DNA of 63,878 nucleotides. Origin: Patescibacteria group bacterium (GTDB taxonomy: Bacteria > Patescibacteriota > Minisyncoccia > Phycocordibacterales > Phycocordibacteraceae). The notes under the pieces are model-generated. The model saw only the letters and a program-made list of their open reading frames with translations. It did not search any database and had not been told where the DNA came from. Made by a program: the position numbers and the translations under genes. Within the stretch, counting starts at the first letter, position 1; each line of letters opens with the position of its first letter. Shown here piece by piece: positions 1 through 63,878 of this stretch. Location of the stretch: assembly GCA_040384725.1 (NCBI GenBank), contig JAZKIS010000010.1, positions 1-63,878 of the forward strand, in the 5' to 3' direction.

Positions 1-2609
1 GACGGGACGCCGAGCGGGGTGAGGATGATGTCGACAGGGTTTCCGTCCTTGTCGTACGGCATGTCCTCAACCGGAAGCACGCGGGAGATAACGCCCTTGT
101 TTCCGTGACGACCAGCGAGCTTGTCGCCGACCGAGACGTTACGGACCTGAGCGACGGTTACGACGATCTTCTTGATGATGCCCGACTCAAGCTGGTCTCC
201 CTGCTCGCGACTGAACACCTTCACGCCGATAACGCGGCCGCGCTTCCCTCCTTCCATGCGGAGCGAGGTGTCCTTCACGTCCTTGGCCTTGTCGCCGAAG
301 ATCGAACGGAGGAGGCGTTCCTCAGGCGTAAGCTGGGTCTCGCCCTTTGGCGTTACCTTACCTACGAGGATGTCGCCAGGGCGGACTTCCGCACCGATGC
401 GAACCACGCCCTCCTCGTCGAGGTTCTTGAGACGGAGCTCACCGACGTTCGGGATGTCGTGAGTCGTAACCTCAGCGCCGAGCTTCGTGTCGCGCACGGC
501 GCACTCGAAGTCCTCGATGTGAACGGTAGTAAATTTGGATTCCTCAACGAGGCGCTCAGACACGATGATCGCGTCCTCGTAGTTAGCGCCGTTCCAGCTC
601 ATGAAGGCAACACGGACGTTTTGTCCGAGCGCCATCTGTCCCTGGTCCGAACTGGATGCGTCAGCGAGGACGTCTCCCTTCTTCACCTTGTCGCCAGTAG
701 CAACAATTGGACGCTGCATGAATGCAGAGTTCTGGTTGGTCTGAGTGAGGCCCTGGAGCTTGTACTCGTGAGGCTTTCCGGATGCTGGCGTAACGATAAC
801 CTTGCGTGCATCGCAGTAGGACACGGTTCCCGCTTCTTCAGCGATAACGAGGCGTCCCGTGTTGCGGGCTGCATGGCCCTCGATGCCGGTAGCAACCAAA
901 GGTGCCTCAGGAATGAGGACCGGGGTCGCCTGCTTCTGCATGTTCGAACCCATGAGCGCGCGGTTCGCGTCGTCGTGGTCGACGAACGGGATCATCGCGG
1001 TAGCGGCCGAGAACATCTGGTACGTCGACGCATCGATGTAATCGATCTCGTCGCGACGGACAACCGCAGGCTCGCCAGCGCGGCGTGCCTCGATCGTCTC
1101 AGGGACGATGCGCTGCTTGTCGTCTACGGGAGTAGCGGCGTGTGCGATGACATGCTCCTCCTCCTCGAGCGCGTTCAAGTACTCAACAGTGTCCGTAACG
1201 ACACCCTTCGTAACTTTCGCGTACGGGGTCTCGATAACGCCGAACTCGTTCGTACGAGCGTGGAGCGCGAGACGGAGGATAAGACCGATGTTCTGTCCTT
1301 CCGGAGTGTGGATCGGGCAGAGGCGTCCATAATGGGACGGGTGCACGTCGCGAACCTCGAAGCCTGCACGCTCGCGCGTAAGGCCACCGGGACCGAGTGC
1401 GGACAGGGTGCGCATGTTCTCGAGCTCAGCGAGGATGTTCTGCTGGTCCATGAACTGCGAGAGCTGGTTCGCGGTGAAGAACTCGCGCACCGACGCCGAC
1501 AATGGGCGCGGGTTCACGAATGCCATTGGGAGCGAGGTCTCAGACTCGATGGTGGACATGCGGTCCTGGATGTTTCGCTTCATGCGGGACATACCGACGC
1601 GCATACGAGCCTGGAGGAGTTCGCCGACGAAACGGACGCGGCGGAAGCCGAGGTGGTCGATATCGTCCGGAACCGCGTTCGCATCCTGGTTCATGCGGGC
1701 GATCTCTCCGACGATGCGGATGAGGTCGTCGAGCGTGAGTGCGCGCTGGTCGAGAGACTTCTTATCAGTCGGGAGACCGAAGCGAGCGTTCAGGCGATGG
1801 CGTCCGACCTTGGAGAGGTCGTAGCGCTCAGGAGCGAAGAGGGTGTTCACGTAGGACTTGGCATTGTCCGGGGTCGCCAAATCGCCGTCGCGCATGCGGC
1901 GGTGCACTTCGACGAACGAGTCTTCGAGTGTCTGAGCAGTATCGTGCTCAAGCGTCTTCATAACGGCAGCCGTAGCCACCTCGTCTCCCTTGAACTTCTT
2001 CAGGATCTCGTCGCGGGTTCCCGCGCCGAAGATAGAAAGGAGGTTCGTAACCGGGAACTTACGCTTGCGGTCGATCTTCACGAAGACCGCACCGTCAGCG
2101 TCAGATTCGATCTCGATCCATACGCCACGCGCAGGAATGAGTTTCGCGCCGAAGAAGTTACGTCCCTTGTTCTCTTCTGCGACGAAGAACGCGCCGAAGG
2201 AACGAGCGAGCTGCGGAACGATTGCGCGCTCAACACCGGACACGATGAAGGAGCCGTGCGGCGTCATCATCGGGATATCGGTGAGGAAGATCTCCTGAGT
2301 CTTCTCAGAACCGAAGGTCTTGTTAACGAGCGTAACGGACGCCTTAAGAGGAGCCTCGTAGGTACGCATGTTCTCTCTTGCCTCTTCCTCGGTACCCTTA
2401 GGAGCACCGATCTCGAAGCCGTCGAAACGGAGCTCGAACTTCTTGCTGGAATAATCAGGAATCGGCGAGAACTCCTTGAAGAGTTCACCGAGGCCCTCTT
2501 TGAGGAGCCACTGGAACGATTCCCTCTGGTGCCCTACCAGATCCGGAAAGTCGACGCGTGGTGCGCGGTACGCACCGAAGGTCTTCTGCACGAGCTGCTT
2601 TTTCTGCAT
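1..2609 (-). CDS. rpoB: DNA-directed RNA polymerase beta subunit, N-terminal ~869 codons (3' end lies beyond the left edge)
   Basis: Hand translation of the minus strand from ATG 2609 ([25 protein letters not shown]...) stays open to base 1. It ends ...[40 protein letters not shown], the universal RpoB GRHGNKG block. It is missing from the ORF track only because no stop lies in the window. The tracked 871-aa plus-strand ORF 105..2720 is its antisense shadow. Confidence 0.95.
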   Translation of the reverse strand, partial: [869 protein letters not shown]

Positions 2610-2648
2610 GTGCGCGGTATGTTAGACAGTCTCCCTAAACGCCGAATG

Positions 2649-2668
2649 GGCACGTATATATACGTGCC
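2649..2668. promoter_or_regulatory. Perfect 20-bp palindrome in the rpoB 5' leader (function unknown)
   Basis: GGCACGTATATATACGTGCC reads identically on both strands. It lies 40-59 nt upstream of the rpoB ATG. Confidence 0.4.
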
Positions 2669-2754
2669 GCGCCCCTCGTTCTTAGGAGACGCTGTTTTTA
2701 AAAATTCGCCCTTGATGTAAGCCCCCGAATCCCCCGTTACTCAGTCGTAGGGAT

Positions 2755-2784
2755 ACTATACCGTGAAGGACCCATGAGGGTCAA
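2755..2784 (-). promoter_or_regulatory. Candidate sigma70-type promoter for rpoB
   Basis: Minus strand: TTGACC (2784-2779), 18-nt spacer, TATAGT (2760-2755). This implies a leader of about 140 nt. Confidence 0.5.
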
Positions 2785-2799
2785 GGCGCAGGGTGGATA

Positions 2800-2830
2800 A
2801 GAAAAAGGGCGGCTCCCGGAGAAGCCGCCC
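2800..2830 (-). terminator. Rho-independent terminator after the 2849..3460 gene
   Basis: Minus strand: GGGCGGCT, 8-nt loop, AGCCGCCC, followed by TTTTTCTT. It starts 19 nt after the stop codon. Confidence 0.7.
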
Positions 2831-2848
2831 GATTCTACATGAAGGTGA

Positions 2849-3460
2849 TCAGACCCTCAGATCAACACCTTGGGAGTCTGCCTCAACCGAGGCATCCTGC
2901 TCCGCTTTCATGCTGCGGAGCATGTCATCGTCCAGACAGAACGCCCAGGTGATGAAATAGCCGAAGGCCGGTGCGAGACAGATTGTTAGTATGCGCTCGA
3001 TGAAGCCGAACGACGTGTCATTCATCGTCGCCGTAACGACCGCGAAGCCCAGGGCGAACGGCGGAACAATGAAGCCGAAACTCTGATGCTCGAGATAGTC
3101 GCACGCGAGCTTGCTCCGGTCGTACCAGACCACGATCACTGTCAACAGGGGCACCCCGAGTACGATCGAGAGGAAGATGGATTCTGAAGCGAGAAGGCAG
3201 GCGGCCGCAAGGACAACCAGCGCTCCGTGCATCATGTTCCTCTCAGCATCGCGCGCCGAGTAGATATCTCGGGCAGATACCCGAGCGATCCAGTACAAAC
3301 CGAAGAGGACGCAGCCGACGAAATATGTGCCGGCGATCACTACGACTGGGAAGTAGCTAGCCCAGCCTGGATCGGTAGTCATGTGGCTCAGCACAATGAC
3401 CAGACCGAGCACGAAACCTGTAAGGGTAAATCCGCGCGGTAGATTCAGAAACTTTCCCAT
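2849..3460 (-). CDS. Polytopic membrane protein, unknown family
   Basis: 203-aa tracked ORF with 5-6 hydrophobic helices (e.g. FTLTGFVLGLVIVLSHM, VVVIAGTYFVGCVLFGLYWI). It has its own terminator. I recognise no family motif. Confidence 0.65.
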   Translation of the reverse strand: MGKFLNLPRGFTLTGFVLGLVIVLSHMTTDPGWASYFPVVVIAGTYFVGCVLFGLYWIARVSARDIYSARDAERNMMHGALVVLAAACLLASESIFLSIVLGVPLLTVIVVWYDRSKLACDYLEHQSFGFIVPPFALGFAVVTATMNDTSFGFIERILTICLAPAFGYFITWAFCLDDDMLRSMKAEQDASVEADSQGVDLRV

Positions 3461-3551
3461 TTCAAGGACTCCTAGAACGGCCCCGACGGATGTCGAGTCT
3501 GGACATTATTATGCGCGAAACTGCACTATTGTCAATGTATAAAACTATTGC

Positions 3552-4214
3552 CTACTTGCCTTTCAGCTTCTTCGCCCGGAACTCATCGATCTTCTTATGG
3601 TCTCCGGTCTTGAGGACCGGCGGGACCTTATACTTCTTCCCTTCCCACTCAATAACCTCAGGGCGGGTATAGACGTCAGGAGGCGCGATGCGGCGCTCTT
3701 CGACCGACTCATCCTTCCCGAGTACGCCCGGGATGCGGCGCGTGATGGCGTCGACCATGGCGAGTGCCGGCACTTCCCCTCCGGTGTACACCGCTTCACC
3801 AACCGCATAGGTCTTAAGGGTACCCATAGTTGCGACGATCTTCTTCGCGCGCTCGTCGATGCCTTCGTAGCGGCCGCAGAGGAACGCTACCTCGTCATAC
3901 TTGCCGAGGAGATCGGCATCCTTGTTCGTGAACTGCTTTCCTGAAGGACTGAACCAGATGATTGCCTTCTTACCCTTGCGACGTCCCAGAGACTTCTTTA
4001 CCGCCTTCACAACCGGAAGTGCCGTCATAACCATGCCAGGACCTCCGCCATACGGACGCTCGTCTACCTTGCCCCAACGGTTCGTTACATAGGTGCGCGG
4101 ACTCTCGTAGGCAACCGAGATCTTCTTGTTGGTGCGGGCACGGCCAAGGATCGACGCAGAAAGATACGCCTCGCAGGCTTCAGGGAAAAGGGTTATGAGG
4201 TGGAATCGGACCAT
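3552..4214 (-). CDS. trmD: tRNA (guanine37-N1)-methyltransferase
   Basis: MVRFHLITLFPEACEAYL... and ...ERPYGGGPGMVM... match TrmD. It sits in the classic position downstream of rpsP. Confidence 0.95.
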   Translation of the reverse strand: MVRFHLITLFPEACEAYLSASILGRARTNKKISVAYESPRTYVTNRWGKVDERPYGGGPGMVMTALPVVKAVKKSLGRRKGKKAIIWFSPSGKQFTNKDADLLGKYDEVAFLCGRYEGIDERAKKIVATMGTLKTYAVGEAVYTGGEVPALAMVDAITRRIPGVLGKDESVEERRIAPPDVYTRPEVIEWEGKKYKVPPVLKTGDHKKIDEFRAKKLKGK

Positions 4215-4630
4215 GTGTTTGTACGTAAATATTCTTCTATCAGGGCGATGTCGGCAAGGTCCTTCTCGCGTGAGTTCTCACGCTTAAAGAATATAAACTC
4301 ATCAAGCGACAGAAAAGGGATCTCGGCGAACATCTCGGCCTTGCGAATAAGGTCCGCTGCGGATACGAAACGGTTTTCGCTCTCGATGATCATGTCGCTG
4401 TAGACCTCGAAGCAATCGTGCTTGAGGCGATCTCGTCCCCACTTCTGTCTGAAAGGAGCATCTATTTCCCAGCCTCTCGACTGCAAGAGAGCAAACGTCT
4501 CAGGTGTCACCACCATGTCTATGTCATCGCTCTTCCGTATGCTACGGACATCGAGACACGAGCCGCCCACCACAAGATAGGTCCCGGCTGGCAGATCAAG
4601 AGCTTTGACCGCCGCGATGTGGTCGAGCAT
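4193..4630 (-). CDS. Small nucleotidyltransferase-fold (Pol-beta superfamily) protein
   Basis: GGSCLDVRSIRKSDDIDMVV fits the G[GS]-x(9-13)-DxD minimal NTase signature. 145 aa. It overlaps the trmD start by 22 nt. Confidence 0.6.
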   Translation of the reverse strand: MLDHIAAVKALDLPAGTYLVVGGSCLDVRSIRKSDDIDMVVTPETFALLQSRGWEIDAPFRQKWGRDRLKHDCFEVYSDMIIESENRFVSAADLIRKAEMFAEIPFLSLDEFIFFKRENSREKDLADIALIEEYLRTNTWSDSTS

Positions 4631-4635
4631 GGAGG

Positions 4636-4947
4636 TTAGGCGATATCGCCGAGCATCTGCTCAAGGCTACGGTTGCCTTCTTCCTGGCCGAAATGCTTCC
4701 CGCCCATCGGCTCGTTGATCTTCAGGTTCACACGCGCGTTATGCTTCATGCCAACAACGCGAAGAAGTGTACGGATCGCCTTCGCGATGTTTCCGTCCTT
4801 CCCGATGATCTTGCCCATGTCTTCCGGCGCAACCGTGAGCGTAAGGAGGACACCCATCTCGTCTACCGAACGTGCGATAACCACCGCGTCGGGATTGTCG
4901 ACGAGTGCCTTAATAGTGAAATCGAGATATGCGTGGTCTTGTTCCAT
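4636..4947 (-). CDS. KH-domain RNA-binding protein (YlqC/UPF0109-like)
   Basis: ...PEDMGKIIGKDGNIAKAIRTLL... carries the GxxG KH motif. It lies directly downstream of rpsP, as in the Bacillus rpsP-ylqC arrangement. Confidence 0.85.
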   Translation of the reverse strand: MEQDHAYLDFTIKALVDNPDAVVIARSVDEMGVLLTLTVAPEDMGKIIGKDGNIAKAIRTLLRVVGMKHNARVNLKINEPMGGKHFGQEEGNRSLEQMLGDIA

Positions 4948-5008
4948 AGAATCGTATCAGCGTTACGGGATATTCGTGTCTAAAGCGAGTCAGGCTCGCG
5001 AGAAGAGC

Positions 5009-5503
5009 TTATGCAGCTGGCTCCTCTTCTTTTGCCTCTTCTACTACAGGAGCCTCTTCAGGTGCAGCTTCCTCTACCGGAGCTTCTTCAGCTGGTGCCT
5101 CTTCTGCTACGGGAGCTGCTGCAGCCTCTTCTGCGGCCTTCGCCTCAGCAGCATCTGCCTTCGCCTTCTCCTCAGCGGCCTTTGCGGCTGCTGCCTCATC
5201 CTCTGCCTTCTTCTTCGCGATGTTCTTCTCGAGATTCTTCTTCGAGATAACCGCTACCTTGGAGCCTTCGAGAACGCCGTTCTTGATAAGGAGGTTCTTG
5301 AGGGATGGAGATACCTGCGCGCCCTTCTTGATCCAGTCCTGGATCTTCTCTGCCTTGTAGGTAATCTGCTTGGTCTTCGGGTTGTAGGTGCCGACGAGGT
5401 CGACATACTTGCCCGCCTTAGGGCCGGCGGTCTTCTCGAGCACGGCCATGCGGAACGACGCGTCGTTCTTGCGGCCTATGCGCTGGAATCGGATCATCAA
5501 CAT
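5009..5503 (-). CDS. rpsP: 30S ribosomal protein S16 with an Ala/Glu/Pro-rich C-terminal tail
   Basis: MIRFQRIGRKNDASFRMAVLEK...VGTYNP is the S16 core. Residues ~85-164 are low complexity (AEEKAKADAAEAKAAEEAAAAPVAEEAPAEE...). Confidence 0.95.
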   Translation of the reverse strand: MLMIRFQRIGRKNDASFRMAVLEKTAGPKAGKYVDLVGTYNPKTKQITYKAEKIQDWIKKGAQVSPSLKNLLIKNGVLEGSKVAVISKKNLEKNIAKKKAEDEAAAAKAAEEKAKADAAEAKAAEEAAAAPVAEEAPAEEAPVEEAAPEEAPVVEEAKEEEPAA

Positions 5504-5825
5504 ATGTAGCGGGAAGCGTACCAGATATGGTGTTAAGGGTCAAACTAAGACATAAAAAGCGCCCGATCGAAGTCAGGCGCGGTTCAAGAAAGGGCGGGAG
5601 ACAGCCGCCTGCGAGTTGCCACCGACGACAACTGTCTCCCTCTGGACCAGAGGCCCAGGTCCGACGCATTGGAATCACGCACGCCAGACATGCGCATCAA
5701 ACCACGAACGTGTATGTATTGCAAGTTACGCCTCTAGTTGCTCGCACGGGAGAGTATTAGGTCATGGAAAATGCTGGAAACCACTTCATAGCAAATACCG
5801 CTTCATCTGCTACAGTCTAGAGAAC

Positions 5826-7793
5826 ATGCAACCAAAGAAAGATATCGAGTACGAAGGGCCGATAACCATTATCAAGACCGGAAAAGGATTCTTCACGTTC
5901 GACCCGAACGAGGAGGACATGTTCATCACGGGCGAGAACCTGGGCGGCGCCTTCCCGGGCGACCGCGTAAAGGTAGTGTTCATAGGGAACGACACCGACA
6001 AGCGCACCGGAAAGGCCAGGCCTGCCGGCAAGGTAGTAGAAGTCGTCGAGCGCTCGAGGGAGACCTTCGTCGGGAAGCTCGTCGAGAACAAGGAGGAGAA
6101 TCTAATCATGATGATTCCGGACTGGAAGAAGATGTACGTTCCGTTCGTGGTTAAGGGCGAATCACTCCCTATCGGGCACAAGGTGGTCATCCGCTTCAAG
6201 GGATGGAACCAGCATCAGCCGTACCCGTGGGGCGAGCTCGAGGAGATCATCGGCCCCGCCGGCGAGCACGAGACCGAGATGCGCGCGCTCGCCTTGTCCC
6301 AGGGCTTCCGCTCTGACTTCCCTCCTGGCGTACAGACCGAGGCGAAGTATCTCGAGGAGCACGGCCGCCAGATGCTTAAGGACGGCGCAGACCAAGGTAT
6401 AGCGGCAGGTACCCGCAAGGACTTCCGCGGAACTCCCACCTTCACCATCGATCCGTTCGATGCGAAGGACTTCGACGACGCGCTCTCGGTTAAGACGCTT
6501 CCGAACGGGAACTACGAGATCGGCGTGCACATCGCCGACGTCTCCCATTTCGTCGTGCCTGGCACTCAGATCGACAACGAAGGCCGGAAGCGCGCAACCT
6601 CGGTGTACCTCGTGGATCGAACGATCCCGATGCTTCCGCATATCCTCTCGACCGATCTCTGTTCCCTGAATCCGAACGAGGACCGTCTCTCCATGTCGGC
6701 AGTGTTCGAGCTCGACAAGGAAGCGGGTATCGTCTCCCGCTGGTTCGGTCCAACGGTTATCCACTCCGACAAACGCTTCACGTACGAGGAAGCGCAGGGA
6801 GTGCTCGACACGCAGGACGGCATCATGCTCGAAGAGCTCAACCTCTTGAAGATGCTCGCCGATAAGATCCGTGCGCGACGTATCGCTCGAGGCGCTATCG
6901 CGTTCGACACGCCTGAGGTTAAGGTTCTCCTTGATGAGAACGGGAAGCCCGTGGATATCGTCGCCAAGGAGCGTATCGACACGATGCTCGTTATCGAGGA
7001 CTTCATGCTCCTCGCGAACGAGGCGGTTGCGCAGTATTTGAGCGAGCAGGTAAAGAAGATCAAAGGCGCGAGCATCTATCGCGTACACGAGTCGCCGGAC
7101 GCAGACCGCATCGAGAACCTGTCACAGTTCCTCAAGGTTATGGGGTACGAGCTTCCGGTGCTCGCAGGCAAGGTGAAGGGCCAGGACATCAACGCGCTCC
7201 TTGAGAAGGTAGTGGGCAAGCCCGAGGAATACCTCATCAAGGTCGCTGCGCTCCGTTCGATGGCGAAGGCGGTATACACCACGAAGAATGCAGGGCACTT
7301 CGGCCTCGCGTTCGAGTTCTATACGCACTTCACCTCCCCTATCCGCCGGTATCCGGACCTTCTCATCCACCGCCTCGTGAAGCACTTCACCGTGAACGGC
7401 GAGTTCTCGAACGCGGAGAAGGCCGAGCTCGATGAGCTCGCGGTGCACTCGAGCGAGCGCGAGGTTGCTGCAACGGAAGCGGAACGCGACTCCATCAAGA
7501 TGAAGCAGGTGGAGTACATGATGGAGCACATCGGCGAGGAGTTCGATGCCGTTATCTCAGGCGTCTCCGATCGAGGGCTCTACGTCGAGCTCAGGGAAAG
7601 CCGTGCCGAAGGCATGATCCGGGTTCGCGACATCGGTGACGATTACTTCGTCTATGACGAGAAGCGGTACCGCCTCGTGGGCGAGAAGACGAAGACCGAG
7701 TACGCGCTCGGCGATCCGATCCGCGTGAAGCTCATCGATGCGAGACTCGCTGAGCGAGAGCTCGACTTCCAGATCATCAAAGCTGCAGCATAA
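5826..7793 (+). CDS. rnr: Ribonuclease R (RNB family 3'-5' exoribonuclease)
   Basis: I moved the start to ATG 5826 (MQPKKDIEYEG...). RNB motifs are present (TIDPFDAKDFDDALSV, HFGLAFEFYTHFTSPIRRYPDLLIHR), followed by a C-terminal S1 domain. Confidence 0.9.
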   Translation: MQPKKDIEYEGPITIIKTGKGFFTFDPNEEDMFITGENLGGAFPGDRVKVVFIGNDTDKRTGKARPAGKVVEVVERSRETFVGKLVENKEENLIMMIPDWKKMYVPFVVKGESLPIGHKVVIRFKGWNQHQPYPWGELEEIIGPAGEHETEMRALALSQGFRSDFPPGVQTEAKYLEEHGRQMLKDGADQGIAAGTRKDFRGTPTFTIDPFDAKDFDDALSVKTLPNGNYEIGVHIADVSHFVVPGTQIDNEGRKRATSVYLVDRTIPMLPHILSTDLCSLNPNEDRLSMSAVFELDKEAGIVSRWFGPTVIHSDKRFTYEEAQGVLDTQDGIMLEELNLLKMLADKIRARRIARGAIAFDTPEVKVLLDENGKPVDIVAKERIDTMLVIEDFMLLANEAVAQYLSEQVKKIKGASIYRVHESPDADRIENLSQFLKVMGYELPVLAGKVKGQDINALLEKVVGKPEEYLIKVAALRSMAKAVYTTKNAGHFGLAFEFYTHFTSPIRRYPDLLIHRLVKHFTVNGEFSNAEKAELDELAVHSSEREVAATEAERDSIKMKQVEYMMEHIGEEFDAVISGVSDRGLYVELRESRAEGMIRVRDIGDDYFVYDEKRYRLVGEKTKTEYALGDPIRVKLIDARLAERELDFQIIKAAA

Positions 7794-7799
7794 GAAAAC

Positions 7800-7825
7800 G
7801 CCGCTCTGTTTCCAGGGCGGCTTTT
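7800..7825 (+). terminator. Weak terminator after rnr
   Basis: GCCGC, 12-nt loop, GCGGC, then TTTTCGTT. It sits between the convergent rnr and 7828..8121 genes. Confidence 0.35.
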
Positions 7826-7827
7826 CG

Positions 7828-8121
7828 TTATCCTTCCGACTCGTCCGGCCGTCTATGACTCATCAGGTCGTCGAGGGAATAGACGCCGCTCATCCAGAGA
7901 CAGCCCTGGACGAATCCTAGCCAACGCATGGCCTTCTCAATTCTTCCTTCATGGATGAAGATCTCCATCTTCGGAAGCATCCCGCAGCAATGCGCGAGAG
8001 GGTCTTCTCCTTGCTTGAAAATGACCAGCTCTTCGTGCGGATAGTCTCTCGGCTCGACATTCATCGCGACGAAGCGGCTGCGATACATACGCACCACTTC
8101 AAGTATCTTCTCCGGTGTCAT
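7828..8121 (-). CDS. Hypothetical 97-aa protein
   Basis: Tracked ORF (MTPEKILEVVRMYRSRF...) in the same orientation as the gdh-GFA genes. I see no recognisable motif. Confidence 0.5.
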   Translation of the reverse strand: MTPEKILEVVRMYRSRFVAMNVEPRDYPHEELVIFKQGEDPLAHCCGMLPKMEIFIHEGRIEKAMRWLGFVQGCLWMSGVYSLDDLMSHRRPDESEG

Positions 8122-8191
8122 CCGATACTCCTTTCTACGGATACCGCTCCGCTCTTCCGCTACTATACAGACCTCAGAAACCTTGTCGATT

Positions 8192-8545
8192 CTATGCGTT
8201 CTTTCCGTCGTACGGCATCCGGTTCAAGGCCCCGAGATCGATCCCGTCTATCGTGCGCACGTTGATCGCCACTGCAGGAGTCCCGTCCGGATTGCTCCCC
8301 CTCCCGAAGACCTGTACGCCGCAGTCCGAGCAGAACAAGTGCTCGATGACATGCTTGTTGAAGCGATAGGTCTTCAGCTCTTCCTCGCCCTGGAGGATCC
8401 TGAATTTCTCGGGAGTCGTGAACTGGAGCAGGAACCCCTTTATCTGGCAGTGCGAGCAATTGCACTCGATAACCGGCTGGGTGAGGTCGAGCTCTACTTC
8501 GTACCTGATATTCCTGCAGTGGCAGGCGCCTTCGTATGTTTCCAT
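8192..8545 (-). CDS. GFA/CENP-V family Zn-binding protein
   Basis: I moved the start to ATG 8545 (METYEGACHCRNIRYEV...CNCSHCQIKG...FCSDCGVQVF). This is the Cys pattern of the glutathione-dependent formaldehyde-activating fold. The upstream part of the tracked 170-aa ORF overlaps gdh. Confidence 0.85.
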   Translation of the reverse strand: METYEGACHCRNIRYEVELDLTQPVIECNCSHCQIKGFLLQFTTPEKFRILQGEEELKTYRFNKHVIEHLFCSDCGVQVFGRGSNPDGTPAVAINVRTIDGIDLGALNRMPYDGKNA

Positions 8546-8549
8546 ATGT

Positions 8550-9785
8550 CTACGATACCACTTCCTTCGACGCATCAAGGATGCGCGTGAGGGCGAGCGC
8601 GTATGCCGCTTCGCGGAGCGTGATGCCACGCTCGTGCGCGAAATCAGCGACGTCCCGGTACGCGTCGCGCATCGTCTGGCGAAGCCGGTCCGTGACGCGC
8701 TCATGCGTCCAGACCTCGTCAGAGCGGTTCTGGAGCCATTCGAAATAGGAAACCGTCACCCCGCCCGCGTTCGCGAGTACATCAGGCACTACGCCGATCG
8801 CACGTGCGGTAAGCAGTGCGTCCGCTTCAGGCGTCACCGGACCGTTCGCAACCTCGAGCACTACGGTTGCCATAACGGAGCCTGCGTTACGCGAGGTTAT
8901 GGCTTCCTCGAGCGCAGCCGGGATAAGGACGTCGCAGGCGCTCTCGATAACGGCGTCAGCGTTCGCAGGCGTCCCGTACGCAGTCAGGTCATGCACCGAC
9001 TTCCCGGTCGCCTTCTCGTTTAGGATCGCATCGACGTCGAGGCCGCCTTCGTTCACGAGCGTGCCGTGGCTGTCTGCAAGCGCCACGACCTTCCCGCCAT
9101 GCTTCTCAACAAGACGCGCTGCCTGCGCGCCTGCGTTCCCTGCGCCCTGCACGGCTACCTCGATACCTTCCATGCTGCGGTGCTGGTCTTCGATAAGCGC
9201 CTCGAGCACGTAGATCGCGCCGTCCGCGGTTGCGGTGTCGCGACCGAGGATTCCCCCGTTCTCAAGCGGCTTTCCGGTTATCATCGCCGGCGCGTTGGCG
9301 CCCGTGACGGTCTCGTACTCGTCGAGCATCGCGGCCATGATAGCAGGGTTCGTATAGACGTCAGGAGCCGGTACGTCCGTGTCCGGCCCGAGATTATCCG
9401 CGAACGCGCGGACGTAGGCGCGCGCGACGCGATCAAGTTCAGATGCAGAATGTTCTTTCGGATTGATCGTAACGCCGCCCTTCGCTCCCCCGAACGGTAT
9501 ATCAACAACTGCACACTTGATAGCCATCATGGCTGCCAATGCTGAGACCTCGTCCTGGTCCGCGTCAGGATGGAAGCGGATCCCTCCCTTGTACGGACCC
9601 CTCGCGTTGTTGAACTGCACCCGGTACGCCGGATAGGTTGATGTGCTTCCGTCGTCGCGGGTAATCTCAAGGGTAGCCGTCAGCACCCGGTCAGGCGCCA
9701 TGAACGTCGCACGTTCTTCCTCGGTTAGCTTCAGAAGATCTGCGGCCTTCTGAACGTTCTCTTTGAAATAGTCGAATGCGGCCAT
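8550..9785 (-). CDS. gdhA: Glutamate dehydrogenase (Glu/Leu/Phe/Val dehydrogenase family)
   Basis: ...NNARGPYKGGIRFHP...IPFGGAKGG... is the family signature. A Rossmann GAGNAG motif is also present. Confidence 0.93.
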   Translation of the reverse strand: MAAFDYFKENVQKAADLLKLTEEERATFMAPDRVLTATLEITRDDGSTSTYPAYRVQFNNARGPYKGGIRFHPDADQDEVSALAAMMAIKCAVVDIPFGGAKGGVTINPKEHSASELDRVARAYVRAFADNLGPDTDVPAPDVYTNPAIMAAMLDEYETVTGANAPAMITGKPLENGGILGRDTATADGAIYVLEALIEDQHRSMEGIEVAVQGAGNAGAQAARLVEKHGGKVVALADSHGTLVNEGGLDVDAILNEKATGKSVHDLTAYGTPANADAVIESACDVLIPAALEEAITSRNAGSVMATVVLEVANGPVTPEADALLTARAIGVVPDVLANAGGVTVSYFEWLQNRSDEVWTHERVTDRLRQTMRDAYRDVADFAHERGITLREAAYALALTRILDASKEVVS

Positions 9786-9845
9786 GAGGTAAGGGTTAGT
9801 GTACGGAAAGCATACGCCTCTCCCCGAAGGCGTCTATGGGGACAA

Positions 9846-12065
9846 TTACTTCGCTACCGCTACCGCCTCGTCGAACTTAACCGACAAGAGTTTCGAGATG
9901 CCGTCCGCACCCATCGTGACGCCGTAGAGGATGTTCGCGCGCGACATGGTCTCGCGGTTGTGCGTGATAACGATGAGCTGCGACTTCGAGGAGAGGCTCT
10001 GGATCATGTCGCCGTAGCGTCGGCTGTTCGCCTCGTCGAGCGCCGCATCGGTCTCGTCGAGGATCAGAAACGGCGGCGGGTTCACCTGGCTCATAGCGAA
10101 GATGAGTGCGATCGAGGTCAACGCGCGCTCGCCTCCGGAAAGCTGCATGAGTGCCTGCACCCGCTTCTTCGGCAGGTTCACCGCTATCTCGATACCGGGC
10201 TTCTGATTCGCCTTCCTCTTCGGAAGCTCCTCCTCGTATTCCTCGTCCTCGTCGTCTGATCCTGGCGCGTTAATCTCTTCGAGCACGAGACGTGCGCCGC
10301 CTCCCCCGAACATGAGCCCGAAGAATTCTCCGAAGGAACTGTTCACCTTCTGCAGACCTTCCGCGAAGCTCTTCTGGAGCTCCTGGTCGAGGTCGGCGAT
10401 AAGCTCCTTGAGGCTCGCCGCGGACTTCGCGAGGTCCTCGAGCTCTGACGCGAGGAACGCCTCGCGCTCGGACGCTTCCTTGTATTCGCTCCTGACGTCC
10501 TCGCCTGACCCGCCCGCTTCCTCGACGCGGATCTTGAGGCGCTCCATGGAGCGCTTGCGGTCCTCTTGCACGCGCCGTTCCTCGTTCGGCAGCGTCGACA
10601 CCGGTTCGTATGAAAGGGCGTTCACGCCCACGAGCGCGATTGCCTCGCGCTTCCCCTGCTCGATATCCTCGGCGAGATAATCGAGCTCTCCCATCTTCGC
10701 GGACAGGCGCGAGCGCTCGCTCTCGGTCTTCGCCTTCTCGTCTGCGAGCTCGAGGAGCCTGCGGTTCTGCTCGCGTCCCGTCTCCTCGTGCGCCATGGTC
10801 GCCTCGCGCGCCTTCGACAGCATAGTTCGTGCGTCGTCGATGGATTCCGAAAGGGCGTTATCCTTTTCCATGAGCTCGCTGCGCTTGGCCTCGAGCGTAT
10901 GACTCGCCTGCTCTTCCTCGAGAAGAATGTCATCGTTGCCGGTGCCGTACCGCTCGAAGAATGCCTTGATGGTGGCACGCAAGGTCTGGAGCGCCGCATG
11001 GGTCGCTCCCGGTTCTGCTCCCTCAACGGCGAGCACCTGCTTCTCCACCTCATCCCGAAGCATCTTCATGTCGTCGCGCGGGACCTTCACGTACGGATCG
11101 CGCGCAACCGCGACGCTTCTGCGCTTCGCTTCGTTCAACGCACCTTCGATGCGGCCGATCTCACGGGCGAGCTCGGAACGCTCGCCGGTTAGCCGGTCGA
11201 GCTCGCGCTCTGCCTTACGCACCGCTTCCGAGCGCTTCATGCCCTCGGTATCGGTCGTGACACGCTCCTCGAAGGCCGCGAGCTCGGCCTCGAGGGTCGC
11301 CAGGTGCTCGGACACGGTACGCAGGCGCGCCTCGGTCTTCTCCCGCTCGAACGTTATATACGCTTCTTCTATCGCGAAGTACGTCTGGCATGCCGCGCGC
11401 AATTCCTTCGCGAGCTCTTCTGCGCGTTCGAGGCGCTCTACCTGCTTCGCGAGGAACCGTATGTGCGGCGCGATCTCACGGCGCAGCGCCTCTACCTGGC
11501 CGACGTTCTCTTCCGTTCTCTCGAGCTTCCGTTCCGCTTCCTGCTTCTTGAATTCGAATACCTTGAGACCGAGTGCGTCCTCGAGCATGCTGCGGCGCTC
11601 GCGCGGCGCGGCCGTTAGGATGCGGTCCGCCTCTCCCTGAGAGATGATGTGGTGCCCGGTCTCGCCGATGTTCGCCGACGCGAGAAGCTCCTGCACGTCA
11701 CGGAGGCGCACCTTCGAGCCGTTTATGGCGTACTCGCTCGCGCCGTCGCGGAACACCGCGCGCTCGATCGATACCTCGTCGAACTCGAGCTTCGGGAATA
11801 TCTTCTTCGTATTATCGAAGACGATGGTAACGGCAGCGCGGTTCGCGCGTGGCGCCATGTTCGAGCCAGACCAGATGAGGTCTTCGCTACGCTTGCCGCG
11901 CATCGACTTCATCGACTGCTCGCCGAGCGCGAAACGGAACGCTTCGGCGACATTACTCTTTCCGGATCCGTTCGGTCCGACGACCGATGTCACCGACGAC
12001 GAGAAATCGAGCACGGTCTTCCGCGCAAAGGACTTGAACCCGGCTATCTCGAGCCTCTTTAGCAT
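9846..12065 (-). CDS. smc: SMC chromosome-partition ATPase, unusually short (739 aa, no canonical hinge)
   Basis: Walker A GPNGSGKSN, signature LSGGERALTSIALIFA, and Walker B FLILDETDAALD are present. The N-terminus MLKRLEIAGFKSFA is SMC-typical. The gene lies downstream of rnc, as in the conserved rnc-smc arrangement. Confidence 0.88.
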   Translation of the reverse strand: MLKRLEIAGFKSFARKTVLDFSSSVTSVVGPNGSGKSNVAEAFRFALGEQSMKSMRGKRSEDLIWSGSNMAPRANRAAVTIVFDNTKKIFPKLEFDEVSIERAVFRDGASEYAINGSKVRLRDVQELLASANIGETGHHIISQGEADRILTAAPRERRSMLEDALGLKVFEFKKQEAERKLERTEENVGQVEALRREIAPHIRFLAKQVERLERAEELAKELRAACQTYFAIEEAYITFEREKTEARLRTVSEHLATLEAELAAFEERVTTDTEGMKRSEAVRKAERELDRLTGERSELAREIGRIEGALNEAKRRSVAVARDPYVKVPRDDMKMLRDEVEKQVLAVEGAEPGATHAALQTLRATIKAFFERYGTGNDDILLEEEQASHTLEAKRSELMEKDNALSESIDDARTMLSKAREATMAHEETGREQNRRLLELADEKAKTESERSRLSAKMGELDYLAEDIEQGKREAIALVGVNALSYEPVSTLPNEERRVQEDRKRSMERLKIRVEEAGGSGEDVRSEYKEASEREAFLASELEDLAKSAASLKELIADLDQELQKSFAEGLQKVNSSFGEFFGLMFGGGGARLVLEEINAPGSDDEDEEYEEELPKRKANQKPGIEIAVNLPKKRVQALMQLSGGERALTSIALIFAMSQVNPPPFLILDETDAALDEANSRRYGDMIQSLSSKSQLIVITHNRETMSRANILYGVTMGADGISKLLSVKFDEAVAVAK

Positions 12066-12085
12066 TTGAAAATAGTATAACGCAT

Positions 12086-12121
12086 GGAAAAGCCGCCCGG
12101 TCCTTTCGGACAGGGCGGCTT
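12086..12121 (-). terminator. Rho-independent terminator after the 12136..12489 gene
   Basis: Minus strand: AAGCCGCCC, 14-nt loop, GGGCGGCTT, followed by TTTCC. Confidence 0.65.
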
Positions 12122-12135
12122 GGTTGAAAGAGTGC

Positions 12136-12489
12136 TCAGGGCGCCTGCACGTGCATGACGAGGAGCAGTCCCGCGCCGATGAAGATCGGCGCCACGAACG
12201 AGTGTTCGGGCAGGAAGTGCCCGATGACAGCCGCGAGCACGATGACGAAGAGCGACGCGAAGCCGGCGACGAAGGCGCGCAGCGGGGTGAAATGCCTGCC
12301 CGTCTCTGACGGCGGCCAGGTCATGCACCCGAGCACGACGCCGAGTACGAGAGCGGCAGCGCCCAGCAGCAGGAACCTCGTATCGTCGGCATTCTGCTTC
12401 CCGATGTAGTACACGAGCACGACAGCCGCCGCGGTTCCTACGAGCTGCAGAATGCCCCTTCTTTCTGTTGCCTGATCCTTATGGTTCAC
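12136..12489 (-). CDS. Small polytopic membrane protein
   Basis: 117 aa with a GTG start preceded by AAGGA 6 nt upstream. It has 3-4 hydrophobic helices. Confidence 0.6.
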   Translation of the reverse strand: MNHKDQATERRGILQLVGTAAAVVLVYYIGKQNADDTRFLLLGAAALVLGVVLGCMTWPPSETGRHFTPLRAFVAGFASLFVIVLAAVIGHFLPEHSFVAPIFIGAGLLLVMHVQAP

Positions 12490-12504
12490 GGGATATCCTT
12501 CCCT

Positions 12505-12532
12505 AAAAAGCAGCCCTCGATGCGGGGACTGC
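12505..12532 (-). terminator. Imperfect terminator hairpin after rnc
   Basis: Minus strand: GCAGTCCCC, loop, GGGCTGC (one bulge), followed by TTTTTAGGG. Confidence 0.4.
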
Positions 12533-12561
12533 GGCCAGTATCTCTATATATTATGCCGTAT

Positions 12562-13248
12562 CTAGCTGATACGGTCAAGCGCCGCTTGTGCGGCTGCCTG
12601 CTCGGCCTCCTGCTTGCTCTTCCCGTCCCCGCGCGCGACCTCCTTGTCCGCGAGGAACACGCCGACCGTGAACTGCTTGTCATGGTCCGGTCCGGTCTCG
12701 GACAAGGTCTTGTAGGTGGGTGTCACGCTCTTCTTGTCCTGTGCTACCTCCTGGAACTGGCTCTTCGCGTCCTGCCAGGTGCGGTTCTTCAGTACGTAGT
12801 CGATCTTCGGGTAGAGATTCTTCGCTACGAAGCTTTCGGCCGCTTCATACCCCTGATCGAGATAGATGCTCCCGAGTATCGCCTCGAACGCGTTCGCGAG
12901 GATGATCTGTCGCGCACGTCCCGTATCCTTCTTCTCTCCCTTGGACAAAAGAAGCATGTCGTTCACGCCGAGGCCTTCAGCGGTCTCAGCGAGCGAGTAG
13001 GTATTCACGAGCGCGGCGCGGTACGCCGTGAGATCGCCCTCGGGCTTCCCTGGGAACTTCGTGTAGAGGAAATGCGTAACCGCGAGCTCGAGCACCGCGT
13101 CACCAAGGAACTCGAGACGCTCGTTGTGGCTGCCGGGCGCGGTGCGGTGCTCGTTCAGGTACGAGCGATGCGTCAACGCCTCGATAAGGAGATCGAGGTT
13201 GTTGAAGCGGACACCGAGCTTCTCTGCATGTGCGAGAAAATCTGACAT
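12562..13248 (-). CDS. rnc: Ribonuclease III
   Basis: ...ALTHRSY...NERLEFLGDAVLEL... is the RNase III signature. A C-terminal dsRBD follows. Confidence 0.95.
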   Translation of the reverse strand: MSDFLAHAEKLGVRFNNLDLLIEALTHRSYLNEHRTAPGSHNERLEFLGDAVLELAVTHFLYTKFPGKPEGDLTAYRAALVNTYSLAETAEGLGVNDMLLLSKGEKKDTGRARQIILANAFEAILGSIYLDQGYEAAESFVAKNLYPKIDYVLKNRTWQDAKSQFQEVAQDKKSVTPTYKTLSETGPDHDKQFTVGVFLADKEVARGDGKSKQEAEQAAAQAALDRIS

Positions 13249-13283
13249 GGCCGCATTATACCAGAATATTCCGTAATGTGAAC

Positions 13284-14177
13284 CTAGCGTCCTTTATCCA
13301 AAAGCTTCTGCACTGCCTCCGTAACGATAGGTAGCATGTCGTCATAGAAATTGAGGTCGAGGATATCCGTAAGACGGAACCAGCGCGCGTCGTCGAGCCC
13401 TCCCTTCTTCTCGAGGGTCAGCTCCATGTAGGGCGACTCCGCGAGGTAGTACGAGACATGCTTGCGCATCTTACCCTTCTCCGGATGCGAAGCTATGTAC
13501 TCGTTCTCGCCGATCTTATCCTTGATGACGGCCGGGAGACCGAGCTCGTCCTTGAGTCCCTCGATCGTACCCTCCTCGACGCCCATGCCCGGCGGAATCT
13601 TTCCCTTCGAGAGGGTCCAGTGGCCGAACACATCATGCACCAAGGCGAGATAGTACTGGCCCTCGTGATACGCGTAGACGATGGCACCCCCGAGCTCCTC
13701 TACCGGAAGATCCTCGCGCCTCACGCGCTCCTTCTTCCCGGTCTCCTCCTTACCCGGCTCGCCGAGCTCCTTGTAGACGGCACCAAGCACCCCGTTCACG
13801 AAGCGGCCTGAGGAATCTCCCCCGAAGACTTTCGCGAGCTCGATCGCTTCGTTGATCGCCACTTTCGCCGGAACCTGGGAACGGTCCGCGAACAGAAGCT
13901 CGTAGAGCCCGATGCGCAGGATATTGCGGTCTACCGGCGCGATGCGCTCGAGAGGCCAATCCGGCGCTGCCTTCGTTATGACGAGATCGAGGTCCGCGCG
14001 CTTCGCGAGGACGCCCTGGAGGAGAGCTTCCATGAATGGCCGGTCGGTGTCGTCTCCGCCGAACTCCTCCACGTTCCTCTGGAGTGCGGCCGTCGCATCC
14101 GTATCGCTACGGTGAGACGTATCCCACTCGAAGAGAGTCTGGAGGACGACGGAACGGGCGAGATGTCGGTTGGCCAT
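13284..14177 (-). CDS. nusB: NusB antitermination factor fused to a C-terminal Nudix-fold-like domain
   Basis: The N-terminal half is NusB (MANRHLARSVVLQTLFEWD..., AINEAIELAKVFGGDSSGRFVNGVLGAV). The C-terminal ~130 aa resembles Nudix (GHWTLSKGKIPPGMGVEEGTIEGLKDELGL). I prefer ATG 14177; an upstream start at 14198 is possible. Confidence 0.85.
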   Translation of the reverse strand: MANRHLARSVVLQTLFEWDTSHRSDTDATAALQRNVEEFGGDDTDRPFMEALLQGVLAKRADLDLVITKAAPDWPLERIAPVDRNILRIGLYELLFADRSQVPAKVAINEAIELAKVFGGDSSGRFVNGVLGAVYKELGEPGKEETGKKERVRREDLPVEELGGAIVYAYHEGQYYLALVHDVFGHWTLSKGKIPPGMGVEEGTIEGLKDELGLPAVIKDKIGENEYIASHPEKGKMRKHVSYYLAESPYMELTLEKKGGLDDARWFRLTDILDLNFYDDMLPIVTEAVQKLLDKGR

Positions 14178-14204
14178 GTATGGAAAGAGCGTAGGCACAG
14201 TATA

Positions 14205-14243
14205 CAGACAAAAGCACAGGACCCGCCATAGGCAGGTCCTGTG
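14205..14243 (-). terminator. Rho-independent terminator after rpmF
   Basis: Minus strand: CACAGGACC, 11-nt loop, GGTCCTGTG, followed by CTTTTGTCTG. Confidence 0.6.
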
Positions 14244-14261
14244 TATATCTTTTCTGAAAGC

Positions 14262-14627
14262 TTACGCGCCTCCTCCGAAACCGGAACGCGTCGTGGAGCG
14301 GCCCTTCGTGCTCTTGTCGAGGATAGATCCCTTCTTCACTTCCTTCTTGGCCTCCTTTGCCTGCGCATCGTTCTTCTGCACTTCAGGAGACGTGTCAGTA
14401 ACTTCTACCTGGGAGCGCTCGCCGCGACCTTCCTTCTTGCTCTTCTTCACCTTCACGATCGGTGCCGCGATCTGCTTGCCGCGGTACATGCCCGTTGCCT
14501 CGTCGAGGCGGTGCGGGAGGCGAAGGTTGCCTGACGCCTTGTCAGTAACAATAGCCCCGTCCACGAGCGCGTGATGGCTGCGGCGGTTCTTGGTATGCGA
14601 ACTGGTGTGGCGCATTCGTACGGTCAT
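14262..14627 (-). CDS. rpmF: 50S ribosomal protein L32 with a Lys/Glu-rich C-terminal extension
   Basis: [17 protein letters not shown] is the L32 N-terminal motif. About 60 extra C-terminal residues follow ([15 protein letters not shown]...[10 protein letters not shown]...). Confidence 0.85.
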
Positions 14628-14983
14628 AGTGGGAATACCTTATCATAGGGGCCGTATAAACGGAAGCGCACCCGAGGGCCTTTGTTTAAGGGGCTTCCGG
14701 TGGTACTAAGAAGAGGTGCGGAGCCTTTCTTCCAGGAGCCCATCCTGCGATCGGCAGCACAGCAGCCCGCCCTTCGGGGTAAAGGTAAATCGTGTGTAAA
14801 GAGCACAACGATGCAGAAGATAGGCGTTTCCATCATCCAGGGCACCGGTAAGGAGGAACTGCTCATTTTACGTTCCCCGTTCCCGCCGCGTCCCACCGAC
14901 CCGGGGTAGTTTGGTGTTGACTCCCCGGGTGCACGCTAGGCACCATCGTTCTTGAGCGAGACTATCCGCTCGGACGAAATACG

Positions 14984-15013
14984 AGGGCGCGCCGGCAACT
15001 GCCGACGCGCCCT
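14984..15013 (-). terminator. Candidate terminator after rnhB
   Basis: Minus strand: AGGGCGCG, 14-nt loop, CGCGCCCT, then CGTATTTCG. The U-tract is weak. Confidence 0.35.
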
Positions 15014-15017
15014 TCCT

Positions 15018-15611
15018 CTATATATGTATGAACGTGGTGCGGTGCTCTTCGCACGGCCCGTATGCCCGTATCGCCTCTCTGTGCGCTTTCGTACCGTATC
15101 CCTTATGAGACGCGAACCCATAGGCTGGATAGAGCGCGTCCGTCTTCAGCATCAGCTGGTCCCTGGTTACCTTCGCCGCGATCGACGCGAGCATGATGGC
15201 GGGAATGAGCCCGTCTCCGCCGATGACCGTCTCCTGCCTATATTCGACTGGCGCCTTAAGGGACCCGTCGAGCCACACCTTCCCCTCTTCGGGATTCGGG
15301 AGGAGCTTTCGTACGCCGCGATCGAGCGCATGGCGCACGGCGTACGCGATACCCTTCTCGTCTATCATCTTCGCGCTCGACAGACACACGACGGCGCTCA
15401 CGTTCCCCGCCTTCATCTCCTCTTGAAGTGTCTTAAAAAGCGCCTCCCGTTTCTTCTCGGAGAGCTTCTTCGAATCATTCAGTCCTGGGAAGTGCGCGAG
15501 GATATCGTATCCCTCAGTGACCGCAATCACGCCGACCGCGACCGGTCCCGCCAAGGGACCCCGCCCTGCTTCGTCCACGCCGAGCACGCTACGCATATCT
15601 GCACACTCCAC
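15018..15611 (-). CDS. rnhB: Ribonuclease HII
   Basis: ...VLGVDEAGRGPLAGPV... is the RNase HII DEAGRG motif. Confidence 0.92.
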   Translation of the reverse strand: MECADMRSVLGVDEAGRGPLAGPVAVGVIAVTEGYDILAHFPGLNDSKKLSEKKREALFKTLQEEMKAGNVSAVVCLSSAKMIDEKGIAYAVRHALDRGVRKLLPNPEEGKVWLDGSLKAPVEYRQETVIGGDGLIPAIMLASIAAKVTRDQLMLKTDALYPAYGFASHKGYGTKAHREAIRAYGPCEEHRTTFIHI

Positions 15612-15733
15612 CTAACACTAAGGGTTCTGCTCCTGTCATGGCATCATTCTACATGCCCAACGTTCCTGTTCAGGGCGGCGCAAACGGATAGATACAGATC
15701 AGCCCCGAGCATGCACTCGGGGCTGAGAGGGTT

Positions 15734-16402
15734 TCAGGCATGGCCTGCGATCGGTTCGACTACGCCGAGCAAGGACATGTGCAGGTGATAGTACGTGCCG
15801 ACGATTTCCCTATCTATCGCGAAGCAGTGCCGCTCAGAATCTAGCCAGAAGACATCGCATCGCTGACTGCCCTGTCCGCGCTCCTCGAAAAGGCACGTGA
15901 GCCGTTTCGAGGACTCGGTGAGCATGGCATTCCAGAAATGAGCGAACAGTGCTGGATCGCCCTCGAGGTAGAGGGCGTACATGGCGCGCGGGTCTATGGT
16001 GTCGTCCAGAACGGGTATGGACTGGAGCCTGCGGACAGCGATCTCGAGATCCCCCGGCGACGCGTCGAAGCCGAGCATGCACCCGGCGAACGACACGTGG
16101 CGGAGCATCGTGCCGCCGCTCGCGGTGTCGAGCGATCCGGAGTACTGCGCTCTCAATGGCACGACCCGGTCGAGGATATCGATCATCTCTTCCACGCTAT
16201 AGGTGTCTTTCCGGACATGATACGCGCGGCAATGCTTCCTGAACTCAGGCTCGGTCATCTGGAACCGCGGATACTTCCTCCGGATGCCCGGTGACGCGCA
16301 TTGCCAGAACACGCGGCACAAGAGATCAATACCTTCGAACAGGCGGGCCTTGAACGCTTCTACCGAGTCCTGAGGACCGGCCGTCGTCGTGATGGCGAGC
16401 AC
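15734..16402 (-). CDS. Hypothetical 222-aa protein
   Basis: I re-started the tracked ORF at GTG 16402, which has GGAGG 5 nt upstream (CAGAGGAGGCTCACGTG). The longer version would overlap the dnaE start. I recognise no family. Confidence 0.5.
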   Translation of the reverse strand: MLAITTTAGPQDSVEAFKARLFEGIDLLCRVFWQCASPGIRRKYPRFQMTEPEFRKHCRAYHVRKDTYSVEEMIDILDRVVPLRAQYSGSLDTASGGTMLRHVSFAGCMLGFDASPGDLEIAVRRLQSIPVLDDTIDPRAMYALYLEGDPALFAHFWNAMLTESSKRLTCLFEERGQGSQRCDVFWLDSERHCFAIDREIVGTYYHLHMSLLGVVEPIAGHA

Positions 16403-16529
16403 GTGAGCCTCCTCTGAAAACCTGGGTGGAACAGTGCGGCGGGATGCCGTCTTTCTAGGAGCATTACATGCTATCCCGTCCCGTCTGTCAAAACCCACCA
16501 TGCGCCGCACGTTTTGCTATTCTAAGGAC

Positions 16530-19500
16530 ATGAGCGGCCGCTATATCCATCTCCATACCCACAGCCACTACAGCTTCCTCGAGGCTCTGCCGAAGGTTCC
16601 TGAGCTCGTGAAGGCGGCGAAAGATCAGGGTATGGACGCGCTCGGCCTCACGGACGCCGGGAACATGCACGGCGCCGTGGAGTTCTACCAGAAGGCGCAC
16701 AAGGCGGGATTGAAGCCAATCTTCGGCGTCGACGCGTACGTAGCCTCGCGCACCCGGACCGACATGAATGACACGAAGCGCTCGCGCCTCGTACTCCTCG
16801 CCAAAGACAACGCCGGGTACAAGAACCTGATGAAGCTCGTGACGCGCTCCTTCCTCGAGGGCTTCCTCGACAAGCCGCGCATGGACAAGGAGATCCTCCG
16901 CGAGCATGCGGACGGCCTCATCGCCATCATCCCCTCGTTCGCCGGCGACGTCGCGCAGGCGCTCAAGGCGGGAGACCGCAACGGCGCTGCCGCGTCCCTC
17001 GCCGAGTACGTGAGCATCTTCGGCGCGGACAATCTCTATCTCGAGATATCGCATCACCCCAAAGTCGAGGGACACCAAGAGCGCATGGAGAGAATCAAGG
17101 AGCTCGCGGCTTCAAGCGGCGTGCCGCTCGTTGCACAGCATGACGTGTACTACCTCTCTCCGGAGGATCGCGAGGCGACCGAGGTTATGCGTCGTATCGC
17201 GCACGGCAACAAGGGAGATGCCGCACAGGAAGAAGATTTCTCCTTCGTTTCGGAGACTCAGATGCGCGAATGGTTCGCGGACGTGCCTGAGGCAGTAGAC
17301 GCGTCCGGCGAGATCGCGGATCGCTGTACGGTCTCTATGGAGCTCGGGAGCTGGAACTTCCCGGAAGTGATCCTGCCGGAAGGCGTCACGCATGCGGAGG
17401 AGCTACGGAAGAAGACCTACGACGGACTATCGATGCGCGGCATGGAGCGGACCGAAGAGGTCGAGACGCGCATGGAGTACGAGCTCGACGTCATCATCTC
17501 GAAGGGTTTCGCGCCGTACTTCCTCGCCGTGTCCGACCTCCTCACTTTCGCCAAGAGCGCGGGCATCATGTCGACGACGCGCGGGTCCGCGGCAGGCTCC
17601 CTGGTCTCCTACCTGAACGGCATCACGAACGTCGATCCCCTTTTCTATAAATTGCCGTTCGAGCGATTCCTCAACCCGGAACGCCCGAAGGCGCCGGATA
17701 TCGACATGGACTTCGCCGACAACCGTCGCGACGAGATGATCGCGTACGCGCGCCAGAAGTATGGCGAGGACAAGGTGGCGCAGATCGGAACCTTCGGAAC
17801 GCTCATGGCGCGTGCTGCCGTGCGCGACGTATCCCGCGCGCTCGGCCACGCGTACCGCACCGGAGACCGTATCGCGAAATTGATTCCTATGGGAAGCCAG
17901 GGATTCCCGATGACGATAAAGCGAGCGCTCGAGCTCGAGCCGGAACTAAAGCAGCTCTACGAGGAAGACGACGATGTGAAGGAGATCATCGACCTCGCGC
18001 AACGGATCGAGGGCTGCGTACGCCACACCGGCGTGCATGCAGCGGGCGTGGTTATCGCGCCGACTCCCCTCTGGGAATGGACCCCGGTCCAGTTCGACCC
18101 GAAGAATCCGGAGAAGCGCATCACGCAGTTCGACATGCATGCGGTAGAAGATGCAGGACTTCTCAAGTTCGACTTCCTCGGCATCAAGAACCTCGCGATC
18201 CTCTCGGACGCGGTGGAGCGCGTGCGGGTCTCGCGCGACGTATGGATCGATATCGAGAACGTGCCCATCGACGATCCGAAGACGTTCGCCATGCTCGCGC
18301 GCGGCGAGACGGAAGGCACGTTCCAGCTGAACGGCTCCGGCATGACGCGCTACCTGAAGGAGCTTCAGCCGACTACCATCCATGATATCAACGCGATGGT
18401 TGCCTTGTATCGTCCGGGCCCGATGGAAACCATACCGCAGTACATCGAGCGCAAGAAGAACCCGCGCCTCATCTCCTTCCTCGACGAGCGCATGAAGGAC
18501 TACCTCGACATGTCGTACGGGCTCCTCGTGTACCAGGACGACGTGCTCCTCACGGCGATCACCTTAGGCGGGTACTCCTGGCTCGAGGCCGATACCCTCA
18601 GAAAGGCCATGGGAAAGAAGATCCCGGCAGAGATGGAGGCGCAGCGGGAGAAGCTCATGAAAGGTTTCCAGGAATACGGCAAGCTCACGCCCGCGAAGGC
18701 CGCGAAGATCTGGACCCTGATCGAGCCGTTCGCTGCCTACGGATTCAATAAGGCGCACGCCGCGTGCTACGGGAAGGTGGCATACCAGACCGCATACATG
18801 AAAGCGAACTACCCGGTCGAATACATGGCCGCGCTCCTCACTGCTGACGCGGGCGACACCGAGCAGATCGCGATCCTCGTCGCGGAAGCGGATCGACTCA
18901 GCATCCCGGTGCTTCCTCCGGACGTGAACGAATCAGGTGCCGACTTTACCGTTGCCGGCGAGAACAAGGACACCATCCGTTTCGGCCTTACCTCGATCAA
19001 GAACTTCGGCGAGGGAATCTCACAGGCACTCATCAGCGAGCGAGAGAAGAACGGCCCGTACGCGTCCCTCTCCGAGTTCCTCTCTCGCATCGAGTCGAGG
19101 AACCTGAACAAGAAGTCCCTCGAGAGCCTCATCAAGTCCGGTGCGCTCGATGCGCTCGCAGGTACGAACCGCGCGCATCTGCTCGCGCACATCGAGACCA
19201 TGCTCACCTTCCATCGCGAGGCGACGGCAGCCCCGTCGCAGGATTCCCTGTTCGCGTTCGCGGCGCCTACCCTGAGCCTCCCTGCAGCAGTCGGGGAAGG
19301 CTCGCTCTCGGACAAGCTTCTCTGGGAGAAGGAGCTCCTCGGTATCTACGTGTCGGGGCACCCGCTCGATGCGCATACCGACAAGACCGCGAAGGCAGGG
19401 CTTTCGATCGCGGAAATCAAACACGACCCTAAGGCCGGCCTAACGGTTATCCTGCCGGTTCTTGTCGATGAGGTCCGCACGCTCCTTACGAAGAAAGGCG

Positions 19501-19682
19501 AGAAGATGGCGTTCCTGAAGCTCTCTGACAAATCAGACAGCATCGAGGGTGTCATCTTCCCGAAGACCTTCGCAGAGAAGGCAGAGATCGTTGTCCCGGG
19601 CATCTGCCTTCTCGTTAAGGCGAACGTGTCGGGCCGAAACGGCGAGACCTCCCTTTCGATAGAGAACCTGAAGCGGCTGTGA
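16530..19682 (+). CDS. dnaE: DNA polymerase III alpha subunit
   Basis: I moved the start to ATG 16530 (MSGRYIHLHTHSHYSFLEA, the start of the PHP domain). The Pol III alpha core and a C-terminal OB region follow. 1,050 aa. Confidence 0.95.
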   Translation: MSGRYIHLHTHSHYSFLEALPKVPELVKAAKDQGMDALGLTDAGNMHGAVEFYQKAHKAGLKPIFGVDAYVASRTRTDMNDTKRSRLVLLAKDNAGYKNLMKLVTRSFLEGFLDKPRMDKEILREHADGLIAIIPSFAGDVAQALKAGDRNGAAASLAEYVSIFGADNLYLEISHHPKVEGHQERMERIKELAASSGVPLVAQHDVYYLSPEDREATEVMRRIAHGNKGDAAQEEDFSFVSETQMREWFADVPEAVDASGEIADRCTVSMELGSWNFPEVILPEGVTHAEELRKKTYDGLSMRGMERTEEVETRMEYELDVIISKGFAPYFLAVSDLLTFAKSAGIMSTTRGSAAGSLVSYLNGITNVDPLFYKLPFERFLNPERPKAPDIDMDFADNRRDEMIAYARQKYGEDKVAQIGTFGTLMARAAVRDVSRALGHAYRTGDRIAKLIPMGSQGFPMTIKRALELEPELKQLYEEDDDVKEIIDLAQRIEGCVRHTGVHAAGVVIAPTPLWEWTPVQFDPKNPEKRITQFDMHAVEDAGLLKFDFLGIKNLAILSDAVERVRVSRDVWIDIENVPIDDPKTFAMLARGETEGTFQLNGSGMTRYLKELQPTTIHDINAMVALYRPGPMETIPQYIERKKNPRLISFLDERMKDYLDMSYGLLVYQDDVLLTAITLGGYSWLEADTLRKAMGKKIPAEMEAQREKLMKGFQEYGKLTPAKAAKIWTLIEPFAAYGFNKAHAACYGKVAYQTAYMKANYPVEYMAALLTADAGDTEQIAILVAEADRLSIPVLPPDVNESGADFTVAGENKDTIRFGLTSIKNFGEGISQALISEREKNGPYASLSEFLSRIESRNLNKKSLESLIKSGALDALAGTNRAHLLAHIETMLTFHREATAAPSQDSLFAFAAPTLSLPAAVGEGSLSDKLLWEKELLGIYVSGHPLDAHTDKTAKAGLSIAEIKHDPKAGLTVILPVLVDEVRTLLTKKGEKMAFLKLSDKSDSIEGVIFPKTFAEKAEIVVPGICLLVKANVSGRNGETSLSIENLKRL

Positions 19683-19711
19683 TATAAGAATCGAGGAAAG
19701 GAGGGCGCCTC

Positions 19712-19894
19712 ATGCCCAAAGAACAGAATCCTGAGACTTCCACAGGCAGGCTCATCCAGAAGCTGCGGGAAGGCCCCAATGTCGAACCGATTCTTATCGC
19801 CATTCTCGACGATATCGACAGCCGCCTTGCTTCCCTCGAAGCTGGCAGCAGGCGCCTTCGCCAGCGCACGGTCGGACAGATGAGAGTTGGCTGA
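19712..19894 (+). CDS. Small 60-aa protein, unknown function
   Basis: GGAGG lies 7 nt upstream of the ATG. A strong terminator hairpin follows 19 nt after the stop. Confidence 0.45.
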   Translation: MPKEQNPETSTGRLIQKLREGPNVEPILIAILDDIDSRLASLEAGSRRLRQRTVGQMRVG

Positions 19895-19912
19895 ACGATC
19901 AGCGAAGAATCG

Positions 19913-19940
19913 AAACGGCGGCTCCCCGGAGCCGCCGTTT
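19913..19940 (+). terminator. Rho-independent terminator
   Basis: AAACGGCGGCTC, CCCG loop, GAGCCGCCGTTT, then CCCTTATATAT. Confidence 0.65.
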
Positions 19941-19968
19941 CCCTTATATATGCTATCCTCGTACGCAT

Positions 19969-21708
19969 ATGGCATCCCTCGAAGATAAGCGTCACACCCT
20001 CGCCCATTTACTCGCCGCTAGCGTGCTTGAGCTCTATCCGGACGCGAAGCGCACCATCGGACCGGCCATAGACGACGGCTTCTATTTCGACTTCGAGTTC
20101 CCTACCCGCAAGCCAACCGAAAGCGACCTCGAGCGCATCGGGGAGACCATGCGGGACATCCTCCCTACCTGGACCGAGTTCACGCGCTCGGAACTCTCTG
20201 CTGAAGACGCGAAGGCTGAGTACAAGGACAATCCCTACAAGCAGGAGCTGATCGACGAGTTCACGAAGGACGGGCAGAAGGTCTCCTTCTACAAATCAGG
20301 AACGTACTCAGACCTCTGTCGCGGCGGGCATAGCGACAACCCGGCGCAGGATATCGCCCCTGACTCGTTCGTGCTCTCCCGTATCGCGGGCGCGTACTGG
20401 CGCGGGAGCGAAGAGAACACGATGCTCACGCGCATCTACGGTCTCGCGTTCGAGACCAAGGAAGCGCTCGATGCTCATCTCGCTATGCTCGAGGAAGCGA
20501 AGAAGCGCGACCATCGCGAGATCGGCGAGCGTCTCGACCTCTTCCATTTCGACGAATCGATCGGCAAGGGTCTCCCTATCTGGCTCCCGAAGGGCAACAT
20601 CATTAAAGAGGAGCTCGAGGCGTGGGCGAAGGAGACCGAGCGCCAGTGGGACTACGAGCGCGTGACGACGCCGATCATAACGAAGGAGGATCTCTTCTAT
20701 ACGTCCGGTCACCTGCCCCTCTACAAGGACAGCATGTACGCGCCGATCCAGATCGAGGACGCGAACTACTACATAAAGCCGATGAACTGCCCGTTCCATC
20801 ACCGCGCATTCGCGGCGCGTCCGAAGAGCTACCGCGACCTCCCGGTCCGCTACGCCGAGTACGGCTGGTGCCATCGATATGAGGATTCGGGCAGCCTGTT
20901 CGGCCTCATGCGCGTCCGCGGCATGCAGATGAACGATGCGCATATCTACATCCAGAAAGAAGAGGCGGTAGAGGAATTCGTCCGCGTGATCAAGCTCCAC
21001 GAGTACTACTACAAGGCGCTCGGCATTGAGAACTACGAGATGGAGCTCGCGCTTCGCGACCCCGCCAAGATGGACAAGTACCATGGCGACGAAGAGGACT
21101 GGATCGATGCGGAACGCATGACGATCGAAGCTATGGAGAAATCCGGCGTACCCTTCAAGGTAGTAAACGAGGGCGCTGCCTTCTACGGCCCGAAGATGGA
21201 CTTCCAGATCTACTCCTCGATCGGCAGGTCCTTCACCGCATCGACCAACCAGCTCGACCTCTTCATGGGCAAGCGCTTCGGCCTCGAGTACACCGACAAG
21301 GACGGCTCGAAGAAGACGCCCGCGATCATCCATCGCGCGCCGCTCGGCACCCATGAGCGCTTCATCGGCTTCCTGATCGAGCACTTCGCAGGCGCCTTCC
21401 CTCTCTGGCTCTCGCCGGTGCAGGTCCGTGTCCTGCCGGTCTCTGAGAAGCATGCGGACTATGCCGCTTCGGTCCGTACCGCGCTCAAGGACGCAGGAGT
21501 CCGTGCCGAGGTTGATGCGAACGAATCGCTCGGCAAGCGCATCCGCGCCGCGAAGCAGGAGAAGCTTCCCTACGTCCTCGTTGTCGGCGACAAGGAAGTC
21601 GAGTCGAACGAGGTCTCCGTCGAGAGCCGCGATCGAGGACAGGAGGGGGCGGCACCACTTCCTGCATTCGTAGAGCGCGTCACGACCGAGATCAAGGATC
21701 GCATGTAG
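19969..21708 (+). CDS. thrS: Threonyl-tRNA synthetase lacking the N-terminal TGS domain
   Basis: The protein begins at the editing (N2) domain (HTLAHLL ... DLCRGGH). Class II core motifs are present (MNCPFHH, HRAPLGTHERFIGFLIEH), followed by the anticodon-binding domain. 579 aa. Confidence 0.95.
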   Translation: MASLEDKRHTLAHLLAASVLELYPDAKRTIGPAIDDGFYFDFEFPTRKPTESDLERIGETMRDILPTWTEFTRSELSAEDAKAEYKDNPYKQELIDEFTKDGQKVSFYKSGTYSDLCRGGHSDNPAQDIAPDSFVLSRIAGAYWRGSEENTMLTRIYGLAFETKEALDAHLAMLEEAKKRDHREIGERLDLFHFDESIGKGLPIWLPKGNIIKEELEAWAKETERQWDYERVTTPIITKEDLFYTSGHLPLYKDSMYAPIQIEDANYYIKPMNCPFHHRAFAARPKSYRDLPVRYAEYGWCHRYEDSGSLFGLMRVRGMQMNDAHIYIQKEEAVEEFVRVIKLHEYYYKALGIENYEMELALRDPAKMDKYHGDEEDWIDAERMTIEAMEKSGVPFKVVNEGAAFYGPKMDFQIYSSIGRSFTASTNQLDLFMGKRFGLEYTDKDGSKKTPAIIHRAPLGTHERFIGFLIEHFAGAFPLWLSPVQVRVLPVSEKHADYAASVRTALKDAGVRAEVDANESLGKRIRAAKQEKLPYVLVVGDKEVESNEVSVESRDRGQEGAAPLPAFVERVTTEIKDRM

Positions 21709-21726
21709 CGATATAGGCACGTGGAA

Positions 21727-21750
21727 AGGCGCCGATACTATTCGGCGCCT
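21727..21750 (+). terminator. Terminator hairpin after thrS
   Basis: AGGCGCCGA, TACTAT loop, TCGGCGCCT. Confidence 0.55.
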
Positions 21751-21768
21751 AACTACGATTTGGGTGGC

Positions 21769-21891
21769 TTACGACCCGAACAGCCTTGCGGCAGGCGGGA
21801 AATACACCATACCCATCATGACGACTGCCGTGACAGTCCCCAAAACAAGGATGTAGCCGGATCCGTTCAGGCATTGAGGAATTCTAAGCAT
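21769..21891 (-). CDS. Possible 40-aa hydrophobic micro-protein
   Basis: Hand-translated as MLRIPQCLNGSGYILVLGTVTAVVMMGMVYFPPAARLFGS. AAGGGA lies ~8 nt upstream. It is below the size cut-off of the ORF track. Confidence 0.25.
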   Translation of the reverse strand: MLRIPQCLNGSGYILVLGTVTAVVMMGMVYFPPAARLFGS

Positions 21892-21990
21892 ACTGAGATC
21901 CCTTCGTTCTTGATCCAGCAAGGAACAGCCCTTACCTACTACTCATTCTACGCCTACCCTGCCCAGAGATCGGGACTGAGGTGCATAACG

Positions 21991-22019
21991 AAAAGACCCC
22001 AGCAGTGCCGGGGTCTTTT
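21991..22019 (-). terminator. Terminator after the polyproline surface-protein gene
   Basis: AAAAGACCCC, 9-nt loop, GGGGTCTTTT. The A/T runs on both flanks make it bidirectional. Confidence 0.65.
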
Positions 22020-22035
22020 CTTGTGTCTAGGGAGC

Positions 22036-24003
22036 TTATCCTGCGACCACGCCGAGGGCGCGCGTAAGCGCCATCTTCACGCCGGTCATGCCAGCTGAGT
22101 AGCTGCCATCGACCGCGGTCGTGAGCGAGGTAACGAGGCGCTCCAGGTAGGATGGGTGGCATCCGTTCGTGAGCTCCGCGATGTCAGGATGGCAGGTGGT
22201 GCCATCGATGCAGGCGCGGTACGCATCATCAAGCGCGCAGGCTGCGTTCGAGACGAATGCTTCAGTGTCCTCGCCCTGGCGTGCCATGGAGCGAATCATG
22301 CCGAAGACGGTATCGCGGTCTCCGTTGAGGAGCGCGGCGATGAAGTCACGGACGTCTGCGTTCATCGGAGCGGCCACAGGGGCTGCTGCCGGAACGTAGC
22401 GCGCTGGCGCTGCCGGAGCTTCCTCGCGGACAGACTGCATAACCTCCTCACGAATCGGTGCAGGGGCTGGTGCCTCAGGCACGTGCTTCTGCTCGATCTC
22501 GCGAGAGAGTCCCTTAACAATGTCGTCTATGGTGAGGCCTTCGCCTGCTGCGAACGAACGGAATCCGTCATGCGCGCTGTAGCCGGTAGGCTTTGCAGGG
22601 GCTGCCGGTGCCGCGTGCGCGCTGTGCGCTGCTGCATGAGCGACAGGCTCGCTATGTCCGTGACCGGTAGGTGCCGGCGGCTCGCTGTTGAGCGCCTGCT
22701 TCACGTTGCCGCCGAAGCGCTTGGCGCGTCCGAAGGCGAACGGGACAGCATTGAAGAGGACGAGGTACGCGAGTGCTGCGCTCCAGCCGACAAGCATGAT
22801 CCAGTAGATCGCGGTTCCCGCAGGACCGAGCTCGAGACCCGTATACGGGACCTCAGAGAGGTACACGAACGAAAGAGGCTCTTCGAGCGGCTGGGTGAAC
22901 GAGTCGAGGACGACACGTGGCGTGCGGCGACCGCCGCCTCCGCCTCCTCCACCTCCACAGTTAGAGGTACAGGTTGGCGATTCGATAACGACCGTAACCT
23001 GACAGTTGCCGTTCGATGGCGCTCCTGGAACGGTTGCGGTGTAGGTCGTGTCCGAAGTCGGATTGACGACGGTTGAGCCGCTCGAAACCGGCGTTACGGA
23101 GCCGACGCCATTATCAATGATGATGGATGCGGCATTTGACGTAACCCACGAGAGCGTTACCGCGTCTCCAGAGCGAATACGTGTCTTGTCTGCCGTGAGG
23201 CTGACACACATAGGTCCCTGCTGGATCGGCGTGACCGTGACCGTCGTCTGACAGTTAACGGAACCTGTTGCTCCCGTAACGGTCGCTATGTAGGTCGTCG
23301 TCTGGGTCGGATTCACGATACGTGATCCTTCGGCGGTCGGCGTAACGATGCCGATGCCGTTATCGATCGAGATCGAGGTTGCGTTCAGGGTCTTCCATGC
23401 AAGGTTAACCGGGTCACCAGCATTGATGACGCTCGGGGTACCCGTGAGGAACACACACTGTGCAGGAACCTGGGTCGTTGTGACGACCACGGCAGCCTGA
23501 CAGTTAACGGAACCCGTTGCACCGGTAACGGTAGCGGTGTAGGTCGTGTTCGTCGTCGGATTAACAACCACAGAACCAGCCTCAACAGGCGTTACAGAGC
23601 CAACACCGTTATCGATCAAGATCGAGGTAGCGTTGCGGGTCTGCCACGCGAGGGTAACCGCCTGGCCAGGCGTTATGGTGCCGGGAGTTGCAGTAAGGAA
23701 TACACACTCAGCGCTCGGCTCCTCAGTTGGAGGAGGGGGCGGAGGAGGTGGAAGAGGAGGGGGTGGTGGTGGTGGAGGGGGCGGTGGTGGTGGCGGAGGG
23801 GGCGGTGGTGGTGGCGGAGGGGGCGGTGGTGGTGGTGGTGAGCAGCACGGAGGAAGCACCTGAGCCATGATCCGGTCAGGTGAGGTCATTCCAGTCGCAA
23901 CCGCGAGCGCCATACCGACCGAGAGGGTCGCAAGCACGGCGAAAAGGCCCACGGCGATCGGGCGCGACTTCACGTAGCTGATCTGCTTGTTGATTGATTC
24001 CAT
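22036..24003 (-). CDS. Surface protein with a multi-part architecture including an internal sortase-like signal
   Basis: 655 aa. Order of parts: N-terminal TM anchor (IAVGLFAVLATLSVGMALAVATG); polyproline stalk (28 Pro + Leu + 8 Pro); three Ig-like repeats (C(V)FLT...TL(A/S)W.T.NA(T/A)SI.IDNG.G.VTP...TTY.ATV.GA...NCQ); a Gly9 run; LSEVPYTG followed by a hydrophobic helix and GRAKRF; then a ~260-aa His/Ala/Pro-rich tail. Confidence 0.85.
   Translation of the reverse strand: MESINKQISYVKSRPIAVGLFAVLATLSVGMALAVATGMTSPDRIMAQVLPPCCSPPPPPPPPPPPPPPPPPPPPPPPPPPPPLPPPPPPPPTEEPSAECVFLTATPGTITPGQAVTLAWQTRNATSILIDNGVGSVTPVEAGSVVVNPTTNTTYTATVTGATGSVNCQAAVVVTTTQVPAQCVFLTGTPSVINAGDPVNLAWKTLNATSISIDNGIGIVTPTAEGSRIVNPTQTTTYIATVTGATGSVNCQTTVTVTPIQQGPMCVSLTADKTRIRSGDAVTLSWVTSNAASIIIDNGVGSVTPVSSGSTVVNPTSDTTYTATVPGAPSNGNCQVTVVIESPTCTSNCGGGGGGGGGRRTPRVVLDSFTQPLEEPLSFVYLSEVPYTGLELGPAGTAIYWIMLVGWSAALAYLVLFNAVPFAFGRAKRFGGNVKQALNSEPPAPTGHGHSEPVAHAAAHSAHAAPAAPAKPTGYSAHDGFRSFAAGEGLTIDDIVKGLSREIEQKHVPEAPAPAPIREEVMQSVREEAPAAPARYVPAAAPVAAPMNADVRDFIAALLNGDRDTVFGMIRSMARQGEDTEAFVSNAACALDDAYRACIDGTTCHPDIAELTNGCHPSYLERLVTSLTTAVDGSYSAGMTGVKMALTRALGVVAG
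23728..23838 (-). repeat. Imperfect 18-nt tandem GGN/CCN array encoding the polyproline tract
   Basis: Plus strand: ...GGAGGGGGCGGTGGTGGTGGC GGAGGGGGCGGTGGTGGTGGC GGAGGGGGCGGTGGTGGTGGTGGT... This gives 37 consecutive CCN/CTT codons on the coding strand. Confidence 0.9.
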
Positions 24004-24009
24004 AGCTAA

Positions 24010-24038
24010 TATATAACACGTTTAATAATCCTTGTCAA
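24010..24038 (-). promoter_or_regulatory. Near-consensus promoter abutting the start codon (leaderless candidate)
   Basis: Minus strand: TTGACA (24038-24033), 17 nt, TATATA (24015-24010), 6 nt, ATG (24003). Confidence 0.55.
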
Positions 24039-24121
24039 ATAGACTCCTCTGCCACAAAGTGGCGTACAAAAAATAGGGGAGGTTTCGGGTGGGCGCTGTT
24101 TAGGCGACCCACCCGCTACCC

Positions 24122-25243
24122 TTAGCGAGACGTCGCGAGACCGAGCATCTGGCGTTCTGCCTGCCTGTCGGCTGCCCAGAACGCGAGGCCCTTCGGACCG
24201 CTCAGCGAGTGACCGTCGCTCACGGCTTCGTCGGACCTGTAGTAGCCCCGAGCATGCCATTCACGACCGACCAGCTGATAGTCCTGCTGCCACCGGAAGC
24301 CGGCGGCGAAGGAGCTCTCGACCTGACCCTGCTCGGTCCTGTACTTGAGGCACAGGACCAGCAGCTCGTCCGGAGACAAGCGGATCTGGTAGCGACCAGG
24401 CGAGTCGAGCGGGATTGCCCCGTCCGCCACCTGTTCCCTGCCGAGCGCGCGATTCACGTCAGTGAGATCGCACGGCCGGCCGATGCAGTTGTCCGGGATC
24501 ACCTGCCAGCGCGCGTTCGGCGAATCGGGCTCGTAGAGCCGCGACACACGTCGATACGCGAAGCAGGGGTCCGTCTCTTCCTCGTAGCGCGCCCAGACGA
24601 CGGCGAATTCCCGCGGGTTGCGGACTTCGATATCGACATAGACGCAGACGATGTCGATACGCTCACCCACCGGGTTCGTGCACTTTCCCGCGAGCACAGG
24701 CCGGCCCGTTGCCGGGTTGACCCATGCGCACTCGCCGTCTTCGAAGGACCGGGTCATGCCGTTCAGGTCGGTCTGGCCGAGGCCAGGACCGCGAACGATG
24801 ATGCGGTCCATCTGGAACACGCCGTCGAGATCGCAGTTGAGGGCCAGCGTCCGGAGTTTCTCTGCGAGATTCTCCAGGGTCCAGCCGCCGTGCGGATCCT
24901 TGTCCTGGAAGCTTTCCAGGTAGTTGATCGCCGCGGCGCAGGAGCCGTCAGCGAGGCACTTGGCCTCGTTGATCTTGGACCTGCCAGTGGGATCGGTCAG
25001 GAGCGCGCGGTCGATGAGATCCGCGAGCTGCCTGGGGTTGTCCAGGCCGTAGTAGTAGCCGGTGTACCGGACCTGCGGCACGAGGGCCGGAGGTTCGATG
25101 ACAGCAGCGACTGCGGCCTCGAGCTCGGTGGTGGCCACGGCTTCGACCAGAATTTCTTCCGGCAGTTCCGTGGTGGTTGCGTTCGCCGCCGTCGCGCACC
25201 CGAGAACGAGCAGCGCGGCGGAGGACATGAGAACGGTTCTCAT
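24122..25243 (-). CDS. Cys-rich secreted protein, probable lipoprotein
   Basis: MRTVLMSSAALLVLG|CATA is a lipobox-like signal. The protein has 11 Cys. The 361-aa plus-strand ORF 24209..25294 is R/A/V/G-rich antisense noise. Confidence 0.75.
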   Translation of the reverse strand: MRTVLMSSAALLVLGCATAANATTTELPEEILVEAVATTELEAAVAAVIEPPALVPQVRYTGYYYGLDNPRQLADLIDRALLTDPTGRSKINEAKCLADGSCAAAINYLESFQDKDPHGGWTLENLAEKLRTLALNCDLDGVFQMDRIIVRGPGLGQTDLNGMTRSFEDGECAWVNPATGRPVLAGKCTNPVGERIDIVCVYVDIEVRNPREFAVVWARYEEETDPCFAYRRVSRLYEPDSPNARWQVIPDNCIGRPCDLTDVNRALGREQVADGAIPLDSPGRYQIRLSPDELLVLCLKYRTEQGQVESSFAAGFRWQQDYQLVGREWHARGYYRSDEAVSDGHSLSGPKGLAFWAADRQAERQMLGLATSR

Positions 25244-25344
25244 GGGTATCTATCTCCCCTATTGCGCCGCCCCGTAGGGGGCGACTGTGATTGAAGGAAC
25301 AGGTGGCCTAGCCTGTCATTGCAGCGACCTATCCGACAGCGAAG

Positions 25345-26019
25345 CTAGTTCGCGAGCGGATAGCTCTCTACAAGGTCAGCGACGACGATGAAACGCGAGG
25401 TCTTCTTCCCGAACGAATCGCACGTTGCGAGCGTGAGCGTGTGGCCTTCCGCGGTAAGCGGGATGGCCGCAGACTCAGCGTCCGCCTCCGCGACCTGCGT
25501 CACGGCGTATACGTACGTCATGGTCTCGCTATGCACCATGATCTTGTCTCCCTTCTTGAGGTTCTGGATCTCGTTGAATGCCTTGAATGCCTCGTTGTTC
25601 ACGATAGGCAGATAGCTCGAGTGCCCGAAGAGGATCGTGTTCCCTGCCTCGCCGAGCTTCGCGGATGTCGGGTAACGGACCGCTCCCGTAAGGAGCGCCT
25701 CGTCGAGCACCGCGACGCTCGTCGACTCAGGGTTCTTGATCTCGACATTGATGCCGACCTCAGGAATCTCCACGCGAACCGGATTCTCAGGCGCGCTCAG
25801 TATGACTCCCGCAGCGAGCGAGCTGCCCGGGACCGTAACCGCGTCAGCGACCGTCTTCGTTGGAGCCTCCGGCACGATATCGAACGTCGCGAGCGTCGCG
25901 AACGATACGAAAAAGACGGCCAGGAAGGTGGCCAGGAAGCTCCACTTCTTAGCATAGGCGCGTCCGAAGGCGCGGATAAGCTGTACGGTCTTGTTAATTG
26001 CGGTCATAGGGTCTTGCAT
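25345..26019 (-). CDS. Sortase-family transpeptidase
   Basis: It has an N-terminal TM anchor. The catalytic residues are His (ILFGHSSY), Cys (TLTLATCDS, the TLxTC motif) and Arg (TSRFIVVADL). Confidence 0.9.
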   Translation of the reverse strand: MQDPMTAINKTVQLIRAFGRAYAKKWSFLATFLAVFFVSFATLATFDIVPEAPTKTVADAVTVPGSSLAAGVILSAPENPVRVEIPEVGINVEIKNPESTSVAVLDEALLTGAVRYPTSAKLGEAGNTILFGHSSYLPIVNNEAFKAFNEIQNLKKGDKIMVHSETMTYVYAVTQVAEADAESAAIPLTAEGHTLTLATCDSFGKKTSRFIVVADLVESYPLAN

Positions 26020-26087
26020 ATCATTACACTATAGACCCGAATTGTCAAGGCATCCTTGCAGTGTCTTGCCCGTGTCATCTTCTCTTC

Positions 26088-26125
26088 CTTCAGCATACCT
26101 ACAGGTACCTGAAGGTATGCTGAAG
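26088..26125. promoter_or_regulatory. 38-bp near-perfect palindrome with an 11-nt tandem duplication, between the sortase and CARDB genes
   Basis: CTTCAGCATACCT-a-CAGGTACCTG-a-AGGTATGCTGAAG has 13-bp arms and a 10-bp palindromic core. Its right arm is part of CTGAAGGTATG CTGAAGGTATG (26109-26130). Confidence 0.4.
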
Positions 26126-26151
26126 GTATGAGCCGTCATGCTAAGGAGTAC

Positions 26152-26180
26152 TTGACAGACAATAACCAGTGTGGTAAACA
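26152..26180 (+). promoter_or_regulatory. Candidate extended -10 promoter for the CARDB gene
   Basis: TTGACA (26152-57), 17 nt, TGgTAAACA (-10 at 26175-80). The ATG at 26189 is 8 nt downstream. Confidence 0.4.
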
Positions 26181-26962
26181 GCATGCATATGGAAACGACA
26201 ACAATACGGACAACCAGCGGAACCGGCCGCCGCGCTGCGGTGAACGGGCTCGCTATCGTGGGCTTCATCGTGCTCGTTATTATCGGCATGGCGCTTGCGG
26301 TATACGCAGCGCGTTTCGTGCCAAAGGCCGTCTCGAACATCGGTTCGGCTGCCGTCTACCTCTCGTCTCAGGTCTTCTCTGACGAGGGCGGCGAGACAGA
26401 CCTCGTCGTCGTGCCTCCTGCGGAAACCGTACCGTTCGGAGACGATGTCGTCGTCGCAACCACTACCGCAACGACCACAACCACGACTACCGTCACTCCT
26501 GGAGCTCCGGTAACGAATCCTCGTCCTGGTACTCAGACCACCGTCGTAACGACCGTAACCGGTACTGCTCCTGCTAACTACTCAGGCCTCCCTGACCTCG
26601 TCGTTGAGAACGTAACGACCGGCTACCTAAACTCTGTTGACACAAGCACCTTCCGTTCTTCGAACGAGGTCCCTGATGGCAAGCGCGGTGCGGTCAAGTT
26701 CACGGTTGCGAACCGCGGTACCAACATCTCGCAGCGCTTCGACTTCGAAGTCGAGCTCCCGACGAGCCGCAGCTACACCTACAAGTCCAAGTCGCAGCAG
26801 ACGCTGCGTCCTGGCGAGCGCATCGAGTACGTCCTCGGCTTCGATCAGGCGCGCGAAGGTAACGACCGCACCATCACCATCACAGTTGACGCGGGTCGCG
26901 ACATCAGCGAGTCCAACGAGAACAATAACGACCGTTCCGTAACTGTCGACATCGAGCGCTAA
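26171..26962 (+). CDS. Membrane-anchored CARDB-domain surface protein with a Thr-rich linker
   Basis: TM AVNGLAIVGFIVLVIIGMALAVYAA, then a TTTATTTTTTTVTPG linker. CARDB-like features follow: LPDLVVENV...TVANRGTNIS...ISESNENNNDRSVTVDI. The start is uncertain (GTG 26171, ATG 26183 or ATG 26189). Confidence 0.8.
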   Translation: MVNSMHMETTTIRTTSGTGRRAAVNGLAIVGFIVLVIIGMALAVYAARFVPKAVSNIGSAAVYLSSQVFSDEGGETDLVVVPPAETVPFGDDVVVATTTATTTTTTTVTPGAPVTNPRPGTQTTVVTTVTGTAPANYSGLPDLVVENVTTGYLNSVDTSTFRSSNEVPDGKRGAVKFTVANRGTNISQRFDFEVELPTSRSYTYKSKSQQTLRPGERIEYVLGFDQAREGNDRTITITVDAGRDISESNENNNDRSVTVDIER

Positions 26963-26975
26963 TAGCGCCGTTAAG

Positions 26976-27006
26976 AAAAGCCCCCGGCACCTGGCCGGGG
27001 GCTTTT
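26976..27006. terminator. Bidirectional terminator between the CARDB gene and gyrB
   Basis: AAAAGCCCCCGGC, 5-nt loop, GCCGGGGGCTTTT. Confidence 0.7.
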
Positions 27007-27017
27007 CTCGTATATGC

Positions 27018-29123
27018 CTAAACGTCGAGGGTCGCGAGCTTCGCGTTGGATTGGATGAATGCCTTGCGGCTCGGCACGTCGGTACCCATCAGGACGTCGA
27101 AGATGCGGTCGGCCTCGACTCCGTCCTCAACCGTAACGCGCTTCAGGATGCGGTTCGCCGGGTCCATCGTGGTCTCCCAGAGCTCGGACGGATTCATCTC
27201 GCCGAGACCCTTGTAGCGCTGGATGGTTATCTTGCCGCCCTTCTTCGTCGCGACCTCCTCTTCCGGAGAGCCGTCGGTCTCTTCATCGGTTCCCTGCTCT
27301 TCGTCTGCCTCCTCAACGGCAGCGTTCGCATCGTCTCCGAGAAGGCGGAACTTCTCTTCGTCCGAATACGCGTACATCACTTCCTTCCCGCGCTTGATCT
27401 TGTACAGCGGCGGCTGAGCGATGTAGATGAACCCGCCGTCGATGATAGGCCGGAAATGGCGGTATAAAAGAGTAAGCAAGAGCGTTCGGATGTGCGCACC
27501 GTCCACGTCGGCATCGGTCGCGATGATTATCTTGTGGTAGCGGAGCTTACTAAGGTCGAAGATGTCGCCGATGGCCGTACCCATAGCGACGACGAGGTTC
27601 CGGATCTGCTCGCTTGCGAGCATCTTATCGAGACGCGCGCGCTCGATGTTGAGGATCTTTCCGCGAAGCGGAAGGATGGCCTGGGTCCTGCGATCCCGGC
27701 CCATCTTGGACGAGCCGCCGGCAGAGTCTCCCTCTACGATGAAGAGCTCGGAATCCTCAGGGCTCTTGCTCTGACAGTCCGCGAGCTTGCCCGGAAGCGT
27801 CATGCCTTCGAGCGCTCCCTTGCGCATCACGGAGTCCTTCGCAGCCTTCGCGGCCTTGCGAGCCTTAAGTGCGAGCAGCACCTTGTTCGCGATTGCCTTC
27901 CCGTCATCGGGATTCTCCTCGAAGAAGCTCGCGAGCGCCTGGCCGAAGATGGTCGCTACCGCGCCCTGTGCCTCGACCGAACCGAGCTTGCCCTTGGTCT
28001 GGCCCTCGAACTGGATCTCCGGCATCTTCACGGACACTACTGCCGTGATGCCTTCGAGCACGTCGTCTCCCGTGAAATTCTCTTCGCTTTCCTTGAGGAC
28101 GCCTGAGGAACGGGCGTACGAGTTCAAGGTACGCGTGAGCGCGGTCTTGAAACCCGTAACGTGCGTACCGTGCTCCGGATTATAGATATTGTTCGCGAAC
28201 GCCATCAGGCGCGGCGAGATGTCATCGGCGTACTGGAACGCTACCTCTACCGCGACGTCCCCCTCTGCTGAGTCGACGTAGAACACGTTCTTATGCACGG
28301 GTGTCTGGTGCTTGTTATAGAAACCGATGAGAGAGCGGAGACCGCCCTCGAAGTAGAAGGACATGCTCGGGACGTCGATACCGGTCGCGCGCAGGTACAC
28401 GGAGCCCTCGCTGTCGACGGTCGTCTCCTCGCGCGCGTCGAGCACGGAGATGCGCGTTCCCTTCACGAGATACGCCTGCTGGCGCAGATGGGCGACGATC
28501 TTCTCCCAGTTCCAGGCGATGCCGTCCTTGAAGATAGACTCGTCCGGACGGAACATGACGATAGTGCCGTTGTGCGTGGTCTTGCCGATCTGCTTGACCT
28601 TCGCCTTCGCCTTGCCGATCTCGTACTCCTGCATGTGCACGGCACCGTCCTTGTGCACGATCACCTTCGTATGCGTCGAAAGCGCGTTCACCACAGACGC
28701 ACCCACGCCATGGAGACCGCCCGAGACCTTGTATCCCGAATCCTCGCCGCCGAACTTTCCTCCGGCATGGAGCGTCGTCATGATCGTCTCGAGCGCAGAC
28801 ACCTTCGTCTTCGGGTGTATCCCGACCGGGATACCGCGTCCGTTATCAACGACGCGCACGTAGCCGCCCGGAAGGAGCGCTACCTCGATATCGTTCGCGA
28901 ACCCGCCCATTGCCTCGTCGCGCGAGTTGTCGAAGATCTCCCAGATGAGATGGTGCAAGCCGTCAGGACCGGTCGTACCGATGTACATGCCCGGACGCTT
29001 ACGCACCGGCTCGAGACCCTCGAGCACGGAGATACTCGAAGCGTCGTATTCTTTCGCCTTTGCAGCCTTAGCGGCCGCAGGTGCGGCCGCTTTCTTCGGT
29101 TTTTCCTCCCCGTCCTTTGCCAT
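27018..29123 (-). CDS. gyrB: DNA gyrase subunit B
   Basis: Start at ATG 29123 ([27 protein letters not shown]...). Motifs: [31 protein letters not shown], and Toprim EGDSAGGS. Confidence 0.95.
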
Positions 29124-29201
29124 ATGTTCCCTTAAGTATACCACGCGCACGCTATGAAATCTCCCCTTCAAGAGATGCTTATCTGGCCTAGGTACGGCCT
29201 A

Positions 29202-29549
29202 CTATCGGCTCCTGGTGATAGTCACGCCCGGCACCCCGTTGTCCCATGCCTCGAGCTTCCGTATCGTAATCGTCACCTCCTTCGCGCGAGCATCTTCAAG
29301 GATCTTTCCTGCGATCTCCTCGGCGATCTTCTCGATGAGGTACCGCCGCTTCCCGGACAACGTATCAAGGATGATCTTCTTCAGGTCGTCGTAGTCGATG
29401 GTGTCCGCAAGCGCATCGGTGTCTCCGGACTTCTTTGATTCGAATCCGACTTTGAGCGTGACGTCGAAGCTCTGCTCCCTGCTCCACTCATGCTCGTAGT
29501 GGCCATGGGTCGCATCGATCGTGAGCGAATCGATATGGAGATAATCCAT
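29202..29549 (-). CDS. folB: Dihydroneopterin aldolase (T-fold, FolB-like)
   Basis: MDYLHIDSLTIDATHGHYEHEWSREQSFDVTLKV...DTIDYDDLKKII...LIEKIAEEIAGKIL matches the FolB pattern over its whole length. Confidence 0.8.
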   Translation of the reverse strand: MDYLHIDSLTIDATHGHYEHEWSREQSFDVTLKVGFESKKSGDTDALADTIDYDDLKKIILDTLSGKRRYLIEKIAEEIAGKILEDARAKEVTITIRKLEAWDNGVPGVTITRSR

Positions 29550-29553
29550 GAGA

Positions 29554-31473
29554 CTAGCGTACTTCCCACCCTTCCTTCTTGTTCAGGGTATCGGTGACGC
29601 GCTCCATAGCTGGATCGAGATCGGTATCAGCGAGGGTTCGTTCCCTAGACTCAAAGACGAGACGGAACGCATACGAGGTACGGCCATCCTTCTCGAAGCG
29701 GTCAAAGAGGTCGATGCGTGCGAGATGGTCTCCCGCTTGGGACACGATGGCATTCGCAACTTCGCTCTCTTCCGTTCCTTCAAGCGTCCACACGGCGATG
29801 TCGCGGAGCGCGGACGGGTACAGCGAGAACGGCGTGTACGCGTTCATGTGCGCCGAGATCGGCGCGTATTCCTCGCCAAGCTTTTCGAGATTGAGCTTGC
29901 CGAGATTGAGCTCCATCATCTGCCCATCGAGCGTGAAGTGTGCAGCGGCCGGGATCTGGAGCAGGTCCTGCTCGAGCGCTGCGACGTTCTCCTTGAGCGC
30001 TTCTGCCGCCTGGGCCGGCTTCCCGCCAATAGCGACGACTCCCATGGACAGGAGGAGTGCCTCGCCGTGTTTCGTAAAGACGGTACCCACTTCGAACAGC
30101 TTCACGAACGGCGCGGGACCGAGCACCCTCGGAGCGACGCCTGCCGCGCGCGTAAGCGCATCCTTCAGGTTAGCGATGAGAGAGGCACGCAGGTACGGCC
30201 GATCAGACTGGAGCGGGTTCGCAAGCTCGATCTCCCCTTCAGAGGCGAAGGACGGCGTGGAGATCTCGCTGAACCCGCGCTCGACGAGGAAGTCACGGAC
30301 CGCTTCGATGCCGCGGAACCGTTCCTGAGCAGGTACGCCTTCGAGAAGCGCGAGCTCCTTTGACTCGAGCGCGTCGTAGCCCAGGCTTCGTCCCACCTCT
30401 TCGGCAAGGTCCTCAGCGATTTCTATATCGTTGCGCTCGAACGGCGCGAGCACGATGAACGTATCCTCTACTTCCGTGTATGAAAATCCGAGTCGATTGA
30501 ACGCGCCTCGCACGTCGTCCGCGGCAAACGACGCGCCGAGGATCTCGTTGATGCGCGCGAGCGACACGGATGCGGTCCGGGGCTCCGGAGGATTCGGAAA
30601 CACGTCCGTAACGCCGACGAGCTTCCCTCCCGCGACCTTTAGTATGAGTTCGATCACGTGCGCCATGCCGTAGCCAGCGAGCGCCGGGGACGGCTTGTTC
30701 TGGAAACGGCTCGACGCGTCCGTGAAGAGCTTCAGCGCTTGTGCAGTCTTCCTGACCGCGGTGCCGCCGAAACTCGCGGCCTCGATCAGAAGGTCGACAG
30801 TCTTTTCGGTAACCGCAGCCTCAATGCTGCCCTTCACGCCTGCGATACCGAGCGGCCTGCCGTCTGCGTTCCCGTCCGCAATCAAGAGCGTGCCCTCAGG
30901 AAGCGCATACGTCTCGCCCGTAAGCGTGGTGATGGATTCTTCAGCTTCCGACGCGCGGACCGTAATCGCATATCCGCCCTCGCGCGCCGTTAGCTTCGCG
31001 GCATCGAACGCATGCAGCGGCTGCCCGATATCGAGCATCACGTAGTTGGTCGCATCGACCACATTGTTTATCGATCGCTGGCCGACCGCCTCGAGCGCTT
31101 CCTTGAGCCAGTCGGGTGACGGCCCCACCTTCACCCCCTCGATGAGCGCGCCGATATAGCGGGCGCATTTCCCGTCCTCGTCGAGCGTAACCAAAACGCG
31201 ATCGGTCTCAGGGAATGTCGGCAACGTCTCTTTCAGGGGATCATGCGAAAGCGGGAGATCGAGCGCGGCGCTGATTTCCATGGCTACACCTCGGTGCGAG
31301 AGCATGTAGGCCGCACGGTCCGGAAGGATGTTCACATCGATAAGGTCTCCCTTCGCCTCCTCGACTTCCGCTACACTAAACGTTAAGGCATCGGCAATAG
31401 CCTCAGCAGCTGGAAGCTCCTTCTCGAAATATCCCTGGAGCCACTTCCGTGACGTTTTCATGCTGATAGCCAT
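29554..31473 (-). CDS. pheT: Phenylalanyl-tRNA synthetase beta subunit, short form without the N-terminal tRNA-binding OB domain
   Basis: Domain order is B3/4, B5, catalytic-like, FDX-ACB. 639 aa. It is adjacent to pheS, separated by only 2 nt. Confidence 0.92.
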   Translation of the reverse strand: MAISMKTSRKWLQGYFEKELPAAEAIADALTFSVAEVEEAKGDLIDVNILPDRAAYMLSHRGVAMEISAALDLPLSHDPLKETLPTFPETDRVLVTLDEDGKCARYIGALIEGVKVGPSPDWLKEALEAVGQRSINNVVDATNYVMLDIGQPLHAFDAAKLTAREGGYAITVRASEAEESITTLTGETYALPEGTLLIADGNADGRPLGIAGVKGSIEAAVTEKTVDLLIEAASFGGTAVRKTAQALKLFTDASSRFQNKPSPALAGYGMAHVIELILKVAGGKLVGVTDVFPNPPEPRTASVSLARINEILGASFAADDVRGAFNRLGFSYTEVEDTFIVLAPFERNDIEIAEDLAEEVGRSLGYDALESKELALLEGVPAQERFRGIEAVRDFLVERGFSEISTPSFASEGEIELANPLQSDRPYLRASLIANLKDALTRAAGVAPRVLGPAPFVKLFEVGTVFTKHGEALLLSMGVVAIGGKPAQAAEALKENVAALEQDLLQIPAAAHFTLDGQMMELNLGKLNLEKLGEEYAPISAHMNAYTPFSLYPSALRDIAVWTLEGTEESEVANAIVSQAGDHLARIDLFDRFEKDGRTSYAFRLVFESRERTLADTDLDPAMERVTDTLNKKEGWEVR

Positions 31474-31475
31474 GC

Positions 31476-32228
31476 TTAGGTGAGCGATTGGTCGAATCCG
31501 TAGACGAACCGGATATCGCCGTTATGGAACGCGCGTACGTCAGGGATGCCGTACTTGATCATGAGAAGACGCTCGATGCCGCCGCCGAACGCGAAGCCCG
31601 CCACCTCTTTCGGATCGAGTCCTGCATTCTGTATCACGTCCGGATGGAGCATGCCGGCACCTCCGACTTCGAGCCAGCGTCCTTCCTTGCCCGGTGCTTC
31701 GTACCACACGTCCATCTCGACGCCCGGCTCGACGAACGGGAAGAAGCTCGGACGGAAACGGACTTGCACCCCCTCGCCCAGGTACTCGCGATAGAACCGA
31801 TCGAAAGTGCCCTTCAGATGCGCGAGCGTCACGGAGCCGACAGGCCCCACGGCGAACCCGTCGAGCTGATAGAACTGCGCCTCGTGCGTGCTGTCGGTCG
31901 CTTCGTTGCGGAACACCTTACTCGGGATGATCATTCGTCCTTCCGTCTTCCCCTCCTTGGCCATGTCTTCGAGGCAGCGGACCGATACCGAGGTCGTATG
32001 CGTCCTCGGAGCCCGTCGCGGCTCCTCGTTCGTCCAGAACGTATCCTGCATATCGCGCGCAGGATGGTCGGCCGGTACCCGAAGCGCGTCAAAGTTGTGC
32101 CACTCGTCCTCAAGCTCAGGGCCGTACGCGATACCGAATCCCATGGTCGCGAAGATGCGGGCGATCTCGCGAATGTCAGCGGTCAGTGGGTGCAAGCGGC
32201 CAGGGGGCATATAGAATCGAGTATACAC
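31476..32228 (-). CDS. pheS: Phenylalanyl-tRNA synthetase alpha subunit, short form
   Basis: FDALRVPADHPARDMQDTFW and GFAFGGGIERLLM are class II motifs. At 250 aa the N-terminal coiled coil is absent. Confidence 0.92.
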   Translation of the reverse strand: MYTRFYMPPGRLHPLTADIREIARIFATMGFGIAYGPELEDEWHNFDALRVPADHPARDMQDTFWTNEEPRRAPRTHTTSVSVRCLEDMAKEGKTEGRMIIPSKVFRNEATDSTHEAQFYQLDGFAVGPVGSVTLAHLKGTFDRFYREYLGEGVQVRFRPSFFPFVEPGVEMDVWYEAPGKEGRWLEVGGAGMLHPDVIQNAGLDPKEVAGFAFGGGIERLLMIKYGIPDVRAFHNGDIRFVYGFDQSLT

Positions 32229-32285
32229 GGCGCATCCTAGAAAAAACAGGCGTATTTGCTATACTTCAGCGAACTACGGCCATAT

Positions 32286-33524
32286 ATGTCACTCGAGATA
32301 CTCGCGTATCCGTTCTTATTCCTCGGCCTCTATTTCGAGGTGTTCATGCTCCTGACCTTCCTCTCAGGACCCGCCAAGGAACGGAGGCTCAGGGTGCCGG
32401 GACTTAATACTCCGAAGGTGGCTATCATCGTTCCCTGCTGGAACGAGGAGAGCACCATAGACGGCACCGTGCAGTCTCTGCTGGCGCTCGAGTATCCGAA
32501 GGAGAAGCTCCAGATCGTCCTCGTTAACGACGGCTCCGTCGACAACACGAAAACGGTGATGGATTCGTATATCGGGAACCCTCAGATAACCGTGATCCAT
32601 AAGGAAAACGGCGGCAAGCACACCGCCATCAACGCCGGCATAGAGATCGCCGAAGACGCCGAGTTCGTCGGCTGCCTCGATGCCGATTCGTTCGTGGCGC
32701 CCGATGCGCTCCGCGAGATGATCTCCTGCTTCGAGGATCCTAAGGTTGCCGCCGCGACCCCTGCCATGTCCGTCTTCCAGCCGAAGAACCTTCTCGAGCA
32801 GATGCAGAACACCGAGTACATCGTCGGTATCGCGGCGCGTCATGCCCTCTCTGCCGTGAACGGCATCTATGTGACCCCGGGGCCTTTCTCCTTCTATCGC
32901 CGCTCCGTCATCGAAGAGCTCGGGGGCTTCCGCCATGCGCACCAGGCCGAAGACATGGAGATGGCGCTCAGGATCCAGCGCGCCGGCTACGAGATCGAGA
33001 ACGCGCCGCGATCGAGGGTCTACACCAAGGTGCCGCGCTCGGTGCCGAAGCTCATAAAGCAGCGCACCCGCTGGACCACCGGGTTCCTCCGTAACGTGAT
33101 GACCGATTACCGCGACCTCGTCGGCAACCCGAAGTACGGCACACTGGGACTCATGGTGCTTCCGCTCGGATTCGTCGCTATCGTAGGCGGCGCGTTCCTG
33201 TTTTTGGTCGCACTCGCCTCACTCGCGCTTAATCTCGTGCGTACCTACTCGGTTACCGAGGGCATCCCCCTTTCCTATACGCTTCTCCCGCGCTTCTCGA
33301 TCGAATGGTTCTACGTCCCGATGACGTTCCTTCTTCTGACGAGCGTGGTCGTCGGGATACTCTCCGTATCGCTCGTACTCATCGGCCGTCGTGTCTCGAA
33401 CACGCCCGCCAAGGTCATCCTCGGCATCCTCGGCTACACCTTCATCTACGCCTTCATCGCGCCCTTCTGGCTCATGCGCTCCATGTATGATGTGCTCACC
33501 GGCAAGCGCCGTGCATGGCGGTAG
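32286..33524 (+). CDS. Membrane-embedded processive family-2 glycosyltransferase
   Basis: IIVPCWNEE, a DADS (DxD) motif, and QRTRWTTG (QxxRW), with flanking TM helices. I prefer ATG 32286 to the tracked TTG 32256. Confidence 0.87.
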   Translation: MSLEILAYPFLFLGLYFEVFMLLTFLSGPAKERRLRVPGLNTPKVAIIVPCWNEESTIDGTVQSLLALEYPKEKLQIVLVNDGSVDNTKTVMDSYIGNPQITVIHKENGGKHTAINAGIEIAEDAEFVGCLDADSFVAPDALREMISCFEDPKVAAATPAMSVFQPKNLLEQMQNTEYIVGIAARHALSAVNGIYVTPGPFSFYRRSVIEELGGFRHAHQAEDMEMALRIQRAGYEIENAPRSRVYTKVPRSVPKLIKQRTRWTTGFLRNVMTDYRDLVGNPKYGTLGLMVLPLGFVAIVGGAFLFLVALASLALNLVRTYSVTEGIPLSYTLLPRFSIEWFYVPMTFLLLTSVVVGILSVSLVLIGRRVSNTPAKVILGILGYTFIYAFIAPFWLMRSMYDVLTGKRRAWR

Positions 33525-33549
33525 CATTTATTCCTAGCTTTCTTATCCT

Positions 33550-34233
33550 ATGTCGCTCGCAACCCGTAACGCTCTCCTCGCCCTCGCCATAACCGTCGCT
33601 ATCATCGGCACGATCGTGGCCGCGATAAACCACCTCGACCGCCAAAGGATCGCCGAGCTCGACGCTATCCAGAGCCAGCTGGCTACCGACACCCTCTCGG
33701 TCGAGACCCAGTTCGCGCTCCTTGAGAACGCGCCGTGCGCAGACCTTACGGCAGGCACCGACCTCACGAGCGAGGTCTCCTCGCTCGGGGACAGGCTCGG
33801 CATCGCGGAGTCCCGACTCGGCAGTGACAACCCCGAGGTGCTCCGCTTGAAGAAGCAGTACACCCTGCTCCAGATACGCGACTACATCCTCACCCAGAGG
33901 ATCGCGGACACCTGCGACATCGAGCCTGTTACGGCACTCTACTTCTACTCGAACGAGGCGGGCGCCTGCGAGAGCTGCGACCGCGCGAGCTACGCCCTCT
34001 CCTATCTCCGCCAGACGTACCCGCAGCTGCGCGTGTACACCTTCGACTACAACCTCGATCTCGGTGCGCTCAAGACCCTCATCGCGGTTGAGAAGGTCGA
34101 GGAACGCTTCCCCGCCTTCGTTATCGAGGGCGAGCGTTCCTACGGCTTCACGGACGTCGAGACCTTCCAGGAACTCTTCCCGGAAGACCTGTTCGCAACC
34201 ACGACGGCGACGAGCACGAAAGCGAAGAGATAG
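33550..34233 (+). CDS. Membrane-anchored protein with a C-terminal CxxC (thioredoxin-fold-like) region
   Basis: N-terminal TM LLALAITVAIIGTIVAAI. Then ...YFYSNEAGACESCDRASYALSYLRQ.... The functional assignment is weak. Confidence 0.55.
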   Translation: MSLATRNALLALAITVAIIGTIVAAINHLDRQRIAELDAIQSQLATDTLSVETQFALLENAPCADLTAGTDLTSEVSSLGDRLGIAESRLGSDNPEVLRLKKQYTLLQIRDYILTQRIADTCDIEPVTALYFYSNEAGACESCDRASYALSYLRQTYPQLRVYTFDYNLDLGALKTLIAVEKVEERFPAFVIEGERSYGFTDVETFQELFPEDLFATTTATSTKAKR

Positions 34234-34246
34234 GACAGGAACGGAG

Positions 34247-34280
34247 AAAGCCCGCATCACATCGATGCGGGCTTTCTTCT
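34247..34280. terminator. Terminator hairpin shared by the 33550..34233 gene and tRNA-Thr
   Basis: AAAGCCCGCATC, 5-nt loop, GATGCGGGCTTTCTTCTTT. Confidence 0.7.
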
Positions 34281-34281
34281 T

Positions 34282-34357
34282 TGGAGCCGGGAGCCGGGCT
34301 TGAACCGGCGACCTACGGTTTACAAAACCGTTGCTCTACCAACTGAGCTATCCCGGC
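34282..34357 (-). tRNA. tRNA-Thr (anticodon UGU), CCA encoded
   Basis: Minus strand: GCCGGGATAGCTCAGTTGGTAGAGCAACGGTTTTGTAAACCGTAGGTCGCCGGTTCAAGCCCGGCTCCCGGCTCCA. It folds as a canonical 76-nt cloverleaf with anticodon loop TT-TGT-AA. Confidence 0.95.
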
Positions 34358-34367
34358 GAACTTCCTG

Positions 34368-34397
34368 AGTATACGGGGTTACCCAGAATCTATGCAA
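34368..34397 (-). promoter_or_regulatory. Candidate promoter for tRNA-Thr
   Basis: Minus strand: TTGCAT (34397-92), 18 nt, TATACT (34373-68). The tRNA 5' end is 10 nt downstream. Confidence 0.5.
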
Positions 34398-34399
34398 CT

Positions 34400-34843
34400 C
34401 TACGCCTCAGGCTCGGGTTTCCGCCGTGCCGGCTTCCTCGAGGCCGCCCGCGCATTCCTCAGCGCTACCCGCACGCGGTGCGCGCTCGTCTGAAGGATCC
34501 CTGGCTTCTCCTCTCCTTCGGTCTCGAGCGGGACGGTTATGCCGCGACGCTCCCGAAGCGCCTTCACGGTACGCGTGAGGAGGCGTTCGGTGGTGCGCAC
34601 GATACGGAGCACGAAGTGCGCCACGTCGTGCAGCACGCGCTCGAGCACGGTCCCGAGGAGATGCTTCGTAAACGCTCCCCAGTCCACGTGCGTGGCGATG
34701 AACGCCGCACGCGATACCTTCGCATCGAGCTTGTTGCGGTATATGCCCGCGACACGAAGCCCTCGACGGCGCTCGAACGCGGTGAGCGCTATGAATCCGC
34801 CGAAGAGGATGAGGGAGAGGCCGATGAGAATGAGATACAGCAT
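34400..34843 (-). CDS. Hypothetical membrane-anchored protein
   Basis: 147 aa with N-terminal TM MLYLILIGLSLILFGGFIALTAF and a basic C-terminus. I recognise no family. Confidence 0.55.
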   Translation of the reverse strand: MLYLILIGLSLILFGGFIALTAFERRRGLRVAGIYRNKLDAKVSRAAFIATHVDWGAFTKHLLGTVLERVLHDVAHFVLRIVRTTERLLTRTVKALRERRGITVPLETEGEEKPGILQTSAHRVRVALRNARAASRKPARRKPEPEA

Positions 34844-34877
34844 AGATACGGATGAAGGCCGGATACCCGGCCTTCGA

Positions 34878-35459
34878 TTAGCGAGCCGAGAAGCGCGCGA
34901 ACTTCGAGATCTCGACGCGCTCGCCGAACTTCTGCGTCGCCTCGTTCAGGAGGTCGCGGATGGTCTTCGACTCGTCACGGATGTAGGACTGCTCGAGAAG
35001 CACCTGGTCCTTGAAGTACGAGGCCATCTTGCCCTCGAGGATCTTCTCCTGCATCTCAGCAGGCTTATCCTTCACTTCTTCCTTGAAGATCGACATCGCC
35101 GCGTTCTTCGCGTTCTCAGAGATCTCCTCGCTCGTAAGGACGGAAGGATTCGATGCGGCTACGTGCATCGCGATTGCGCGCGCGAGCTCTGCGAACTCAG
35201 CGTTCTTCGCAACGAAATCGGTCTCGGACGAGAGGAGGACCATCGCGCCCACGACGCCGTCATGGACGTAAGAGCCGATACTTCCTGCACCGAGGTCGCG
35301 ATCCGACTTCTTGTCCGCGGCAGCGCCTGAGCGCTTCTTCAGGATAACCTCGGCCTTGTCCATATCTCCCTCGGCCTCTTCGAGCGCCTTGCGGCACTGC
35401 ATGATAGAGACACCGGTCTTGTCGCGAAGTATCTTGACGGTATCGAGAGAGATTTCCAT
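34878..35459 (-). CDS. tsf: Elongation factor Ts (short form)
   Basis: MEISLDTVKILRDKTGVSIMQCRKALEEAEGDMDKA is the EF-Ts N-terminal UBA-like domain. The gene is downstream of rpsB. Confidence 0.93.
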   Translation of the reverse strand: MEISLDTVKILRDKTGVSIMQCRKALEEAEGDMDKAEVILKKRSGAAADKKSDRDLGAGSIGSYVHDGVVGAMVLLSSETDFVAKNAEFAELARAIAMHVAASNPSVLTSEEISENAKNAAMSIFKEEVKDKPAEMQEKILEGKMASYFKDQVLLEQSYIRDESKTIRDLLNEATQKFGERVEISKFARFSAR

Positions 35460-35517
35460 GAATGTAATGAAGTTACTGCGGTAAGTATGGGAAAGGGCCC
35501 ATGGCCCTTAGAAACAA

Positions 35518-36228
35518 CTAGCCCTTCAACCCTGCCTCGTAGGCGGTTGCGAGCTCGTTCAAGACGAGCGTGAGCACGTCGCGGGATGCGTCGTTCACCA
35601 CGATCGGATATGCCGCGTCCTTCAGGTCGCAGTCCGAGCTCATGATGCCGATAACCGGGATGCCGAGCGCGCGGGCCTCGCGGGATGCGTGTGCCTCGTG
35701 ACGAGTGTCGACGATGACCATCACGTCAGGACGGCGAGCGAGCGAGGTTGCGCCGGAAAGGCGGAGGGTGAGCTTGTCGATCTCGCGATCGATCTTTACG
35801 CGCTCGAGCTTGGTGTAGAGCTTCGCGAGCTCGCCGGTCTCGCGCTTCGCGGAGAGATCAGCGAGGCGGTCGATGCGCTTCTTGATCTCCGTGAAGTTCG
35901 TGAGCGTGCCGCCGAGCCAGCGTCCGGCGACGAACGGTACGCCGAGGCGCTTCCCTGCCGCCTTAACCGCGTCCTGTGCCTCGCGCTTGCCGCCGACGAG
36001 AAGGACGACCTTCCCATCGCGTGCGAGCGCTGCCATTACCTGCTTCGCCTTCGCGAGCTGCTCATCCGTCTTCTTGAGGTCGAAGATCTCGAGGTTCGAC
36101 TTCGCGCCGAGCACGAACGGGCGCATGGTTGGGTGGCGACGGCTCTTTACCTGTGCGAAATGAGCGCCAGCGCCAAAAAGACGCTCGACGCCGGGGCCGC
36201 TCTCGCGGTTCTCTGTTGCTTCAGTCAT
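35518..36228 (-). CDS. rpsB: 30S ribosomal protein S2
   Basis: The S2 core spans the whole ORF (...GAHFAQVKSRRHPTMRPFVLG...VVLLVGGKREAQ...). The gene order rpsB-tsf is conserved. Confidence 0.95.
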   Translation of the reverse strand: MTEATENRESGPGVERLFGAGAHFAQVKSRRHPTMRPFVLGAKSNLEIFDLKKTDEQLAKAKQVMAALARDGKVVLLVGGKREAQDAVKAAGKRLGVPFVAGRWLGGTLTNFTEIKKRIDRLADLSAKRETGELAKLYTKLERVKIDREIDKLTLRLSGATSLARRPDVMVIVDTRHEAHASREARALGIPVIGIMSSDCDLKDAAYPIVVNDASRDVLTLVLNELATAYEAGLKG

Positions 36229-36262
36229 GATTGGCCTAGGATAACACAGTCTATTCCGGGCA

Positions 36263-37216
36263 TCAATCGCCGTCCTCTGCCGGCCCTACCCCGCCCGCTT
36301 CGGCAGCGTTCTGAAGCGCCTCTACCAGAGGGTCGATTCCCCCGAGCATAATCTTGGGCAGGTTGTGCCAGCTCTCCTTGAGGCGATGGTCCGTGACCCT
36401 ATCCTGAAGGAAATTATAGGTCCGGATCTTCTCCGAACGGTCTCCGGTACCGATCTGACCCGAACGCAGATCCGCATGCTTCTTTGCTTCTTCTTCGTCA
36501 TGGAGCGCTTCGAGCTTGGCAGAGAGGATCTCGAGCGCCTTGATACGGTTATTGAGCTGCGAGCGCTCGCTCGTCGAGCGGACGTCGATGCCGGTTGGAC
36601 GATGGATGAGGCGCACGGCGCTCTCCACCTTATTCACGTTCTGGCCGCCAGCACCCCCTGAGCGCGAGAACTCCATATCGATATCCGCCATATCAACCTC
36701 GAACTTAGGCTTCGCGCGGATAGGCAGCGCGGCTACAGACGCCGTTGACGTATGGATTCGTCCCGACTTCTCGGTTATAGGCACCCGCTGTACGCGATGC
36801 ACGCCGGTCTCGTAGCGAAGCGCGTCATAGGCCGCTACGCCATCTATCTCGAGCGTAAGCTCGTCGATGACGCGCAATCTCCATCGCTTCCCTTCGGCAT
36901 ACTTCTGATACATCTCCTTGAGCTCCTGTGCGAACAAGGTGGCCTCGTCTCCTCCGGCTCCGGCCCTGAACTCGAGCACGATAGCCTTAGGGCGCACTGC
37001 CTCTTCCCTATCCTTGTCGAGGATGCGCTCGATCTCTTCCATGATCTCCTTCTGCCGGCTCTCGATGCGCTCCAGGTCCTCAGCAAGCATCTCAAGGAGC
37101 ACCGCATCGTCTCCGGCGGCTTCGGTTGAGTCCGCGCGCTCCCGTTCGAGACGCTCGAACTCCTCCGCGAGATACGCGGTCTGATGGTTCTGCTTAAATT
37201 CTGAGGAATATTCCAT
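36263..37216 (-). CDS. prfA: Peptide chain release factor 1
   Basis: [23 protein letters not shown] places a P-x-T at the tripeptide-anticodon position. [14 protein letters not shown] carries the GGQ motif. Start at ATG 37216. Confidence 0.88.
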
Positions 37217-37276
37217 AGGGTTGATGATAACGCACGAGCGCCCCGCCAATGCTGGCGGGGCGCTCGGTACGGGTCG

Positions 37277-37534
37277 TTACTTGCCTGCTTTCGCGGACGC
37301 AGCGCGCTGCTTGAAGCGCTCGACGCGGCCGGTCTTGTCGAGGGAACGGTCCTCGCCGGTGTAGAACGGGTGGGACTTCGAAGAGATCTCGATGACGTAC
37401 TTCGGGTACTCCTTGCCCTCGAAGGTACCGGTCTCCGACGTACGGATGGTTGATCCGACGAGGAACTGGGCACCGGACGACATATCCTCAAAGAGGACCT
37501 GGCGGTAATCGGCTGGGTGGATGTCTTTCTTCAT
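37277..37534 (-). CDS. rpmE: 50S ribosomal protein L31, type B (no Zn-binding CxxC)
   Basis: MKKDIHPADYRQVLF...SKSHPFYTG, with no cysteines. Confidence 0.93.
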   Translation of the reverse strand: MKKDIHPADYRQVLFEDMSSGAQFLVGSTIRTSETGTFEGKEYPKYVIEISSKSHPFYTGEDRSLDKTGRVERFKQRAASAKAGK

Positions 37535-37563
37535 TGCTTTGAAACTATACCAGAGCCTCTGAA

Positions 37564-37599
37564 AGCGAGCAACTGCCGCTTCTGAGGCAGTTGCTCGCT
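37564..37599 (-). terminator. Terminator after the 673-aa surface-protein gene
   Basis: 14-bp stem AGCGAGCAACTGCC / GGCAGTTGCTCGCT with an 8-nt loop. Confidence 0.6.
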
Positions 37600-37613
37600 C
37601 CTCAAAGCACTTC

Positions 37614-39635
37614 TTAGAACTCCTGGAAGCTCGGGATGACGTTCACCGTTACTGACCTGCTCTGAGTCCCGCACGTAAGCGTATAGGTGCTTTGCGTGTT
37701 TATGACCTCCGTTTCAAAGCCCGCGGCGCTACACTCTAGCGGCGCAGATACTGGCGAGGTCCAGGACACGCCAGGACCGCTCACAGAACACGTAGCATTC
37801 TGTCCGTTCACGCCCGAGGCACTCCAGCGAATCTCGGAAGATTGACCTGCGCGTACGCGGTTCGGTACTGCGGTGATAGAGAGCGAAGCGGTTCCGCTCA
37901 AGCACCAATTGACCGCTACCGTCACTGCCGGACAATACGAGACGGCAGTACTCGAGGTGTCGACATTCATCGAATAGGATCCGGCTGTTGGGAACGTGCG
38001 CGTCACCGTAGCGCCCGTGCCATGGCTCCCGCCATCGGACGCCGTCCAGGCATACGGACCTGACGCGCCTCCGGAAGGATTCGCGCTGTACGTGACACTC
38101 TGTCCTGGCGCGAGAGTCGTGCTGCTGACGCTACAGGACAGCGATGGGCCCGCACTCACGTTCACGGTTGTCACAGGACCGCAGTTGTTCAAGTAGTTCG
38201 ACTCGCTTGTGATCGCGACCCAGCTCTCGCTGAAGTTGGCACAGGCGCGGACCGAATAGCTGCCTGAGCTCGGGAAGGTATAGGACGCGGAACCCGTACC
38301 TGAAGCGCCGCTCGAGAGTCCTGAGACATAGGCGCTTTGTACCAAGCCGCCATTGCTGGTCACCTCGAATAAAACGGGGAACGAGCCGGAGGTCGCGAGG
38401 CCGATGTTCGTTGCGACCGCAGAGAGCGAGGTCGGGACCCCGGCGACAGCGCTGCCCGCTGATACGGTGCCCGGGACGATAAGGTCGGGCAGAAGCCCCG
38501 GGTAGACTGTGAGCAGATCGGAATCGGTAGCCGAGCCTCCCGCGCCCGTACAGGTCACGGTGTATGTCGTGTTTTGAGTTGCGGTCACCACGATGCTGCC
38601 GGATGTCGTTCCTCCTGTAGAGAAATTCGTACCGGTGCATGACGTCGCGTTCGTCGAGCCCCAGGTGAGCGTGGACGATCCTCCGGAGAGTACGTACGCT
38701 GGCAGAAGCACGACGGTTGCGGTCGGAGGGACCGGATCTTGCTGGACGTAGAGGTACTGCCATCCGCTGCAGTTATTCGTATAGCTAGATTCAGTAGCCG
38801 GATTGCTCCAGGTCCTGACGCCCTTGCTTGTCGTAACGCTCGTGTTCGCGCAGACGCGATACATATACTCGGTAACGCCCGATACCGCTGGCGGCGTATA
38901 GCTTGCGGACACCTGGCTTGTCGCGCCTGTCGCAAGCGAAGAGAGCGCCGTTGCCGAGAGGGTTTGATTAACGCCGAAGCAGCTCTGGTCGCACACCTGG
39001 ATGGTGTTCGGGAACGATCCTGCGGCAGAGCTTCCCTGGTTGAACGCGGCTCCGTAGAGCGTCATCGCTTCCTGCGACCTTCCCGTCCGGGCACCGCCCA
39101 CCTGCCCGACGAGATCAGGAGGGGTCGGAGCTGTTACCGACACGGTTGCGGTGTCCGTGATCGGGCTCCCGCTTATGTCCGTACAGGTGAGCGTATAGGT
39201 AGTCGTCTGCTGCGGTGCCACGTTGATAGCGTTTGCCGTATTCGGGGTGATGACGCCCACCCCGTTATTTATCGAGCAGGAGGTAACGCGATCGCTCGTC
39301 GCGGTGAGCGTTGACGAAGATCCCTGAGAGATCGATTGCGGATTGGCACTGAGATCTGCCGTTGGGGTTGGAGTACCGCCTCCGCCTCCTCCACCGCCTC
39401 CGCCTTCGCCACCCCCGCAATCACCGGCTGTCTGCACCACCTCTCCTATTCCCGATATGCACCCATTAGTACCGCTAGTAACTCCCGGAGTATGAGTGTT
39501 ATGGCACACGATATCGTACTCGTAGCCGCACTGCGCTTTTGACGCAGGAACCGAGAAGACAAGGAACGCAACGACGAGCGAGAGCGCGATTAACGCTACC
39601 GGGAGGAGTCTTGTGAGGCTAAGGCGGATGGGCAT
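37614..39635 (-). CDS. Secreted Ig-like/CARDB multi-domain wall protein, paralog 1 (673 aa)
   Basis: Signal/anchor MPIRLSLTRLLPVALIALSLVVAFLVF and a Gly12 run. Ig-like units (...STLTW.STNATSC...TTYT(L/V)TC) alternate with CARDB-like units (PDL(V/I)...ESNY(T/L)NNC). The protein ends ...TYTLTCGTQSRSVTVNVIPSFQEF. Confidence 0.85.
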   Translation of the reverse strand: MPIRLSLTRLLPVALIALSLVVAFLVFSVPASKAQCGYEYDIVCHNTHTPGVTSGTNGCISGIGEVVQTAGDCGGGEGGGGGGGGGGTPTPTADLSANPQSISQGSSSTLTATSDRVTSCSINNGVGVITPNTANAINVAPQQTTTYTLTCTDISGSPITDTATVSVTAPTPPDLVGQVGGARTGRSQEAMTLYGAAFNQGSSAAGSFPNTIQVCDQSCFGVNQTLSATALSSLATGATSQVSASYTPPAVSGVTEYMYRVCANTSVTTSKGVRTWSNPATESSYTNNCSGWQYLYVQQDPVPPTATVVLLPAYVLSGGSSTLTWGSTNATSCTGTNFSTGGTTSGSIVVTATQNTTYTVTCTGAGGSATDSDLLTVYPGLLPDLIVPGTVSAGSAVAGVPTSLSAVATNIGLATSGSFPVLFEVTSNGGLVQSAYVSGLSSGASGTGSASYTFPSSGSYSVRACANFSESWVAITSESNYLNNCGPVTTVNVSAGPSLSCSVSSTTLAPGQSVTYSANPSGGASGPYAWTASDGGSHGTGATVTRTFPTAGSYSMNVDTSSTAVSYCPAVTVAVNWCLSGTASLSITAVPNRVRAGQSSEIRWSASGVNGQNATCSVSGPGVSWTSPVSAPLECSAAGFETEVINTQSTYTLTCGTQSRSVTVNVIPSFQEF

Positions 39636-39712
39636 AGCAATGAGGTTATGGGGATGCGCTTAAGTATGCCCCATTCTCATGAGCATCGTACTCCTTTATG
39701 CACACGTAAAAC

Positions 39713-41983
39713 CTAGAACTCCTGGAAATTCGGTATCACGTTCACCGTTGCGGTCTTCGGCTGGGCGTTGTCGCACGTGAGCGTATAGGTGCTCTGGGTG
39801 CTGATCGTTACCGTTGCAGATCCCGAGGCGCTGCACACCGGAACGGCGGAGACGGCTGACGACCAGGAGATTCCCGGTCCTGTTACGGTGCAGTCTGCAT
39901 TCTGGCCGTTCACGCCGGTTGCGCTCCACGTGACTGAAGAGGTCTGCCCGGTACGGACGCGCGCAGGCGTCGCGGTTATCGTGAGCGTCGGCGTACCTCC
40001 CGTGCACCACCCCGCTCCCACCGTTACGAGCGGGCACTGCGCAGGGGTTGCGGCATTCGTCGCCGTTACCTGCATGCCGTAGCTGCCGGTATCCGTGAAG
40101 GTGCGGGTCGCCGTGCTTTCAGAACCGAAGCCCGTCGCGCCGTCTGAACCGAGCCAGCCGTATGGCCATGTCGCGGCTGCTACAGGGCTTGCGGTATAAG
40201 TCACGCTCCCTCCGACGACCGCTGACTGCGTGTTGACGGAGCAGGAGACGCTCGAGCCCACCGGTGCTTCGCTTACTGATACGTCGGTCCACGGACCACA
40301 GTTGTTGCCTTCGTTCGATTCTGCAACGACGCCCGACCAGTCCGCACACAAGCGAACGCTATAGGTGCCCGCCGTCTGGAACGTGTAGCTGAAGCTTGTC
40401 GGAGCCGATCCGCTCGGAGGAATCGTCGAGACTGAAGGCGATGCCGTCGTTGACTGCTTCGACACGGGCGCGGTGAGCTGGAAGTAGCCCGTACTCGCTC
40501 CTGCTGCGGCTCCGCCGATATTCGTGATTGTGGCGGAGAGGGTCCTCGTCTGTCCTCGGGAGGCGGTGTTCGGCGTTATGGCGCCTGCCGTAAGGTCCGG
40601 CGCGGGCGTGCCGACGGTCAGATACTGCCAGCCGCTGCAGTTGTTCGCATAGTTGCTCTCGGTATGCACGTTCACCCAGCTCGTATTGTTGTTCGCGCAC
40701 ACCCGATAGAACTGCTGGCCCTGGGTCGATGGCGTGTAGGAAGCGGACACCTCTTGCCAGCCGCCGGACGCGAGCGAGCTCGCTGCGGTCGCCGCTATCG
40801 TCTGATTGACCGTCGTGCAGTTCGTGTCGCAGATCTGGATAAGGTTCGGGAAGTATCCGGCAGCACCGGCGCCTTCGTTCGCCACGCCGCCGTAGAGCGT
40901 AACCGGCTGGTTCGTGTTCGTCGCTGCGGCACCTCCCACCTGACCGACGAGGTCCGGGACCTGCGTGACCGTTACCGAAGCGGAGTCCGCATCGCTTGAT
41001 CCGGTCGAGCCGGTGGCCGAACACTGATAAATATCGGTCATGTATGGCGCTTGGTTTGCCGAATGGTCCCAATATCCATTCTTGCAGAGCGCGCCGCTCT
41101 GGGTACAGCTCGTGCCTGACGGGTTTCCTGGACTACAGGTTGTCATAGCTCCGTACGGAAGGTTCGGATGATTGTTCCCATACTGCTGACATACGCTGCT
41201 GTTTACATTGGAACAGGCGAGGTCACTCGTATCGGTCTCCTTATACCTCCAGGTGCCTGAGACCACGGGCGTGCCGTTATTACATATGAGCGAATACGAC
41301 GTCGTGTCTGTCGGATTCACGGTCGTACTGCCTGACATCTGGTTAGCCCAGTTGAAGCCGCTCGACGTACACGTCGTAGCACCGGTGACATTCCAGGAGA
41401 GAGTCGCGGCACCGCCAGAAGAGACCGTACCTGGATTCGAGGTGAGGGTTACCGATACGTCGCGCACCGTGACCGAAGCTGACGCCGTTGCCGATTGTGT
41501 CTGGCTCTGGCAGGTGTAGGTCGTCCTTGTGGTACGGCAGAAACCGGCGTCTGGATCGCGCAGGGTCGTGGTGCACGTAGCGTTCACCGTCGCACACCCT
41601 GTTCCTTCCTGTGCAGGACACGCACCTGACTGCGTGAGACCTGCCGTACAGGAGCCGCTGACATTGGTAGCTGTCGGGCCAGAGGTTCTTGCCCACAGCA
41701 GACTCTGCTTGGTACATACGACCGAATACGACGTATCGTCCGCGGGCGTTACGGTAACCGAGCCTGAGGTTGCCCCGCCCGTACTGAACCCTGTACCGGT
41801 ACATGTCGTGGCGTCACTCGAAGACCAGGTGAGGGTGACGCTCTCCCCTTGTCTCAGGTCGGTGCTGCTAGCCGTAAGCGTCGCTGCGGGCGCAGCGTTT
41901 ACATGCGTAACAATAAGAAAGGCGATGACTACCGCTATCGCTGTGGAGGCAGTGATTTTTGCAAGAAAAGTAGTGCGAGTCAT
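39713..41983 (-). CDS. Secreted Ig-like/CARDB multi-domain wall protein, paralog 2 (about 756 aa)
   Basis: Same module order as paralog 1. It ends ...TYTLTCDNAQPKTATVNVIPNFQEF. I prefer ATG 41983 (MTRTTFLAKITASTAIAVVIAFLIV...) over the tracked TTG 42034. Confidence 0.85.
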   Translation of the reverse strand: MTRTTFLAKITASTAIAVVIAFLIVTHVNAAPAATLTASSTDLRQGESVTLTWSSSDATTCTGTGFSTGGATSGSVTVTPADDTSYSVVCTKQSLLWARTSGPTATNVSGSCTAGLTQSGACPAQEGTGCATVNATCTTTLRDPDAGFCRTTRTTYTCQSQTQSATASASVTVRDVSVTLTSNPGTVSSGGAATLSWNVTGATTCTSSGFNWANQMSGSTTVNPTDTTSYSLICNNGTPVVSGTWRYKETDTSDLACSNVNSSVCQQYGNNHPNLPYGAMTTCSPGNPSGTSCTQSGALCKNGYWDHSANQAPYMTDIYQCSATGSTGSSDADSASVTVTQVPDLVGQVGGAAATNTNQPVTLYGGVANEGAGAAGYFPNLIQICDTNCTTVNQTIAATAASSLASGGWQEVSASYTPSTQGQQFYRVCANNNTSWVNVHTESNYANNCSGWQYLTVGTPAPDLTAGAITPNTASRGQTRTLSATITNIGGAAAGASTGYFQLTAPVSKQSTTASPSVSTIPPSGSAPTSFSYTFQTAGTYSVRLCADWSGVVAESNEGNNCGPWTDVSVSEAPVGSSVSCSVNTQSAVVGGSVTYTASPVAAATWPYGWLGSDGATGFGSESTATRTFTDTGSYGMQVTATNAATPAQCPLVTVGAGWCTGGTPTLTITATPARVRTGQTSSVTWSATGVNGQNADCTVTGPGISWSSAVSAVPVCSASGSATVTISTQSTYTLTCDNAQPKTATVNVIPNFQEF

Positions 41984-42074
41984 GGTAGTACGGTTATGAG
42001 TGGTGCAGGGCGTGATTCTGAAGACATACATCAAGTATATGCCCCAGCGCTTCTCGGCTTACGCGTCGTGGGGA

Positions 42075-43406
42075 TTAGTTCGCATTCAGGAAATCGATAT
42101 CCTTCTGGAAGGCCGCGGCTTTCGCCATCACGCTGTTGCCGTATCCCTGGCCGCTCGTTGCCCAGTTCCCTCCTGCGTAATACTTCGCGGCTGCCGTGTG
42201 CTCGGCGATATAGGATCCGCCGGCAGCTCCCCCGTCCGAGAGGTAGAGGCCGGTCGCGGTGATGGCATGGAGCGCATTCCACGGATCTGCCGCTCCTACG
42301 CCAAGCGCGGACTTGATACGGCCCTCGTACATCTCCCAGGTAGACGGTATGAACTGGGTCGGGCCCATAGCGCCTCCGTACCCGCCAGGAAGCGGGCATG
42401 AGATAGGCGTATTCAAGGGATCGCGTCCCGCAGCCTTCATGAGACGCGCGAACGGTACCGTATCGCGCGGCGCCTTCATGGTGCCCGGGAACGGCGTACC
42501 GGTGTTCTTGCCCTTGCCGTCTCCGGTCTCGAGGCTCGTTATGAGGCACTGCCCCACGTTCTTTCCGAGGTCCGATTCCTGCGACAGGATCGCGAGGATC
42601 ATGGCCGGGCGCACGCCCGTTATCCTCGACGCAGTCTTCGCGTATTCAACCGCCTGGCCGAACTGGATGCCCGACGTATCACGTAGCGGGAAGAGCTTCG
42701 CGCGAATCTGCGCGGCCGTAGACTCCTGCGATGTCTTCAATTGCCGGTACTGGCTCTCCTGTCCCTTGGTCTCGGCGAGGAGCTTCCTCTTCTCCGCTTC
42801 CTTGGCCTGCACTTTCTGCTGGTCGAGAATCAGGGCGGAACGGAGGATCTCCTGATCAGTCCGCTGGTCCTCGAGCCCCGTCTTCTCGATTTCAGTGGCA
42901 AGACGCGTATCGCGCAGCTCCTCGAACGACACGCGCATCGCCTGCTTGATCGACGCGAACGTATCGAGATCCCCGAACACGTCGGACAGGTCTCCGGTTG
43001 AGAGCACGGCTTCGACGATGGAGACGTCATCTATGGCGTCGGTCTGGCGCAGGATCTGCGCAAGGGACTCCTGCTCGCGGGTCATCTTCTCCGAAAGCGT
43101 GCCGATGGTGCGGCTATGGATGGTGATGCCAGCGGACAAGGCCTTGATCTCGGTCTCGGTGGTGCGGACCTGGAGCTTCGCTTTCTTGATCTCCCCATCA
43201 AGGATCGCGATGTCGCGCTGGAGGGACGCGCCCTCGGCCGACAAGGCATTGATGGTCGCCTGGGTCTTCTGCATCTCGCGCTCGAGGTCAGCGAGCTGCC
43301 GCTCGAGCTGCGCGCGCTCTTCGCCGGATAGCTCCTGCGCGATGATTGCTACAGGGGCAACGAAGAGCACCGCGAACAAAGAAAGGACGAATATGAGGCG
43401 CTTCAT
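42075..43406 (-). CDS. Secreted coiled-coil protein with a C-terminal lytic transglycosylase (SLT/MltB-like) domain
   Basis: Signal MKRLIFVLSLFAVLFVAPVAIIA, then ~230 aa of heptad-rich sequence. The catalytic region follows: ...AILSQESDLG... (catalytic Glu) and ...GAMGPTQFIPSTW.... Confidence 0.82.
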   Translation of the reverse strand: MKRLIFVLSLFAVLFVAPVAIIAQELSGEERAQLERQLADLEREMQKTQATINALSAEGASLQRDIAILDGEIKKAKLQVRTTETEIKALSAGITIHSRTIGTLSEKMTREQESLAQILRQTDAIDDVSIVEAVLSTGDLSDVFGDLDTFASIKQAMRVSFEELRDTRLATEIEKTGLEDQRTDQEILRSALILDQQKVQAKEAEKRKLLAETKGQESQYRQLKTSQESTAAQIRAKLFPLRDTSGIQFGQAVEYAKTASRITGVRPAMILAILSQESDLGKNVGQCLITSLETGDGKGKNTGTPFPGTMKAPRDTVPFARLMKAAGRDPLNTPISCPLPGGYGGAMGPTQFIPSTWEMYEGRIKSALGVGAADPWNALHAITATGLYLSDGGAAGGSYIAEHTAAAKYYAGGNWATSGQGYGNSVMAKAAAFQKDIDFLNAN

Positions 43407-43434
43407 GACAAGGGTTCAGTATACCAGAAGACGA

Positions 43435-43472
43435 AACGAGACCGCCTGCACTTACATGCAGGCGGTCTCGTT
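43435..43472 (-). terminator. Strong terminator hairpin after rplY
   Basis: 16-bp perfect stem AACGAGACCGCCTGCA / TGCAGGCGGTCTCGTT with a 6-nt loop. On the minus strand it is followed by TCGTCTTCT. Confidence 0.7.
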
Positions 43473-43482
43473 AAGAAATGCG

Positions 43483-44118
43483 TTATGCGGCCTCTTCTTC
43501 GTCGTCCTTGCCCTTCTTCTCAACCTCGATGGCGTCCATGTCAGGCGCTGCGGAGTCTTCCTCCTTCTCCTCTTCAACCGCCTGCGCGAGCGCGACGATC
43601 TCGTCCTCAGGGGTGAGGATCTCGACGCCACTCGGTGCCGTGAGGTCAGAGACGCGGATCTGGTCGCCGTCTGCGGCAAGCGATGAGATATCAACCTCGA
43701 TCTCAGACGGGAGCTTGCTTGGATCAGACTCGATCTCCACTTCGTGAAGCACCTTCACGAGGTTCGAGCCGGTCTTAACCGCCATGGATTCGCCGACAAA
43801 CGAGAGCGGTACGGATACCGTAACCTTCGCACCCTTCTGCACCGCGTAGAAGTCTGCGTGGCGCGGGATATGAGTGACCGGATCGCGATCAAGGTCGTGA
43901 ATGAGGACCTGCATCGGCTTCTCGAGACCCTCGAGAGTGATGAGCGCGGACTCGCCGCCATGGCGAAGGAGCGCCTCGAACTCCTGGCGAGGAACGGTTA
44001 TGGAAATAGCCTCCTGCTTGGGTCCGTAGACAACCGCCGGGAGAGCGCCGTCCTTAGCGAGCTTCAAAGAGCTCTTGCCGAGGATGGTGCGGGGGGAAAC
44101 GCTTAAGGTGTGCTGCAT
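43483..44118 (-). CDS. rplY: 50S ribosomal protein L25/Ctc with an acidic tail
   Basis: ...KDGALPAVVYGPKQEAISITV... is the L25 N-domain, followed by the Ctc C-domain. The tail is EEEKEEDSAAPDMDAIEVEKKGKDDEEEAA. Confidence 0.9.
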   Translation of the reverse strand: MQHTLSVSPRTILGKSSLKLAKDGALPAVVYGPKQEAISITVPRQEFEALLRHGGESALITLEGLEKPMQVLIHDLDRDPVTHIPRHADFYAVQKGAKVTVSVPLSFVGESMAVKTGSNLVKVLHEVEIESDPSKLPSEIEVDISSLAADGDQIRVSDLTAPSGVEILTPEDEIVALAQAVEEEKEEDSAAPDMDAIEVEKKGKDDEEEAA

Positions 44119-44157
44119 AGTGCAGGGAGTATGCCTGAAAAGGCGTCGTTCCGCAAC

Positions 44158-45156
44158 CTAGCGGACGGCAGCGGCAACCTTCTCGAGACGCGCGAGGAAG
44201 GCATCACGGGCTGCGGGCACGTTCTCGTCCTCCCCTTTCCAGACCATGAGCGCCTCTTCCTGGAGCGCGCGCGCATAGCTGAAGGTAAGGGGCCACGGTG
44301 CCTTTCGTTCACGGGCGAGCTTCGTTATGGCTGCGAGGTTCGCGGTTGCCTGGTCCGGGGTCTGTCCGCCGGAAAGGAAGACGATACCCGCCACCTCGCG
44401 AGGCACGGTCTCCATGAGCGCGCCGAGCGTGTCTTCTGCAACTTCTTCAGGCGTGTCTTCCCGTCCGCTCTTATTCCCCGAGACCGCCATGGAGGTCTTT
44501 ATGATGATGCCGGAGAGGTCCGCGCACTGCTCGTTCAGCGTATCGAAGAGCACGCGCATCGCGGATTCGATAACCGCGCGCGCGCGGAGCCTGCTGTGTG
44601 CGCCGTCCAGGAGCACCTCAGGCTCAAGCATCGGCACCATGCCCGCTTTCTGCACCTCGCAGGCATAGGTCGCGAGCCGCTTCGCGTTCTCGACGAGCGC
44701 TCTTGCTGTCGGGAGACGGTCTCCCTCTATGGTTATGGCCGCGCGCCACTTCGTGAATCCGGTACCGTATGTCGCGTGAAAGTCGGTAAGGCGCTCCGGC
44801 AGGCCGAGCAGTCCTTTCGTTATGTTCTCGTTCGAGCTCTCTGCAAGCGGCTCGAGACCCTGATCGACCTTGATGCCTGGGAGTATCCCCTTGTCGCTCA
44901 GGAGCTTCGGAAACGGCACACCGTTATCTCCCTTCTGCGAGAGCGTCTCTTCATGGAGGATTACGCCCGTTAGATAGTGCTCTATGCCCGGCGTCGCGAG
45001 GAGCATGTCGCGGAATTTCCTACGCATCTCAGGACCGGTCTCGATCCCGAAGGCTACGAGGCGCTTCTCGTCCGCGCTCTTCTCGCTCTCGTCAGCGGCA
45101 AGGATTCCCTTGCCTGGAGCGACCAGGGCTCGCGCACTATCTGAAAGGTTCATCAT
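44158..45156 (-). CDS. fba: Fructose-bisphosphate aldolase, class I
   Basis: GKGILAADES, GIKVDQG, IIKTSMAV (Schiff-base Lys context) and VFLSGGQ. Confidence 0.9.
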   Translation of the reverse strand: MMNLSDSARALVAPGKGILAADESEKSADEKRLVAFGIETGPEMRRKFRDMLLATPGIEHYLTGVILHEETLSQKGDNGVPFPKLLSDKGILPGIKVDQGLEPLAESSNENITKGLLGLPERLTDFHATYGTGFTKWRAAITIEGDRLPTARALVENAKRLATYACEVQKAGMVPMLEPEVLLDGAHSRLRARAVIESAMRVLFDTLNEQCADLSGIIIKTSMAVSGNKSGREDTPEEVAEDTLGALMETVPREVAGIVFLSGGQTPDQATANLAAITKLARERKAPWPLTFSYARALQEEALMVWKGEDENVPAARDAFLARLEKVAAAVR

Positions 45157-45200
45157 GAAAAAAGTGTAGCATGCGCGTTCTCGTGGGGTAGAATATTCCT

Positions 45201-45455
45201 ATGAACATCGTCTTCGACGAAGAACAGCAGCTCGTGCGGGTACGGCAGACCAAGGTATCCGGCCTCTACGGTCTCATTATCCGTTGGGGATTCGCGAAAG
45301 ACCAGAGAAGCGCAGGCATGGTGCTCGCCATCGCGGCCGGATGCATGATCTTGCTTGCTCTAGGCATTGTGGTATTTGCTCCCGGGAACGGGGGTGACAT
45401 CTCACAGCAGGAATACCTGCGCAACGGAAACATAACCGCTCCGCCTCAGCCATGA
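45201..45455 (+). CDS. FDEE-motif small single-pass membrane protein, copy S1
   Basis: 84 aa: MNIVFDEEQQ...IRWGFAKDQRSAGMVLAIAAGCMILLALGIVVF...APPQP. Its stop overlaps the pilin ATG (ATGA). Paralogs are at 49057..49311 and 51559..51810. Confidence 0.7.
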   Translation: MNIVFDEEQQLVRVRQTKVSGLYGLIIRWGFAKDQRSAGMVLAIAAGCMILLALGIVVFAPGNGGDISQQEYLRNGNITAPPQP

Positions 45456-45931
45456 ATCGCGGATTCACCCTGATCGAGCTCCTCGTGGTTATCGCCATCA
45501 TTGGCATGCTCTCGTCGGTGGTGCTGGTGTCGCTCAGTACCGCGCGAGCGCGAGCGCGCGATGCAGAAGTAAGGATGGAGCTCGCACAGATCCGCACCGC
45601 CATACAGCTCTACTACACCCAAAACGGCTCCATGCCTCCGAACATTTACCCGACTAACTACTGCAGCAACCAGGCAAACTTCCTTCAGTCTCTGGTGACC
45701 GCCGGATACCTTCCCGCCAATATCACGGCTCCGAACAACTCGACTAACCCTTACTGCTATTACGATTACGGCTCTGGAGGCCTTCCGGGAGCCATTATCG
45801 TAGGCTGGCTCGAAGCGGCCACGCCGCCTTCTACTGCAGGATTCAGGGGGACGTGCCGGCCATGGACAGCAGGCGCGAACTGGTGCGACCAGGCCATCAA
45901 CGGGTACTACTGTCTCTGCTCTACGTACTAG
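45452..45931 (+). CDS. Type IV pilin-like protein P1 (prepilin N-terminal cleavage/methylation motif)
   Basis: MNRG|[20 protein letters not shown]... is a class III signal peptide with Glu5. Cys pairs occur in the C-terminal globular part. Confidence 0.9.
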   Translation: MNRGFTLIELLVVIAIIGMLSSVVLVSLSTARARARDAEVRMELAQIRTAIQLYYTQNGSMPPNIYPTNYCSNQANFLQSLVTAGYLPANITAPNNSTNPYCYYDYGSGGLPGAIIVGWLEAATPPSTAGFRGTCRPWTAGANWCDQAINGYYCLCSTY

Positions 45932-45953
45932 CGTACATGCTAAACTCTATGCC

Positions 45954-46949
45954 ATGAGCATAGATTTCCTCGCCATAGGCGACATCGTTACTGAACCGTT
46001 TATCCGCCTTACGGACGCCCACGTCGAGAACCTGAAAGATTCAGACGCAAAGCAGCTGTGCATGCGCTTCGGGGACAAGATCCCCTACGAATACGCAGTG
46101 CTCGCAGTTGCCGTTGGGAATGCGAGCAACGCCGCGGTTGCGGCGTCGAGACTCGGCCTTTCCTCGTCGCTGCGCGCGTATGTCGGCGACGACCGCTATG
46201 GCCCTGAGTGCATCGCGAAGCTCGTTGAGGAGAAGGTAGACACATCTCTCATGGTTACCGAGCCCGGCAAGGCCACGAACTACCATTACGTGCTCTGGTA
46301 CGGCAGCGAGCGCACCATCCTCGTGAAGCACGAAGAGTTCGCGTACACCGTGCCCGAGCTTTCGGAAAGCCCTAAGTGGCTCTACCTTTCCTCGCTCTCA
46401 GAGAACTCCCTTCCGTATCACGAAGCGATCCTCGAGCTTCTTAAAAAGCACCCCGATACGAAACTCGCCTTCCAGCCGGGCACGTTCCAGATGAAGCTCG
46501 GCAAGGAAGCCTTGAAAGGTCTCTACGAGCGGAGCACGCTCTTCTTTTGCAATAAGGAGGAAGCGCAGCGCATCCTCGATCTTCCTGAAGAGCATGACCT
46601 GGGTATCCTTCTCGAGAAGTTCGCCGCACTCGGCCCTAAGATCGTCGTGATCACGGACGGCCGCGAGGGCGCGTACGCGTACGACGGTGCACGGAAGATG
46701 CACGTACCGATGTATCCGGATTCACGGGAGCCGTTCGAGCGCACCGGCGCCGGCGATTCGTTCGCCTCTACGGTTACCGCAGCGCTCTCCCTCGGGAAGC
46801 CGCTCGAGGAAGCGCTTCTCTGGGGACCGATCAACTCCATGGCCGTGGTGCAGGAAGTCGGCGCACAGAAGGGGCTCCTGACGCTCGCACAGCTTGAGGA
46901 CTATCTTAAGAAAGCCCCTCCCGAATACGCCATTACGGACCTTCCGTAA
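45954..46949 (+). CDS. PfkB-family carbohydrate kinase (ribokinase/phosphofructokinase-like)
   Basis: N-terminal ...FLAIGDIV... and C-terminal ...TGAGDSFASTV... are the PfkB signatures. Confidence 0.87.
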   Translation: MSIDFLAIGDIVTEPFIRLTDAHVENLKDSDAKQLCMRFGDKIPYEYAVLAVAVGNASNAAVAASRLGLSSSLRAYVGDDRYGPECIAKLVEEKVDTSLMVTEPGKATNYHYVLWYGSERTILVKHEEFAYTVPELSESPKWLYLSSLSENSLPYHEAILELLKKHPDTKLAFQPGTFQMKLGKEALKGLYERSTLFFCNKEEAQRILDLPEEHDLGILLEKFAALGPKIVVITDGREGAYAYDGARKMHVPMYPDSREPFERTGAGDSFASTVTAALSLGKPLEEALLWGPINSMAVVQEVGAQKGLLTLAQLEDYLKKAPPEYAITDLP

Positions 46950-46951
46950 CG

Positions 46952-46981
46952 AAAAGCCCGCATCCTAGGATGCGGGCTTTT
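46952..46981. terminator. Bidirectional terminator between the convergent pfkB-like gene and the tkt operon
   Basis: AAAAGCCCGCATCC TA GGATGCGGGCTTTT. Confidence 0.7.
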
Positions 46982-47168
46982 CTGCTGCCGACTCTTCCTT
47001 ATGTTTCCCTTTCTCGAAGTCCGCATCCGCTGCAAAAGGGTTAAAAGGCGGCTCGTTATAGGCTGCGTTGGTTGAATTAATCGCGTCGACGATCAAGGCG
47101 ATCGCCCCTGCGGCGAGCAGTACGATAAGTGCGATCGCCGCATACGACGTTAACGTCTTCCCCTTCAT
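46965..47168 (-). CDS. Possible 67-aa single-pass membrane protein (last gene of the operon)
   Basis: ATG 47168: MKGKTLTSYAAIALIVLLAAGAIALIV.... It starts 7 nt after the tkt C-section stop. Its 3' end runs into the terminator hairpin. Confidence 0.4.
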   Translation of the reverse strand: MKGKTLTSYAAIALIVLLAAGAIALIVDAINSTNAAYNEPPFNPFAADADFEKGKHKEESAAEKPAS

Positions 47169-47175
47169 ATGAGTA

Positions 47176-48165
47176 CTAGTATATACCGAGTGACTTTCGT
47201 ACGGCAGCACTTATTCCCTGTGCGGAAAGCCCGTAATGCTTAAGGAGTTCCTCTGGTTCTCCCGACTGCCCGAATACGTCCCGCATGCCGAGCCTGGTTA
47301 CCGGAACCGGGTACCGTTCGCCGAGGAACTCGGCGATCGCGCTCCCGAAACCGCCGGCTGCCTGATGCTCTTCTATGGTAAGGACGCGGCCTGCGCGTCG
47401 TGCGGCCTCTTCCACCTTCTCTTCGTCGAGCGGCTTAACCGAAGGCACGTGCAGGACCGTAACCTCAATGCCGTCGACAGCGAGCATGCGCGCGGCGAGC
47501 AATGCCTCGTACGAAAGGGCGCCCGTCGCCATGAGGGCGACCCGAGGCTTCGCGCTCTCCCAGAGCACGAGCGCCTTCCCGATCTCGAACGGGGTGTCGG
47601 TGGTCGTGAAGACCGGTGTCGGCGCACGGCCGAAGCGAAGGTAGGTCGGCGTCTTCGCCGTTGCCGCCGCCATGGTCGCTTTCCTCGCCTCTTCCGCGTC
47701 TCCCGGAACAATCACGTTCATGCCTGGAAGCATGCGCATCATCCCGACGTCCTCGAGCATCTGATGCGTCGCGCCGTCAGGGCCTACCGACACTCCCGCA
47801 TGCATGCCGCACACCACTACCGGCTGCTGGTTGAGCGCTATGGTAGTGCGGATCTGCTCGTAGTTTCGCCCGGGACTGAACGCGGCATACGAAGCGATGA
47901 ACGGACGCTTGCCCACCGCTGCCATGCCCGCCGCTGCCGTCGCCATGTTCTGCTCCGCAACCCCCACCTCGATGAACCGCTCCGGGAACTCCTTCTCGAA
48001 CCATTCGGCGCGCGTACTCTCCTTGAGATCAGCGCACAACACCACGACGTTCGGGTCATTCCTCCCGGCCTCAACCGCGCCGAGACCGAAGCCGTCGCGC
48101 GTCGCCTTCTTCTCAATGTCCTTCGAGAAGATAGCGTCATTCAGCTGTGCGTTCTTGTTAAGCAT
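47176..48165 (-). CDS. tkt: Transketolase, C-terminal section (pyrimidine-binding + C-terminal domains)
   Basis: ...ATRDGFGLGAVEAG...FIEVGVAEQNM... It overlaps the N-terminal section gene by 8 nt. Confidence 0.92.
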   Translation of the reverse strand: MLNKNAQLNDAIFSKDIEKKATRDGFGLGAVEAGRNDPNVVVLCADLKESTRAEWFEKEFPERFIEVGVAEQNMATAAAGMAAVGKRPFIASYAAFSPGRNYEQIRTTIALNQQPVVVCGMHAGVSVGPDGATHQMLEDVGMMRMLPGMNVIVPGDAEEARKATMAAATAKTPTYLRFGRAPTPVFTTTDTPFEIGKALVLWESAKPRVALMATGALSYEALLAARMLAVDGIEVTVLHVPSVKPLDEEKVEEAARRAGRVLTIEEHQAAGGFGSAIAEFLGERYPVPVTRLGMRDVFGQSGEPEELLKHYGLSAQGISAAVRKSLGIY

Positions 48166-49045
48166 ATTCGTTCGGTACCCTTCCGGCCCCGTTCCGGAGC
48201 TCTTTCATGAAGCGGGCGGCCTCTTCCTTCGTAGGCGGCTTGCCGTGCCATTTGTAATCATATTCGATCTCAGGCACGCCCTTCCCGGGAATCGTATGAG
48301 CGATGATGAGGGTCGGCTTCTCGGGGATCGCTTTCGCATGATCTACCGCGTCGACGAAGGCTTCTATATTATGCCCGTCCACCTCCATGACGTGCCAGCC
48401 GAACGCTTCGTACTTTTCCTTAAGAGAGTTGAGCGGCATCACATCCTCGGTCATGCCATCTATCTGGATGTTGTTCCGATCCATAACGGCCGTGAGGTTC
48501 CCGAGCTCGTATTTGTTCGCGAACATAATCGCTTCCCACGTATTTCCTTCCTGCTGCTCGCCGTCCGACATCATCACGTAGGTACGGTTCTTCTTCCCGT
48601 CCATCTTAAGGGCGAGCGCTATGCCCGCCGCTTGCGAGAGCCCGCTCCCTAAAGGGCCTGAGGTTGTCTCGAGTCCGGGAAGGCGGTCCCGTTCCGGGTG
48701 CCCCTGAAGTCGTGAGCCGAACTTACGGAGCGTGAGGCATTCCTCTACGGGGAAATACCCTGCGTGCGCCATAGCCGAATACCGGACCGGCACGGTATGC
48801 CCGTTACTCAGAATCAATCGGTCCCGGTCTTCCCAATCCGGGTTCTTAGGATCGTGCTTCAGTATATGGAAGTAGAACGCAGCGAAGAGGTCGGCCATGC
48901 CGAGCGGCCCTGCGGTGTGTCCGCTTCCGGCCTGCACCAGCATGTCGAGTATCGTCTCACGGATCGCCTCCGCGTGCGTCTCGATCTTCTTGATCTCGGT
49001 GTCAGTGAGCGCCATTACGCTAACGATACCATGATGCTCTACCAC
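48158..49045 (-). CDS. tkt: Transketolase, N-terminal (TPP-binding) section
   Basis: ...GSGHTAGPLGMADL... and ...MSDGEQQEGNTWEA... are TPP-binding motifs. Confidence 0.92.
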   Translation of the reverse strand: MVEHHGIVSVMALTDTEIKKIETHAEAIRETILDMLVQAGSGHTAGPLGMADLFAAFYFHILKHDPKNPDWEDRDRLILSNGHTVPVRYSAMAHAGYFPVEECLTLRKFGSRLQGHPERDRLPGLETTSGPLGSGLSQAAGIALALKMDGKKNRTYVMMSDGEQQEGNTWEAIMFANKYELGNLTAVMDRNNIQIDGMTEDVMPLNSLKEKYEAFGWHVMEVDGHNIEAFVDAVDHAKAIPEKPTLIIAHTIPGKGVPEIEYDYKWHGKPPTKEEAARFMKELRNGAGRVPNEYA

Positions 49046-49056
49046 GTTACGAATGC

Positions 49057-49311
49057 TTACCGTGCAGAAGTCGTATCAAGGGGCCCCGCAATCGGAGGGA
49101 CCTCTGACGGGTTCGCTGCAGGAGGTCCTTTCGGCCAGAGAACGATCGTAAGGAGCACACAAAAGACCGCTATGCCGATGAGCACGTACTCCGCCTGCTT
49201 ATCCGTCGTGACGATCTTCGTGGAAAGCACGAGTCTCACTAGAAAAGGCTTCTTGGTAATTGCCGGGCGAGCAATGATGTCTGGCTCTTCGTCGAATGAG
49301 ATGGTTGCCAT
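49057..49311 (-). CDS. FDEE-motif small single-pass membrane protein, copy S2
   Basis: ATG 49311: MATISFDEEPDII...TTDKQAEYVLIGIAVFCVLLTIVLW.... 84 aa. It starts 5 nt after the stop of pilin P2. Confidence 0.65.
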   Translation of the reverse strand: MATISFDEEPDIIARPAITKKPFLVRLVLSTKIVTTDKQAEYVLIGIAVFCVLLTIVLWPKGPPAANPSEVPPIAGPLDTTSAR

Positions 49312-49316
49312 AGGTG

Positions 49317-49871
49317 CTATAAGGGTGATACTTCGATTATCTGATTTGAATACGAGCCGCCGAAGGCCGTACACCACGGCTGGCTCGCATTGAAATAGAG
49401 CCTGTGGTTACGTATGCCACATCGGTACCGATTATTGGGATCCTCGAGCTGTCCCGTCAGGTCATACTGCGCTACGTTCGTATCCCTCCCCACATTGCCA
49501 TACGTATATGAGTAGCAGTTATCGCCCCACGGCGGACATGCCGTGTTCACAGGGTCAACCGGGACCTGGGACATATAGGGTGCGAGCGCGGTCCTGAATA
49601 TAGCCCATGAGGCAGCATCATAGCTGTAGCGGTAACCGTTGCAGTCCCAACCGCAGTTCGAGGGCGGATAGTATCCGTAATCGAGAAAGTAGAGCTCAAG
49701 GGCCACGCGTATCTGTCCGAGCTGTGCCATGCGCGTCGCATCCCTCGATTTGATGCGGGCGCTGTTGAGTGAAGAGAGCACGACCGACGAGAGCATACCG
49801 ATGATCGCGATCACGACGAGGAGCTCGATGAGGGTAAAGCCGCGCTGTGTGCCTTTCTGTTTATTACCCAT
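49317..49871 (-). CDS. Type IV pilin-like protein P2
   Basis: ATG 49871: MGNKQKGTQRG|[20 protein letters not shown].... Its start overlaps the rpe-like stop by 8 nt. Confidence 0.9.
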   Translation of the reverse strand: MGNKQKGTQRGFTLIELLVVIAIIGMLSSVVLSSLNSARIKSRDATRMAQLGQIRVALELYFLDYGYYPPSNCGWDCNGYRYSYDAASWAIFRTALAPYMSQVPVDPVNTACPPWGDNCYSYTYGNVGRDTNVAQYDLTGQLEDPNNRYRCGIRNHRLYFNASQPWCTAFGGSYSNQIIEVSPL

Positions 49872-50586
49872 AAATGCCGTGCCGCTGCGTAAGTTCATCG
49901 AACTCACGATAGCGAGCGGCAATATCTGGCGCTTTCCAGAGCGCAGACCCAACCACGAGACGCTTCACGCCGGCCTCAAGGAGCTTCGGCGCGTTCTCAA
50001 GCGTCACGCCTCCGTCCACCTGTATCTCTATGGTCGGATAGCGTTTCTTGAACATCGCGATCTTCGCGAAGACCCGTACGTCGAACGGTTCTCCCTGGTG
50101 CCCGATCTTCCTGATGCCCATGAACTGCACGTAGTCGATCTTCTTCAGGTGCGGTTCGATGAGCGCGAGGTCAGTCTCGATACCGATAGAGAGCCCGAGC
50201 GACAGGAGCCCTGGCGTAAAGTCGGCGTCATGCCCGTACGTGCCGTAGGTACTCGACAGGAAACGCGGGATGAACCGCGTGCTCTCGCTATGCACCGTAA
50301 GTCTCGAGGCGCCGAGACCGATCCACGCGCCCGCTACCGATTCCGGATCGGCACTCATGAGATCGATCTCGAACCGGAAGTCCCCTGCTCGCGGAAGGAG
50401 CTCGCCCGCATTGAGCATGCGCGAAGGCTCGGCAGCATCGGTGATGTACGGCCAGCTTTTGGGCCCAGCGAACACGCCGTCCACGATATCTACCTGCACC
50501 TCTTCGCAGAGTCCGGAAAGCGTCGACAGCTTCTCCTCGAGATCCTGCCGTGACGTCGGGATTATAGCCGGAACGATTATGCCCAT
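49864..50586 (-). CDS. rpe: Divergent ribulose-phosphate 3-epimerase-like TIM-barrel protein
   Basis: ATG 50586: MGIIVPAII...VQVDIVDGVF...EIDLM...VQFMGI..GHQGEPF...IQVDGGV...LVVGSAL follows the Rpe strand-end pattern but is divergent. The upstream part of the tracked ORF overlaps rpiB. Confidence 0.7.
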   Translation of the reverse strand: MGIIVPAIIPTSRQDLEEKLSTLSGLCEEVQVDIVDGVFAGPKSWPYITDAAEPSRMLNAGELLPRAGDFRFEIDLMSADPESVAGAWIGLGASRLTVHSESTRFIPRFLSSTYGTYGHDADFTPGLLSLGLSIGIETDLALIEPHLKKIDYVQFMGIRKIGHQGEPFDVRVFAKIAMFKKRYPTIEIQVDGGVTLENAPKLLEAGVKRLVVGSALWKAPDIAARYREFDELTQRHGIYG

Positions 50587-50605
50587 GGTTCCAGTATACC
50601 GTCCC

Positions 50606-51094
50606 CTATCCAAGCTTCTTAATGCGGCGTTCGTGACGTTCTTCTGCGGTGAAGGGTGCTTCGAGGAAGATGCGGACAGCCTCTTTCGCATCGTCGTCGG
50701 CAAGGAAGCGGGCTGCGAGGGAGAGCACATTCGCGTCATTATGTTCGCGCGAAAGCCGGACGATATCGTAGCCATCGAGCGCTGGGGCGCCTGCGGCGTC
50801 AATCGCACCCGTCGCATGCGCCTGGCCGTAGTACAGGGCACAGCGTACGCCCTTGACGCGGTTTGCGGCGATCGCCTCTCCCTGCCCTGATCCTCCTATG
50901 ACGATGCCGAGCGTACCAGGAGTAGCGACGACCTTCTGTGCGCACGGAGTGACGTAATCAGGATAATCGTCATCGCCATCAAGGGTGGTGGCGCCGAGGT
51001 CTTCCACCTCGTGCATGAGCATATCGCGCACATATTCAATCAATGTCGCCTTGAGTAGGAATCCGGTATGGTCTGCGGCGATGAATACTTTCAT
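50606..51094 (-). CDS. rpiB: Ribose-5-phosphate isomerase B
   Basis: MKVFIAADHTGF... and ...GIVIGGSGQGEAIAANR... match the RpiB/LacAB family. Confidence 0.92.
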   Translation of the reverse strand: MKVFIAADHTGFLLKATLIEYVRDMLMHEVEDLGATTLDGDDDYPDYVTPCAQKVVATPGTLGIVIGGSGQGEAIAANRVKGVRCALYYGQAHATGAIDAAGAPALDGYDIVRLSREHNDANVLSLAARFLADDDAKEAVRIFLEAPFTAEERHERRIKKLG

Positions 51095-51097
51095 GGG

Positions 51098-51562
51098 TTA
51101 GGGGTTCGCGTAGCAGCCCGGCGAGGTCCAGCTCGCGCTCGTTTCTATATCTGACGAGGCCCCACTGCTGCCCATGCAGAAGTACCGTTGTTTACCGGGA
51201 AGATACGCCATGATTGCGAATCGATTCACGTTATCACCGTTTGTTCCCGTGTAGAGCGAGGGTCCGTTACTTACAATATTCGTACAAATTTGCCGGGCGG
51301 CCGTTGCTTGATTGCCTGAAAAGCTGTTGTTGCATTCGGCAGCAGTGTAGTCCCATCCATACGCAAACGTCGCGAAGCTTCCGGTCTGGGAAAACTCAAA
51401 CTGAGCTGCTGTTGCAAGCTGCCTAACCGCGGCCTTAATGGCAGTGTCACGTGCCTTGAGGCGGGCTGCACTGAGACCTGCTACCACGACCGACGACAGG
51501 ACGCCGATGATGGCAATCACGACGAGGAGCTCGATAAGGGTAAAGCCGCGAGTTGTGGTCAT
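51098..51562 (-). CDS. Type IV pilin-like protein P3
   Basis: MTTTRG|[20 protein letters not shown].... Its stop lies 3 nt before the rpiB ATG. Confidence 0.9.
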
Positions 51563-51810
51563 GGTTGTATAATTGGCGTTGATTGCTCAAGACGCATGCG
51601 TTCGTCCGCATTCAGGGTCGTATCTCCCCTGCTGGAAAAGAGCAGGAAGAATGAGAGGATTACTGCGGCCACGGCAATCCCGACCAATATATAGTTCGCA
51701 TTCTTCTCGTCTTTCGCAAACTTATTGCGCACCATCCATCCGGCCATGCCCTGCTTCCCGGGCGCGGGCGTATAGCCTACTGAGGGTTCTTCGTTGAAGG
51801 ATACTTCCAT
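51559..51810 (-). CDS. FDEE-motif small single-pass membrane protein, copy S3
   Basis: 83 aa: [10 protein letters not shown]...[32 protein letters not shown]...PIIQP. It overlaps the P3 pilin start in an ATGA junction and starts 9 nt after the gap stop. Confidence 0.7.
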
Positions 51811-51819
51811 AAGAGATGA

Positions 51820-52830
51820 TTAGAGGGCTCCTGCCTTTAGTACGTGACGAACCAGGGTCGCGGTGTACCCTGCCTCGTTATCATACCAAGCAAGAACCTT
51901 TACTAAAGTGCCGTCAACAACACGCGTCATCCCGAGGTCCGCGATCGAGGCGAACCGTTGGCCGATGATGTCGCTCGAGACGTACTCCTCGTCTGACGCC
52001 TGGAACAGTCCCTGCCAGCGCGGCTGCTGTGCAGCCATGCGAAGAATGTCATTTACTTCCTCAGCCGTTGTCGGGCGCTTCGCGATGAAGGTGATGTCGG
52101 CAATCGATCCCGCGGGTACGGGAACGCGCAGCGAGATGCCGTCGAACTTGCCCAGGAGCGACGGGTACGCCTTCGTCACCGCAACCGCGGCCCCCGTTGA
52201 GGTTGGCACGATATTCTGGGCTGCTGCCCTCCCTTCTTTCATGTCCTTCTTCGAGGGGCCGTCGACGATCGCCTGCGATGCGGTGTATGCGTGGGTCGTT
52301 GAGAGCACCGCCTTCTCGATACCGATCGCCTCGTCAAGGATCGCGATCACCGGAGACGCCGAGTTCGTCGTGCACGACGCGTTACTCGTGATGGCGCAGG
52401 TTCCGAGCTTCGACTCGTCGAGCCCCATGAGCACCGTCGCGCCGAGCGGGTTCTCGTCTTTGACCGGACCCGTGATGACCACGCGCTTCGCGCCCGCAAG
52501 GATGTGCGCATTCGCCTTCTCATAATCCGTAAAGAAGCCGGTTGCTTCGACTACGACATCGATCGCGAGATCCTTCCATGGAAGCAGTGTGGGATCTTTC
52601 TCGGAGAGGAATGTCACTTCCTTTTCGTTAATGGAGAGCGCTCCTTCCTTCCACGCGACGGGAAACGGCGCACGGCCGTACACGGTATCGAACTGCAGCA
52701 GGTACGCGAGGTTCTCGCTCGAACCGAGATCATTCACGGCGACGAGCTCGATATCCGGATTATCCCAGGTCTGTCGTACAAACGCCCTTCCTATCCTGCC
52801 GAACCCGTTGATCGCTATCCTAGTCGCCAT
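51820..52830 (-). CDS. gap: Glyceraldehyde-3-phosphate dehydrogenase
   Basis: INGFGRIGR is the NAD-binding motif. SNASCTTNS carries the catalytic Cys. Confidence 0.95.
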   Translation of the reverse strand: MATRIAINGFGRIGRAFVRQTWDNPDIELVAVNDLGSSENLAYLLQFDTVYGRAPFPVAWKEGALSINEKEVTFLSEKDPTLLPWKDLAIDVVVEATGFFTDYEKANAHILAGAKRVVITGPVKDENPLGATVLMGLDESKLGTCAITSNASCTTNSASPVIAILDEAIGIEKAVLSTTHAYTASQAIVDGPSKKDMKEGRAAAQNIVPTSTGAAVAVTKAYPSLLGKFDGISLRVPVPAGSIADITFIAKRPTTAEEVNDILRMAAQQPRWQGLFQASDEEYVSSDIIGQRFASIADLGMTRVVDGTLVKVLAWYDNEAGYTATLVRHVLKAGAL

Positions 52831-52843
52831 GGTGAAATTACAG

Positions 52844-52861
52844 ATACCTATATATAGGTAT
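52844..52861. promoter_or_regulatory. 18-bp perfect palindrome between the giant gene and gap (possible promoter or hairpin)
   Basis: ATACCTATATATAGGTAT. On the minus strand, TTGTGA, 16 nt, TATATA could serve as a gap promoter. Confidence 0.3.
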
Positions 52862-52908
52862 AGTCTAGCACCTCACAACCACCATTCTCCCGGAACCCTG
52901 CATGGAGC

Positions 52909-55900
52909 CTACGAGGTAGGTTCTGGCGCCGGAGCCGGGGCAATCGGCTCAGGTTCAGGGGTAGGTTCAGGCTCGGGGGTCGGTTCTGGCGCTGGCTCAG
53001 GAGTTGGTTCAGGGGTCGGTTCTGGTGTCGGCTCTTCGGTAGGCGGCTCGATCGGATCCGTTGGAGACTCAGGAGTTGGTTCAGGGGTCGGTTCTGGCTC
53101 AGGAGTTGGTTCTGGTTGCGGTTGCGAGAGGTCTATAACCGTACACTCCCCTTCGCGGATATTCTGCTGGCCGTTTCGCATCGAGAGGCAGTACGGCTCA
53201 CCGGTTACCTCGTCATAGAAGGTTATGCCGGTCGGCTTCTCGGCGCTTCCGATCGTAAGACGCTCTGCAATGAGGTCCACCGCGGACAGGAGGCCGTTGC
53301 GGATGCTGAACTTGTCAATAATCTCGAACATGCCCTCAGCCATCGGCATGCCGGTCGGCGCGCTCGCTGCGAGCTCGAGCTCCGCGAGTCGGGTCTCGAT
53401 AGTCGCGAGGCGCTCGAATACGAGGTCAGTACGCTCAGAGATCATCTGCATGCCTGTTATGGCGTAGCTCGCCATCTTATAGAGGTCCGCGCTTCCGTTG
53501 GTAAGGACCTCGTTCGGAAGCTCTTCGTCGAAGCTCACGAGATAGAGGTTCGCAGAGACCGTCCCCGTCTCTACGCTTGCTGATGCGAGGTCTCCTATAA
53601 AGATGCCTGATTCAGAGACCGTGAGGGTGCCGGCAATGGTTGCATCAGAAGATACTTGAAGTGCGTACATCGCAGTATTCTCCGCCGCCGGCGCAATAGA
53701 GAGCGTACGCACATTGAGCTCGTTCACGCCTTCAACGAGGTACGGTATGAAGTCGAGGTACGAGACGCCGAGGTATCCCCTTTCAGCATCAACGATCTTC
53801 GCTGAGTTCGGGAGCACGGCCTGTACGTCCTGTGCGAGGAATCCAACCTCAGGACGGTTGCTGCCGATCATGTTGTACGTCTTTCCGTTAATTGCGGAGA
53901 GTACGGAGAACGGGTTCTCAATATCCTGGATATTCTCCTTGAGGCGGCGGTCTGAGACGTCGGTTATGGAGCCGGTGTACTCGATATCGCCGGTTACGTC
54001 GAGGGCGACGGATGGCGCGGTGTTATTGATACCAACATTTCCGCTCTCAAGGACGCTGAACACTTCGACGCCTCCTGTCTCGAAGAGATTGAGGATGTCC
54101 GTGGCACCGGTGGACTGGACAGCGAACCTCGAGCTGGTGGTGCTTGTGCCTACGCCGGTGTTCGTGCCGGAGAAATAGGTATTGCCAGCCGAGACCTGCA
54201 GATACGAATTGGTATTGTTCCATTGGATATAGGCGCGCTGCGCATCTGCCTGCCTGAAGCTCAGGTACGGGTTTCCAGTGGAATGCGAGTCAATCTTGAG
54301 TAGTGTATCCGCCGCCGAATAGAGGTGGAGCAACGCATTCGGAGTGGTAGTGCCGATACCGACGTTGCCCGAGTGGTATGCCGTTCCATCGGTCGCGAAC
54401 ACGTGCCTAACAGCCGTACCTCCCGAGGCGGCAATCACGAAACTTGAAAGAGAACCTCCTTGGGCTCCTGTTGGAGACCACACGAGCTGGCCGGTATGGC
54501 CCGAGAATCCTGTCATGGAGTTTGTGATAAGCGTTCCCCATGCACCAACGGCACTTCTACCGAGCTGCAACTGCTCCGATCCCCAAACATCGAGAGGCTT
54601 GTTAGGCGTTGTGGTGGCGATACCGACGTAGCCTGCCTCAGTTATAAGCATACGGGTGTTGAGCGTTCCGTTCTCGGCAGTTATGAATGCCAGGTTGCCA
54701 TCGTCTCCGGACGTACCCCTGCCTCCGGAGATGCGCGCAACGGAGTTGTGGTTGTAGTTCGATTCATAGAAGTCTATATGCGCAACCGCGCCGCCTGCAT
54801 TGTTGTTCGAACCGGAAAGCGTAAGCGTGGACTGTGCAAGACCTGCTGTAGCGACATGGAGAAGGCTCAGTGGCGTGGTGGTACCGATACCGACGTAGCC
54901 TGCATTGGTTATTCTCATCGCCTCTATCTGACCCGTGTTTGCCTTGTATACATCGAACGCGAGGCCGGTTCCTACAGGACCTGACGCCTCCGTCGTTGCA
55001 TACATTCCTCCCAGAGTAGTGGTAGTGACCTGGCTCGTTATTATCGGGTTCCTTGTTCCTATAGAGCCGAGAGGATTGTTCACCGAAAGAATCGTATTCG
55101 GTGCTGAGTTGCCGATACCGACGTTGCCACTGGTACTGACGCGGACTTTCTCAGCACCGTCAGCGAATAGTGCTAGCGCGCTTCCTGGGTCTCCGCCGAA
55201 GTATCCGACACCTGACGCGAGGTAGCCGGCACGGAGGATGTAGTTCGTATTATCGGTAAGCGTAAGCGCGTTCGCGCCAGCCGCTGCGGTGCGTGAAGAG
55301 ATGCCGTTCGCGCTTGTTGAGACGACCTGGAGCGCATAGGAGGGGTTTGTAATGCCGATACCGACGTTGCCGGAGGAAAGGATAGTCATGCTTTCAACAG
55401 GAGTGTTAGCCACGGCGTAGGTAAAGAAACTGAGTCGGCTAGTGTTTCCCGTTGCCACTTCCATGACCGTACCGATTCGCGCGCGCGGCCCACGAAGCCC
55501 GACATCCTCACTACCGAACGTAATTGCCGTGTTTGGATTTACCATGTCCCACGTGCCGCCACTTGTAGTGTCGTAGATATAGATACCGTCTCCCGTTGCT
55601 GTACCTCCAGAGATAGCGTTCGACGCGAACGCTATGGATAGCTTTCGATCTGCTGTCGTCGTGCCGATACCCACGTTCCCTCCCGTGGTAGCAAGATAAG
55701 TAGCGCCAGTCGTCGTGATCTGGGTGGTCGAGGCGTTTCCGGTAACGGTGAGGAGAGAGCCGTCGAAGGTGAGGTTAGCCTCGTCAACGAGCGCTGAGGT
55801 TCCGTTGCCTGTGATCAGGCGGTTGTTGGTGAAGGTTGAGGCACCGGTACCGCCGTCTGCCACAGGCACGTCCGTACCGCCCGCGCGGTACACGAGGTTG

Positions 55901-58900
55901 CCTTCGATGTTGAGGTTCCCTGCGCTTGCGCGTGCGAGCGTGGTATCGGAGGCCGCACCGAGCTCTATGGTTCCCGTAGTGAACGTATTCGAGGTTCCGA
56001 GCGAGAACGAGACATTCGAGGTTAGGAGTCCCGTGGAGTGCGTGATAGTAGCATTACCGTTGTTGAAGTTAAGGACGCCGCCTGACGCGAGGAAGAGGTC
56101 GGCCCACATGAGCGTTCCGGTGCCGAGCGCGTTTCCGTCGCTAGTGATAGGAGAGAGCGCAGTACCCGTGAGTGACACCTCGCCCGTGCTGTTAACCGCG
56201 AAGCCAAGCGTGCTTGCCGCCGGGAGGTACACGCCGTTAGTAGGAACGGTCGAACTGGTCGGGATGAAGGAGTTTGCGGTCAGCGGCACGTTCGACGTGA
56301 GCGCGCCTGCGGAATGCGTGAGCGTAGCGTTGCCGTTGTTGAAGTTAAGGACGCCGCCTGACGCGAGGAAGAGGTCAGCCCAGCTCTGGGTTGCGCTGCC
56401 GAGCGCAGCGACATCGTTCGTGAGAGGAAGCAGCGCTCCACCGAAGGTCTGAGCCTGGCTCCAGGAGTTCGCGGTTGTAGTGCCGAAGGCGAGAGAAATA
56501 ACACTTCCGGATACCTGTACCGGATAGGTTCCAGTGTAGGTTGTACCGCCGCCAGTGATACAGGTAGTGCCGTCGGTGCTGAAGCACGATGCGCGAACGG
56601 GGCCGGTGAAGGTTGAGGTTGCGGTTGAAGTTGCAGTAATAGTGCCGGCGAAGTAACCGCTACCGTTTACAGTGAGGAGTGCATGCGGAGAGGTGGTGCC
56701 GATACCGACGTTGCCGTTAAGCAAAGTCTGCGTGACGCTCGTATTACCTATCACAACCTGGTTACTAGCTGTGGTGTACGCTCCGTTACCGATTGCCGTT
56801 GAGTTAGATGCTGAGACGAGCTGAGAAGGGTTGTTACCCGCGCTGTATCCGATGAATGTGTTCAGGGTTCCCGTGGTAACACTAAAGCCAGCTTGTCCTC
56901 CAAGCGCTGTGTTCTGATATCCTGAGGTAACACTGAAGAGTGCGGTATCTCCCACGCCGGTGTTGTAGTAATTAGACGTCTGCGCTGAGTAGCCGGCACG
57001 GTATCCGACGAATACGTTGTTTGTTCCTGTGGTAAGGGTTGTACCTGCCTCCCGGCCTATGAATACGTTACTGCTTCCTTGCGTAACCGCGAATCCGCTC
57101 AGCGTGCCGAAGAAAGCATTACTGTCGCCAGACGTGATGCTGTACCCAGAGCGATATCCGACCATGGTGTTGTTGTTCATAGACGTACCGAACATGGCGG
57201 TTTCGTTTCCGATTACGATGTTCTGCACGCCCGTGATCGGCGTAACGAAGGAGCCGCCTGAGTGGAACCCGATAAAGATGTTGTCGTTCACGGTGTTAGC
57301 GGCACCCGCATCAACGCCGAGATTGGTGTTGTAGTTCCCCGTCTGGTTAGCGAAACCAGACTGGTACCCAATGTTCGTATTAGTTGTTCCAGTAGTGTTT
57401 GAATACCCAGCAGCATATCCAAGGTCGGTACGCGCATATCCGGTGGTGTTATTCTGTCCGGCGCCAGAACCAATGAAAGTGTTCTGTCGGCCCTGCGTCG
57501 TGCCGAGCGGAGTGTTTGCCAGTCCGGCATTCTTTCCGATGAACACGTTGGTCGAGAAGTCCGAATGTATGCGAAGAAGTTCCGCACCTAGGGTATCGTT
57601 TAGCTTAATAAATGTTGTCGTTGTCGCGCCTTGCAGAGTAAGGAGCGAAGTAGGCGTCGTCGTGCCGATACCCACGTTCCCTCCCGTGGTAGCAAGATAA
57701 GTAGCGCCAGTCGTCGTGATCTGGGTGGTCGAGGCGTTTCCGGTAACGGTGAGGAGAGAGCCGTCGAAGGTGAGGTTAGCCTCGTCAACGAGCGCTGAGG
57801 TTCCGTTGCCTGTGATCAGGCGGTTGTTGGTGAAGGTTGAGGCACCGGTACCGCCATACGTAACTGCAACCGCGGTTCCCTGCCATACACCCGTTCCAAT
57901 GGTGCCAACCGATGTGAGGGAGGAACCGGTAACACCAGAGCCGAGCGTGCTGCCGCTGAGCACGGAGGTGCCTGCAATCTGATACGAGTCGCCGCTCGCA
58001 AGATCAAGACCCGTTAGTCCGAAGTCTGCACCGAGGACGCCAGAGTACTTGATCTCGAGAGTGTCGTCTTCGGCGTCGAGAATGATACCCGACGTGGTTT
58101 GTGTCTCAATTCTGAGGTTCGCGCCATCGAAGAAGATACCGGCATCCGTACCTGCGCCAAGTGTAATGGCGCCTGCGGCATTGTATGCCGAACCGTCCAC
58201 GTCGATGATGAAGCGGCCGCCAGTGGTGATGTTTGCGATGCCAGTGTCGACGGCACCACCATTCCAAGTACCAGAGGTGATGGTGCCGACGGTATCGATA
58301 TCAGAGCCAACGAGCTTGCTTGCCGCGATGGAGCCCGCGAGCATGCCGTTGGTAACCTTGAGGGCGCCGATGGTTGTCGTAATAGCGGTAGTGCCAGAGC
58401 CCGTGACGTCGCCCGAGAGCGTGATGGTCTGGTTGCCGGTTAGATAGTCGGTACCCGCAACCGCCGGAATAACCGAGCCTGATGCATTGGTCTTGAGGAG
58501 CGAGGACGTCACGCCAGAGATCGCGAAGTTCGTGGTGGTTGCGTTCGTCGCAACGAGGCTGCCGAAGGTCTGGGTGCCGGCCCAGGTGTTTGAGGTTGTT
58601 GTGCCGAAGGCGAGGCTTATGGCGCTTCCTGATACAACAACGGGATACGTTCCGGTGTAGGTGGTGCCGCTTGTGAGACAGACACCTCCAACTGCGAAGC
58701 AGCCGGAAGAGATGCTGTATCCGCCGACACCGCTCTTCGTGGTGGTGGCGTTGTTGAAGAAGTTAGTTCCGGTTCCGGTTCCCCCAATCGAGAGGAGGGA
58801 TCCAGGGGTTGAAGTGCCGATACCGACGTTACCTGCCGCAAAGACGGTATGTCCGCTTCCTGACGACTGAGGATTTATAGAGAGGTTAGTACCATCGTAT

Positions 58901-61900
58901 GTGATACTCGCCTGCTGAGTTTCTCCGAACATCAGGTAGGCAGTATTTTCGTCGATGTAGAGGTCGCCATTCGCATAGGCCCTGAAGTTAGCGGACGTTT
59001 GCGTTGCGTTGCCAAGCCAGAAATCATCGCCCGATCCTGTAGTTTTAATATCTCCCGCTGAACTGATGTCGCTTGTTGCCACCAATAGGTCGGTAGTAAC
59101 CGTTCCTGTGAATGTTGGCCCTGCACTGAACACCAGGTTGCCACCGTCAGGGCCCGGAGTAAATCCAGTCTCATCGGTAAGGATGGCGCCGAGCTCGGCA
59201 GAGGTGTCGATAGAAGAAGAAGTGAGGTAGTCGGTACCCGCAACGGCTGCGATAACTGAGCCGGATGCATTGGTCTTGAGGAGCGAGGATGTAATGCCGG
59301 AGATTGCGAAGTTCGTCGAAGTCGCATTCGCGAACGAGGCATTGCCCGAGACCGTAAGCGTGGAAAGCGTCCCAACGCTCGTAAGGGAGGAGGCGAGGAC
59401 GTTCGAAGCGAGGGTGGCTCCCGTGAGGGTGCCGGCAGGCGCGATAACAACCGCGGTGCCGGCTGCCGTAATGAGGCCCTTGCCGTTAACGGTGAAGGTC
59501 GGGATGGCGGTAGAAGAACCGAAGGAGCCGGTGTTCGAGTTAACGGTTGCGAGCGTCGCTGCCGCTGAGCCCGGGCCGGACGCCGTGACGTCGCCGGTGA
59601 GGGCGGTTATGTAGTTCCCTGCTGCTTGGTAGTCGGTACCGGCGACGGCTGCGGAGAGGACACCTGAAGTTCCCTTGATAAGGCCGGTGAGGGTACCGAT
59701 GGTTGCAGATGGCGTGAAGAGTGCGCCGGCAGAAGAGATGGTGGTGCTTGCCGTCTGGCCTGCAGCGAAGGTGTTTGCGGTAAGTCTTCCTGAGAAGTCG
59801 TTCGTCGAAGTCGCATTCGCGAACGAGGCATTGCCCGAGACCGTAAGCGTGGAAAGCGTCCCAACGCTCGTAAGGGAGGAGGCGAGGACGTTCGAAGCGA
59901 GGGTGGCTCCCGTGAGGGTGCCGGCAGGCGCGATAACAACCGCGGTGCCGGCTGCCGTAATGAGGCCCTTGCCGTTAACGGTGAAGGTCGGGATGGCGGT
60001 AGAAGAACCGAAGGAGCCGGTGTTCGAGTTAACGGTTGCGAGCGTCGCTGCCGCTGAGCCCGGGCCGGACGCCGTGACGTCGCCGGTGAGGGCGGTTATG
60101 TAGTTCCCTGCTGCTTGGTAGTCGGTACCGGCGACGGCTGTCTGTACCTGGCCCGTACCGTTACCCTTAAGGATGCCTGAGAGTGTCGTTGAGCCCGTAC
60201 CCCCATTCCCAACCGGGAGCGTTCCCGTAACGCCGGTGGTAAGAGAGACGTTCGTGATGGTGTTGTTCGAACCGCTGATGGTCTTGTTCTGGAAGGTCTC
60301 GGTGCCAAGGAGCGTCGCGAGAGTACCGGTTGTCGGGAGCGTGACGTTCGTAGTGCCGGTCTGGGTGAGGGTAAGGGCGAAGTTGCCTGAGGTAGTGAGG
60401 TTGTTGCCGAGGGTGATGGTCCTGCCGGTGTTCGCGACGCCGGTACCGCCGTACTGCCCTGCTATAACGGTGCCATTCCAAGTACCAGAGGTGATGGTGC
60501 CGAACTCTAGATTTCCAAAAGCATCAATTATCAAAGAACTGTTACCGTAGGAGAATTCTCCATTACCATCATTGTATTGAGCAATGCTTCCCCCGATCGA
60601 ATCATATATCCCTGTAACAAAGTTCTCCTCGTTCCCAGCAGAGAGGATTAGGTCGCCCGCACCGTTAATACCGTCCGCTGTTATAAGTGCTACCGCATTA
60701 ATAGTACCGAGTGACGAGACCGTACCTGCCGTAAGGACTCCGCTAATGGACGCGGTTCCCGTCGCCGTAAGGTTTGCGAGAGATAGATTTCCCGAGAAGA
60801 GGCCGTTGCCTTGAACTGACAGGAGCTGTGAAGGCGTCGTAGTACCAATGCCGAAATTACCGGCACTGGTAATAACCGCTCGCTGCGTATTGTCTGTACT
60901 GAATGCGACGCTCGTTGTTGCGGGGAAGAACATGCCGGCAGTTGTTCCGGGGCCCGCATAGACTGGGTCTGAGGCTGTGCCGATATTAGTAGCAGCATAG
61001 TACGGACTTTGCGTGAATTCCGTTGCGGTAACTTGAGGCGCAACAAACGATCCATGAGCATCGAATTCGTAGGTGTGGCCATGCACTGCCGAATCACTCA
61101 CGTAGAGGTATTGCGAGTGGTCCGCATTGTCATACCAGAATCGGGAACTGGTTGTCAGGTCATCGTAGTTTTGGAATAGGATCGACGGATTCCATAGCGC
61201 ACCTACGATCAAAGAGTCGACGGGTGCCCCACCGCTTGTTCCTGCACTAAGATTTCCTACCCGTGCGACCCCCCACACATCAAGCTTAGTGCCCGGCGTC
61301 GTCGTCCCGATACCCACGTTCCCTCCTGTGGTAGCAAGATAAGTAGCGCCGGTCGTGGTGATCTGGGTAGTCGAGGCGTTTCCGGTAACGGTGAGGAGAG
61401 AGCCGTCGAAGGTGAGGTTAGCCTCGTCAACGAGCGCTGAGGTTCCGTTTCCGGTTAGGAGACGGTTGTTGGTGAAGGTGGCAGCACCCGTACCCCCATT
61501 CCCAACCGGGAGCGTTCCCGTAACGCCGGTGGTAAGAGAGACGTTCGTGATGGTGTTGTTCGAACCGCTGATGGTCTTGTTCTGGAAGGTCTCGGTGCCA
61601 AGGAGCGTCGCGAGAGTACCGGTTGTCGGGAGCGTGACGTTCGTAGTGCCGGTCTGGGTGAGGGTAAGGGCGAAGTTGCCTGAGGTAGTGAGGTTGTTGC
61701 CGAGGGTGATGGTCCTGCCGGTGTTCGCGACGCCGGTACCGCCGTACTGCCCTGCTATAACGGTGCCATTCCAAGTACCAGAGGTGATGGTGCCGACGGT
61801 ATCGATATCAGAGCCAACGAGCTTGCTTGCCGCGATGGAGCCCGCGAGCATGCCGTTGGTAACCTTGAGGGCGCCGATGGTTGTCGTAATAGCGGTAGTG

Positions 61901-63878
61901 CCAGAGCCCGTGACGTCGCCCGAGAGCGTGATGGTCTGGTTGCCGGTTAGATAGTCGGTACCCGCAACCGCCGGAATAACCGAGCCTGATGCATTGGTCT
62001 TGAGGAGCGAGGACGTCACGCCAGAGATCGCGAAGTTCGTGGTGGTTGCGTTCGTCGCAACGAGGCTGCCGAAGGTCTGGGTGCCGGCCCAGGTATTTGA
62101 GGTTGTTGTGCCGAAGGCGAGGGAGATGGCATTCGTGCTGCGGACGAGCGGATAGCTGAAGGTGAGAGGGTTCTCGTAGTCGGTGCCGGCGGTTGCGGCA
62201 GAGAGGACGCCGGAGGTCGCCTTAACGAGTCCGTTCGAGAGACCAGAGAAGGTGATGGTGCCCGCGGAGGTGAGAGACGTAAGCGTCCCAACGCTCGTAA
62301 GGGAGGAGGCGAGGACGTTCGAAGCGAGGGTGGCTCCCGTGAGGGTGCCGGCAGGCGCGATAACAACCGCGGTGCCGGCTGCCGTAATGAGGCCCTTGCC
62401 GTTAACGGTGAAGGTCGGGATGGCGGTAGAAGAACCGAAGGAGCCGGTGTTCGAGTTAACGGTTGCGAGCGTCGCTGCCGCTGAGCCCGGGCCGGACGCC
62501 GTGACGTCGCCGGTGAGGGCGGTTATGTAGTTCCCTGCTGCTTGGTAGTCGGTACCCGCAACCGCCGGAATAACCGAGCCTGATGCATTGGTCTTGAGGA
62601 GCGAGGACGTCACGCCAGAGATCGCGAAGTTCGTGGTGGTTGCGTTCGTCGCAACGAGGCTGCCGAAGGTCTGGGTGCCGGCCCAGGTGTTTGAGGTTGT
62701 TGTGCCGAAGGCGAGGGAGATAACGTTAGACGCAATCTGGAGCGGATAGGTCGCTGACGTTATGCGGTTGGTGTAGGCCGTATCCCATTCCGTCTGCTTT
62801 GCGGTTGTTGGGATCGCGTAGCCGCCGGTGAGGGAGAAGACACCCGTACCGCTGGTGTACGTGAGGCCGGTTGCGGTGCTTGAGAAGAGGCCGCGGGCGG
62901 TTGCCCCGAAGTCAGAGATGGTTGAAGCGAGCTGGGTACCGGTGTGGTTCGCGCGGTCGAGGTAGTAGCTTCCCTCCTGGCCGTCGAAGGTGCCGGTCCA
63001 GTTGCCCATTACGCTGGCGACGTAATCCGTGCCTGGAGTTGCGACCGACACGACACCTGACGTTGCCTTGAGAAGTCCGGTGAGAGAACCGATGGTTGCA
63101 GTACCAGTTGTCGTTAGATTGCCTGCAATGTAGGAGCTGCCAGCAACCGAGAAGAGCGCGCCAGGAGTCGTCGTACCGATCCCGACATTTCCGCCGAGGA
63201 ATGTCGCGGCAGGTCCCGTACTGTTCTGTTCAATAGCGAGTGTCGGGTACGCGGACGTAGATGACGCGGAGAGCTGACCCCAGGGAGTCGTAGTGCCGAT
63301 CCCGACTTCACCTGCACCCGTAACCATCACACGGACCGTATTGTTCGTCGCGAGCGATAGCGGACTATCGGTCATGTTCACGAGATTCACGGAGTTCGCG
63401 CCGCCATAGTTGCTGTTTGCTGAACCGTTCACGAAGATCCCACCGACATTCGTCGAAGTATCGTTTCCAAAATTGAGCGCAGAGAACGCCAGGCCGCCTG
63501 AGTTTGCGTTTCTCAGGTAGTAGCGGATGGCAGAATTCTGGTTACCCTGCACATCGAGAAGCGAGCCGAGGAGCGCGACTCCAGGGTTTGTCGTTCCTAT
63601 ACCGACGCTTCCAGAAGTACCGATGCGCATGTATTCCGTGCCACCCACCTCAAAAGCGAGCGCGTTATAGTCGTTCGTACCGAGCACTGCCGTTGCCCCG
63701 AAGGAGTTGCCGTCCTGAAGGAAGAAGCCGGACGAGAGCGATGAGGTAGAGATGTCGAGTGTGTTGCCGCTCCATGAAAGACCGTTACCAGCCGTGATCC
63801 GGGTAGAGGGAGTGTCATAGAAGGTACTCCATTCAGTCGTACTCGCCGTTAGAGGGATGGAGTAGCCGCTCGTTAACG
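52909..63878 (-). CDS. Giant tail-fibre/adhesin-like surface protein, 5'-truncated by the window edge (>3,650 codons)
   Basis: Single open minus-strand frame from the right edge to TAG 52909. My hand translation of 63876..63688 shows no stop upstream of the tracked GTG 63687. The protein is G/T/S/A/N-rich with about 15 GNVGIGTT(T/S)P-type punctuations. It has a YadA-head-like xxxIGxxAG block (about 56750-57560) and a peptidase-S74 module starting at Ser codon 53955-53953. A coiled-coil segment and a PEPT-rich tail follow. Confidence 0.9.
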   Translation of the reverse strand, partial: LTSGYSIPLTASTTEWSTFYDTPSTRITAGNGLSWSGNTLDISTSSLSSGFFLQDGNSFGATAVLGTNDYNALAFEVGGTEYMRIGTSGSVGIGTTNPGVALLGSLLDVQGNQNSAIRYYLRNANSGGLAFSALNFGNDTSTNVGGIFVNGSANSNYGGANSVNLVNMTDSPLSLATNNTVRVMVTGAGEVGIGTTTPWGQLSASSTSAYPTLAIEQNSTGPAATFLGGNVGIGTTTPGALFSVAGSSYIAGNLTTTGTATIGSLTGLLKATSGVVSVATPGTDYVASVMGNWTGTFDGQEGSYYLDRANHTGTQLASTISDFGATARGLFSSTATGLTYTSGTGVFSLTGGYAIPTTAKQTEWDTAYTNRITSATYPLQIASNVISLAFGTTTSNTWAGTQTFGSLVATNATTTNFAISGVTSSLLKTNASGSVIPAVAGTDYQAAGNYITALTGDVTASGPGSAAATLATVNSNTGSFGSSTAIPTFTVNGKGLITAAGTAVVIAPAGTLTGATLASNVLASSLTSVGTLTSLTSAGTITFSGLSNGLVKATSGVLSAATAGTDYENPLTFSYPLVRSTNAISLAFGTTTSNTWAGTQTFGSLVATNATTTNFAISGVTSSLLKTNASGSVIPAVAGTDYLTGNQTITLSGDVTGSGTTAITTTIGALKVTNGMLAGSIAASKLVGSDIDTVGTITSGTWNGTVIAGQYGGTGVANTGRTITLGNNLTTSGNFALTLTQTGTTNVTLPTTGTLATLLGTETFQNKTISGSNNTITNVSLTTGVTGTLPVGNGGTGAATFTNNRLLTGNGTSALVDEANLTFDGSLLTVTGNASTTQITTTGATYLATTGGNVGIGTTTPGTKLDVWGVARVGNLSAGTSGGAPVDSLIVGALWNPSILFQNYDDLTTSSRFWYDNADHSQYLYVSDSAVHGHTYEFDAHGSFVAPQVTATEFTQSPYYAATNIGTASDPVYAGPGTTAGMFFPATTSVAFSTDNTQRAVITSAGNFGIGTTTPSQLLSVQGNGLFSGNLSLANLTATGTASISGVLTAGTVSSLGTINAVALITADGINGAGDLILSAGNEENFVTGIYDSIGGSIAQYNDGNGEFSYGNSSLIIDAFGNLEFGTITSGTWNGTVIAGQYGGTGVANTGRTITLGNNLTTSGNFALTLTQTGTTNVTLPTTGTLATLLGTETFQNKTISGSNNTITNVSLTTGVTGTLPVGNGGTGSTTLSGILKGNGTGQVQTAVAGTDYQAAGNYITALTGDVTASGPGSAAATLATVNSNTGSFGSSTAIPTFTVNGKGLITAAGTAVVIAPAGTLTGATLASNVLASSLTSVGTLSTLTVSGNASFANATSTNDFSGRLTANTFAAGQTASTTISSAGALFTPSATIGTLTGLIKGTSGVLSAAVAGTDYQAAGNYITALTGDVTASGPGSAAATLATVNSNTGSFGSSTAIPTFTVNGKGLITAAGTAVVIAPAGTLTGATLASNVLASSLTSVGTLSTLTVSGNASFANATSTNFAISGITSSLLKTNASGSVIAAVAGTDYLTSSSIDTSAELGAILTDETGFTPGPDGGNLVFSAGPTFTGTVTTDLLVATSDISSAGDIKTTGSGDDFWLGNATQTSANFRAYANGDLYIDENTAYLMFGETQQASITYDGTNLSINPQSSGSGHTVFAAGNVGIGTSTPGSLLSIGGTGTGTNFFNNATTTKSGVGGYSISSGCFAVGGVCLTSGTTYTGTYPVVVSGSAISLAFGTTTSNTWAGTQTFGSLVATNATTTNFAISGVTSSLLKTNASGSVIPAVAGTDYLTGNQTITLSGDVTGSGTTAITTTIGALKVTNGMLAGSIAASKLVGSDIDTVGTITSGTWNGGAVDTGIANITTGGRFIIDVDGSAYNAAGAITLGAGTDAGIFFDGANLRIETQTTSGIILDAEDDTLEIKYSGVLGADFGLTGLDLASGDSYQIAGTSVLSGSTLGSGVTGSSLTSVGTIGTGVWQGTAVAVTYGGTGASTFTNNRLITGNGTSALVDEANLTFDGSLLTVTGNASTTQITTTGATYLATTGGNVGIGTTTPTSLLTLQGATTTTFIKLNDTLGAELLRIHSDFSTNVFIGKNAGLANTPLGTTQGRQNTFIGSGAGQNNTTGYARTDLGYAAGYSNTTGTTNTNIGYQSGFANQTGNYNTNLGVDAGAANTVNDNIFIGFHSGGSFVTPITGVQNIVIGNETAMFGTSMNNNTMVGYRSGYSITSGDSNAFFGTLSGFAVTQGSSNVFIGREAGTTLTTGTNNVFVGYRAGYSAQTSNYYNTGVGDTALFSVTSGYQNTALGGQAGFSVTTGTLNTFIGYSAGNNPSQLVSASNSTAIGNGAYTTASNQVVIGNTSVTQTLLNGNVGIGTTSPHALLTVNGSGYFAGTITATSTATSTFTGPVRASCFSTDGTTCITGGGTTYTGTYPVQVSGSVISLAFGTTTANSWSQAQTFGGALLPLTNDVAALGSATQSWADLFLASGGVLNFNNGNATLTHSAGALTSNVPLTANSFIPTSSTVPTNGVYLPAASTLGFAVNSTGEVSLTGTALSPITSDGNALGTGTLMWADLFLASGGVLNFNNGNATITHSTGLLTSNVSFSLGTSNTFTTGTIELGAASDTTLARASAGNLNIEGNLVYRAGGTDVPVADGGTGASTFTNNRLITGNGTSALVDEANLTFDGSLLTVTGNASTTQITTTGATYLATTGGNVGIGTTTADRKLSIAFASNAISGGTATGDGIYIYDTTSGGTWDMVNPNTAITFGSEDVGLRGPRARIGTVMEVATGNTSRLSFFTYAVANTPVESMTILSSGNVGIGITNPSYALQVVSTSANGISSRTAAAGANALTLTDNTNYILRAGYLASGVGYFGGDPGSALALFADGAEKVRVSTSGNVGIGNSAPNTILSVNNPLGSIGTRNPIITSQVTTTTLGGMYATTEASGPVGTGLAFDVYKANTGQIEAMRITNAGYVGIGTTTPLSLLHVATAGLAQSTLTLSGSNNNAGGAVAHIDFYESNYNHNSVARISGGRGTSGDDGNLAFITAENGTLNTRMLITEAGYVGIATTTPNKPLDVWGSEQLQLGRSAVGAWGTLITNSMTGFSGHTGQLVWSPTGAQGGSLSSFVIAASGGTAVRHVFATDGTAYHSGNVGIGTTTPNALLHLYSAADTLLKIDSHSTGNPYLSFRQADAQRAYIQWNNTNSYLQVSAGNTYFSGTNTGVGTSTTSSRFAVQSTGATDILNLFETGGVEVFSVLESGNVGINNTAPSVALDVTGDIEYTGSITDVSDRRLKENIQDIENPFSVLSAINGKTYNMIGSNRPEVGFLAQDVQAVLPNSAKIVDAERGYLGVSYLDFIPYLVEGVNELNVRTLSIAPAAENTAMYALQVSSDATIAGTLTVSESGIFIGDLASASVETGTVSANLYLVSFDEELPNEVLTNGSADLYKMASYAITGMQMISERTDLVFERLATIETRLAELELAASAPTGMPMAEGMFEIIDKFSIRNGLLSAVDLIAERLTIGSAEKPTGITFYDEVTGEPYCLSMRNGQQNIREGECTVIDLSQPQPEPTPEPEPTPEPTPESPTDPIEPPTEEPTPEPTPEPTPEPAPEPTPEPEPTPEPEPIAPAPAPEPTS
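53709..53955 (-). other. Peptidase-S74-like intramolecular chaperone/autocleavage module inside the giant ORF
   Basis: SDRRLKENIQDIENPFSVLSAINGKTYNMIGSNRPEVGFLAQDVQAVLPNSAKIVDAERGYLGVSYLDFIPYLVEGVNEL. Ser with Lys at +5 has the spacing of the endosialidase Ser-Lys dyad. Confidence 0.75.
55655..55854 (-). repeat. Intragenic repeat D, copy a (200 nt)
   Basis: Identical to 57656..57855 (offset 2,001 nt = 667 codons). It encodes FTNNRLITGNGTSALVDEANLTFDGSLLTVTGNASTTQITTTGATYLATTGGNVGIGTTT. Confidence 0.85.
57656..57855 (-). repeat. Intragenic repeat D, copy b (200 nt)
   Basis: Identical to 55655..55854. Confidence 0.85.
58259..58615 (-). repeat. Intragenic repeat C, copy a (357 nt)
   Basis: Matches 61766..62122 with a single G/A difference (58588 vs 62095). 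Its 3' 171 nt also recur at 62546..62716. Confidence 0.85.
59311..59651 (-). repeat. Intragenic repeat A, copy a (341 nt)
   Basis: By my reading it is identical base for base to 59800..60140 (offset 489 nt = 163 codons). It encodes ...AGTDYQAAGNYITALTGDVTASGPGSAAATLATVNSNTGSFGSSTAIPTFTVNGKGLITAAGTAVVIAPAGTLTGATLASNVLASSLTSVGTL... Confidence 0.85.
59800..60140 (-). repeat. Intragenic repeat A, copy b (341 nt)
   Basis: Identical to 59311..59651. Confidence 0.85.
60194..60503 (-). repeat. Intragenic repeat B, copy a (310 nt)
   Basis: Identical to 61487..61796 (offset 1,293 nt = 431 codons). It encodes GTITSGTWNGTVIAGQYGGTGVANTGRTITLGNNLTTSGNFALTLTQTGTTNVTLPTTGTLATLLGTETFQNKTISGSNNTITNVSLTTGVTGTLPVGNGGTG. 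Confidence 0.85.
61298..61480 (-). repeat. Intragenic repeat D, diverged copy c
   Basis: Same module with roughly ten substitutions (e.g. GTCCCGATACC vs GTGCCGATACC). Confidence 0.7.
61487..61796 (-). repeat. Intragenic repeat B, copy b (310 nt)
   Basis: Identical to 60194..60503. It runs directly into repeat C copy b. Confidence 0.85.
61766..62122 (-). repeat. Intragenic repeat C, copy b (357 nt)
   Basis: See 58259..58615 (offset 3,507 nt = 1,169 codons). Confidence 0.85.
62281..62556 (-). repeat. Intragenic repeat A, copy c (276-nt core)
   Basis: Identical to 59365..59640 and 59854..60129 (offset 2,916 nt = 972 codons from copy a). Confidence 0.85.
62546..62716 (-). repeat. Intragenic repeat C, partial copy c (171 nt)
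   Basis: Identical to 58445..58615 (offset 4,101 nt). Confidence 0.8.

Follow-up and report, generated by a model that had tools for sequence, protein, structure and literature searches.

An internal xPxTG sorting signal proposed for a two-transmembrane surface protein encoded downstream of a sortase in Paceibacteria

Introduction

The LPXTG cell-wall sorting signal is tripartite, comprising the motif, a transmembrane (TM) helix and a basic tail (PMC3237569). In dedicated systems one sortase serves one target, as for the Gram-negative 'marine' sortase TIGR03784 and its neighboring LPXTG target (PMC3237569), and adjacent enzyme–target pairs are a known signature of such systems (Haft 2011, PMC3237569). 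In S. gordonii, C-peptide remnants of sortase A substrates are reported to be sensed by a membrane histidine kinase (summary in PMC11326707).

Sorting signals are defined as C-terminal. Pilin-type signals with I or V at position 1 include IPNTG (B. cereus BcpB) and EVPTG, QVPTG and VPPTG (S. pyogenes pilins), and [IV]PxTG lies within the motif range that sortases are known to accept. The envelope biology of the Candidate Phyla Radiation (CPR/Patescibacteria) is almost unknown, and sortases of this group lack assigned substrates; a literature search returned nothing relevant on PYTG-type motifs, CPR sortase substrates or internal LPXTG signals.

Here we describe a locus in the window, the whole 63,878-nucleotide stretch of DNA analyzed (contig JAZKIS010000010.1 of assembly GCA_040384725.1, Patescibacteria group bacterium), where a sortase gene lies upstream of a gene for a surface protein with VPYTG in mid-sequence. 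The signal shares with LPXTG/sortase A signals an xPxTG with invariant P, T and G, a helix directly after it, a basic patch and an export signal, and a Cys-His-Arg sortase is likewise encoded in the target's genome. It differs in being internal, with 225 conserved residues after the basic patch (95–349 in relatives), in the strong conservation of the TM helix itself, in its family preference for I/V at position 1 and almost always Y at position 3, and in a long first TM segment (TM1) that may stay as a second anchor. The Pro-rich stalk adjoins TM1 and not the motif, the opposite of classic wall-spanning regions. As in TIGR03784-type pairs, enzyme and presumed target lie within one to two genes of each other, are co-conserved and are lost together; here, however, the lineage is another one (Paceibacteria/CPR), the target retains a large domain after the signal, the sortase scores under all NCBIfam class cut-offs, and a secreted protein and a CARDB protein are part of the cluster. 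Unlike in pilin-type systems, no pilin motif, lysine acceptor or E-box was identified in the target, and its Ig-like repeats come without evidence of polymerization. Like the S. gordonii C-peptides, the proposed remnant would be a membrane fragment with its own biological role; the S. gordonii remnant is, however, only ~30 aa and without a domain, whereas the one proposed here would be 267 aa with a folded cytoplasmic domain, and its module is also found as a gene of its own in relatives that lack a sortase.

Results

The ORF at 22036–24003 (minus strand, as are all features below unless stated otherwise) starts with ATG and encodes 655 aa plus a stop codon. The sequence and a full-length AF2 model together are consistent with a precursor that crosses the membrane twice, leaving a loop outside and a tail in the cytoplasm. 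The sequence-only reading had described an N-terminal TM anchor, a 37-codon P28-L-P8 tract after PPCCS, three ~85-aa Ig-like tandem repeats, a Gly9 run and a tripartite signal beyond which the ORF runs on, and each of these elements was recovered. TM1 (23890–23961; AF2 helix aa 15–38, within a hydrophobic segment spanning aa 15–40) carries K6, K12 and R14 on its N-side and could be a signal-anchor or a long signal peptide. It is followed by the stalk (23728–23853), in which PPCCS (aa 51–55) precedes P28 (56–83), L84 and P8 (85–92); at the DNA level the poly-Pro tract consists of 5.1 copies of a 21-nt repeat and mixes CCN codons. Relatives, too, have Pro-rich stalks with a CC doublet (~55% of full-length members by a crude CC count). 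The three tandem Ig-like repeats (aa 96–344; 22972–23718), each of 83–86 aa with two Cys and with 60–65% identity among them, were modeled by AF2 as beta-sandwiches at pLDDT >90, and a Foldseek search with the repeats returned tandem Ig-like domains of adhesins and titin. CTSNC plus G9 (aa 345–358, G9 at 350–358; 22930–22971) forms a C-x3-C-Gly-run element that is found across the family.

The VPYTG pentapeptide (aa 385–389; 22837–22851), with its putative sortase site at T388/G389, lies inside a segment (350–390) that AF2 leaves disordered (pLDDT <50), and is thus predicted to be accessible. TM2 (aa 397–425; 22729–22815; hydrophobic, Kyte-Doolittle >1.5; AF2 helix 394–438) and the basic patch RAKRF (aa 426–430; 22714–22728), placed at the cytoplasmic face, come next. 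The tail contains the conserved cytoplasmic motif GFRSFAxGxxLTIDDIVKGLSR (aa 480–501; 22501–22566), with invariant residues G480, F481, D494, V496, G498 and L499, and ends in a confidently folded helical domain (aa 549–655; 22039–22359; pLDDT >90) that resembles the clamp-loader collar (domain III).

The target belongs to a large uncharacterized Paceibacteria family with 1253 representatives. No Pfam family was assigned to it, and no NCBIfam model, the curated LPXTG-anchor model included, matched the target at E ≤ 0.1. Motif conservation was assessed over 110 distinct loci, with a comparison set of >100 related genomes. The pentapeptide in these loci reads [IVLMTA]-P-[YQFKH]-T-G, with substitutions at positions 1 and 3 only; P, T and G are invariant, with all four synonymous codons in use at each. 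Of 228 module matches 204 are canonical, the remainder being truncated fragments, short forms and P0159, which is probably a chimera or a mis-called gene. All homologues spanning this part of the protein show conservation of the motif, the TM helix and the tail, which argues that the feature is not due to chance. The segment after the motif, L[DE]LGPxGT..YW, and TM2 (family-conserved residues Y400, W401, W407/S408, A412, Y413, F417 and P421) show much stronger conservation than their counterparts in ordinary sorting signals. A word-indexed protein search with a motif-plus-TM2 profile gave only one match and was uninformative.

Homologues lacking the pentapeptide, or a topology placing VPYTG in the cytoplasm, would have refuted the sequence-only reading. 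It withstood both checks: xPxTG is kept by every ectodomain-bearing homologue, and K/R residues flank the cytoplasmic sides of the two helices (MESINKQISYVKSR before TM1, GRAKRF after TM2). Since, in addition, the extracellular loop holds acidic residues and paired cysteines, VPYTG is predicted to lie outside, 7 residues before TM2. Among the criteria for a sorting signal, xPxTG with conserved P, T and G is met, as are a hydrophobic TM segment right after the motif followed by basic residues, and an N-terminal export signal that would put the motif outside (TM1 with K/R on its N-side; signal-peptidase cleavage was not covered). The criterion of a position at the extreme C-terminus fails: none of ~200 members stops after the basic patch, and the shortest tail is 95 aa. 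The internal signal proposed here would comprise YLSE-VPYTG-LELGPAG, TM2 and RAKRF, with YLSEVPYTGLELG and FVYLSEVPYTGLELGP as motif-region peptides.

The sortase gene (25345–26019) shares the strand of the target and is found 1.34 kb upstream of it, in agreement with the ~1.3 kb first noted, and encodes 224 aa with an N-terminal TM helix. Its product matches PF04203 (E 2.8e-22, 79.2 bits against a Pfam gathering cut-off of 26.6), and the H133/C200/R209 triad is intact, H133, C200 (in TLATC) and R209 being invariant in three sortase orthologues. As judged from these residues alone the enzyme is catalytically intact. The sortase is 43–92% conserved, and its closest solved structure is B. anthracis SrtA (2KW8). 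By profile score it is unclassified among classes A–F, since the best NCBIfam class, E, reaches 54.4 bits where 160 are required and D, C and F score lower.

Between sortase and target lies a gene (24122–25243) for a secreted 373-aa protein of unknown function, conserved in position and poorly conserved in sequence, for which PDB sequence and profile searches found nothing. A TM-anchored CARDB-domain protein is encoded divergently from the sortase (26171–26962, plus strand). The gyrB...thrS-dnaE synteny is conserved throughout the group, and this general synteny of the lineage weakens any inference from gene order.

When loci were anchored on the sortase and had at least 4.7 kb downstream, the motif protein was found downstream on the same strand in 53/53 genome loci; when metagenome loci were anchored on the target and had at least 5 kb upstream, an intact sortase was found upstream on the same strand in 21/22. 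The linkage also holds in the distant PYTGF subfamily, and by these gene-order comparisons the sortase–substrate pairing is conserved across Paceibacteria. With no sortase in the four loci with a degenerate motif (0/4, see below), the criterion of co-occurrence of signal and sortase is met, within neighborhoods only; whole genomes were not covered for other sortase substrates. No canonical C-terminal sorting signal and no alternative sortase substrate was found in the window or in 1.9 Mb of related loci, where the only other module-bearing genes were a second paralogue in locus L109 and a tail-only gene in locus L067. The sole exception among the 22 target-anchored loci, L111, has a canonical motif and no sortase. 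Its upstream genes encode an aldehyde dehydrogenase, a FixC-like protein and a ferredoxin-like protein, the N-terminus of its target is replaced by a zinc ribbon, and the join to the foreign genes falls within the poly-Pro tract. These foreign genes and this junction point to a probable chimeric contig, and L111 was not treated as a true counterexample.

Short family members without the ectodomain carry ISYAG, ATSTG, VATLG, FPYSG or a YTGLDL deletion at the motif position, while TM2 and the tail are retained. A degenerate motif is confined to members that have also lost the ectodomain, and the sortase where context is available: no sortase was found within 5–8 kb in the short-form loci L085, L088, L094 and L146, and in L085 and L088 the short gene occupies the same gyrB...thrS slot. 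The 2x2 table of motif against sortase reads 21/1 versus 0/4 (p ~ 3e-4, hypergeometric, uncorrected for phylogeny), and the short forms take three placements on a crude NJ tree without support values. Each short lineage shows its own pattern of decay in the P-x-T core, whereas the flanking LS and G(L/I)xLGPxGTxxYW persist, indicating that selection on PxTG is tied to the lost parts rather than to TM2 or the tail. That motif, ectodomain and sortase disappear together is what cleavage by the sortase predicts.

Judged by its distribution among homologues, TM2 plus tail is an autonomous module that is more widely conserved, and the tail appears to have its own function. The motif–TM2 unit precedes varied C-terminal parts, namely the usual tail, a longer one, one of 95 aa (L082) or, in the second paralogue of L109, a whole CARDB protein, which is the behavior expected of a cleavable junction. 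The L067 gene is a stand-alone TM2 plus tail whose start, MNGLVLAPVG, lies ~2 residues from the predicted new N-terminus. In other genomes the N-terminal TM module of the CARDB protein is fused to the TM2–tail module, and these gene fusions link the tail to the neighboring CARDB protein. Domain searches of the tail revealed no DNA-binding, kinase or sigma/anti-sigma domain, and PDB sequence and profile searches with it found nothing.

The modeled last ~110 aa resemble domain III of clamp-loader subunits (gamma/tau, delta-prime, RFC) and superpose on E. coli gamma domain III with an rmsd of 2.7 Å over 111 columns at 19% identity. The top 46 Foldseek PDB matches of the tail were all clamp-loader subunits, the best with E 1.6e-3 and none at ≤ 0.001, and the Pfam families DNA_pol3_gamma3 and Rep_fac_C gave only weak, non-significant matches (best E 0.12; 4 and 2 of 54 members). 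In contrast to clamp-loader subunits, the target has no AAA+ domains and is membrane-tethered, and the resemblance of the predicted fold may reflect nothing beyond a helical bundle common to both. A dnaX gene, sought for comparison with this domain, was not found in the window.

Discussion

Beyond the anatomy, conservation, topology logic, gene linkage and joint loss of motif, ectodomain and sortase observed here, we regard it as probable, if not settled, that the locus encodes a dedicated sortase–substrate pair, in which a two-TM precursor with an internal sorting signal is split by the sortase two genes upstream and leaves a functional remnant. The sequence evidence suggests that a single precursor gives rise to an adhesin outside and a membrane-bound part inside; cleavage itself is inferred. 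In the proposed mechanism, both termini of the precursor would be cytoplasmic, with the poly-Pro stalk and the Ig-like array forming the extracellular loop, and the membrane-anchored sortase would cut between T388 and G389. The ectodomain, as a thioacyl intermediate, would be passed to an amine nucleophile, whose identity is likewise inferred; it could be a peptidoglycan precursor or perhaps the secreted protein encoded in the cluster. Wall transfer is not the only fate open to the acyl-enzyme, which could be resolved in several ways. A 267-aa remnant consisting of G389, TM2 and the cytoplasmic tail would stay behind; its TM helix would probably pair with that of the neighboring CARDB protein, and its collar-like C-terminal domain would probably mediate oligomerization or cytoplasmic contacts. 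The function of the remnant is an inference, as is the removal or retention of TM1. The fuller scheme, with two working products, an adhesin delivered to the wall or a partner and a remnant that pairs with the CARDB TM helix and oligomerizes through the collar-like domain, is offered only tentatively. Sortase sorting is known and the mid-protein position is new, and the internal sorting signal is in this sense an extension of a known mechanism.

A two-pass membrane protein that is never cleaved would also explain why the signal is not C-terminal, why the tail is conserved and folded, and why conservation reaches well past the pentapeptide into TM2. YLSQxPYTGLDLGP would then be a structural or partner-binding juxtamembrane element of a receptor or adhesin, and the sortase would serve other substrates or be linked by gene order only. 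The syntenic gyrB...thrS-dnaE neighborhood is compatible with this; sortase, ectodomain and motif are adjacent, so a single deletion could take out all three even if they were functionally unrelated, the short forms may go back to a small number of events, and no experimental or proteomic evidence of cleavage exists. We nevertheless consider an uncleaved protein unlikely, though far from negligible, since decay of the P-x-T core differs among the short lineages while its flanks persist, the motif is disordered in the AF2 model, as short linear enzyme-recognition motifs are, and the 1.9 Mb of related DNA, which covers these neighborhoods only, holds no alternative sortase substrate.

Cleavage could also serve another end, with the sortase acting as a site-specific protease or regulator and the ectodomain shed or handed over so as to switch TM2 and the cytoplasmic domain in a signaling or maturation device. 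Such a device would have its analogues in the regulated proteolysis of membrane-tethered factors and in the sensing of sortase remnants. The conserved, folded cytoplasmic domain of the remnant, its survival as an independent gene and the fusions that tie it to the TM helix of the CARDB protein are in keeping with such a role, and membrane-sensed sortase remnants have a precedent in S. gordonii SGO_1180 (summary in PMC11326707). The tail, however, has no detected DNA-binding, kinase or sigma/anti-sigma domain, and nothing here separates the possible fates of the ectodomain. Known sortases resolve the acyl-enzyme mainly by transpeptidation, which also counts against a protease or regulator, and we find this role quite improbable. 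A more trivial explanation is that assembly or frameshift error merged a canonical sortase substrate with a downstream gene. Poly-Pro and poly-Gly tracts are prone to such errors, L111 probably has a chimeric junction in its poly-Pro tract, and public gene calls for the family are inconsistent; yet the architecture is uninterrupted in >100 independent assemblies from different species and projects, with tails of 248–349 aa in frame after the motif, and this conservation rules out an artefact to near certainty.

If the fuller scheme with two working products holds, sortase processing would mature a transmembrane complex linking the cell surface to the cytoplasm, and the locus would provide the first natural internal sortase signal as well as the first sortase substrate defined in the CPR. 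The proposed pair offers this group a concrete enzyme and substrate. With a conserved internal signal and a functional domain behind it, the C-terminal definition of sorting signals would be widened, and sortase would be shown to be able to act as a maturase yielding two products. With its variable Ig-like ectodomain mounted on a conserved processing module, the protein could plausibly serve these episymbionts in host attachment, and an [IV]PYTG specificity could be attractive for sortase-based ligation in protein engineering.

The analysis also defines an unannotated family with >1000 representatives that is systematically truncated by current gene callers. The public gene call for the ORF at 22036–24003 is 511 aa only (P0001, start V145). 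Gene callers omit the poly-Pro tract and TM1, and public calls for the family differ from one another. The ATG at 24003 is the credible start, since it opens a long ORF whose TM1 and Pro-rich stalk are conserved in relatives. TTGACA-17-TATATA (24010–24038), whose end is 6 nt from this ATG, was read directly from the sequence and not reported by a promoter scan; it is possibly the target's own promoter, which would give a near-leaderless mRNA. On the strength of a consensus match only, a sigma-70-like promoter, TTGACA-17-AATGAT (26020–26048), is predicted to abut the sortase ATG.

Domain architecture and inferred topology of the target protein

The target ORF (window 22036-24003, minus strand) encodes 655 aa. 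A scripted read-out placed a first hydrophobic segment (TM1) at aa 15-40, with K6, K12 and R14 on its N-side. It is followed by PPCCS (aa 51-55; window 23839-23853, minus strand), a poly-Pro tract (28 Pro at aa 56-83, L84 and 8 Pro at aa 85-92), three repeats (aa 96-344) with pairwise identities of 60-65%, CTSNC (window 22957-22971, minus strand) and a G9 run (aa 350-358). At the DNA level the poly-Pro tract consists of a 21-nt repeat in which the CCN codons are mixed. The read-out also upheld the sequence-only reading of a sortase-type signal in the middle of the protein, consisting of VPYTG (aa 385-389), a second hydrophobic segment (TM2, aa 397-425) and RAKRF (aa 426-430), with 225 residues beyond. 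Positive charges precede TM1 and follow TM2, and acidic residues lie just before TM2; by this distribution the N- and C-termini are cytoplasmic and VPYTG lies on the outer side, as that reading required.

AlphaFold2 modeling of the full-length protein predicted a TM1 helix (15-38), a low-confidence Pro tract, three β-sandwiches (99-341, pLDDT >90), a disordered region containing the Gly run, linker and VPYTG (350-390, pLDDT <50), a TM2 helix (394-438), a short conserved helix (480-504) amid disordered linkers, and a compact helical domain (549-654, pLDDT >90). By Foldseek, the ectodomain is similar to the tandem Ig-like domains seen in adhesins and titin.

Two cysteine elements recur in the family, as seen also in locus L001 and homologues P0179, P0182, P0189, P0196, P0146 and P0149: a Cys-Cys doublet soon after TM1 (PPCCS in the window) and a C-x3-C with a Gly run about 35 aa ahead of the motif (CTSNC in the window). 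These four near-membrane cysteines, at both loop ends, might staple the two stalks together or bind metal.

The public call for this ORF (P0001) is 511 aa rather than 655 aa, starting at V145 inside the Ig repeats. The long ORF with TM1 and the Pro-rich stalk is kept in relatives, and the calls for most homologues also begin inside the Ig repeats, dropping TM1 and the stalk, so that the family is systematically mis-annotated.

Conservation of the pentapeptide

Using the region from the linker through the C-terminus as query, we identified 61 close homologues, annotated as Paceibacterota or Kaiserbacteria. A HMMER scan of 1.84 billion representatives gave 1253 family matches at E <= 1e-3, of which 215 reached E <= 1e-30; the family is without a Pfam or NCBIfam model. 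The conserved module is C-terminal in every family protein, while the N-terminal ectodomain is highly variable, with 86-1282 aa ahead of the motif. Information content is highest at L(-3) S Q x P Y T G (P and G 100%, T 94%, Y 91%), the non-canonical minority being partly loose-regex artefacts, and conservation extends past the motif to L[DE]LGPxGT..YW and specific TM2 positions. The pentapeptide takes the form [IVLMTA]-P-[YQFKH]-T-G in 110 distinct loci; P, T and G are unchanged although each uses all four synonymous codons. Homologues with an ectodomain keep xPxTG together with the helix, the conservation that the sequence-only reading proposed to check.

A distant PYTGF subfamily has the same plan with an extra cytoplasmic domain. 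The tail of an Adlerbacteria member (L082, 10083-11318) is only 95 aa and ends in VDDFITSQINRARA. This terminal peptide (DYVDDFI.(A/S/V)QI..) also comes after the helical domain of some distantly related members, at the C-termini of P0182, P0189 and P0196, and may be a cytoplasmic docking peptide. In the 426-aa homologue P0141, a TM1 resembling the sortase N-terminus is directly followed by VYPSQIPYTG; the ectodomain is absent, the motif canonical and the tail internally duplicated. Either a recent deletion or an artefact of assembly may account for P0141.

Linkage of the motif protein to a sortase

The expected sortase gene was found two genes upstream on the same strand (25345-26019, minus strand; 224 aa; PF04203, 79 bits), encoding an N-terminal TM helix, His133, Cys200 (TLATC) and Arg209. 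It falls below every NCBIfam class cut-off (best class E, 54 vs 160), and the closest solved structure is B. anthracis SrtA (2KW8). The intervening gene encodes a secreted 373-aa protein for which Pfam, NCBIfam and PDB searches found no known family; its position is conserved, its sequence is not. A gene oriented divergently from the sortase gene encodes a TM-anchored CARDB protein (26171-26962). Its first 66 aa (26171-26370, plus strand) weakly match Pfam DUF5823 (E 0.04) and contain AAVYLSSQVF, reminiscent of the target's FVYLSEVPYTG segment.

A sigma-70-like promoter (TTGACA-17-(-10); 26020-26048, minus strand) adjoins the sortase ATG, and a TTGACA-17-TATATA element read from the sequence (24010-24038, minus strand) ends 6 nt ahead of the target ATG. 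These -10 elements, 0-6 nt before the annotated ATGs, hint that the transcripts have little or no leader, or that the sortase truly starts slightly further downstream (M5).

Among 80 species-representative genome loci collected with an alignment of three sortase orthologues, a motif protein lies on the sortase strand in all 53 having at least 4.7 kb downstream. The motif is 1.5-4.5 kb after the sortase, with 248-349 aa beyond it except in two outliers (95 and 151 aa). Conversely, a sortase is present in 21 of the 22 canonical-motif metagenome loci with at least 5 kb upstream. The sole exception, L111 (7386-8795), is probably a contig that is chimeric at the poly-Pro tract, since its upstream genes look foreign (aldehyde dehydrogenase, FixC-like) and a double zinc-ribbon N-terminus is joined at that tract, with the family protein and thrS downstream. 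The order sortase, hypothetical gene(s), target is also kept in the PYTGF subfamily.

Short forms and the proposed mechanism

The chief rival to sorting is that the target is an uncleaved two-pass protein in which the PYTG segment is structural; three points favour it: the signal is not C-terminal, TM2 is unusually strongly conserved and the stalk is at the N-terminal end. Several family members of 304-325 aa provide natural controls. They lack the ectodomain and retain TM2 and tail, with degenerate pentapeptides (P0143 ISYAG; P0166 ATSTG; P0169 VATLG; P0162 FPYSG; P0153 LSAVP------GP). No sortase was detectable within 5-8 kb of the short forms in L085, L088, L094 and L146/147. The slot between gyrB and thrS, elsewhere occupied by CARDB, sortase, hypothetical gene and target, is taken up by the short gene in L085 and L088, and in L169 the short form likewise directly follows gyrB. 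The flanking LS and G(L/I)xLGPxGTxxYW persist while the P-x-T core has decayed differently per lineage, a sequence pattern implying that selection on PxTG is tied to sortase and ectodomain, not to TM2 or tail. The lost parts are contiguous, so one deletion could take them out together; how many independent losses occurred is uncertain (short forms occupy three positions in a crude NJ tree without support values).

A dedicated sortase-substrate pair with an internal sorting signal is the best-supported interpretation, the cleavage itself being inferred. In this pathway, the precursor would insert in the membrane as a loop, followed by sortase cleavage at T388|G389 within the flexible juxtamembrane linker and transfer of the ectodomain to a nucleophile. 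The 267-aa remnant would remain membrane-bound and functional, its function being inferred. Pairing of an adjacent enzyme with a single target follows the logic of dedicated systems (Haft 2011, PMC3237569), and for the idea that sortase remnants matter there is a precedent in S. gordonii (PMC11326707). Sortase action on xPxTG is already a known class of mechanism; the internal signal position with a conserved, autonomous post-signal domain is new, and the literature searched mentions neither the motif nor CPR sortase substrates.

The predicted remnant as a module

As the short forms show, the TM2-tail module survives without a sortase. Some are fusions of the CARDB N-terminal TM module to TM2 and tail (L085 8001-8978; L088 ~6868-7878; L094 ~7956-8927; L146 4816-5760); tblastn aligns the start of P0153, P0169, L088 and L094 with the N-terminal TM region of CARDB (E 1e-6 to 1e-11). 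In the opposite order, a second paralogue in L109 (8293-10302, plus strand) runs from a signal peptide through an ectodomain of another kind, APYTG, TM2 and RIRR into an entire CARDB protein, without an intervening stop codon or a change of frame. The existence of fusions in either order suggests joint action of TM2 with the TM helix of CARDB. Where the long form occurs, CARDB is encoded on the opposite strand, which leaves the origin of the CARDB-tail fusion not obvious.

The modeled C-terminal domain of the tail resembles clamp-loader domain III (best Foldseek E 1.6e-3, rmsd 2.7 Å over 111 columns). The top 46 Foldseek matches are all clamp-loader subunits and weak Pfam matches agree; we regard this predicted likeness as a structural lead only.

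In L067, a stand-alone TM2 and tail gene (~9110-9470, plus strand) directly follows a family member with LPYTG and a short 151-aa tail. Its product begins with MNGLVLAPVG, which puts its start some two residues away from the N-terminus that cleavage would create; the contig contains runs of N and stops before the gene is complete.

Elsewhere in the window, a 3592-aa ORF (52909-63687, minus strand) carries a Peptidase_S74 domain (aa 3245-3294, E 3.2e-13), the intramolecular chaperone of endosialidases and tail fibres, and may encode a giant surface fibre protein.

Follow-up and report, generated by a model that had tools for sequence, protein, structure and literature searches.

A Paceibacteria-restricted family of small bitopic membrane proteins encoded next to type IV pilin genes

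Results

Three S genes and three pilin genes in the window

The window, i.e., the whole 63.9-kb stretch of DNA analyzed here, carries only three genes for small membrane proteins of one type (S1–S3) and three type IV pilin genes (P1–P3), arranged as adjacent pairs (Table 1). Direct reading of the junctions confirms what the initial annotation had reported: in S1/P1 and S3/P3 the stop of the S gene is shared with the start of the pilin gene in an ATGA overlap (...cagccATGAatcgc and ...caaccATGAccaca, respectively), and S2 follows its pilin, with 5 nt between the stop of P2 and the start of S2 (TAGcacctATG). The mechanically called S2 frame extends to a GTG at 49377; the family alignment favors MATISFDEE as the N-terminus. 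The upstream frames checked for P2 hold no S, and the start of P2 overlaps the stop of a ribulose-phosphate 3-epimerase gene; a transketolase-N gene lies 11 nt beyond the end of S2. A PfkB kinase gene is found 22 nt downstream of P1, the GAPDH stop lies 9 nt ahead of the S3 start, and the RpiB gene begins 3 nt after P3. Neither a prepilin peptidase nor pilus assembly machinery is encoded within the window.

Table 1. Coordinates of the S and pilin genes in the window (a slash marks the end of the prepilin leader).
Feature	Position	Strand	Description	Evidence
S1	45201..45455	+	FDEE-family bitopic membrane protein, 84 aa, MNIVFDEE..., TM ~41-59, tail end PPQP	ORF
P1	45452..45931	+	type IV prepilin, leader MNRG/F	PF07963 E 4.3e-8
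S2	49057..49311	-	FDEE-family protein, 84 aa from ATG, MATISFDEE..., tail WPKGPPAANPSEVPP	ORF
P2	49317..49871	-	type IV prepilin, MGNKQKGTQRG/FTLIELL...	PF07963 E 5e-9, weak T2SSG
S3	51559..51810	-	FDEE-family protein, 83 aa, MEVSFNEE...	ORF
P3	51098..51562	-	type IV prepilin, MTTTRG/FTLIELL...	PF07963 E 1.3e-7

The proposal that the three S copies are paralogs with a shared architecture is borne out by shuffle statistics: at a mutual identity of ~30%, their local alignments give z-scores of 6.1, 11.4 and 15.3, none of 2000 shuffles scored as high, and the first 40 residues, which exclude the transmembrane (TM) segment, are still similar when taken alone (z 4.5–10.7). Their partners are, as had been stated, type IV pilins with a near-invariant N-terminus, all matching the N_methyl model PF07963 above its gathering score and displaying a short basic leader, G at -1, F at +1 and E at +5. 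The further statement that the globular parts of the pilins are unrelated stands for P2–P3; P1 and P2 are, to the contrary, detectably related in this region (z 8.6), and P1 and P3 weakly so (z 4.4).

Each S protein has a single hydrophobic stretch at about residues 40–59 with an excess of K+R on its N-terminal side, which agrees with the one TM helix per protein called earlier and makes an N-in topology likely. The predicted layout is a cytoplasmic N-terminus of ~40 residues that includes a basic amphipathic juxtamembrane helix, the TM helix and a Pro-rich external tail of ~25 residues. The AF2 model of S1 (pLDDT 80) consists of a coil (1–21) and helices at 22–29, 35–59 and 69–76, the second being one long helix. 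The small conserved residues at positions 40, 44, 48, 51 and 55 share one helix face.

A large family of unannotated proteins

Homologs outside this contig are plentiful: at a threshold of E<=1e-3, a profile of S1–S3 retrieved 1035 cluster representatives that share this architecture at a length of ~75–110 aa, and all 150 matches listed fall within 60–110 aa. The named sources are all ultra-small bacteria of the Paceibacteria-type CPR, and every one of these proteins is annotated as "hypothetical". The S1–S3 family has no Pfam, NCBIfam, PDB-sequence or Foldseek match; Pfam searches relaxed to E<=1 gave nothing for S1 or S2 and, for S3, TM noise alone. No viral copies were found. S1–S3 are members of a large, unannotated, Paceibacteria-restricted family of ~85-residue bitopic membrane proteins, the FDEE family. 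It is defined by the acidic motif M-x-[DN]-[VI]-x-F-x-E-E at residues 1–9, i.e., at the extreme N-terminus, a length of 80–93 aa (5th–95th percentile), one TM helix entered through G-[IL]-[AV]-K-[DT]-E-[KR]-x-A-[ENQ]-Y-V-L-[LI]-G-[IV]-A, and a position adjoining a major-type type IV pilin gene. Against a 131-sequence family profile S1, S2 and S3 score E-values of 8e-22, 1e-25 and 4e-25, and all three adjoin pilins.

In an alignment of 287 sequences the most conserved positions are M1, F6 (97%), E8 (89%), E9 (80%), A40 (99%), L44 (95%), G46 (74%) and A48 (71%). The N-terminal motif is fixed at residues 3–9, with its F at residue 5–7 in 245 of the 287. Information content reaches 3–4 bits at the N-terminus and the TM start and is <1–2 bits, with low occupancy, at C-terminal positions. 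The tail is constant in length (~25 residues), contains 15% Pro and ends in R, P or Q in 72% of members; its overall conservation is weak, yet subfamily motifs are present, such as the ERxRLExSTP of the S3 tail, which recurs in many homologs. Purifying selection spans the full length of S, and the dN/dS of 0.03–0.22 (0.03–0.08 for unsaturated pairs) supports the translation of these genes; between S1 and its ortholog in locus L005 it is 0.15 at 62% identity.

Linkage to major-type pilins across unrelated neighborhoods

We counted linkage in 41 sequences (the window plus 40 loci) with 49 unique S genes; among the 42 loci with DNA examined, those beyond the first 6 were sampled with S2-like and S1-like queries, most loci coming from one bacterial class. 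A pilin motif lies 7–123 nt downstream on the same strand in 42 of the 49, and a pilin sits directly upstream in another 4 (the orthologous subgroup of S2 is likewise P-then-S in L005, L014 and L044), leaving 3 S genes with no adjacent pilin; extra look-ups found S to be pilin-linked in 4/4 cases. The S stop and the pilin ATG are separated by -4 nt in 9 pairs and by +1 to +6 nt in 24 others; 36 of 41 gaps fall between -4 and +10 nt, with no Shine-Dalgarno-like motif visible ahead of the pilin ATG in these pairs. S genes share the orientation of genes for major-type type IV prepilin paralogs and are, as their junctions indicate, translationally coupled to them.

The pairs are scattered among housekeeping operons. 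They occur in the GAPDH–RpiB–Rpe–Tkt–PfkB–FBA block, after DnaJ, after RecG, next to NusA, in the L5 to S8 interval of a ribosomal-protein operon, between OmdA and MsrB–MsrA, and between FBA and L25 (FBA ... S P L25). With at least 7 such unrelated neighborhoods, the linkage is independent of synteny, and the near-zero spacing holds across S pairs down to ~30% identity. The claim of a conserved, translationally coupled small pilin partner outside the canonical type IV pilus gene sets is supported by homologs, linkage to N_methyl pilins and paralog relatedness alike, each refuting condition set out with that claim having been decided in its favor. That each pilin has its own dedicated partner was true in so far as the linkage is conserved and untrue as a strict one-to-one rule, S-P-P-P-S-P-P arrays also being found. 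Genomes carry several divergent S copies, and the number and position of the cassettes differ among related genomes within one conserved block. The divergence of S and of its pilin is correlated (Mantel r 0.47); two S copies are nevertheless 96% identical in front of pilins that are only 27% identical. As a separate observation, locus L003 has a non-homologous 81-aa bitopic ORF in the same overlapping position before a pilin.

All S-linked pilins have the major-type N-terminus, and minor-pilin-like genes, seen at a single locus, lack S. PilC and a PilD-type peptidase are encoded on L038, a fragment of a related genome; the pilin in this machinery operon has no S, and the S-P pair of the fragment lies ~2.4 kb away on the opposite strand. 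Going by this locus, the only one showing such a machinery-operon pilin, not every major-type pilin requires S. Neither pilM nor pilO was seen beside S among the annotated neighbors of the examined loci.

Discussion

A proposed pilin-dedicated accessory protein and its alternatives

The placement of S nearly always directly against a type IV pilin gene points to a role as a pilin helper. From this observed genetic linkage, we infer, with a probability that we put at roughly 0.45, that S is a bitopic accessory protein dedicated to pilins and acts as their chaperone or escort; its TM helix would pair with the N-terminal helix of the pilin, and its acidic peptide would contact a cytoplasmic partner. 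Briefly, the following steps are conceivable. S would be made beside its pilin from one mRNA and would insert N-in/C-out, in the same orientation as the prepilin. Its TM helix might then pack on the near-invariant alpha1-N helix of the pilin, thereby stabilizing or orienting the membrane pool of that pilin, while the N-terminal acidic peptide might touch a cytoplasmic element: the basic prepilin leader, the prepilin peptidase, or a motor or platform component of the pilus. The pilin would thereby be processed or passed to a single shared pilus machine. A comparable mode of action is assumed for F-plasmid TraQ toward TraA and for Pseudomonas TfpY toward PilA. A strictly cognate one-to-one chaperone is unlikely given the nearly identical S copies before divergent pilins and the S genes that head several pilins.

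The tight junctions raise the question of whether the S peptide matters at all. Like MifM or SecM, S could be a "monitoring substrate" or regulatory leader ORF: translation and membrane insertion of S would gate re-initiation at the overlapping pilin start, and the peptide would serve only as a sensor. The upstream position in 42 of 49 cases with an overlap or a gap of <=6 nt, the lack of a visible Shine-Dalgarno sequence, the constant Pro-containing tail with its preferred terminal residues, and the occupation of the same overlapping position by the unrelated ORF of L003 would all fit. However, conservation of S peaks at the N-terminus and the TM start and is lowest in the tail, the reverse of known arrest peptides; the fixed N-terminal motif has no role in such a scheme; selection acts on the whole length of S; and several lineages have the P-then-S order. 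Such pairs, and the S genes heading several pilins, are easier to reconcile with a protein partner than with an ORF that regulates purely from upstream, and we regard a leader ORF as unlikely. Even less probable is that S has a membrane function unrelated to the pilus and travels with a pilin as a mobile or duplicating two-gene cassette landing in highly expressed housekeeping operons. While the varying number and position of the pairs among related genomes, the few S genes without a pilin neighbor and the Mantel correlation, which co-inherited units would also produce, are in keeping with this, it sits poorly with an adjacency kept at near-zero spacing through the divergence of S, across at least 7 neighborhoods and in both gene orders. 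Moreover, no signature of a transposase, an integrase or repeats was seen near the cassettes of the window, and S was not found in viruses.

Other alternatives place S within the pilus machine or the filament itself. As a machine component or adaptor analogous to PilN, TcpR, BfpC or GspL, S would use its N-terminal peptide to recruit PilM or the assembly ATPase, and its multiple copies would determine which alternative major pilin is polymerized. This draws on the conserved peptide at a fixed distance from Met1 of a bitopic N-in protein, on the finding that S accompanies major-type paralogs encoded apart from the machinery operon, and on the annotation of Paceibacteria genomes with pilBCDMT only, without pilN or pilO (PMC9763046). 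Against it, most S genes in the examined loci are not beside PilB/C/M/T/D genes, and even in L038, the sole locus with machinery genes, the pair lies apart from them; a genome holds several divergent S copies; and S lacks both the external globular domain of PilN and a Pfam PilN match, its acidic motif differing from INLLP. We hold this to be doubtful. The same degree of doubt attaches to a further reading, in which FDEE proteins would be a new class of Paceibacteria-specific pilin-selecting adaptors. Each would license one "orphan" alternative major pilin, whose gene lies among housekeeping operons and apart from the machinery, to be processed and loaded onto the shared type IV pilus machine, with docking via the N-terminal acidic peptide. 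They might replace the alignment proteins PilN/PilO, for which these genomes have no annotation; if so, S would decide which adhesive pilus an ultra-small episymbiont displays. Finally, S might be a filament subunit, a Flp/Tad-like or other non-canonical prepilin whose long leader is cleaved before the hydrophobic segment. The ~45 residues after the conserved A-E-Y are similar in number to mature Flp pilins, an "EY" pair marks the start of the hydrophobic helix, and 2 of 131 members have a weak Flp1_like match (E 0.012). Yet the candidate cleavage residue G32 is K in 18% of members and precedes E-Y by 8 rather than 4 residues, neither an F/M at +1 and E at +5 pattern nor a PF04964 or PF07963 match is seen, and a leader that is discarded would not be expected to be best conserved at its extreme N-terminus; we consider this highly improbable.

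Comparison with known systems

PilN, a bitopic N-in protein, binds PilM through a short N-terminal peptide; its motif is of the INLLP type, and its periplasmic part comprises a coiled-coil and ferredoxin-like domain. S resembles PilN, as well as TcpR, BfpC and GspL, in being bitopic and N-in with a short conserved N-terminal peptide as a putative docking element, but pilN is a single-copy gene accompanied by pilM and pilO, whereas S is multi-copy and pilin-linked and has an acidic F-x-E-E motif. S was rejected as a PilN on the missing Pfam match, the external tail of ~25 residues and the lack of pilM or pilO among the annotated neighbors in the examined loci. With MifM, SecM and VemP, S shares a small upstream ORF, a membrane-targeted peptide and a tight join to the downstream gene. 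Those proteins have a conserved C-terminal arrest sequence and control insertase or translocase genes, whereas S is least conserved at its C-terminus, where no arrest motif is discernible (<1–2 bits), and can lie downstream of its pilin; by motif, S hence does not fit the MifM/SecM type of arrest peptide. Membership among Flp/Tad pilins was likewise rejected: G32 is conserved in only 77% and precedes E41-Y42 by 8 residues, and there is no Flp_Fap match.

Parallels also come from proteins that attend to pilins. TraQ is a 94-aa bitopic N-in chaperone of the inner membrane, dedicated to one pilin, the F-propilin. It binds transiently to the membrane segment of the pilin and thereby ensures its correct insertion and stability (PMC7555446). 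S is also small, bitopic and probably N-in (83–84 aa in the window, with one hydrophobic segment). However, the client of TraQ is TraA, the F-pilin of conjugation (type IV secretion), whereas the S-linked pilins are type IV pilins with a class III signal peptide, and TraQ has neither the N-terminal FDEE motif nor translational coupling to traA. S does not belong to the TraQ family: S1–S3 have no Pfam match, and TraQ is absent from the 25 families that the 131 members match most frequently. [quoted passage not shown] They are 170–245 aa long, with three N-terminal TM helices and a beta-rich periplasmic globular domain, and their genes lie downstream of pilA behind an attenuating terminator (PMC11841053). 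S is likewise a membrane protein encoded with a major-type type IV pilin, but it is ~85 aa long, crosses the membrane once, lacks a globular domain, mostly precedes its pilin gene in a translationally coupled arrangement, and is restricted to Paceibacteria. With no homology detected, a length of 80–93 aa and an upstream position in 42 of 49 cases, S was rejected as a member of this FimB-like group. The best reading likens S in function to F-plasmid TraQ or to TfpY of Pseudomonas, with homology to neither; the FDEE proteins are probably a so far unnamed pilin helper that had not previously been recognized.

Three small membrane proteins adjoin type IV prepilin genes

The initial annotation had placed three paralogous small membrane proteins of the "FDEE" family (S1–S3; 83-84 aa, one transmembrane helix, TM) beside three type IV prepilin genes (P1–P3), and its S coordinates match exactly the ORFs that we found. 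The junctions, when read in the sequence, bear out the adjacency, each S gene contacting a prepilin gene: S1/P1 and S3/P3 have ATGA in common, and therefore a stop/start overlap, and the S2 start lies 5 nt beyond the P2 stop. P1, P2 and P3 score above the Pfam threshold for N_methyl (PF07963), and their short, basic leaders are followed by the cleavage motif, cut after G. S1–S3 share only ~30% pairwise identity, and their relatedness emerges clearly from local alignment (z = 6.1, 11.4 and 15.3; 0 of 2000 shuffles reach the score), with the signal persisting in the first 40, non-hydrophobic residues. Each has a single hydrophobic stretch (residues ~40–59), and Lys and Arg are richer on its N-terminal side, which favors an N-in/C-out topology, i.e., that of the prepilins. 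As for the pilin globular parts, the proposal that they are unrelated stands for P2–P3; it does not for P1–P2 (z = 8.6), and P1–P3 are weakly related (z = 4.4). The 5' ends of P1–P3 have at most 14 nt in an uninterrupted three-way match, which gives no support to recent gene conversion among them. No in-frame S–P read-through exists, and no S-like ORFs or pilins beyond these six were found in the 63.9-kb window.

Coordinates of the S and P genes and of associated features in the window and in fetched loci with S homologues (L-numbers)
Feature	Sequence	Position	Strand	Remark
S1	window	45201..45455	+	84 aa ORF
S2	window	49057..49311	-	84 aa counted from ATG
S3	window	51559..51810	-	83 aa ORF
P1 prepilin gene	window	45452..45931	+	adjoins S1
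P2 prepilin gene	window	49317..49871	-	adjoins S2
P3 prepilin gene	window	51098..51562	-	adjoins S3
Post-transketolase-C single-TM ORF	window	46965-47168	-	conserved in relatives
Post-transketolase-C single-TM ORF	L001	10908-11078
Post-transketolase-C single-TM ORF	L003	8545-8715
Post-transketolase-C single-TM ORF	L005	8146-8361
Transketolase-N and -C genes	window	47176-49045	-	8-nt overlap
Giant ORF	window	52909-63687	-	3592 aa
NusB-NUDIX fusion ORF	window	13284-14198	-
GAPDH–SLT block	window	44158-52830
81-aa bitopic ORF	L003	4910-5155		ATGA overlap with pilin start
Divergent S and pilin	L036	7876-8741
Pilus machinery operon	L038	1-4226	-
S–P pair	L038	6609-7439	+

The minus-strand genes constitute a co-directional array, whose junctions, read at the sequence level, are gaps of at most 11 nt or overlaps, in the order: giant putative surface protein, GAPDH, S3, P3, RpiB, ribulose-phosphate 3-epimerase, P2, S2, transketolase-N, transketolase-C and a small TM ORF. 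On the plus strand, S1-P1-PfkB is divergent from class I fructose-bisphosphate aldolase. A TAGAAT (45189-45194) lies 6 nt upstream of the S1 ATG in the 44-nt divergent aldolase/S1 spacer, and the S1-P1-PfkB transcript may be leaderless; a scan for consensus promoters and terminators across 44–53 kb gave background level only and did not call this element. Genes for PilB, C, D, M, N, O or T occur nowhere in the 63.9-kb window, the rest of which is housekeeping in character (TrmD, RNase R, SMC, RNase III, DnaE, GyrB, PheST, EF-Ts, ribosomal protein S2, RF, L25).

Several other features of this region deserve mention. The giant ORF upstream of GAPDH is built of long internal repeats in part and ends in a Pro/Glu/Thr-rich C-terminus; its counterparts in relatives match Peptidase_S74 and Bact_surface_Ig-like, which makes a very large surface fibre or adhesin its probable identity. 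A sortase gene adjoins that of a CARDB-domain protein, with two large CARDB/PKD surface proteins further along (25345-26962, 37614-42034); these make up a second, pilus-independent set of likely cell-surface proteins. Transketolase is encoded by two genes, one for its N-terminal and one for its C-terminal part. Directly 3' of the latter, the window and relatives share a conserved single-TM ORF of 56-71 aa (MKGKTLTSYAAIALIVLL...), which matches no Pfam family and bears no relation to FDEE proteins. NusB and NUDIX are fused in a single ORF.

Extent and architecture of the FDEE family

A single-sequence search with S3 retrieved only S3 itself, its word index being too insensitive. In contrast, a profile of S1–S3 run against 1.84 billion cluster representatives recovered 1035 proteins at E<=1e-3, and thus homologues well beyond this contig. 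The 150 listed of these are 60-110 aa long, align nearly all from residue 1, and share the architecture of S1–S3. A second search with a 131-sequence alignment yielded 155 proteins, with no Pfam domain among the 120 listed. All listed matches are named "hypothetical protein" at source except for one "predicted secreted protein", and their named sources are Paceibacterota, Parcubacteria, Minisyncoccia/Minisyncoccota, Yonathbacteria and "Patescibacteria group"; among the genome loci, Kaiserbacteria and some MAGs auto-labelled Saccharibacteria are represented as well. When all 131 members were compared with Pfam and NCBIfam, only transmembrane noise resulted (DUF3098, PsbN, SecG, SecY and similar), a PDB sequence search gave no meaningful match, and no relatives were found on viral contigs. 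We found no description of the family in the literature, our coverage of which is incomplete, such that an earlier mention elsewhere is possible.

An alignment of 287 sequences reveals an N-terminal signature (M1, [ATS]2, [DN]3, [VI]4, [QS]5, F6 97%, x7, E8 89%, E9 80%), with the F at residue 5-7 in 245 members, followed by ~12 variable residues, a basic amphipathic segment ([SP]-x-[LF]-[VI]-R-L-V-[LI]-x-T-G) and the TM entry ([IL]-[VA]-K-[TD]-[ED]-[KR]-Q-A40 (99%)-[ENQ]-Y-V-L44 (95%)-[LI]-G46-[IV]-A48). Conserved small residues at positions 40, 44, 48, 51 and 55 line one helix face. The external tail of ~25 residues (15% Pro) is the least conserved of all parts, with recurrent subfamily motifs such as ERxRLExSTP, DIQRIxQLQQ and WPKGRPAANPSEVP. 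Lengths range from 80 to 93 aa (5th-95th percentile). The AF2 model built with the family alignment (pLDDT 80) predicts an extended N-terminus, a short helix (22-29), a long helix (35-59) and a short tail helix; Foldseek returned 0 matches to it in the PDB. Orthologous S pairs display dN/dS of 0.03-0.22 (0.03-0.08 for unsaturated pairs), which points to translated genes under purifying selection. Neither the motif spacing nor the glycine conservation fits S being itself a prepilin or Flp-like subunit, a reading that we rejected. A divergent member (in L036) is without the N-terminal F-x-E-E and keeps the juxtamembrane region and TM core.

Linkage to pilins and genomic sites

Scanning the window and 40 fetched loci with the family HMM and a pilin motif uncovered 49 unique S genes, 42 of which are followed by a same-strand pilin motif at a distance of 7-123 nt; the linkage to pilins recurs elsewhere. 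In four the pilin is only directly upstream (window S2, its counterparts in L005 and L014, and one in L003), and in three, including a truncated ORF, neither side has a pilin. Among 41 S-then-P junctions, the nearest pilin ATG lies within 10 nt of the S stop in 36, with distances of -4 (ATGA) in nine and +1 to +6 in 24, and no Shine-Dalgarno-like sequence is visible. The terminal Arg codon of S was rejected as part of a pilin Shine-Dalgarno, the codons being CGA, CGT, CGC or AGA with no GGAGG-like motif. Loci were sampled with narrow subfamily alignments. Independent sampling bore the linkage out: a metagenome scan seeded by S1-like sequences showed S-P, P-S and P-S-S-P arrangements, and four additional look-ups placed a pilin directly downstream of S in 4/4. 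In L003, an 81-aa bitopic ORF (MEPAADKDEIIKRLH...) non-homologous to FDEE overlaps a pilin start by ATGA in the usual FDEE slot, and a canonical FDEE protein follows this pilin.

Many loci have in common a block comprising GAPDH, RpiB, Rpe, TktN, TktC, the small ORF, PfkB(-), FBA, L25 and SLT. This glycolysis/pentose-phosphate block is conserved across Paceibacteria and repeatedly hosts S-pilin cassettes; how many there are and where they lie differs between genomes (window and L001–L040), the slots being GAPDH|RpiB, RpiB|Rpe, Rpe|TktN, PfkB|FBA and FBA|L25. Elsewhere, S-P pairs lie 3' of DnaJ and 5' of TyrRS, 3' of RecG, between OmdA and MsrB/MsrA, divergent from DnaE, in NusA-adjoining arrays (S-P-P-P-S-P-P or P-S-P) and, as a divergent S with its pilin, between ribosomal proteins L5 and S8 of a low-GC Paceibacterota genome. 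The S-pilin linkage is more than inherited synteny. The cassettes are typically co-directional with, and tightly packed against, housekeeping genes. Some lie inside DnaK/DnaJ, RecG, NusA or ribosomal-protein operons; together with the varied slots, this suggests that the pilin paralogs hitch-hike on constitutive housekeeping transcription.

All S-linked pilins have a major-type N-terminus, and minor-pilin-like genes with divergent N-termini are without S in the loci compared. One operon (L038) encodes PilC (T2SSF), a major-type pilin, a PilD-type A24 peptidase and three more pilin-motif genes, two with clearly divergent minor-type N-termini; its major-type pilin has no S, a single example and the only machinery-linked pilin seen. 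An S-P pair lies ~2.4 kb away, after RecG and on the opposite strand. Divergence of S and pilin is correlated (Mantel r 0.47), and the pilin globular domain diverges no faster than S in the majority of orthologous pairs compared. Two S copies are 96% identical and precede pilins only 27% identical, so S appears not to be tuned one-to-one to a pilin globular domain.

Proposed role and alternatives

Taken together, the sequence comparisons make it almost certain that S represents a real, conserved, Paceibacteria-restricted family of small membrane proteins, whose genes are physically and translationally coupled to those of major-type prepilin paralogs. Its most economical reading, to which we assign a probability of about 0.45, is that of a pilin-dedicated accessory protein. 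S and the prepilin would be produced side by side from one mRNA and in identical membrane orientation. The best-conserved parts of S are the TM start with its small-residue face and the peptide motif at the extreme cytoplasmic N-terminus; on the pilin side, the N-terminal helix (alpha1-N) and leader region are the only part common to all S-linked pilins. Hence, S might pack against alpha1-N within the membrane, with its acidic N-terminal peptide reaching a cytoplasmic element such as the basic leader, the prepilin peptidase, or a motor/platform protein.

Other readings must be weighed against this. An upstream regulatory or arrest-peptide ORF would be consistent with the stop/start overlaps, the absent Shine-Dalgarno sequence, the constant Pro-rich tail and its biased last residue. 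However, we down-weight this model because conservation in S is high at the N-terminus and lowest at the C-terminus; the model also conflicts with the P-then-S arrangements. The multi-copy nature of S, its lack of an external domain and its distance from machinery genes argue against a PilN- or TcpR-like machine adaptor, a rival that could nonetheless explain the N-terminal peptide and that fits the annotation of some Paceibacteria with pilBCDMT only (PMC9763046). If S were a pilus-unrelated protein carried along in a mobile cassette, the near-zero S-P spacing, retained down to 30% identity and in at least seven contexts, would be hard to explain.

Significance and comparison with known systems

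For host attachment and DNA uptake in the CPR/Patescibacteria, type IV pili are the organelles with the best support. The Paceibacteria possess many divergent paralogs of the major-type pilin, and S offers a concrete way to test how these are inserted, stabilised, processed or selected for use. The family profile could annotate about a thousand "hypothetical proteins" and help to locate pilin genes in metagenome assemblies that are fragmentary.

Accessory proteins and chaperones of pilins are not new as such. The claim that such a partner is absent from the canonical type IV pilus parts list holds, and Pfam and NCBIfam have no entry for it either; the FDEE family is thus a new, unannotated variant attached to CPR type IV pilins and non-homologous to the known ones. 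F-propilin has a bitopic N-in chaperone of 94 aa, TraQ (PMC7555446), and the genes of the TfpX/Y/Z accessory proteins share a cassette with pilin alleles, TfpY appearing to interact with the major pilin and promoting assembly while not being detected in the fibre (PMC11841053). Both are precedents for the proposed role of S and not homologues of it. S, non-homologous to TraQ and TfpX/Y/Z, would join them as a third case of an accessory protein dedicated to pilins, which suggests that membrane chaperoning of pilin subunits may be a recurrent need.

What the first reader, a model, noticed from the sequence alone, without database searches (positions are those of the whole stretch)
52909..63878. 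Giant cell-encoded tail-fibre/adhesin-like gene (>3,650 codons, runs off the window) directly upstream of gap
One uninterrupted minus-strand frame runs from the right edge to TAG 52909. I translated 63876->63688 by hand (LTSGYSIPLTASTTEWSTFYDTPSTRITAGNGLSWSGNTLDISTSSLSSGFFLQDGNSFGATA) and found no stop. The tracked 3,592-aa ORF is therefore only the part after the first in-frame GTG. The protein is built from reshuffled modules: GTITSGTWNG..., FTNNRL(I/L)TGNGTSALVDEANLTFDGSLLTVTGNASTTQITTTG..., AGTDY.... These are punctuated about 15 times by G(N/Y)VGIGTT(T/S)P. It also has a YadA-head-like block, a run of ~100-130-aa fibre units and a peptidase-S74 module. These are hallmarks of phage tail fibres and endosialidase-type trimeric fibres. 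Yet the 53 kb to its left holds no capsid, terminase, portal or integrase gene, and the gene abuts a core glycolytic operon. In an organism with CPR-like reduced housekeeping genes, such a fibre is a plausible partner- or host-attachment organelle. I do not know of a described system of this layout.
Basis: partly seen in the sequence, partly recalled or inferred. Interest (0 to 1): 0.85.

Follow-up and report, generated by a model that had tools for sequence, protein, structure and literature searches.

The report
Giant tail-fibre-like surface fibre gene
A tiny, host-dependent bacterium (Patescibacteria/CPR) carries on its own chromosome a gene of more than 3,655 codons built from phage tail-fibre parts, most likely encoding a very long surface fibre for gripping other cells; it resembles the prey-recognition fibres of Bdellovibrio but is several times larger.

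Summary
One minus-strand frame runs from 63876 to TAG 52909: 3,655 codons, no stop, cut by the contig end. It is a mosaic of reused modules and has 15 G-x-V-G-I-G motifs. One Peptidase_S74 intramolecular-chaperone domain carries an intact SDRRLK Ser/Lys motif. The 'YadA-head' label found no support.

The organism is a Patescibacteria (Parcubacteria-like) bacterium. The window is the whole contig, so the N-terminus cannot be recovered from it. Relatives supply the missing part. In syntenic genomes a giant gene called at 3,484, 4,190, 4,280 or 4,480 aa sits directly upstream of gap. The one complete locus recovered reads MurB-SecA-Obg-GatB-small HTH_17/TM protein-GIANT-gap, with no phage genes. 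That ortholog starts with a cytoplasmic HTH_17 domain and one transmembrane helix. Flanking gap proteins are 92-93% identical, but the giants only about 25%.

Best reading: a chromosomal, membrane-anchored, S74-chaperoned, probably trimeric surface fibre used for host or partner attachment. It is the CPR counterpart of the Bdellovibrio MAT fibres (Caulton 2024). The family is large: 7,698 representatives at E<=1e-10, and 123 of the 141 newly returned top hits are 1,000-7,453 aa. I rate it a new variant of a known kind. Module order is uncertain because exact repeats reach 341 nt.

The parts
52909..63878 (-). Giant open frame, 3,655 codons plus TAG. It is 5'-truncated by the contig end.
   Evidence: By alignment to the ortholog P0428, about 1,000-1,300 aa are probably missing (window aa 30-106 = P0428 aa 1199-1277, 62% identity).
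62857..63876 (-). aa 1-340: the first fibre units in the window, with three GxVGIGT motifs and the conserved NWTGTFDGQEGSYYL motif.
   Evidence: Up to 97% identical over short motifs to giant proteins in metagenome loci L022, L024 and L026.
57637..62859 (-). aa 340-2080: mosaic zone of reused modules (SLAFGTTTSNTW..., AGTDY..., GDVTGSG...IAASKL..., GTITSGTWNG...GGTG, FTNNRL...). Several copies are 100% identical at the nucleotide level.
   Evidence: The modules are 60-80% identical to ~400-aa proteins, some of which carry Mtd_N or T4_gp9_10. The AF2 monomer is an extended coil with pLDDT 65-84.
   Evidence: for the repeat pattern. tblastn gives 32-42% identity to podophage tail-fibre or 'tail structural' proteins such as Roseobacter phage CRP-1 and pelagiphages. 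No YadA_head or Hep_Hag.
55957..56469 (-). aa 2470-2640: two tandem ~92-aa units (…WADLFLASGGVLNFNNGNAT(L/I)THS…).
   Evidence: (family D6).
53992..55539 (-). aa 2780-3295: run of ~80-110-aa fibre units, each ending in G-N/Y-V-G-I-G-x-x-x-P.
   Evidence: About 25% identity to cyanopodovirus and pelagiphage tail fibres.
53695..53955 (-). Peptidase_S74 / intramolecular-chaperone domain (aa 3308-3394).
   Evidence: Pfam E 3e-13. PDB sequence hits 6f45 and 7dc3. AF2 pLDDT above 90. Foldseek top hit is the MyRF ICA domain 7dc3 at E 5e-5, followed by 3gw6.
53938..53955 (-). SDRRLK: predicted autocleavage Ser3308 and catalytic Lys3313.
   Evidence: In the 41-sequence alignment A1, S, R, L and K are at least 90% conserved and D is invariant. 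This is the same SDxxxK motif as in MAT Bd3182.
53125..53694 (-). aa 3395-3584: post-S74 extension with long helices (coiled-coil-like) and a small two-Cys beta domain (GITFYDEVTGEPYCL...GEC).
   Evidence: AF2. The Cys motif recurs at the C-termini of L045 and L043, and in a looser form in L003, L005, L006, L026 and L047. Full-length matches to this post-S74 region came only from P0001-P0003.
52912..53124 (-). aa 3585-3655: Pro/Glu/Thr-rich low-complexity tail.
   Evidence: Similar tails occur in the orthologs.
51820..52830 (-). gap (GAPDH), the conserved downstream neighbour that marks the locus.
   Evidence: The synteny is kept in L054, L055, L059-L061 and L062. No terminator-like site lies in the 78-nt spacer.

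Best explanation
This is the C-terminal part of a chromosomal gene, at least 3,655 aa here and probably about 4,700-4,900 aa in full. It encodes a giant cell-surface fibre of a Patescibacteria (CPR) bacterium.

Inferred mechanism:
1. The missing N-terminus carries a cytoplasmic HTH_17 domain and a single signal-anchor transmembrane helix, as in the positional ortholog. Everything present in the window lies outside the cell.
2. Three chains are registered and folded from the C-terminus by the Peptidase_S74 intramolecular chaperone.
3. The chaperone then cuts itself off at Ser3308 (SDRRLK). This releases a 348-aa C-terminal fragment and exposes the distal fibre tip.
4. The mature product is a membrane-anchored, Thr/Gly/Ser/Ala/Asn-rich trimeric fibre built from phage-tail-fibre-type modules. 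Scaling from Bd3182 (about 550 A for about 780 mature residues) gives a length of order 200-300 nm.
5. The fibre contacts host or partner cells. Specificity evolves by module duplication, exchange and recombination at a fixed chromosomal locus.

Shown here: the ORF, the modules, the S74 domain with intact catalytic motif and predicted fold, the non-phage chromosomal context, the conserved locus, the N-terminal HTH_17+TM in the ortholog, and the hypervariability.

Inferred: trimerisation, autocleavage, surface display, fibre length and adhesin function.
For: ORF and modules.

S74 domain:
- Pfam 50.1 bits against a cut-off of 22.
- PHROG 'long tail fiber distal subunit'.
- PDB sequence hits 6f45 and 7dc3.
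- Conserved S-D-x-R-L-K.
- AF2 pLDDT above 90, with Foldseek hits to MyRF ICA (E 5e-5) and endosialidase IMC 3gw6.

Chromosomal context:
- gap, rpiB, rpe, tkt, fba, L25, RF, PheT, GyrB, DnaE, SMC and others in the window.
- The organism is Patescibacteria.

Positional orthologs directly upstream of gap:
- 3,484 aa (L054/L062), 4,480 aa (L055) and 4,190/4,280/>=3,613 aa (L059-61); only the 3,484-aa gene was read end to end.
- The full ortholog locus reads MurB-SecA-Obg-GatB-HTH_17/TM small protein-giant-gap.
- A GatB-proximal giant, mostly with SecA and Obg further upstream and a small HTH_17/TM protein between, occurs in 8 further loci.

N-terminus and topology:
- The ortholog's N-terminus has HTH_17 at 36 bits (cut-off 27) and one TM helix at aa 124-148.
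- The window part has no TM-like segment.

Hypervariability: gap is 92-93% identical but the giants about 25%. A 110-aa stretch is identical to P0348 inside otherwise divergent sequence.

Family size: 43,720, 7,698 and 225 representatives at E<=1e-3, 1e-10 and 1e-30. 123 of the 141 newly returned top hits are 1,000-7,453 aa, and 98 of those 123 have SDxxxK near the C-terminus.

Functional analogy: Bdellovibrio MAT fibres are experimentally shown to be surface-displayed, S74-processed and prey-glycan-binding (PMC10769870). Giant membrane proteins and adhesins are implicated in CPR host attachment (PMC8080830; PMC10633639 and PMC11665869).
Against: - The N-terminus is absent from the contig, so the anchor and topology rest on an ortholog that is only about 25% identical overall.
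- No trimer model could be run. Monomer AF2 of the module region is mostly coil, and its Foldseek hits to viral fibres are not significant (best E 1.5e-3).
- No expression, proteomic or imaging evidence exists.
- Exact repeats up to 341 nt make the internal module order uncertain.
- The 348-aa post-S74 extension is much longer than a classical intramolecular chaperone and is unexplained.
- The adhesin function is by analogy only. No recognisable ligand-binding tip domain (lectin, TNF-like, Ig-like) was found in the window protein, although its orthologs carry Bact_surface_Ig-like.
Confidence: 0.72

Rival explanations
1. It is an ordinary phage, prophage or tailocin tail-fibre gene whose partner genes lie just beyond the right end of the contig.
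For: Every recognisable module has phage tail-fibre relatives. S74 is classically a phage domain. The right flank of this contig is unseen.
Against: The left 53 kb has no phage genes among the 30 ORFs scanned. In the syntenic relative the upstream 10 kb reads Wzy/TPR-MurB-SecA-Obg-GatB-HTH protein. The same housekeeping neighbours flank relatives in 8 other loci. The gene occupies the same position next to gap in at least 5 related genomes. The ortholog has a cytoplasmic HTH plus a TM anchor, which virion fibres lack. Its size is 3-5 times that of typical tail fibres.
Confidence: 0.03
2. The gene is real and surface-exposed, but the product is a structural or protective coat (S-layer-like fuzz, spacer, anti-phage or anti-grazing shield, or biofilm matrix fibre) rather than a specific host-attachment adhesin.
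For: The Thr/Gly/Ser/Ala/Asn-rich composition and a Pro/Glu/Thr-rich tail resemble wall-spanning or glycosylated coat proteins. No defined ligand-binding tip domain was found in the window protein. There is a single copy at a core housekeeping locus.
Against: Extreme divergence at a conserved locus (about 25% against 92-93% for gap) and mosaic exchange are typical of molecules under diversifying selection at an interface with other organisms, although that is also compatible with phage evasion. The closest characterised analogues bind prey glycans.
Confidence: 0.15
3. The reading frame as assembled is partly an artefact. Short-read assembly through near-identical modules produced a wrong order or copy number, or joined two or more adjacent fibre genes.
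For: 27% of the gene is in exact repeats of at least 40 nt, up to 341 nt. The contig ends inside the gene, as do the contigs of relatives L056 and L058. Three assemblies with an identical last 9,947 nt report different total lengths of 4,190, 4,280 and >=3,613 aa.
Against: The frame stays open through 10,965 nt with no N. Complete orthologs of 3,484 and 4,480 aa lie on 405-675 kb contigs, and the 3,484-aa protein was returned complete on both of two independent ~674.6-kb assemblies. Many representatives exceed 3,000 aa. The unique C-terminal ~900 aa, which carries the S74 domain, contains no long exact repeat. This rival affects details, not the existence or nature of the gene.
Confidence: 0.1

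Closest known systems
Bdellovibrio bacteriovorus MAT (mosaic adhesive trimer) fibres, S74 subgroup, e.g. Bd3182 (Caulton et al. 2024, Nat Microbiol, PMC10769870)
   Same: Both are cell-encoded rather than prophage genes. Both are mosaic fibres with phage-tail-fibre-like modules. Both have a Peptidase_S74 chaperone-protease with an SDxxxK motif, at the C-terminus in MAT and 348 aa from the end here. A V-G-x-G...P...L loop motif recurs upstream of S74. Both organisms live on other bacteria. Both families also have members without S74 (for example L003, L026 and L030 here).
   Different: The size is at least 3,655 aa (orthologs 3,484-4,480 aa) against about 600-1,100 aa. The N-terminus in the ortholog is a cytoplasmic HTH_17 plus a TM anchor, whereas MAT proteins have a signal peptide plus a conserved ~130-aa beta domain. 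There is a 348-aa post-S74 extension. It is a single hypervariable gene at a conserved housekeeping locus, not 21 dispersed paralogues. No CPR member appears in the part of that paper's supplement I could search. I made no direct sequence comparison with the MAT N-domains.
Phage tail fibres and tailspikes with a C-terminal intramolecular chaperone (K1F endosialidase 3GW6, T5 pb1, S16 gp37 6F45, cyanopodovirus and pelagiphage tail fibres)
   Same: The S74 domain, its catalytic motif and its predicted fold. The fibre-unit and 17-residue-repeat modules are 25-42% identical to phage tail-fibre proteins.
   Different: There is no phage genome around it. It is membrane-anchored by inference from the ortholog. 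It is 3-5 times longer, is inherited at a chromosomal locus, and has a long extension after the chaperone.
MyRF (myelin regulatory factor) ICA domain, PDB 7DC3
   Same: It is the best structural match to the S74 domain (Foldseek E 5e-5). It is also a case where an S74 domain shares a polypeptide with a DNA-binding domain and a TM helix, an architectural parallel I draw from prior knowledge.
   Different: The domain order differs. MyRF is DBD-ICA-TM, so cleavage frees the DNA-binding trimer. Here the order is HTH-TM-fibre-S74, so cleavage would free only the C-terminal fragment. The DNA-binding domain type is different, and MyRF is eukaryotic.
Giant membrane proteins of CPR bacteria (e.g. Vampirococcus lugosii, 1,392-4,163 aa; PMC8080830) and the surface adhesins essential in Southlakia epibionticum (PMC10633639)
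   Same: The same superphylum and size class, an inferred membrane location and an inferred role in host attachment.
   Different: Those proteins are described with WD40, PKD, DUF11, integrin and fibronectin-type domains. An S74/tail-fibre architecture is not mentioned in the passages I read.
Trimeric autotransporter adhesins (YadA, BadA)
   Same: A long, repetitive, presumably trimeric adhesin fibre containing a short N-x-x-I-G-type repeat block.
   Different: There are no YadA_head, Hep_Hag or YadA_anchor domains. Trimerisation would come from an S74 chaperone rather than an outer-membrane beta-barrel anchor.

Membership tests
Peptidase_S74 (intramolecular chaperone) fibre proteins, Pfam PF13884 | Match to PF13884 above the gathering score | tested here: met
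   50.1 bits against a cut-off of 22, aa 3308-3357. 53.9 bits when the C-terminal segment is scanned alone.
Peptidase_S74 (intramolecular chaperone) fibre proteins, Pfam PF13884 | Catalytic Ser-Lys dyad in an S-D-x-x-x-K motif | tested here: met
   SDRRLK at aa 3308-3313. S, R, L and K are at least 90% conserved and D is invariant across 41 homologues.
Peptidase_S74 (intramolecular chaperone) fibre proteins, Pfam PF13884 | IMC/ICA three-dimensional fold | tested here: met
   AF2 pLDDT 90-96 over the domain. Foldseek finds 7dc3 at E 5e-5 (TM-score on target 0.61-0.63), with 3gw6 next.
Peptidase_S74 (intramolecular chaperone) fibre proteins, Pfam PF13884 | Trimerisation and autoproteolytic release of the C-terminal domain | not testable with these tools
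   This needs multimer modelling or biochemistry (wild type against S3308A).
Bdellovibrio MAT superfamily (S74 subgroup) | Cell-encoded mosaic fibre ending in an S74 domain with SDxxxK | tested here: met
   The definition is taken from PMC10769870.
Bdellovibrio MAT superfamily (S74 subgroup) | Signal peptide followed by the conserved ~130-aa beta-rich N-terminal domain | tested here: inconclusive
   The N-terminus is off the contig. The positional ortholog P0428 starts with HTH_17 and one TM helix and has no signal peptide. The MAT N-domain sequence itself was not available for comparison.
Bdellovibrio MAT superfamily (S74 subgroup) | Surface display and binding of prey or host surface glycans | not testable with these tools
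   This is an experimental property.
Structural tail fibre of a phage, prophage or tailocin | Encoded within a block of virion or tail morphogenesis genes | tested here: not met
   The window's left 53 kb is housekeeping among the 30 ORFs scanned. The ortholog's upstream 10 kb reads MurB-SecA-Obg-GatB. The same holds in 8 more loci. The true right flank of this contig is unseen.
Structural tail fibre of a phage, prophage or tailocin | Sequence similarity to known tail-fibre proteins | tested here: met
   PHROG 33119. tblastn to podophage, cyanophage and pelagiphage tail fibres at 25-42% identity, module by module.
Trimeric autotransporter adhesins (YadA-like) | YadA_head or Hep_Hag repeats and a C-terminal YadA_anchor beta-barrel | tested here: not met
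   No such Pfam hit even at E<=1 on ten segments. No PDB sequence hit. No similarity to the YadA_head-bearing protein P0038. The C-terminus is S74 followed by a Pro-rich tail.
DGR (diversity-generating retroelement) variable protein, Mtd-like | Template and variable repeat pair differing at adenines, with a nearby reverse transcriptase | tested here: not met
   Mismatches between near-identical repeats are spread over all base pairs with no A bias. No RT appeared among the scanned ORFs, but not every small ORF was scanned.

The most novel reading that the evidence does not exclude
The giant fibre may be the extracellular arm of a membrane-tethered DNA-binding protein. The architecture would be cytoplasmic HTH_17, one TM helix, a fibre of several thousand residues, then S74. 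It would be paired with the small HTH_17-linker-TM protein encoded immediately upstream in the nine related loci examined. Contact of the fibre with a host cell would then be signalled directly to the epibiont's DNA (ToxR-like), or would tether the nucleoid to the attachment site. This would be a contact-sensing system specific to Patescibacteria. It would also be a second, independent case after MyRF of an S74 domain fused to a DNA-binding domain and a TM helix.
Probability: 0.1. Interest if true: 0.85.

Novelty: new variant of a known kind. Interest (0 to 1): 0.6.

Why it matters
How ultra-small CPR/Patescibacteria find and hold their hosts is largely unknown. Type IV pili and unnamed 'adhesins' are the current candidates.

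This locus offers a concrete candidate specificity determinant. It is a single, syntenic, hypervariable gene for a phage-fibre-like surface filament, possibly as long as the cell is wide. It lies between GatB and gap in a Parcubacteria-like clade and next to GatB in several other Patescibacteria contigs.

Because the flanks are conserved, the gene can be recovered and compared across populations. Module and tip variation can then be correlated with co-occurring hosts.

The finding also extends the Bdellovibrio MAT concept, cellular reuse of phage receptor-binding hardware, to a second and very large bacterial radiation and to protein sizes 3-5 times larger.

There is a practical point for genome curation. 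In this contig and in two relatives, the contig ends inside this gene, so it is probably under-reported in MAGs.

Tried and rejected
- A whole-protein homologue search timed out.
- An exact look-up of the truncated product found nothing. Only a 3.9-kb Logan contig carries the same gap gene.
- The metagenome scan with the first 350 aa did not recover an extension of this contig, only relatives. The true N-terminus therefore remains unknown.
I reached it instead through gap homologues and through P0428.
- P0348, the closest full-length relative, is not on record in any contig.
- The search for homologous proteins returned only proteins of 531 aa or less in the two fibre-module searches. Giant relatives had to be found through DNA scans and the representative search.
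- NCBIfam gave no hit.
- The YadA-head idea is rejected.
- The DGR idea is rejected.
- Prophage, tailocin or eCIS origin is rejected on context.
- The AF2 monomer of modules aa 640-900 gave an extended coil with no confident fold, and Foldseek against viral models was not significant.
- Literature searches linking Patescibacteria/CPR with S74, intramolecular chaperone, MAT or tail fibre found nothing specific. This is absence in that library only.
Full report

Yes. Translating window 63876->52909 on the minus strand gives 3,655 sense codons and then TAG, with no internal stop. The ORF listing shows only the 3,592-aa part that follows the first in-frame GTG. No other frame in the region exceeds 245 aa.

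Proteins of the window are recorded on a contig whose greatest length is 63,878 bp. The window is therefore the entire contig, and the gene is cut by its end.

The protein is Thr 16.6%, Gly 13.7%, Ala 10.6%, Ser 10.2% and Asn 7.1%. It has 15 G-x-(V/F)-G-I-(G/A/N) motifs. Tiled self-BLAST shows extensive module reuse.

At the DNA level several copies are 100% identical, with exact repeats of 341, 329, 310 and 276 nt. In all, 27% of the gene lies in exact repeats of at least 40 nt. The gene is real, but module order and copy number between about aa 440 and 2740 should be treated as provisional.

**2. What domains can be recognised?**

Only one Pfam family matches, Peptidase_S74, the 'chaperone of endosialidase' (aa 3308-3357, 50.1 bits against a cut-off of 22). 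Scanning ten segments separately at E<=1 adds nothing credible. NCBIfam gives nothing. PHROGs gives 'long tail fiber protein distal subunit'.

A PDB sequence search hits phage S16 gp37 (6f45) and the MyRF ICA domain (7dc3) over the same region.

The motif SDRRLK at aa 3308-3313 is the Ser/Lys dyad. It is conserved in a 41-sequence alignment.

An AlphaFold2 model of aa 3230-3590 has pLDDT 90-96 across the S74 domain. Foldseek returns MyRF ICA (E 5e-5) and then the K1F endosialidase intramolecular chaperone 3gw6.

After the S74 domain come long helices, a small two-Cys beta domain and a 71-aa Pro/Glu/Thr-rich tail. If cleavage occurs, it would release 348 residues.

The 'YadA-head-like' block (aa 2105-2385) is a real ~17-residue repeat, but it shows no YadA_head or Hep_Hag signal. 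Its detectable relatives are podophage tail-fibre or 'tail structural' proteins at 32-42% identity.

The C-terminal fibre units plus S74 resemble cyanopodovirus and pelagiphage tail fibres at about 25% identity.

The GDVTGSG...IAASKL...GTITSGTWNG...GGTG modules are 60-80% identical to many ~400-aa proteins, some of which carry Mtd_N or T4_gp9_10 domains.

An AF2 monomer of aa 640-900 is an extended coil. Its Foldseek hits, all phage fibre proteins, are not significant.

**3. Whose gene is it?**

The left 53 kb encodes gap, rpiB, rpe, split transketolase, PfkB, class-I aldolase, L25, a release factor, PheT, GyrB, DnaE, a class II aminoacyl-tRNA synthetase, SMC, GDH and RNase R. It also encodes pilin-like proteins, an SLT transglycosylase and two CARDB/PKD proteins. 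No phage gene was found among the 30 ORFs scanned.

Members of the 90%-identity cluster of its L25 protein are named Patescibacteria group bacterium. The nearest named gap proteins are from Parcubacteria or Patescibacteria.

**4. The missing right flank, seen through relatives**

Looking up near-identical L25 and gap proteins led to syntenic contigs. In those relatives a giant gene also lies directly upstream of gap:
- 3,484 aa on a 674.6-kb contig (L051, L054, L062).
- 4,480 aa on a 405-kb contig (L055).
- 4,190, 4,280 and >=3,613 aa in three assemblies that share an identical gap protein and an identical last 9,947 nt (L059-61).

Only the 3,484-aa gene was read end to end. The other lengths are the called product sizes, and their N-terminal parts lie outside the fetched loci. 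Two further relatives have contigs that end inside the gene, as this one does.

The complete ortholog locus reads: Wzy_C/TPR - MurB - SecA - Obg - GatB - a 302-aa HTH_17/TM protein - the giant - gap - pilin - rpiB - rpe and onward.

In eight more loci found by DNA scans of genomes and metagenomes, a giant gene again lies next to GatB. Most of these loci also show SecA and Obg further upstream and a small HTH_17/TM protein in between. The prophage alternative is thus refuted by proxy.

The ortholog P0428 begins with an HTH_17 domain (36 bits, cut-off 27) and a single hydrophobic helix at aa 124-148. Other giant representatives also start with HTH_17 or MerR plus a TM helix, or with a signal peptide.

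The window part has no TM-like segment. Window aa 30-106 align with P0428 aa 1199-1277 at 62% identity. Roughly 1,000-1,300 residues are therefore probably missing (inference).

**5. Evolutionary behaviour**

The relatives' gap proteins are 92-93% identical to the window's. Alignable flanking DNA (gap, and the L25-aldolase-PfkB stretch) is about 79-81% identical. The giant proteins align at only about 25%. Yet a 110-aa stretch across the S74 domain is identical to another giant, P0348, whose flanks differ.

This looks like a hypervariable, recombining mosaic gene at a fixed locus. Near-identical repeats show no adenine-specific mismatch pattern, so DGR mutagenesis is not indicated.

**6. Size of the family**

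A full HMMER scan of 1.84 billion representatives with aa 2740-3585 gave 43,720 hits at E<=1e-3, 7,698 at E<=1e-10 and 225 at E<=1e-30. Of the 141 newly returned proteins among the best 150 hits, 123 are 1,000-7,453 aa. Of those 123, 98 have SDxxxK within 800 aa of the C-terminus, and the median is 16 G-x-V-G-I-G motifs.

S74-bearing relatives in Patescibacteria, Omnitrophota and Flavobacteriia are already labelled 'tail fiber domain-containing protein' by public annotation.

**7. How it most likely works**

Established for characterised S74 proteins (K1F endosialidase, T5 pb1, MyRF, Bd3182; summarised in PMC10769870): the C-terminal domain nucleates and checks trimer formation of the preceding fibre, then cleaves itself off at the Ser of SDxxxK.

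By inference, this protein is inserted with its N-terminus in the cytoplasm and one TM helix, as seen in the ortholog. Its several thousand extracellular residues would then fold into a trimeric fibre. The 348-aa C-terminal fragment would be removed to expose the distal end.

Scaling from Bd3182 (about 550 A for about 780 mature residues) gives a length of order 200-300 nm (inference).

The organism's lifestyle, the gene's hypervariability and the Bdellovibrio precedent together make host or partner attachment the most likely role.

Three things remain unexplained: the long post-S74 extension, the cytoplasmic HTH_17 domain, and the conserved small HTH_17/TM partner gene.

**8. Comparison with known systems, and novelty**

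The closest characterised system is the MAT (mosaic adhesive trimer) fibre family of Bdellovibrio. These are cell-encoded, mosaic, phage-like fibres, 13 of 21 ending in S74 with SDxxxK. They are surface-displayed and one binds prey glycans.

This protein shares the logic and the S74 end. It differs in four respects:
- Size, 3-5 times larger.
- N-terminal anchor, HTH_17+TM against a signal peptide plus a conserved beta domain.
- The post-S74 extension.
- Genomic organisation, one hypervariable gene at a core locus.

The part of the MAT paper's supplement I could search lists S74-like relatives in Micavibrio, Omnitrophica and Uabimicrobium but no CPR.

CPR papers mention giant membrane proteins and adhesins without this architecture. 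My searches found no paper linking Patescibacteria with S74, MAT or tail-fibre proteins.

I therefore rate it a new variant of a known kind, not categorically new. Interest is 0.6. It is a concrete, recoverable candidate for host-specificity in CPR bacteria, with an unexplained membrane-tethered HTH. However, it rests on inference for function and on an ortholog for the N-terminus.

Noticed in passing
window 51098-51562 (-), 49317-49952 (-), 45452-45931 (+): At least two type IV pilin-like genes (N_methyl motif) are interleaved with pentose-phosphate and glycolysis genes (gap, rpiB, rpe, tkt, pfkB, fba). The third ORF listed (45452-45931) was not scanned, but the syntenic 159-aa gene in L054 carries N_methyl. 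This odd interleaving is conserved in the syntenic relatives L054, L055 and L059, so it is a stable feature of the clade.
   Followed up: partly
L062 8468-9376; L003 5040-5870; L026 5615-6322; L005 3584-4363; L024 4295-5287; L022 2858-3877: A conserved small protein is encoded immediately upstream of the giant gene in relatives. It has an N-terminal HTH_17 (…GYAKDY(V/I)GQLCREGRVEA…GR(S/N)WYV), an acidic linker, a C-terminal TM helix and a short (F/Y)LGGKS tail. It looks like a dedicated partner of the giant protein, whose own N-terminus has the same HTH-TM layout.
   Followed up: partly
window 37614-39635 (-), 39713-42034 (-), 42075-43406 (-): Two large CARDB/PKD-domain proteins (673 and 773 aa) lie next to an SLT-type lytic transglycosylase and L25. 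The same SLT-CARDB cluster is kept in the relatives (L051, L058). It may be a second surface or cell-wall module near the fibre locus.
   Followed up: no
window 22036-24003 (-): A 655-aa ORF without Pfam hits has an N-terminal hydrophobic anchor followed by a run of about 45 consecutive prolines. This tract is the only other repeated 40-mer in the window. It is probably another wall-spanning surface protein. It is not homologous to the 655-aa gene next to gap in L056.
   Followed up: partly
L059, L060, L061 (ENA YUYA23-1 samples): Three assemblies share an identical gap protein and an identical last 9,947 nt of the giant gene but call products of 4,190, 4,280 and >=3,613 aa. This is either real length polymorphism in the N-terminal repeats or assembly variation. 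The contigs of L056, L058 and this window all end inside the gene, so such genes are probably under-represented in MAGs.
   Followed up: partly
window 53542-53871 (aa 3289-3398) versus P0348 aa 3159-3268: A 110-aa stretch spanning the S74 domain is identical to that of another giant protein whose neighbouring sequence is only about 36% identical. This suggests recent recombination of a cassette between fibre genes.
   Followed up: partly
window 105-2720 (+): An 871-aa ORF with a GTG start has no Pfam hit and a composition typical of the antisense strand of a GC-rich gene. It may be spurious, or the real gene may be on the other strand. I did not resolve this.
   Followed up: no
(tool behaviour): The word-indexed homologue search returned only proteins of 531 aa or less in the two fibre-module searches, although many giant relatives exist in the same collections. 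Negative results from that tool for long proteins should not be trusted.
   Followed up: yes
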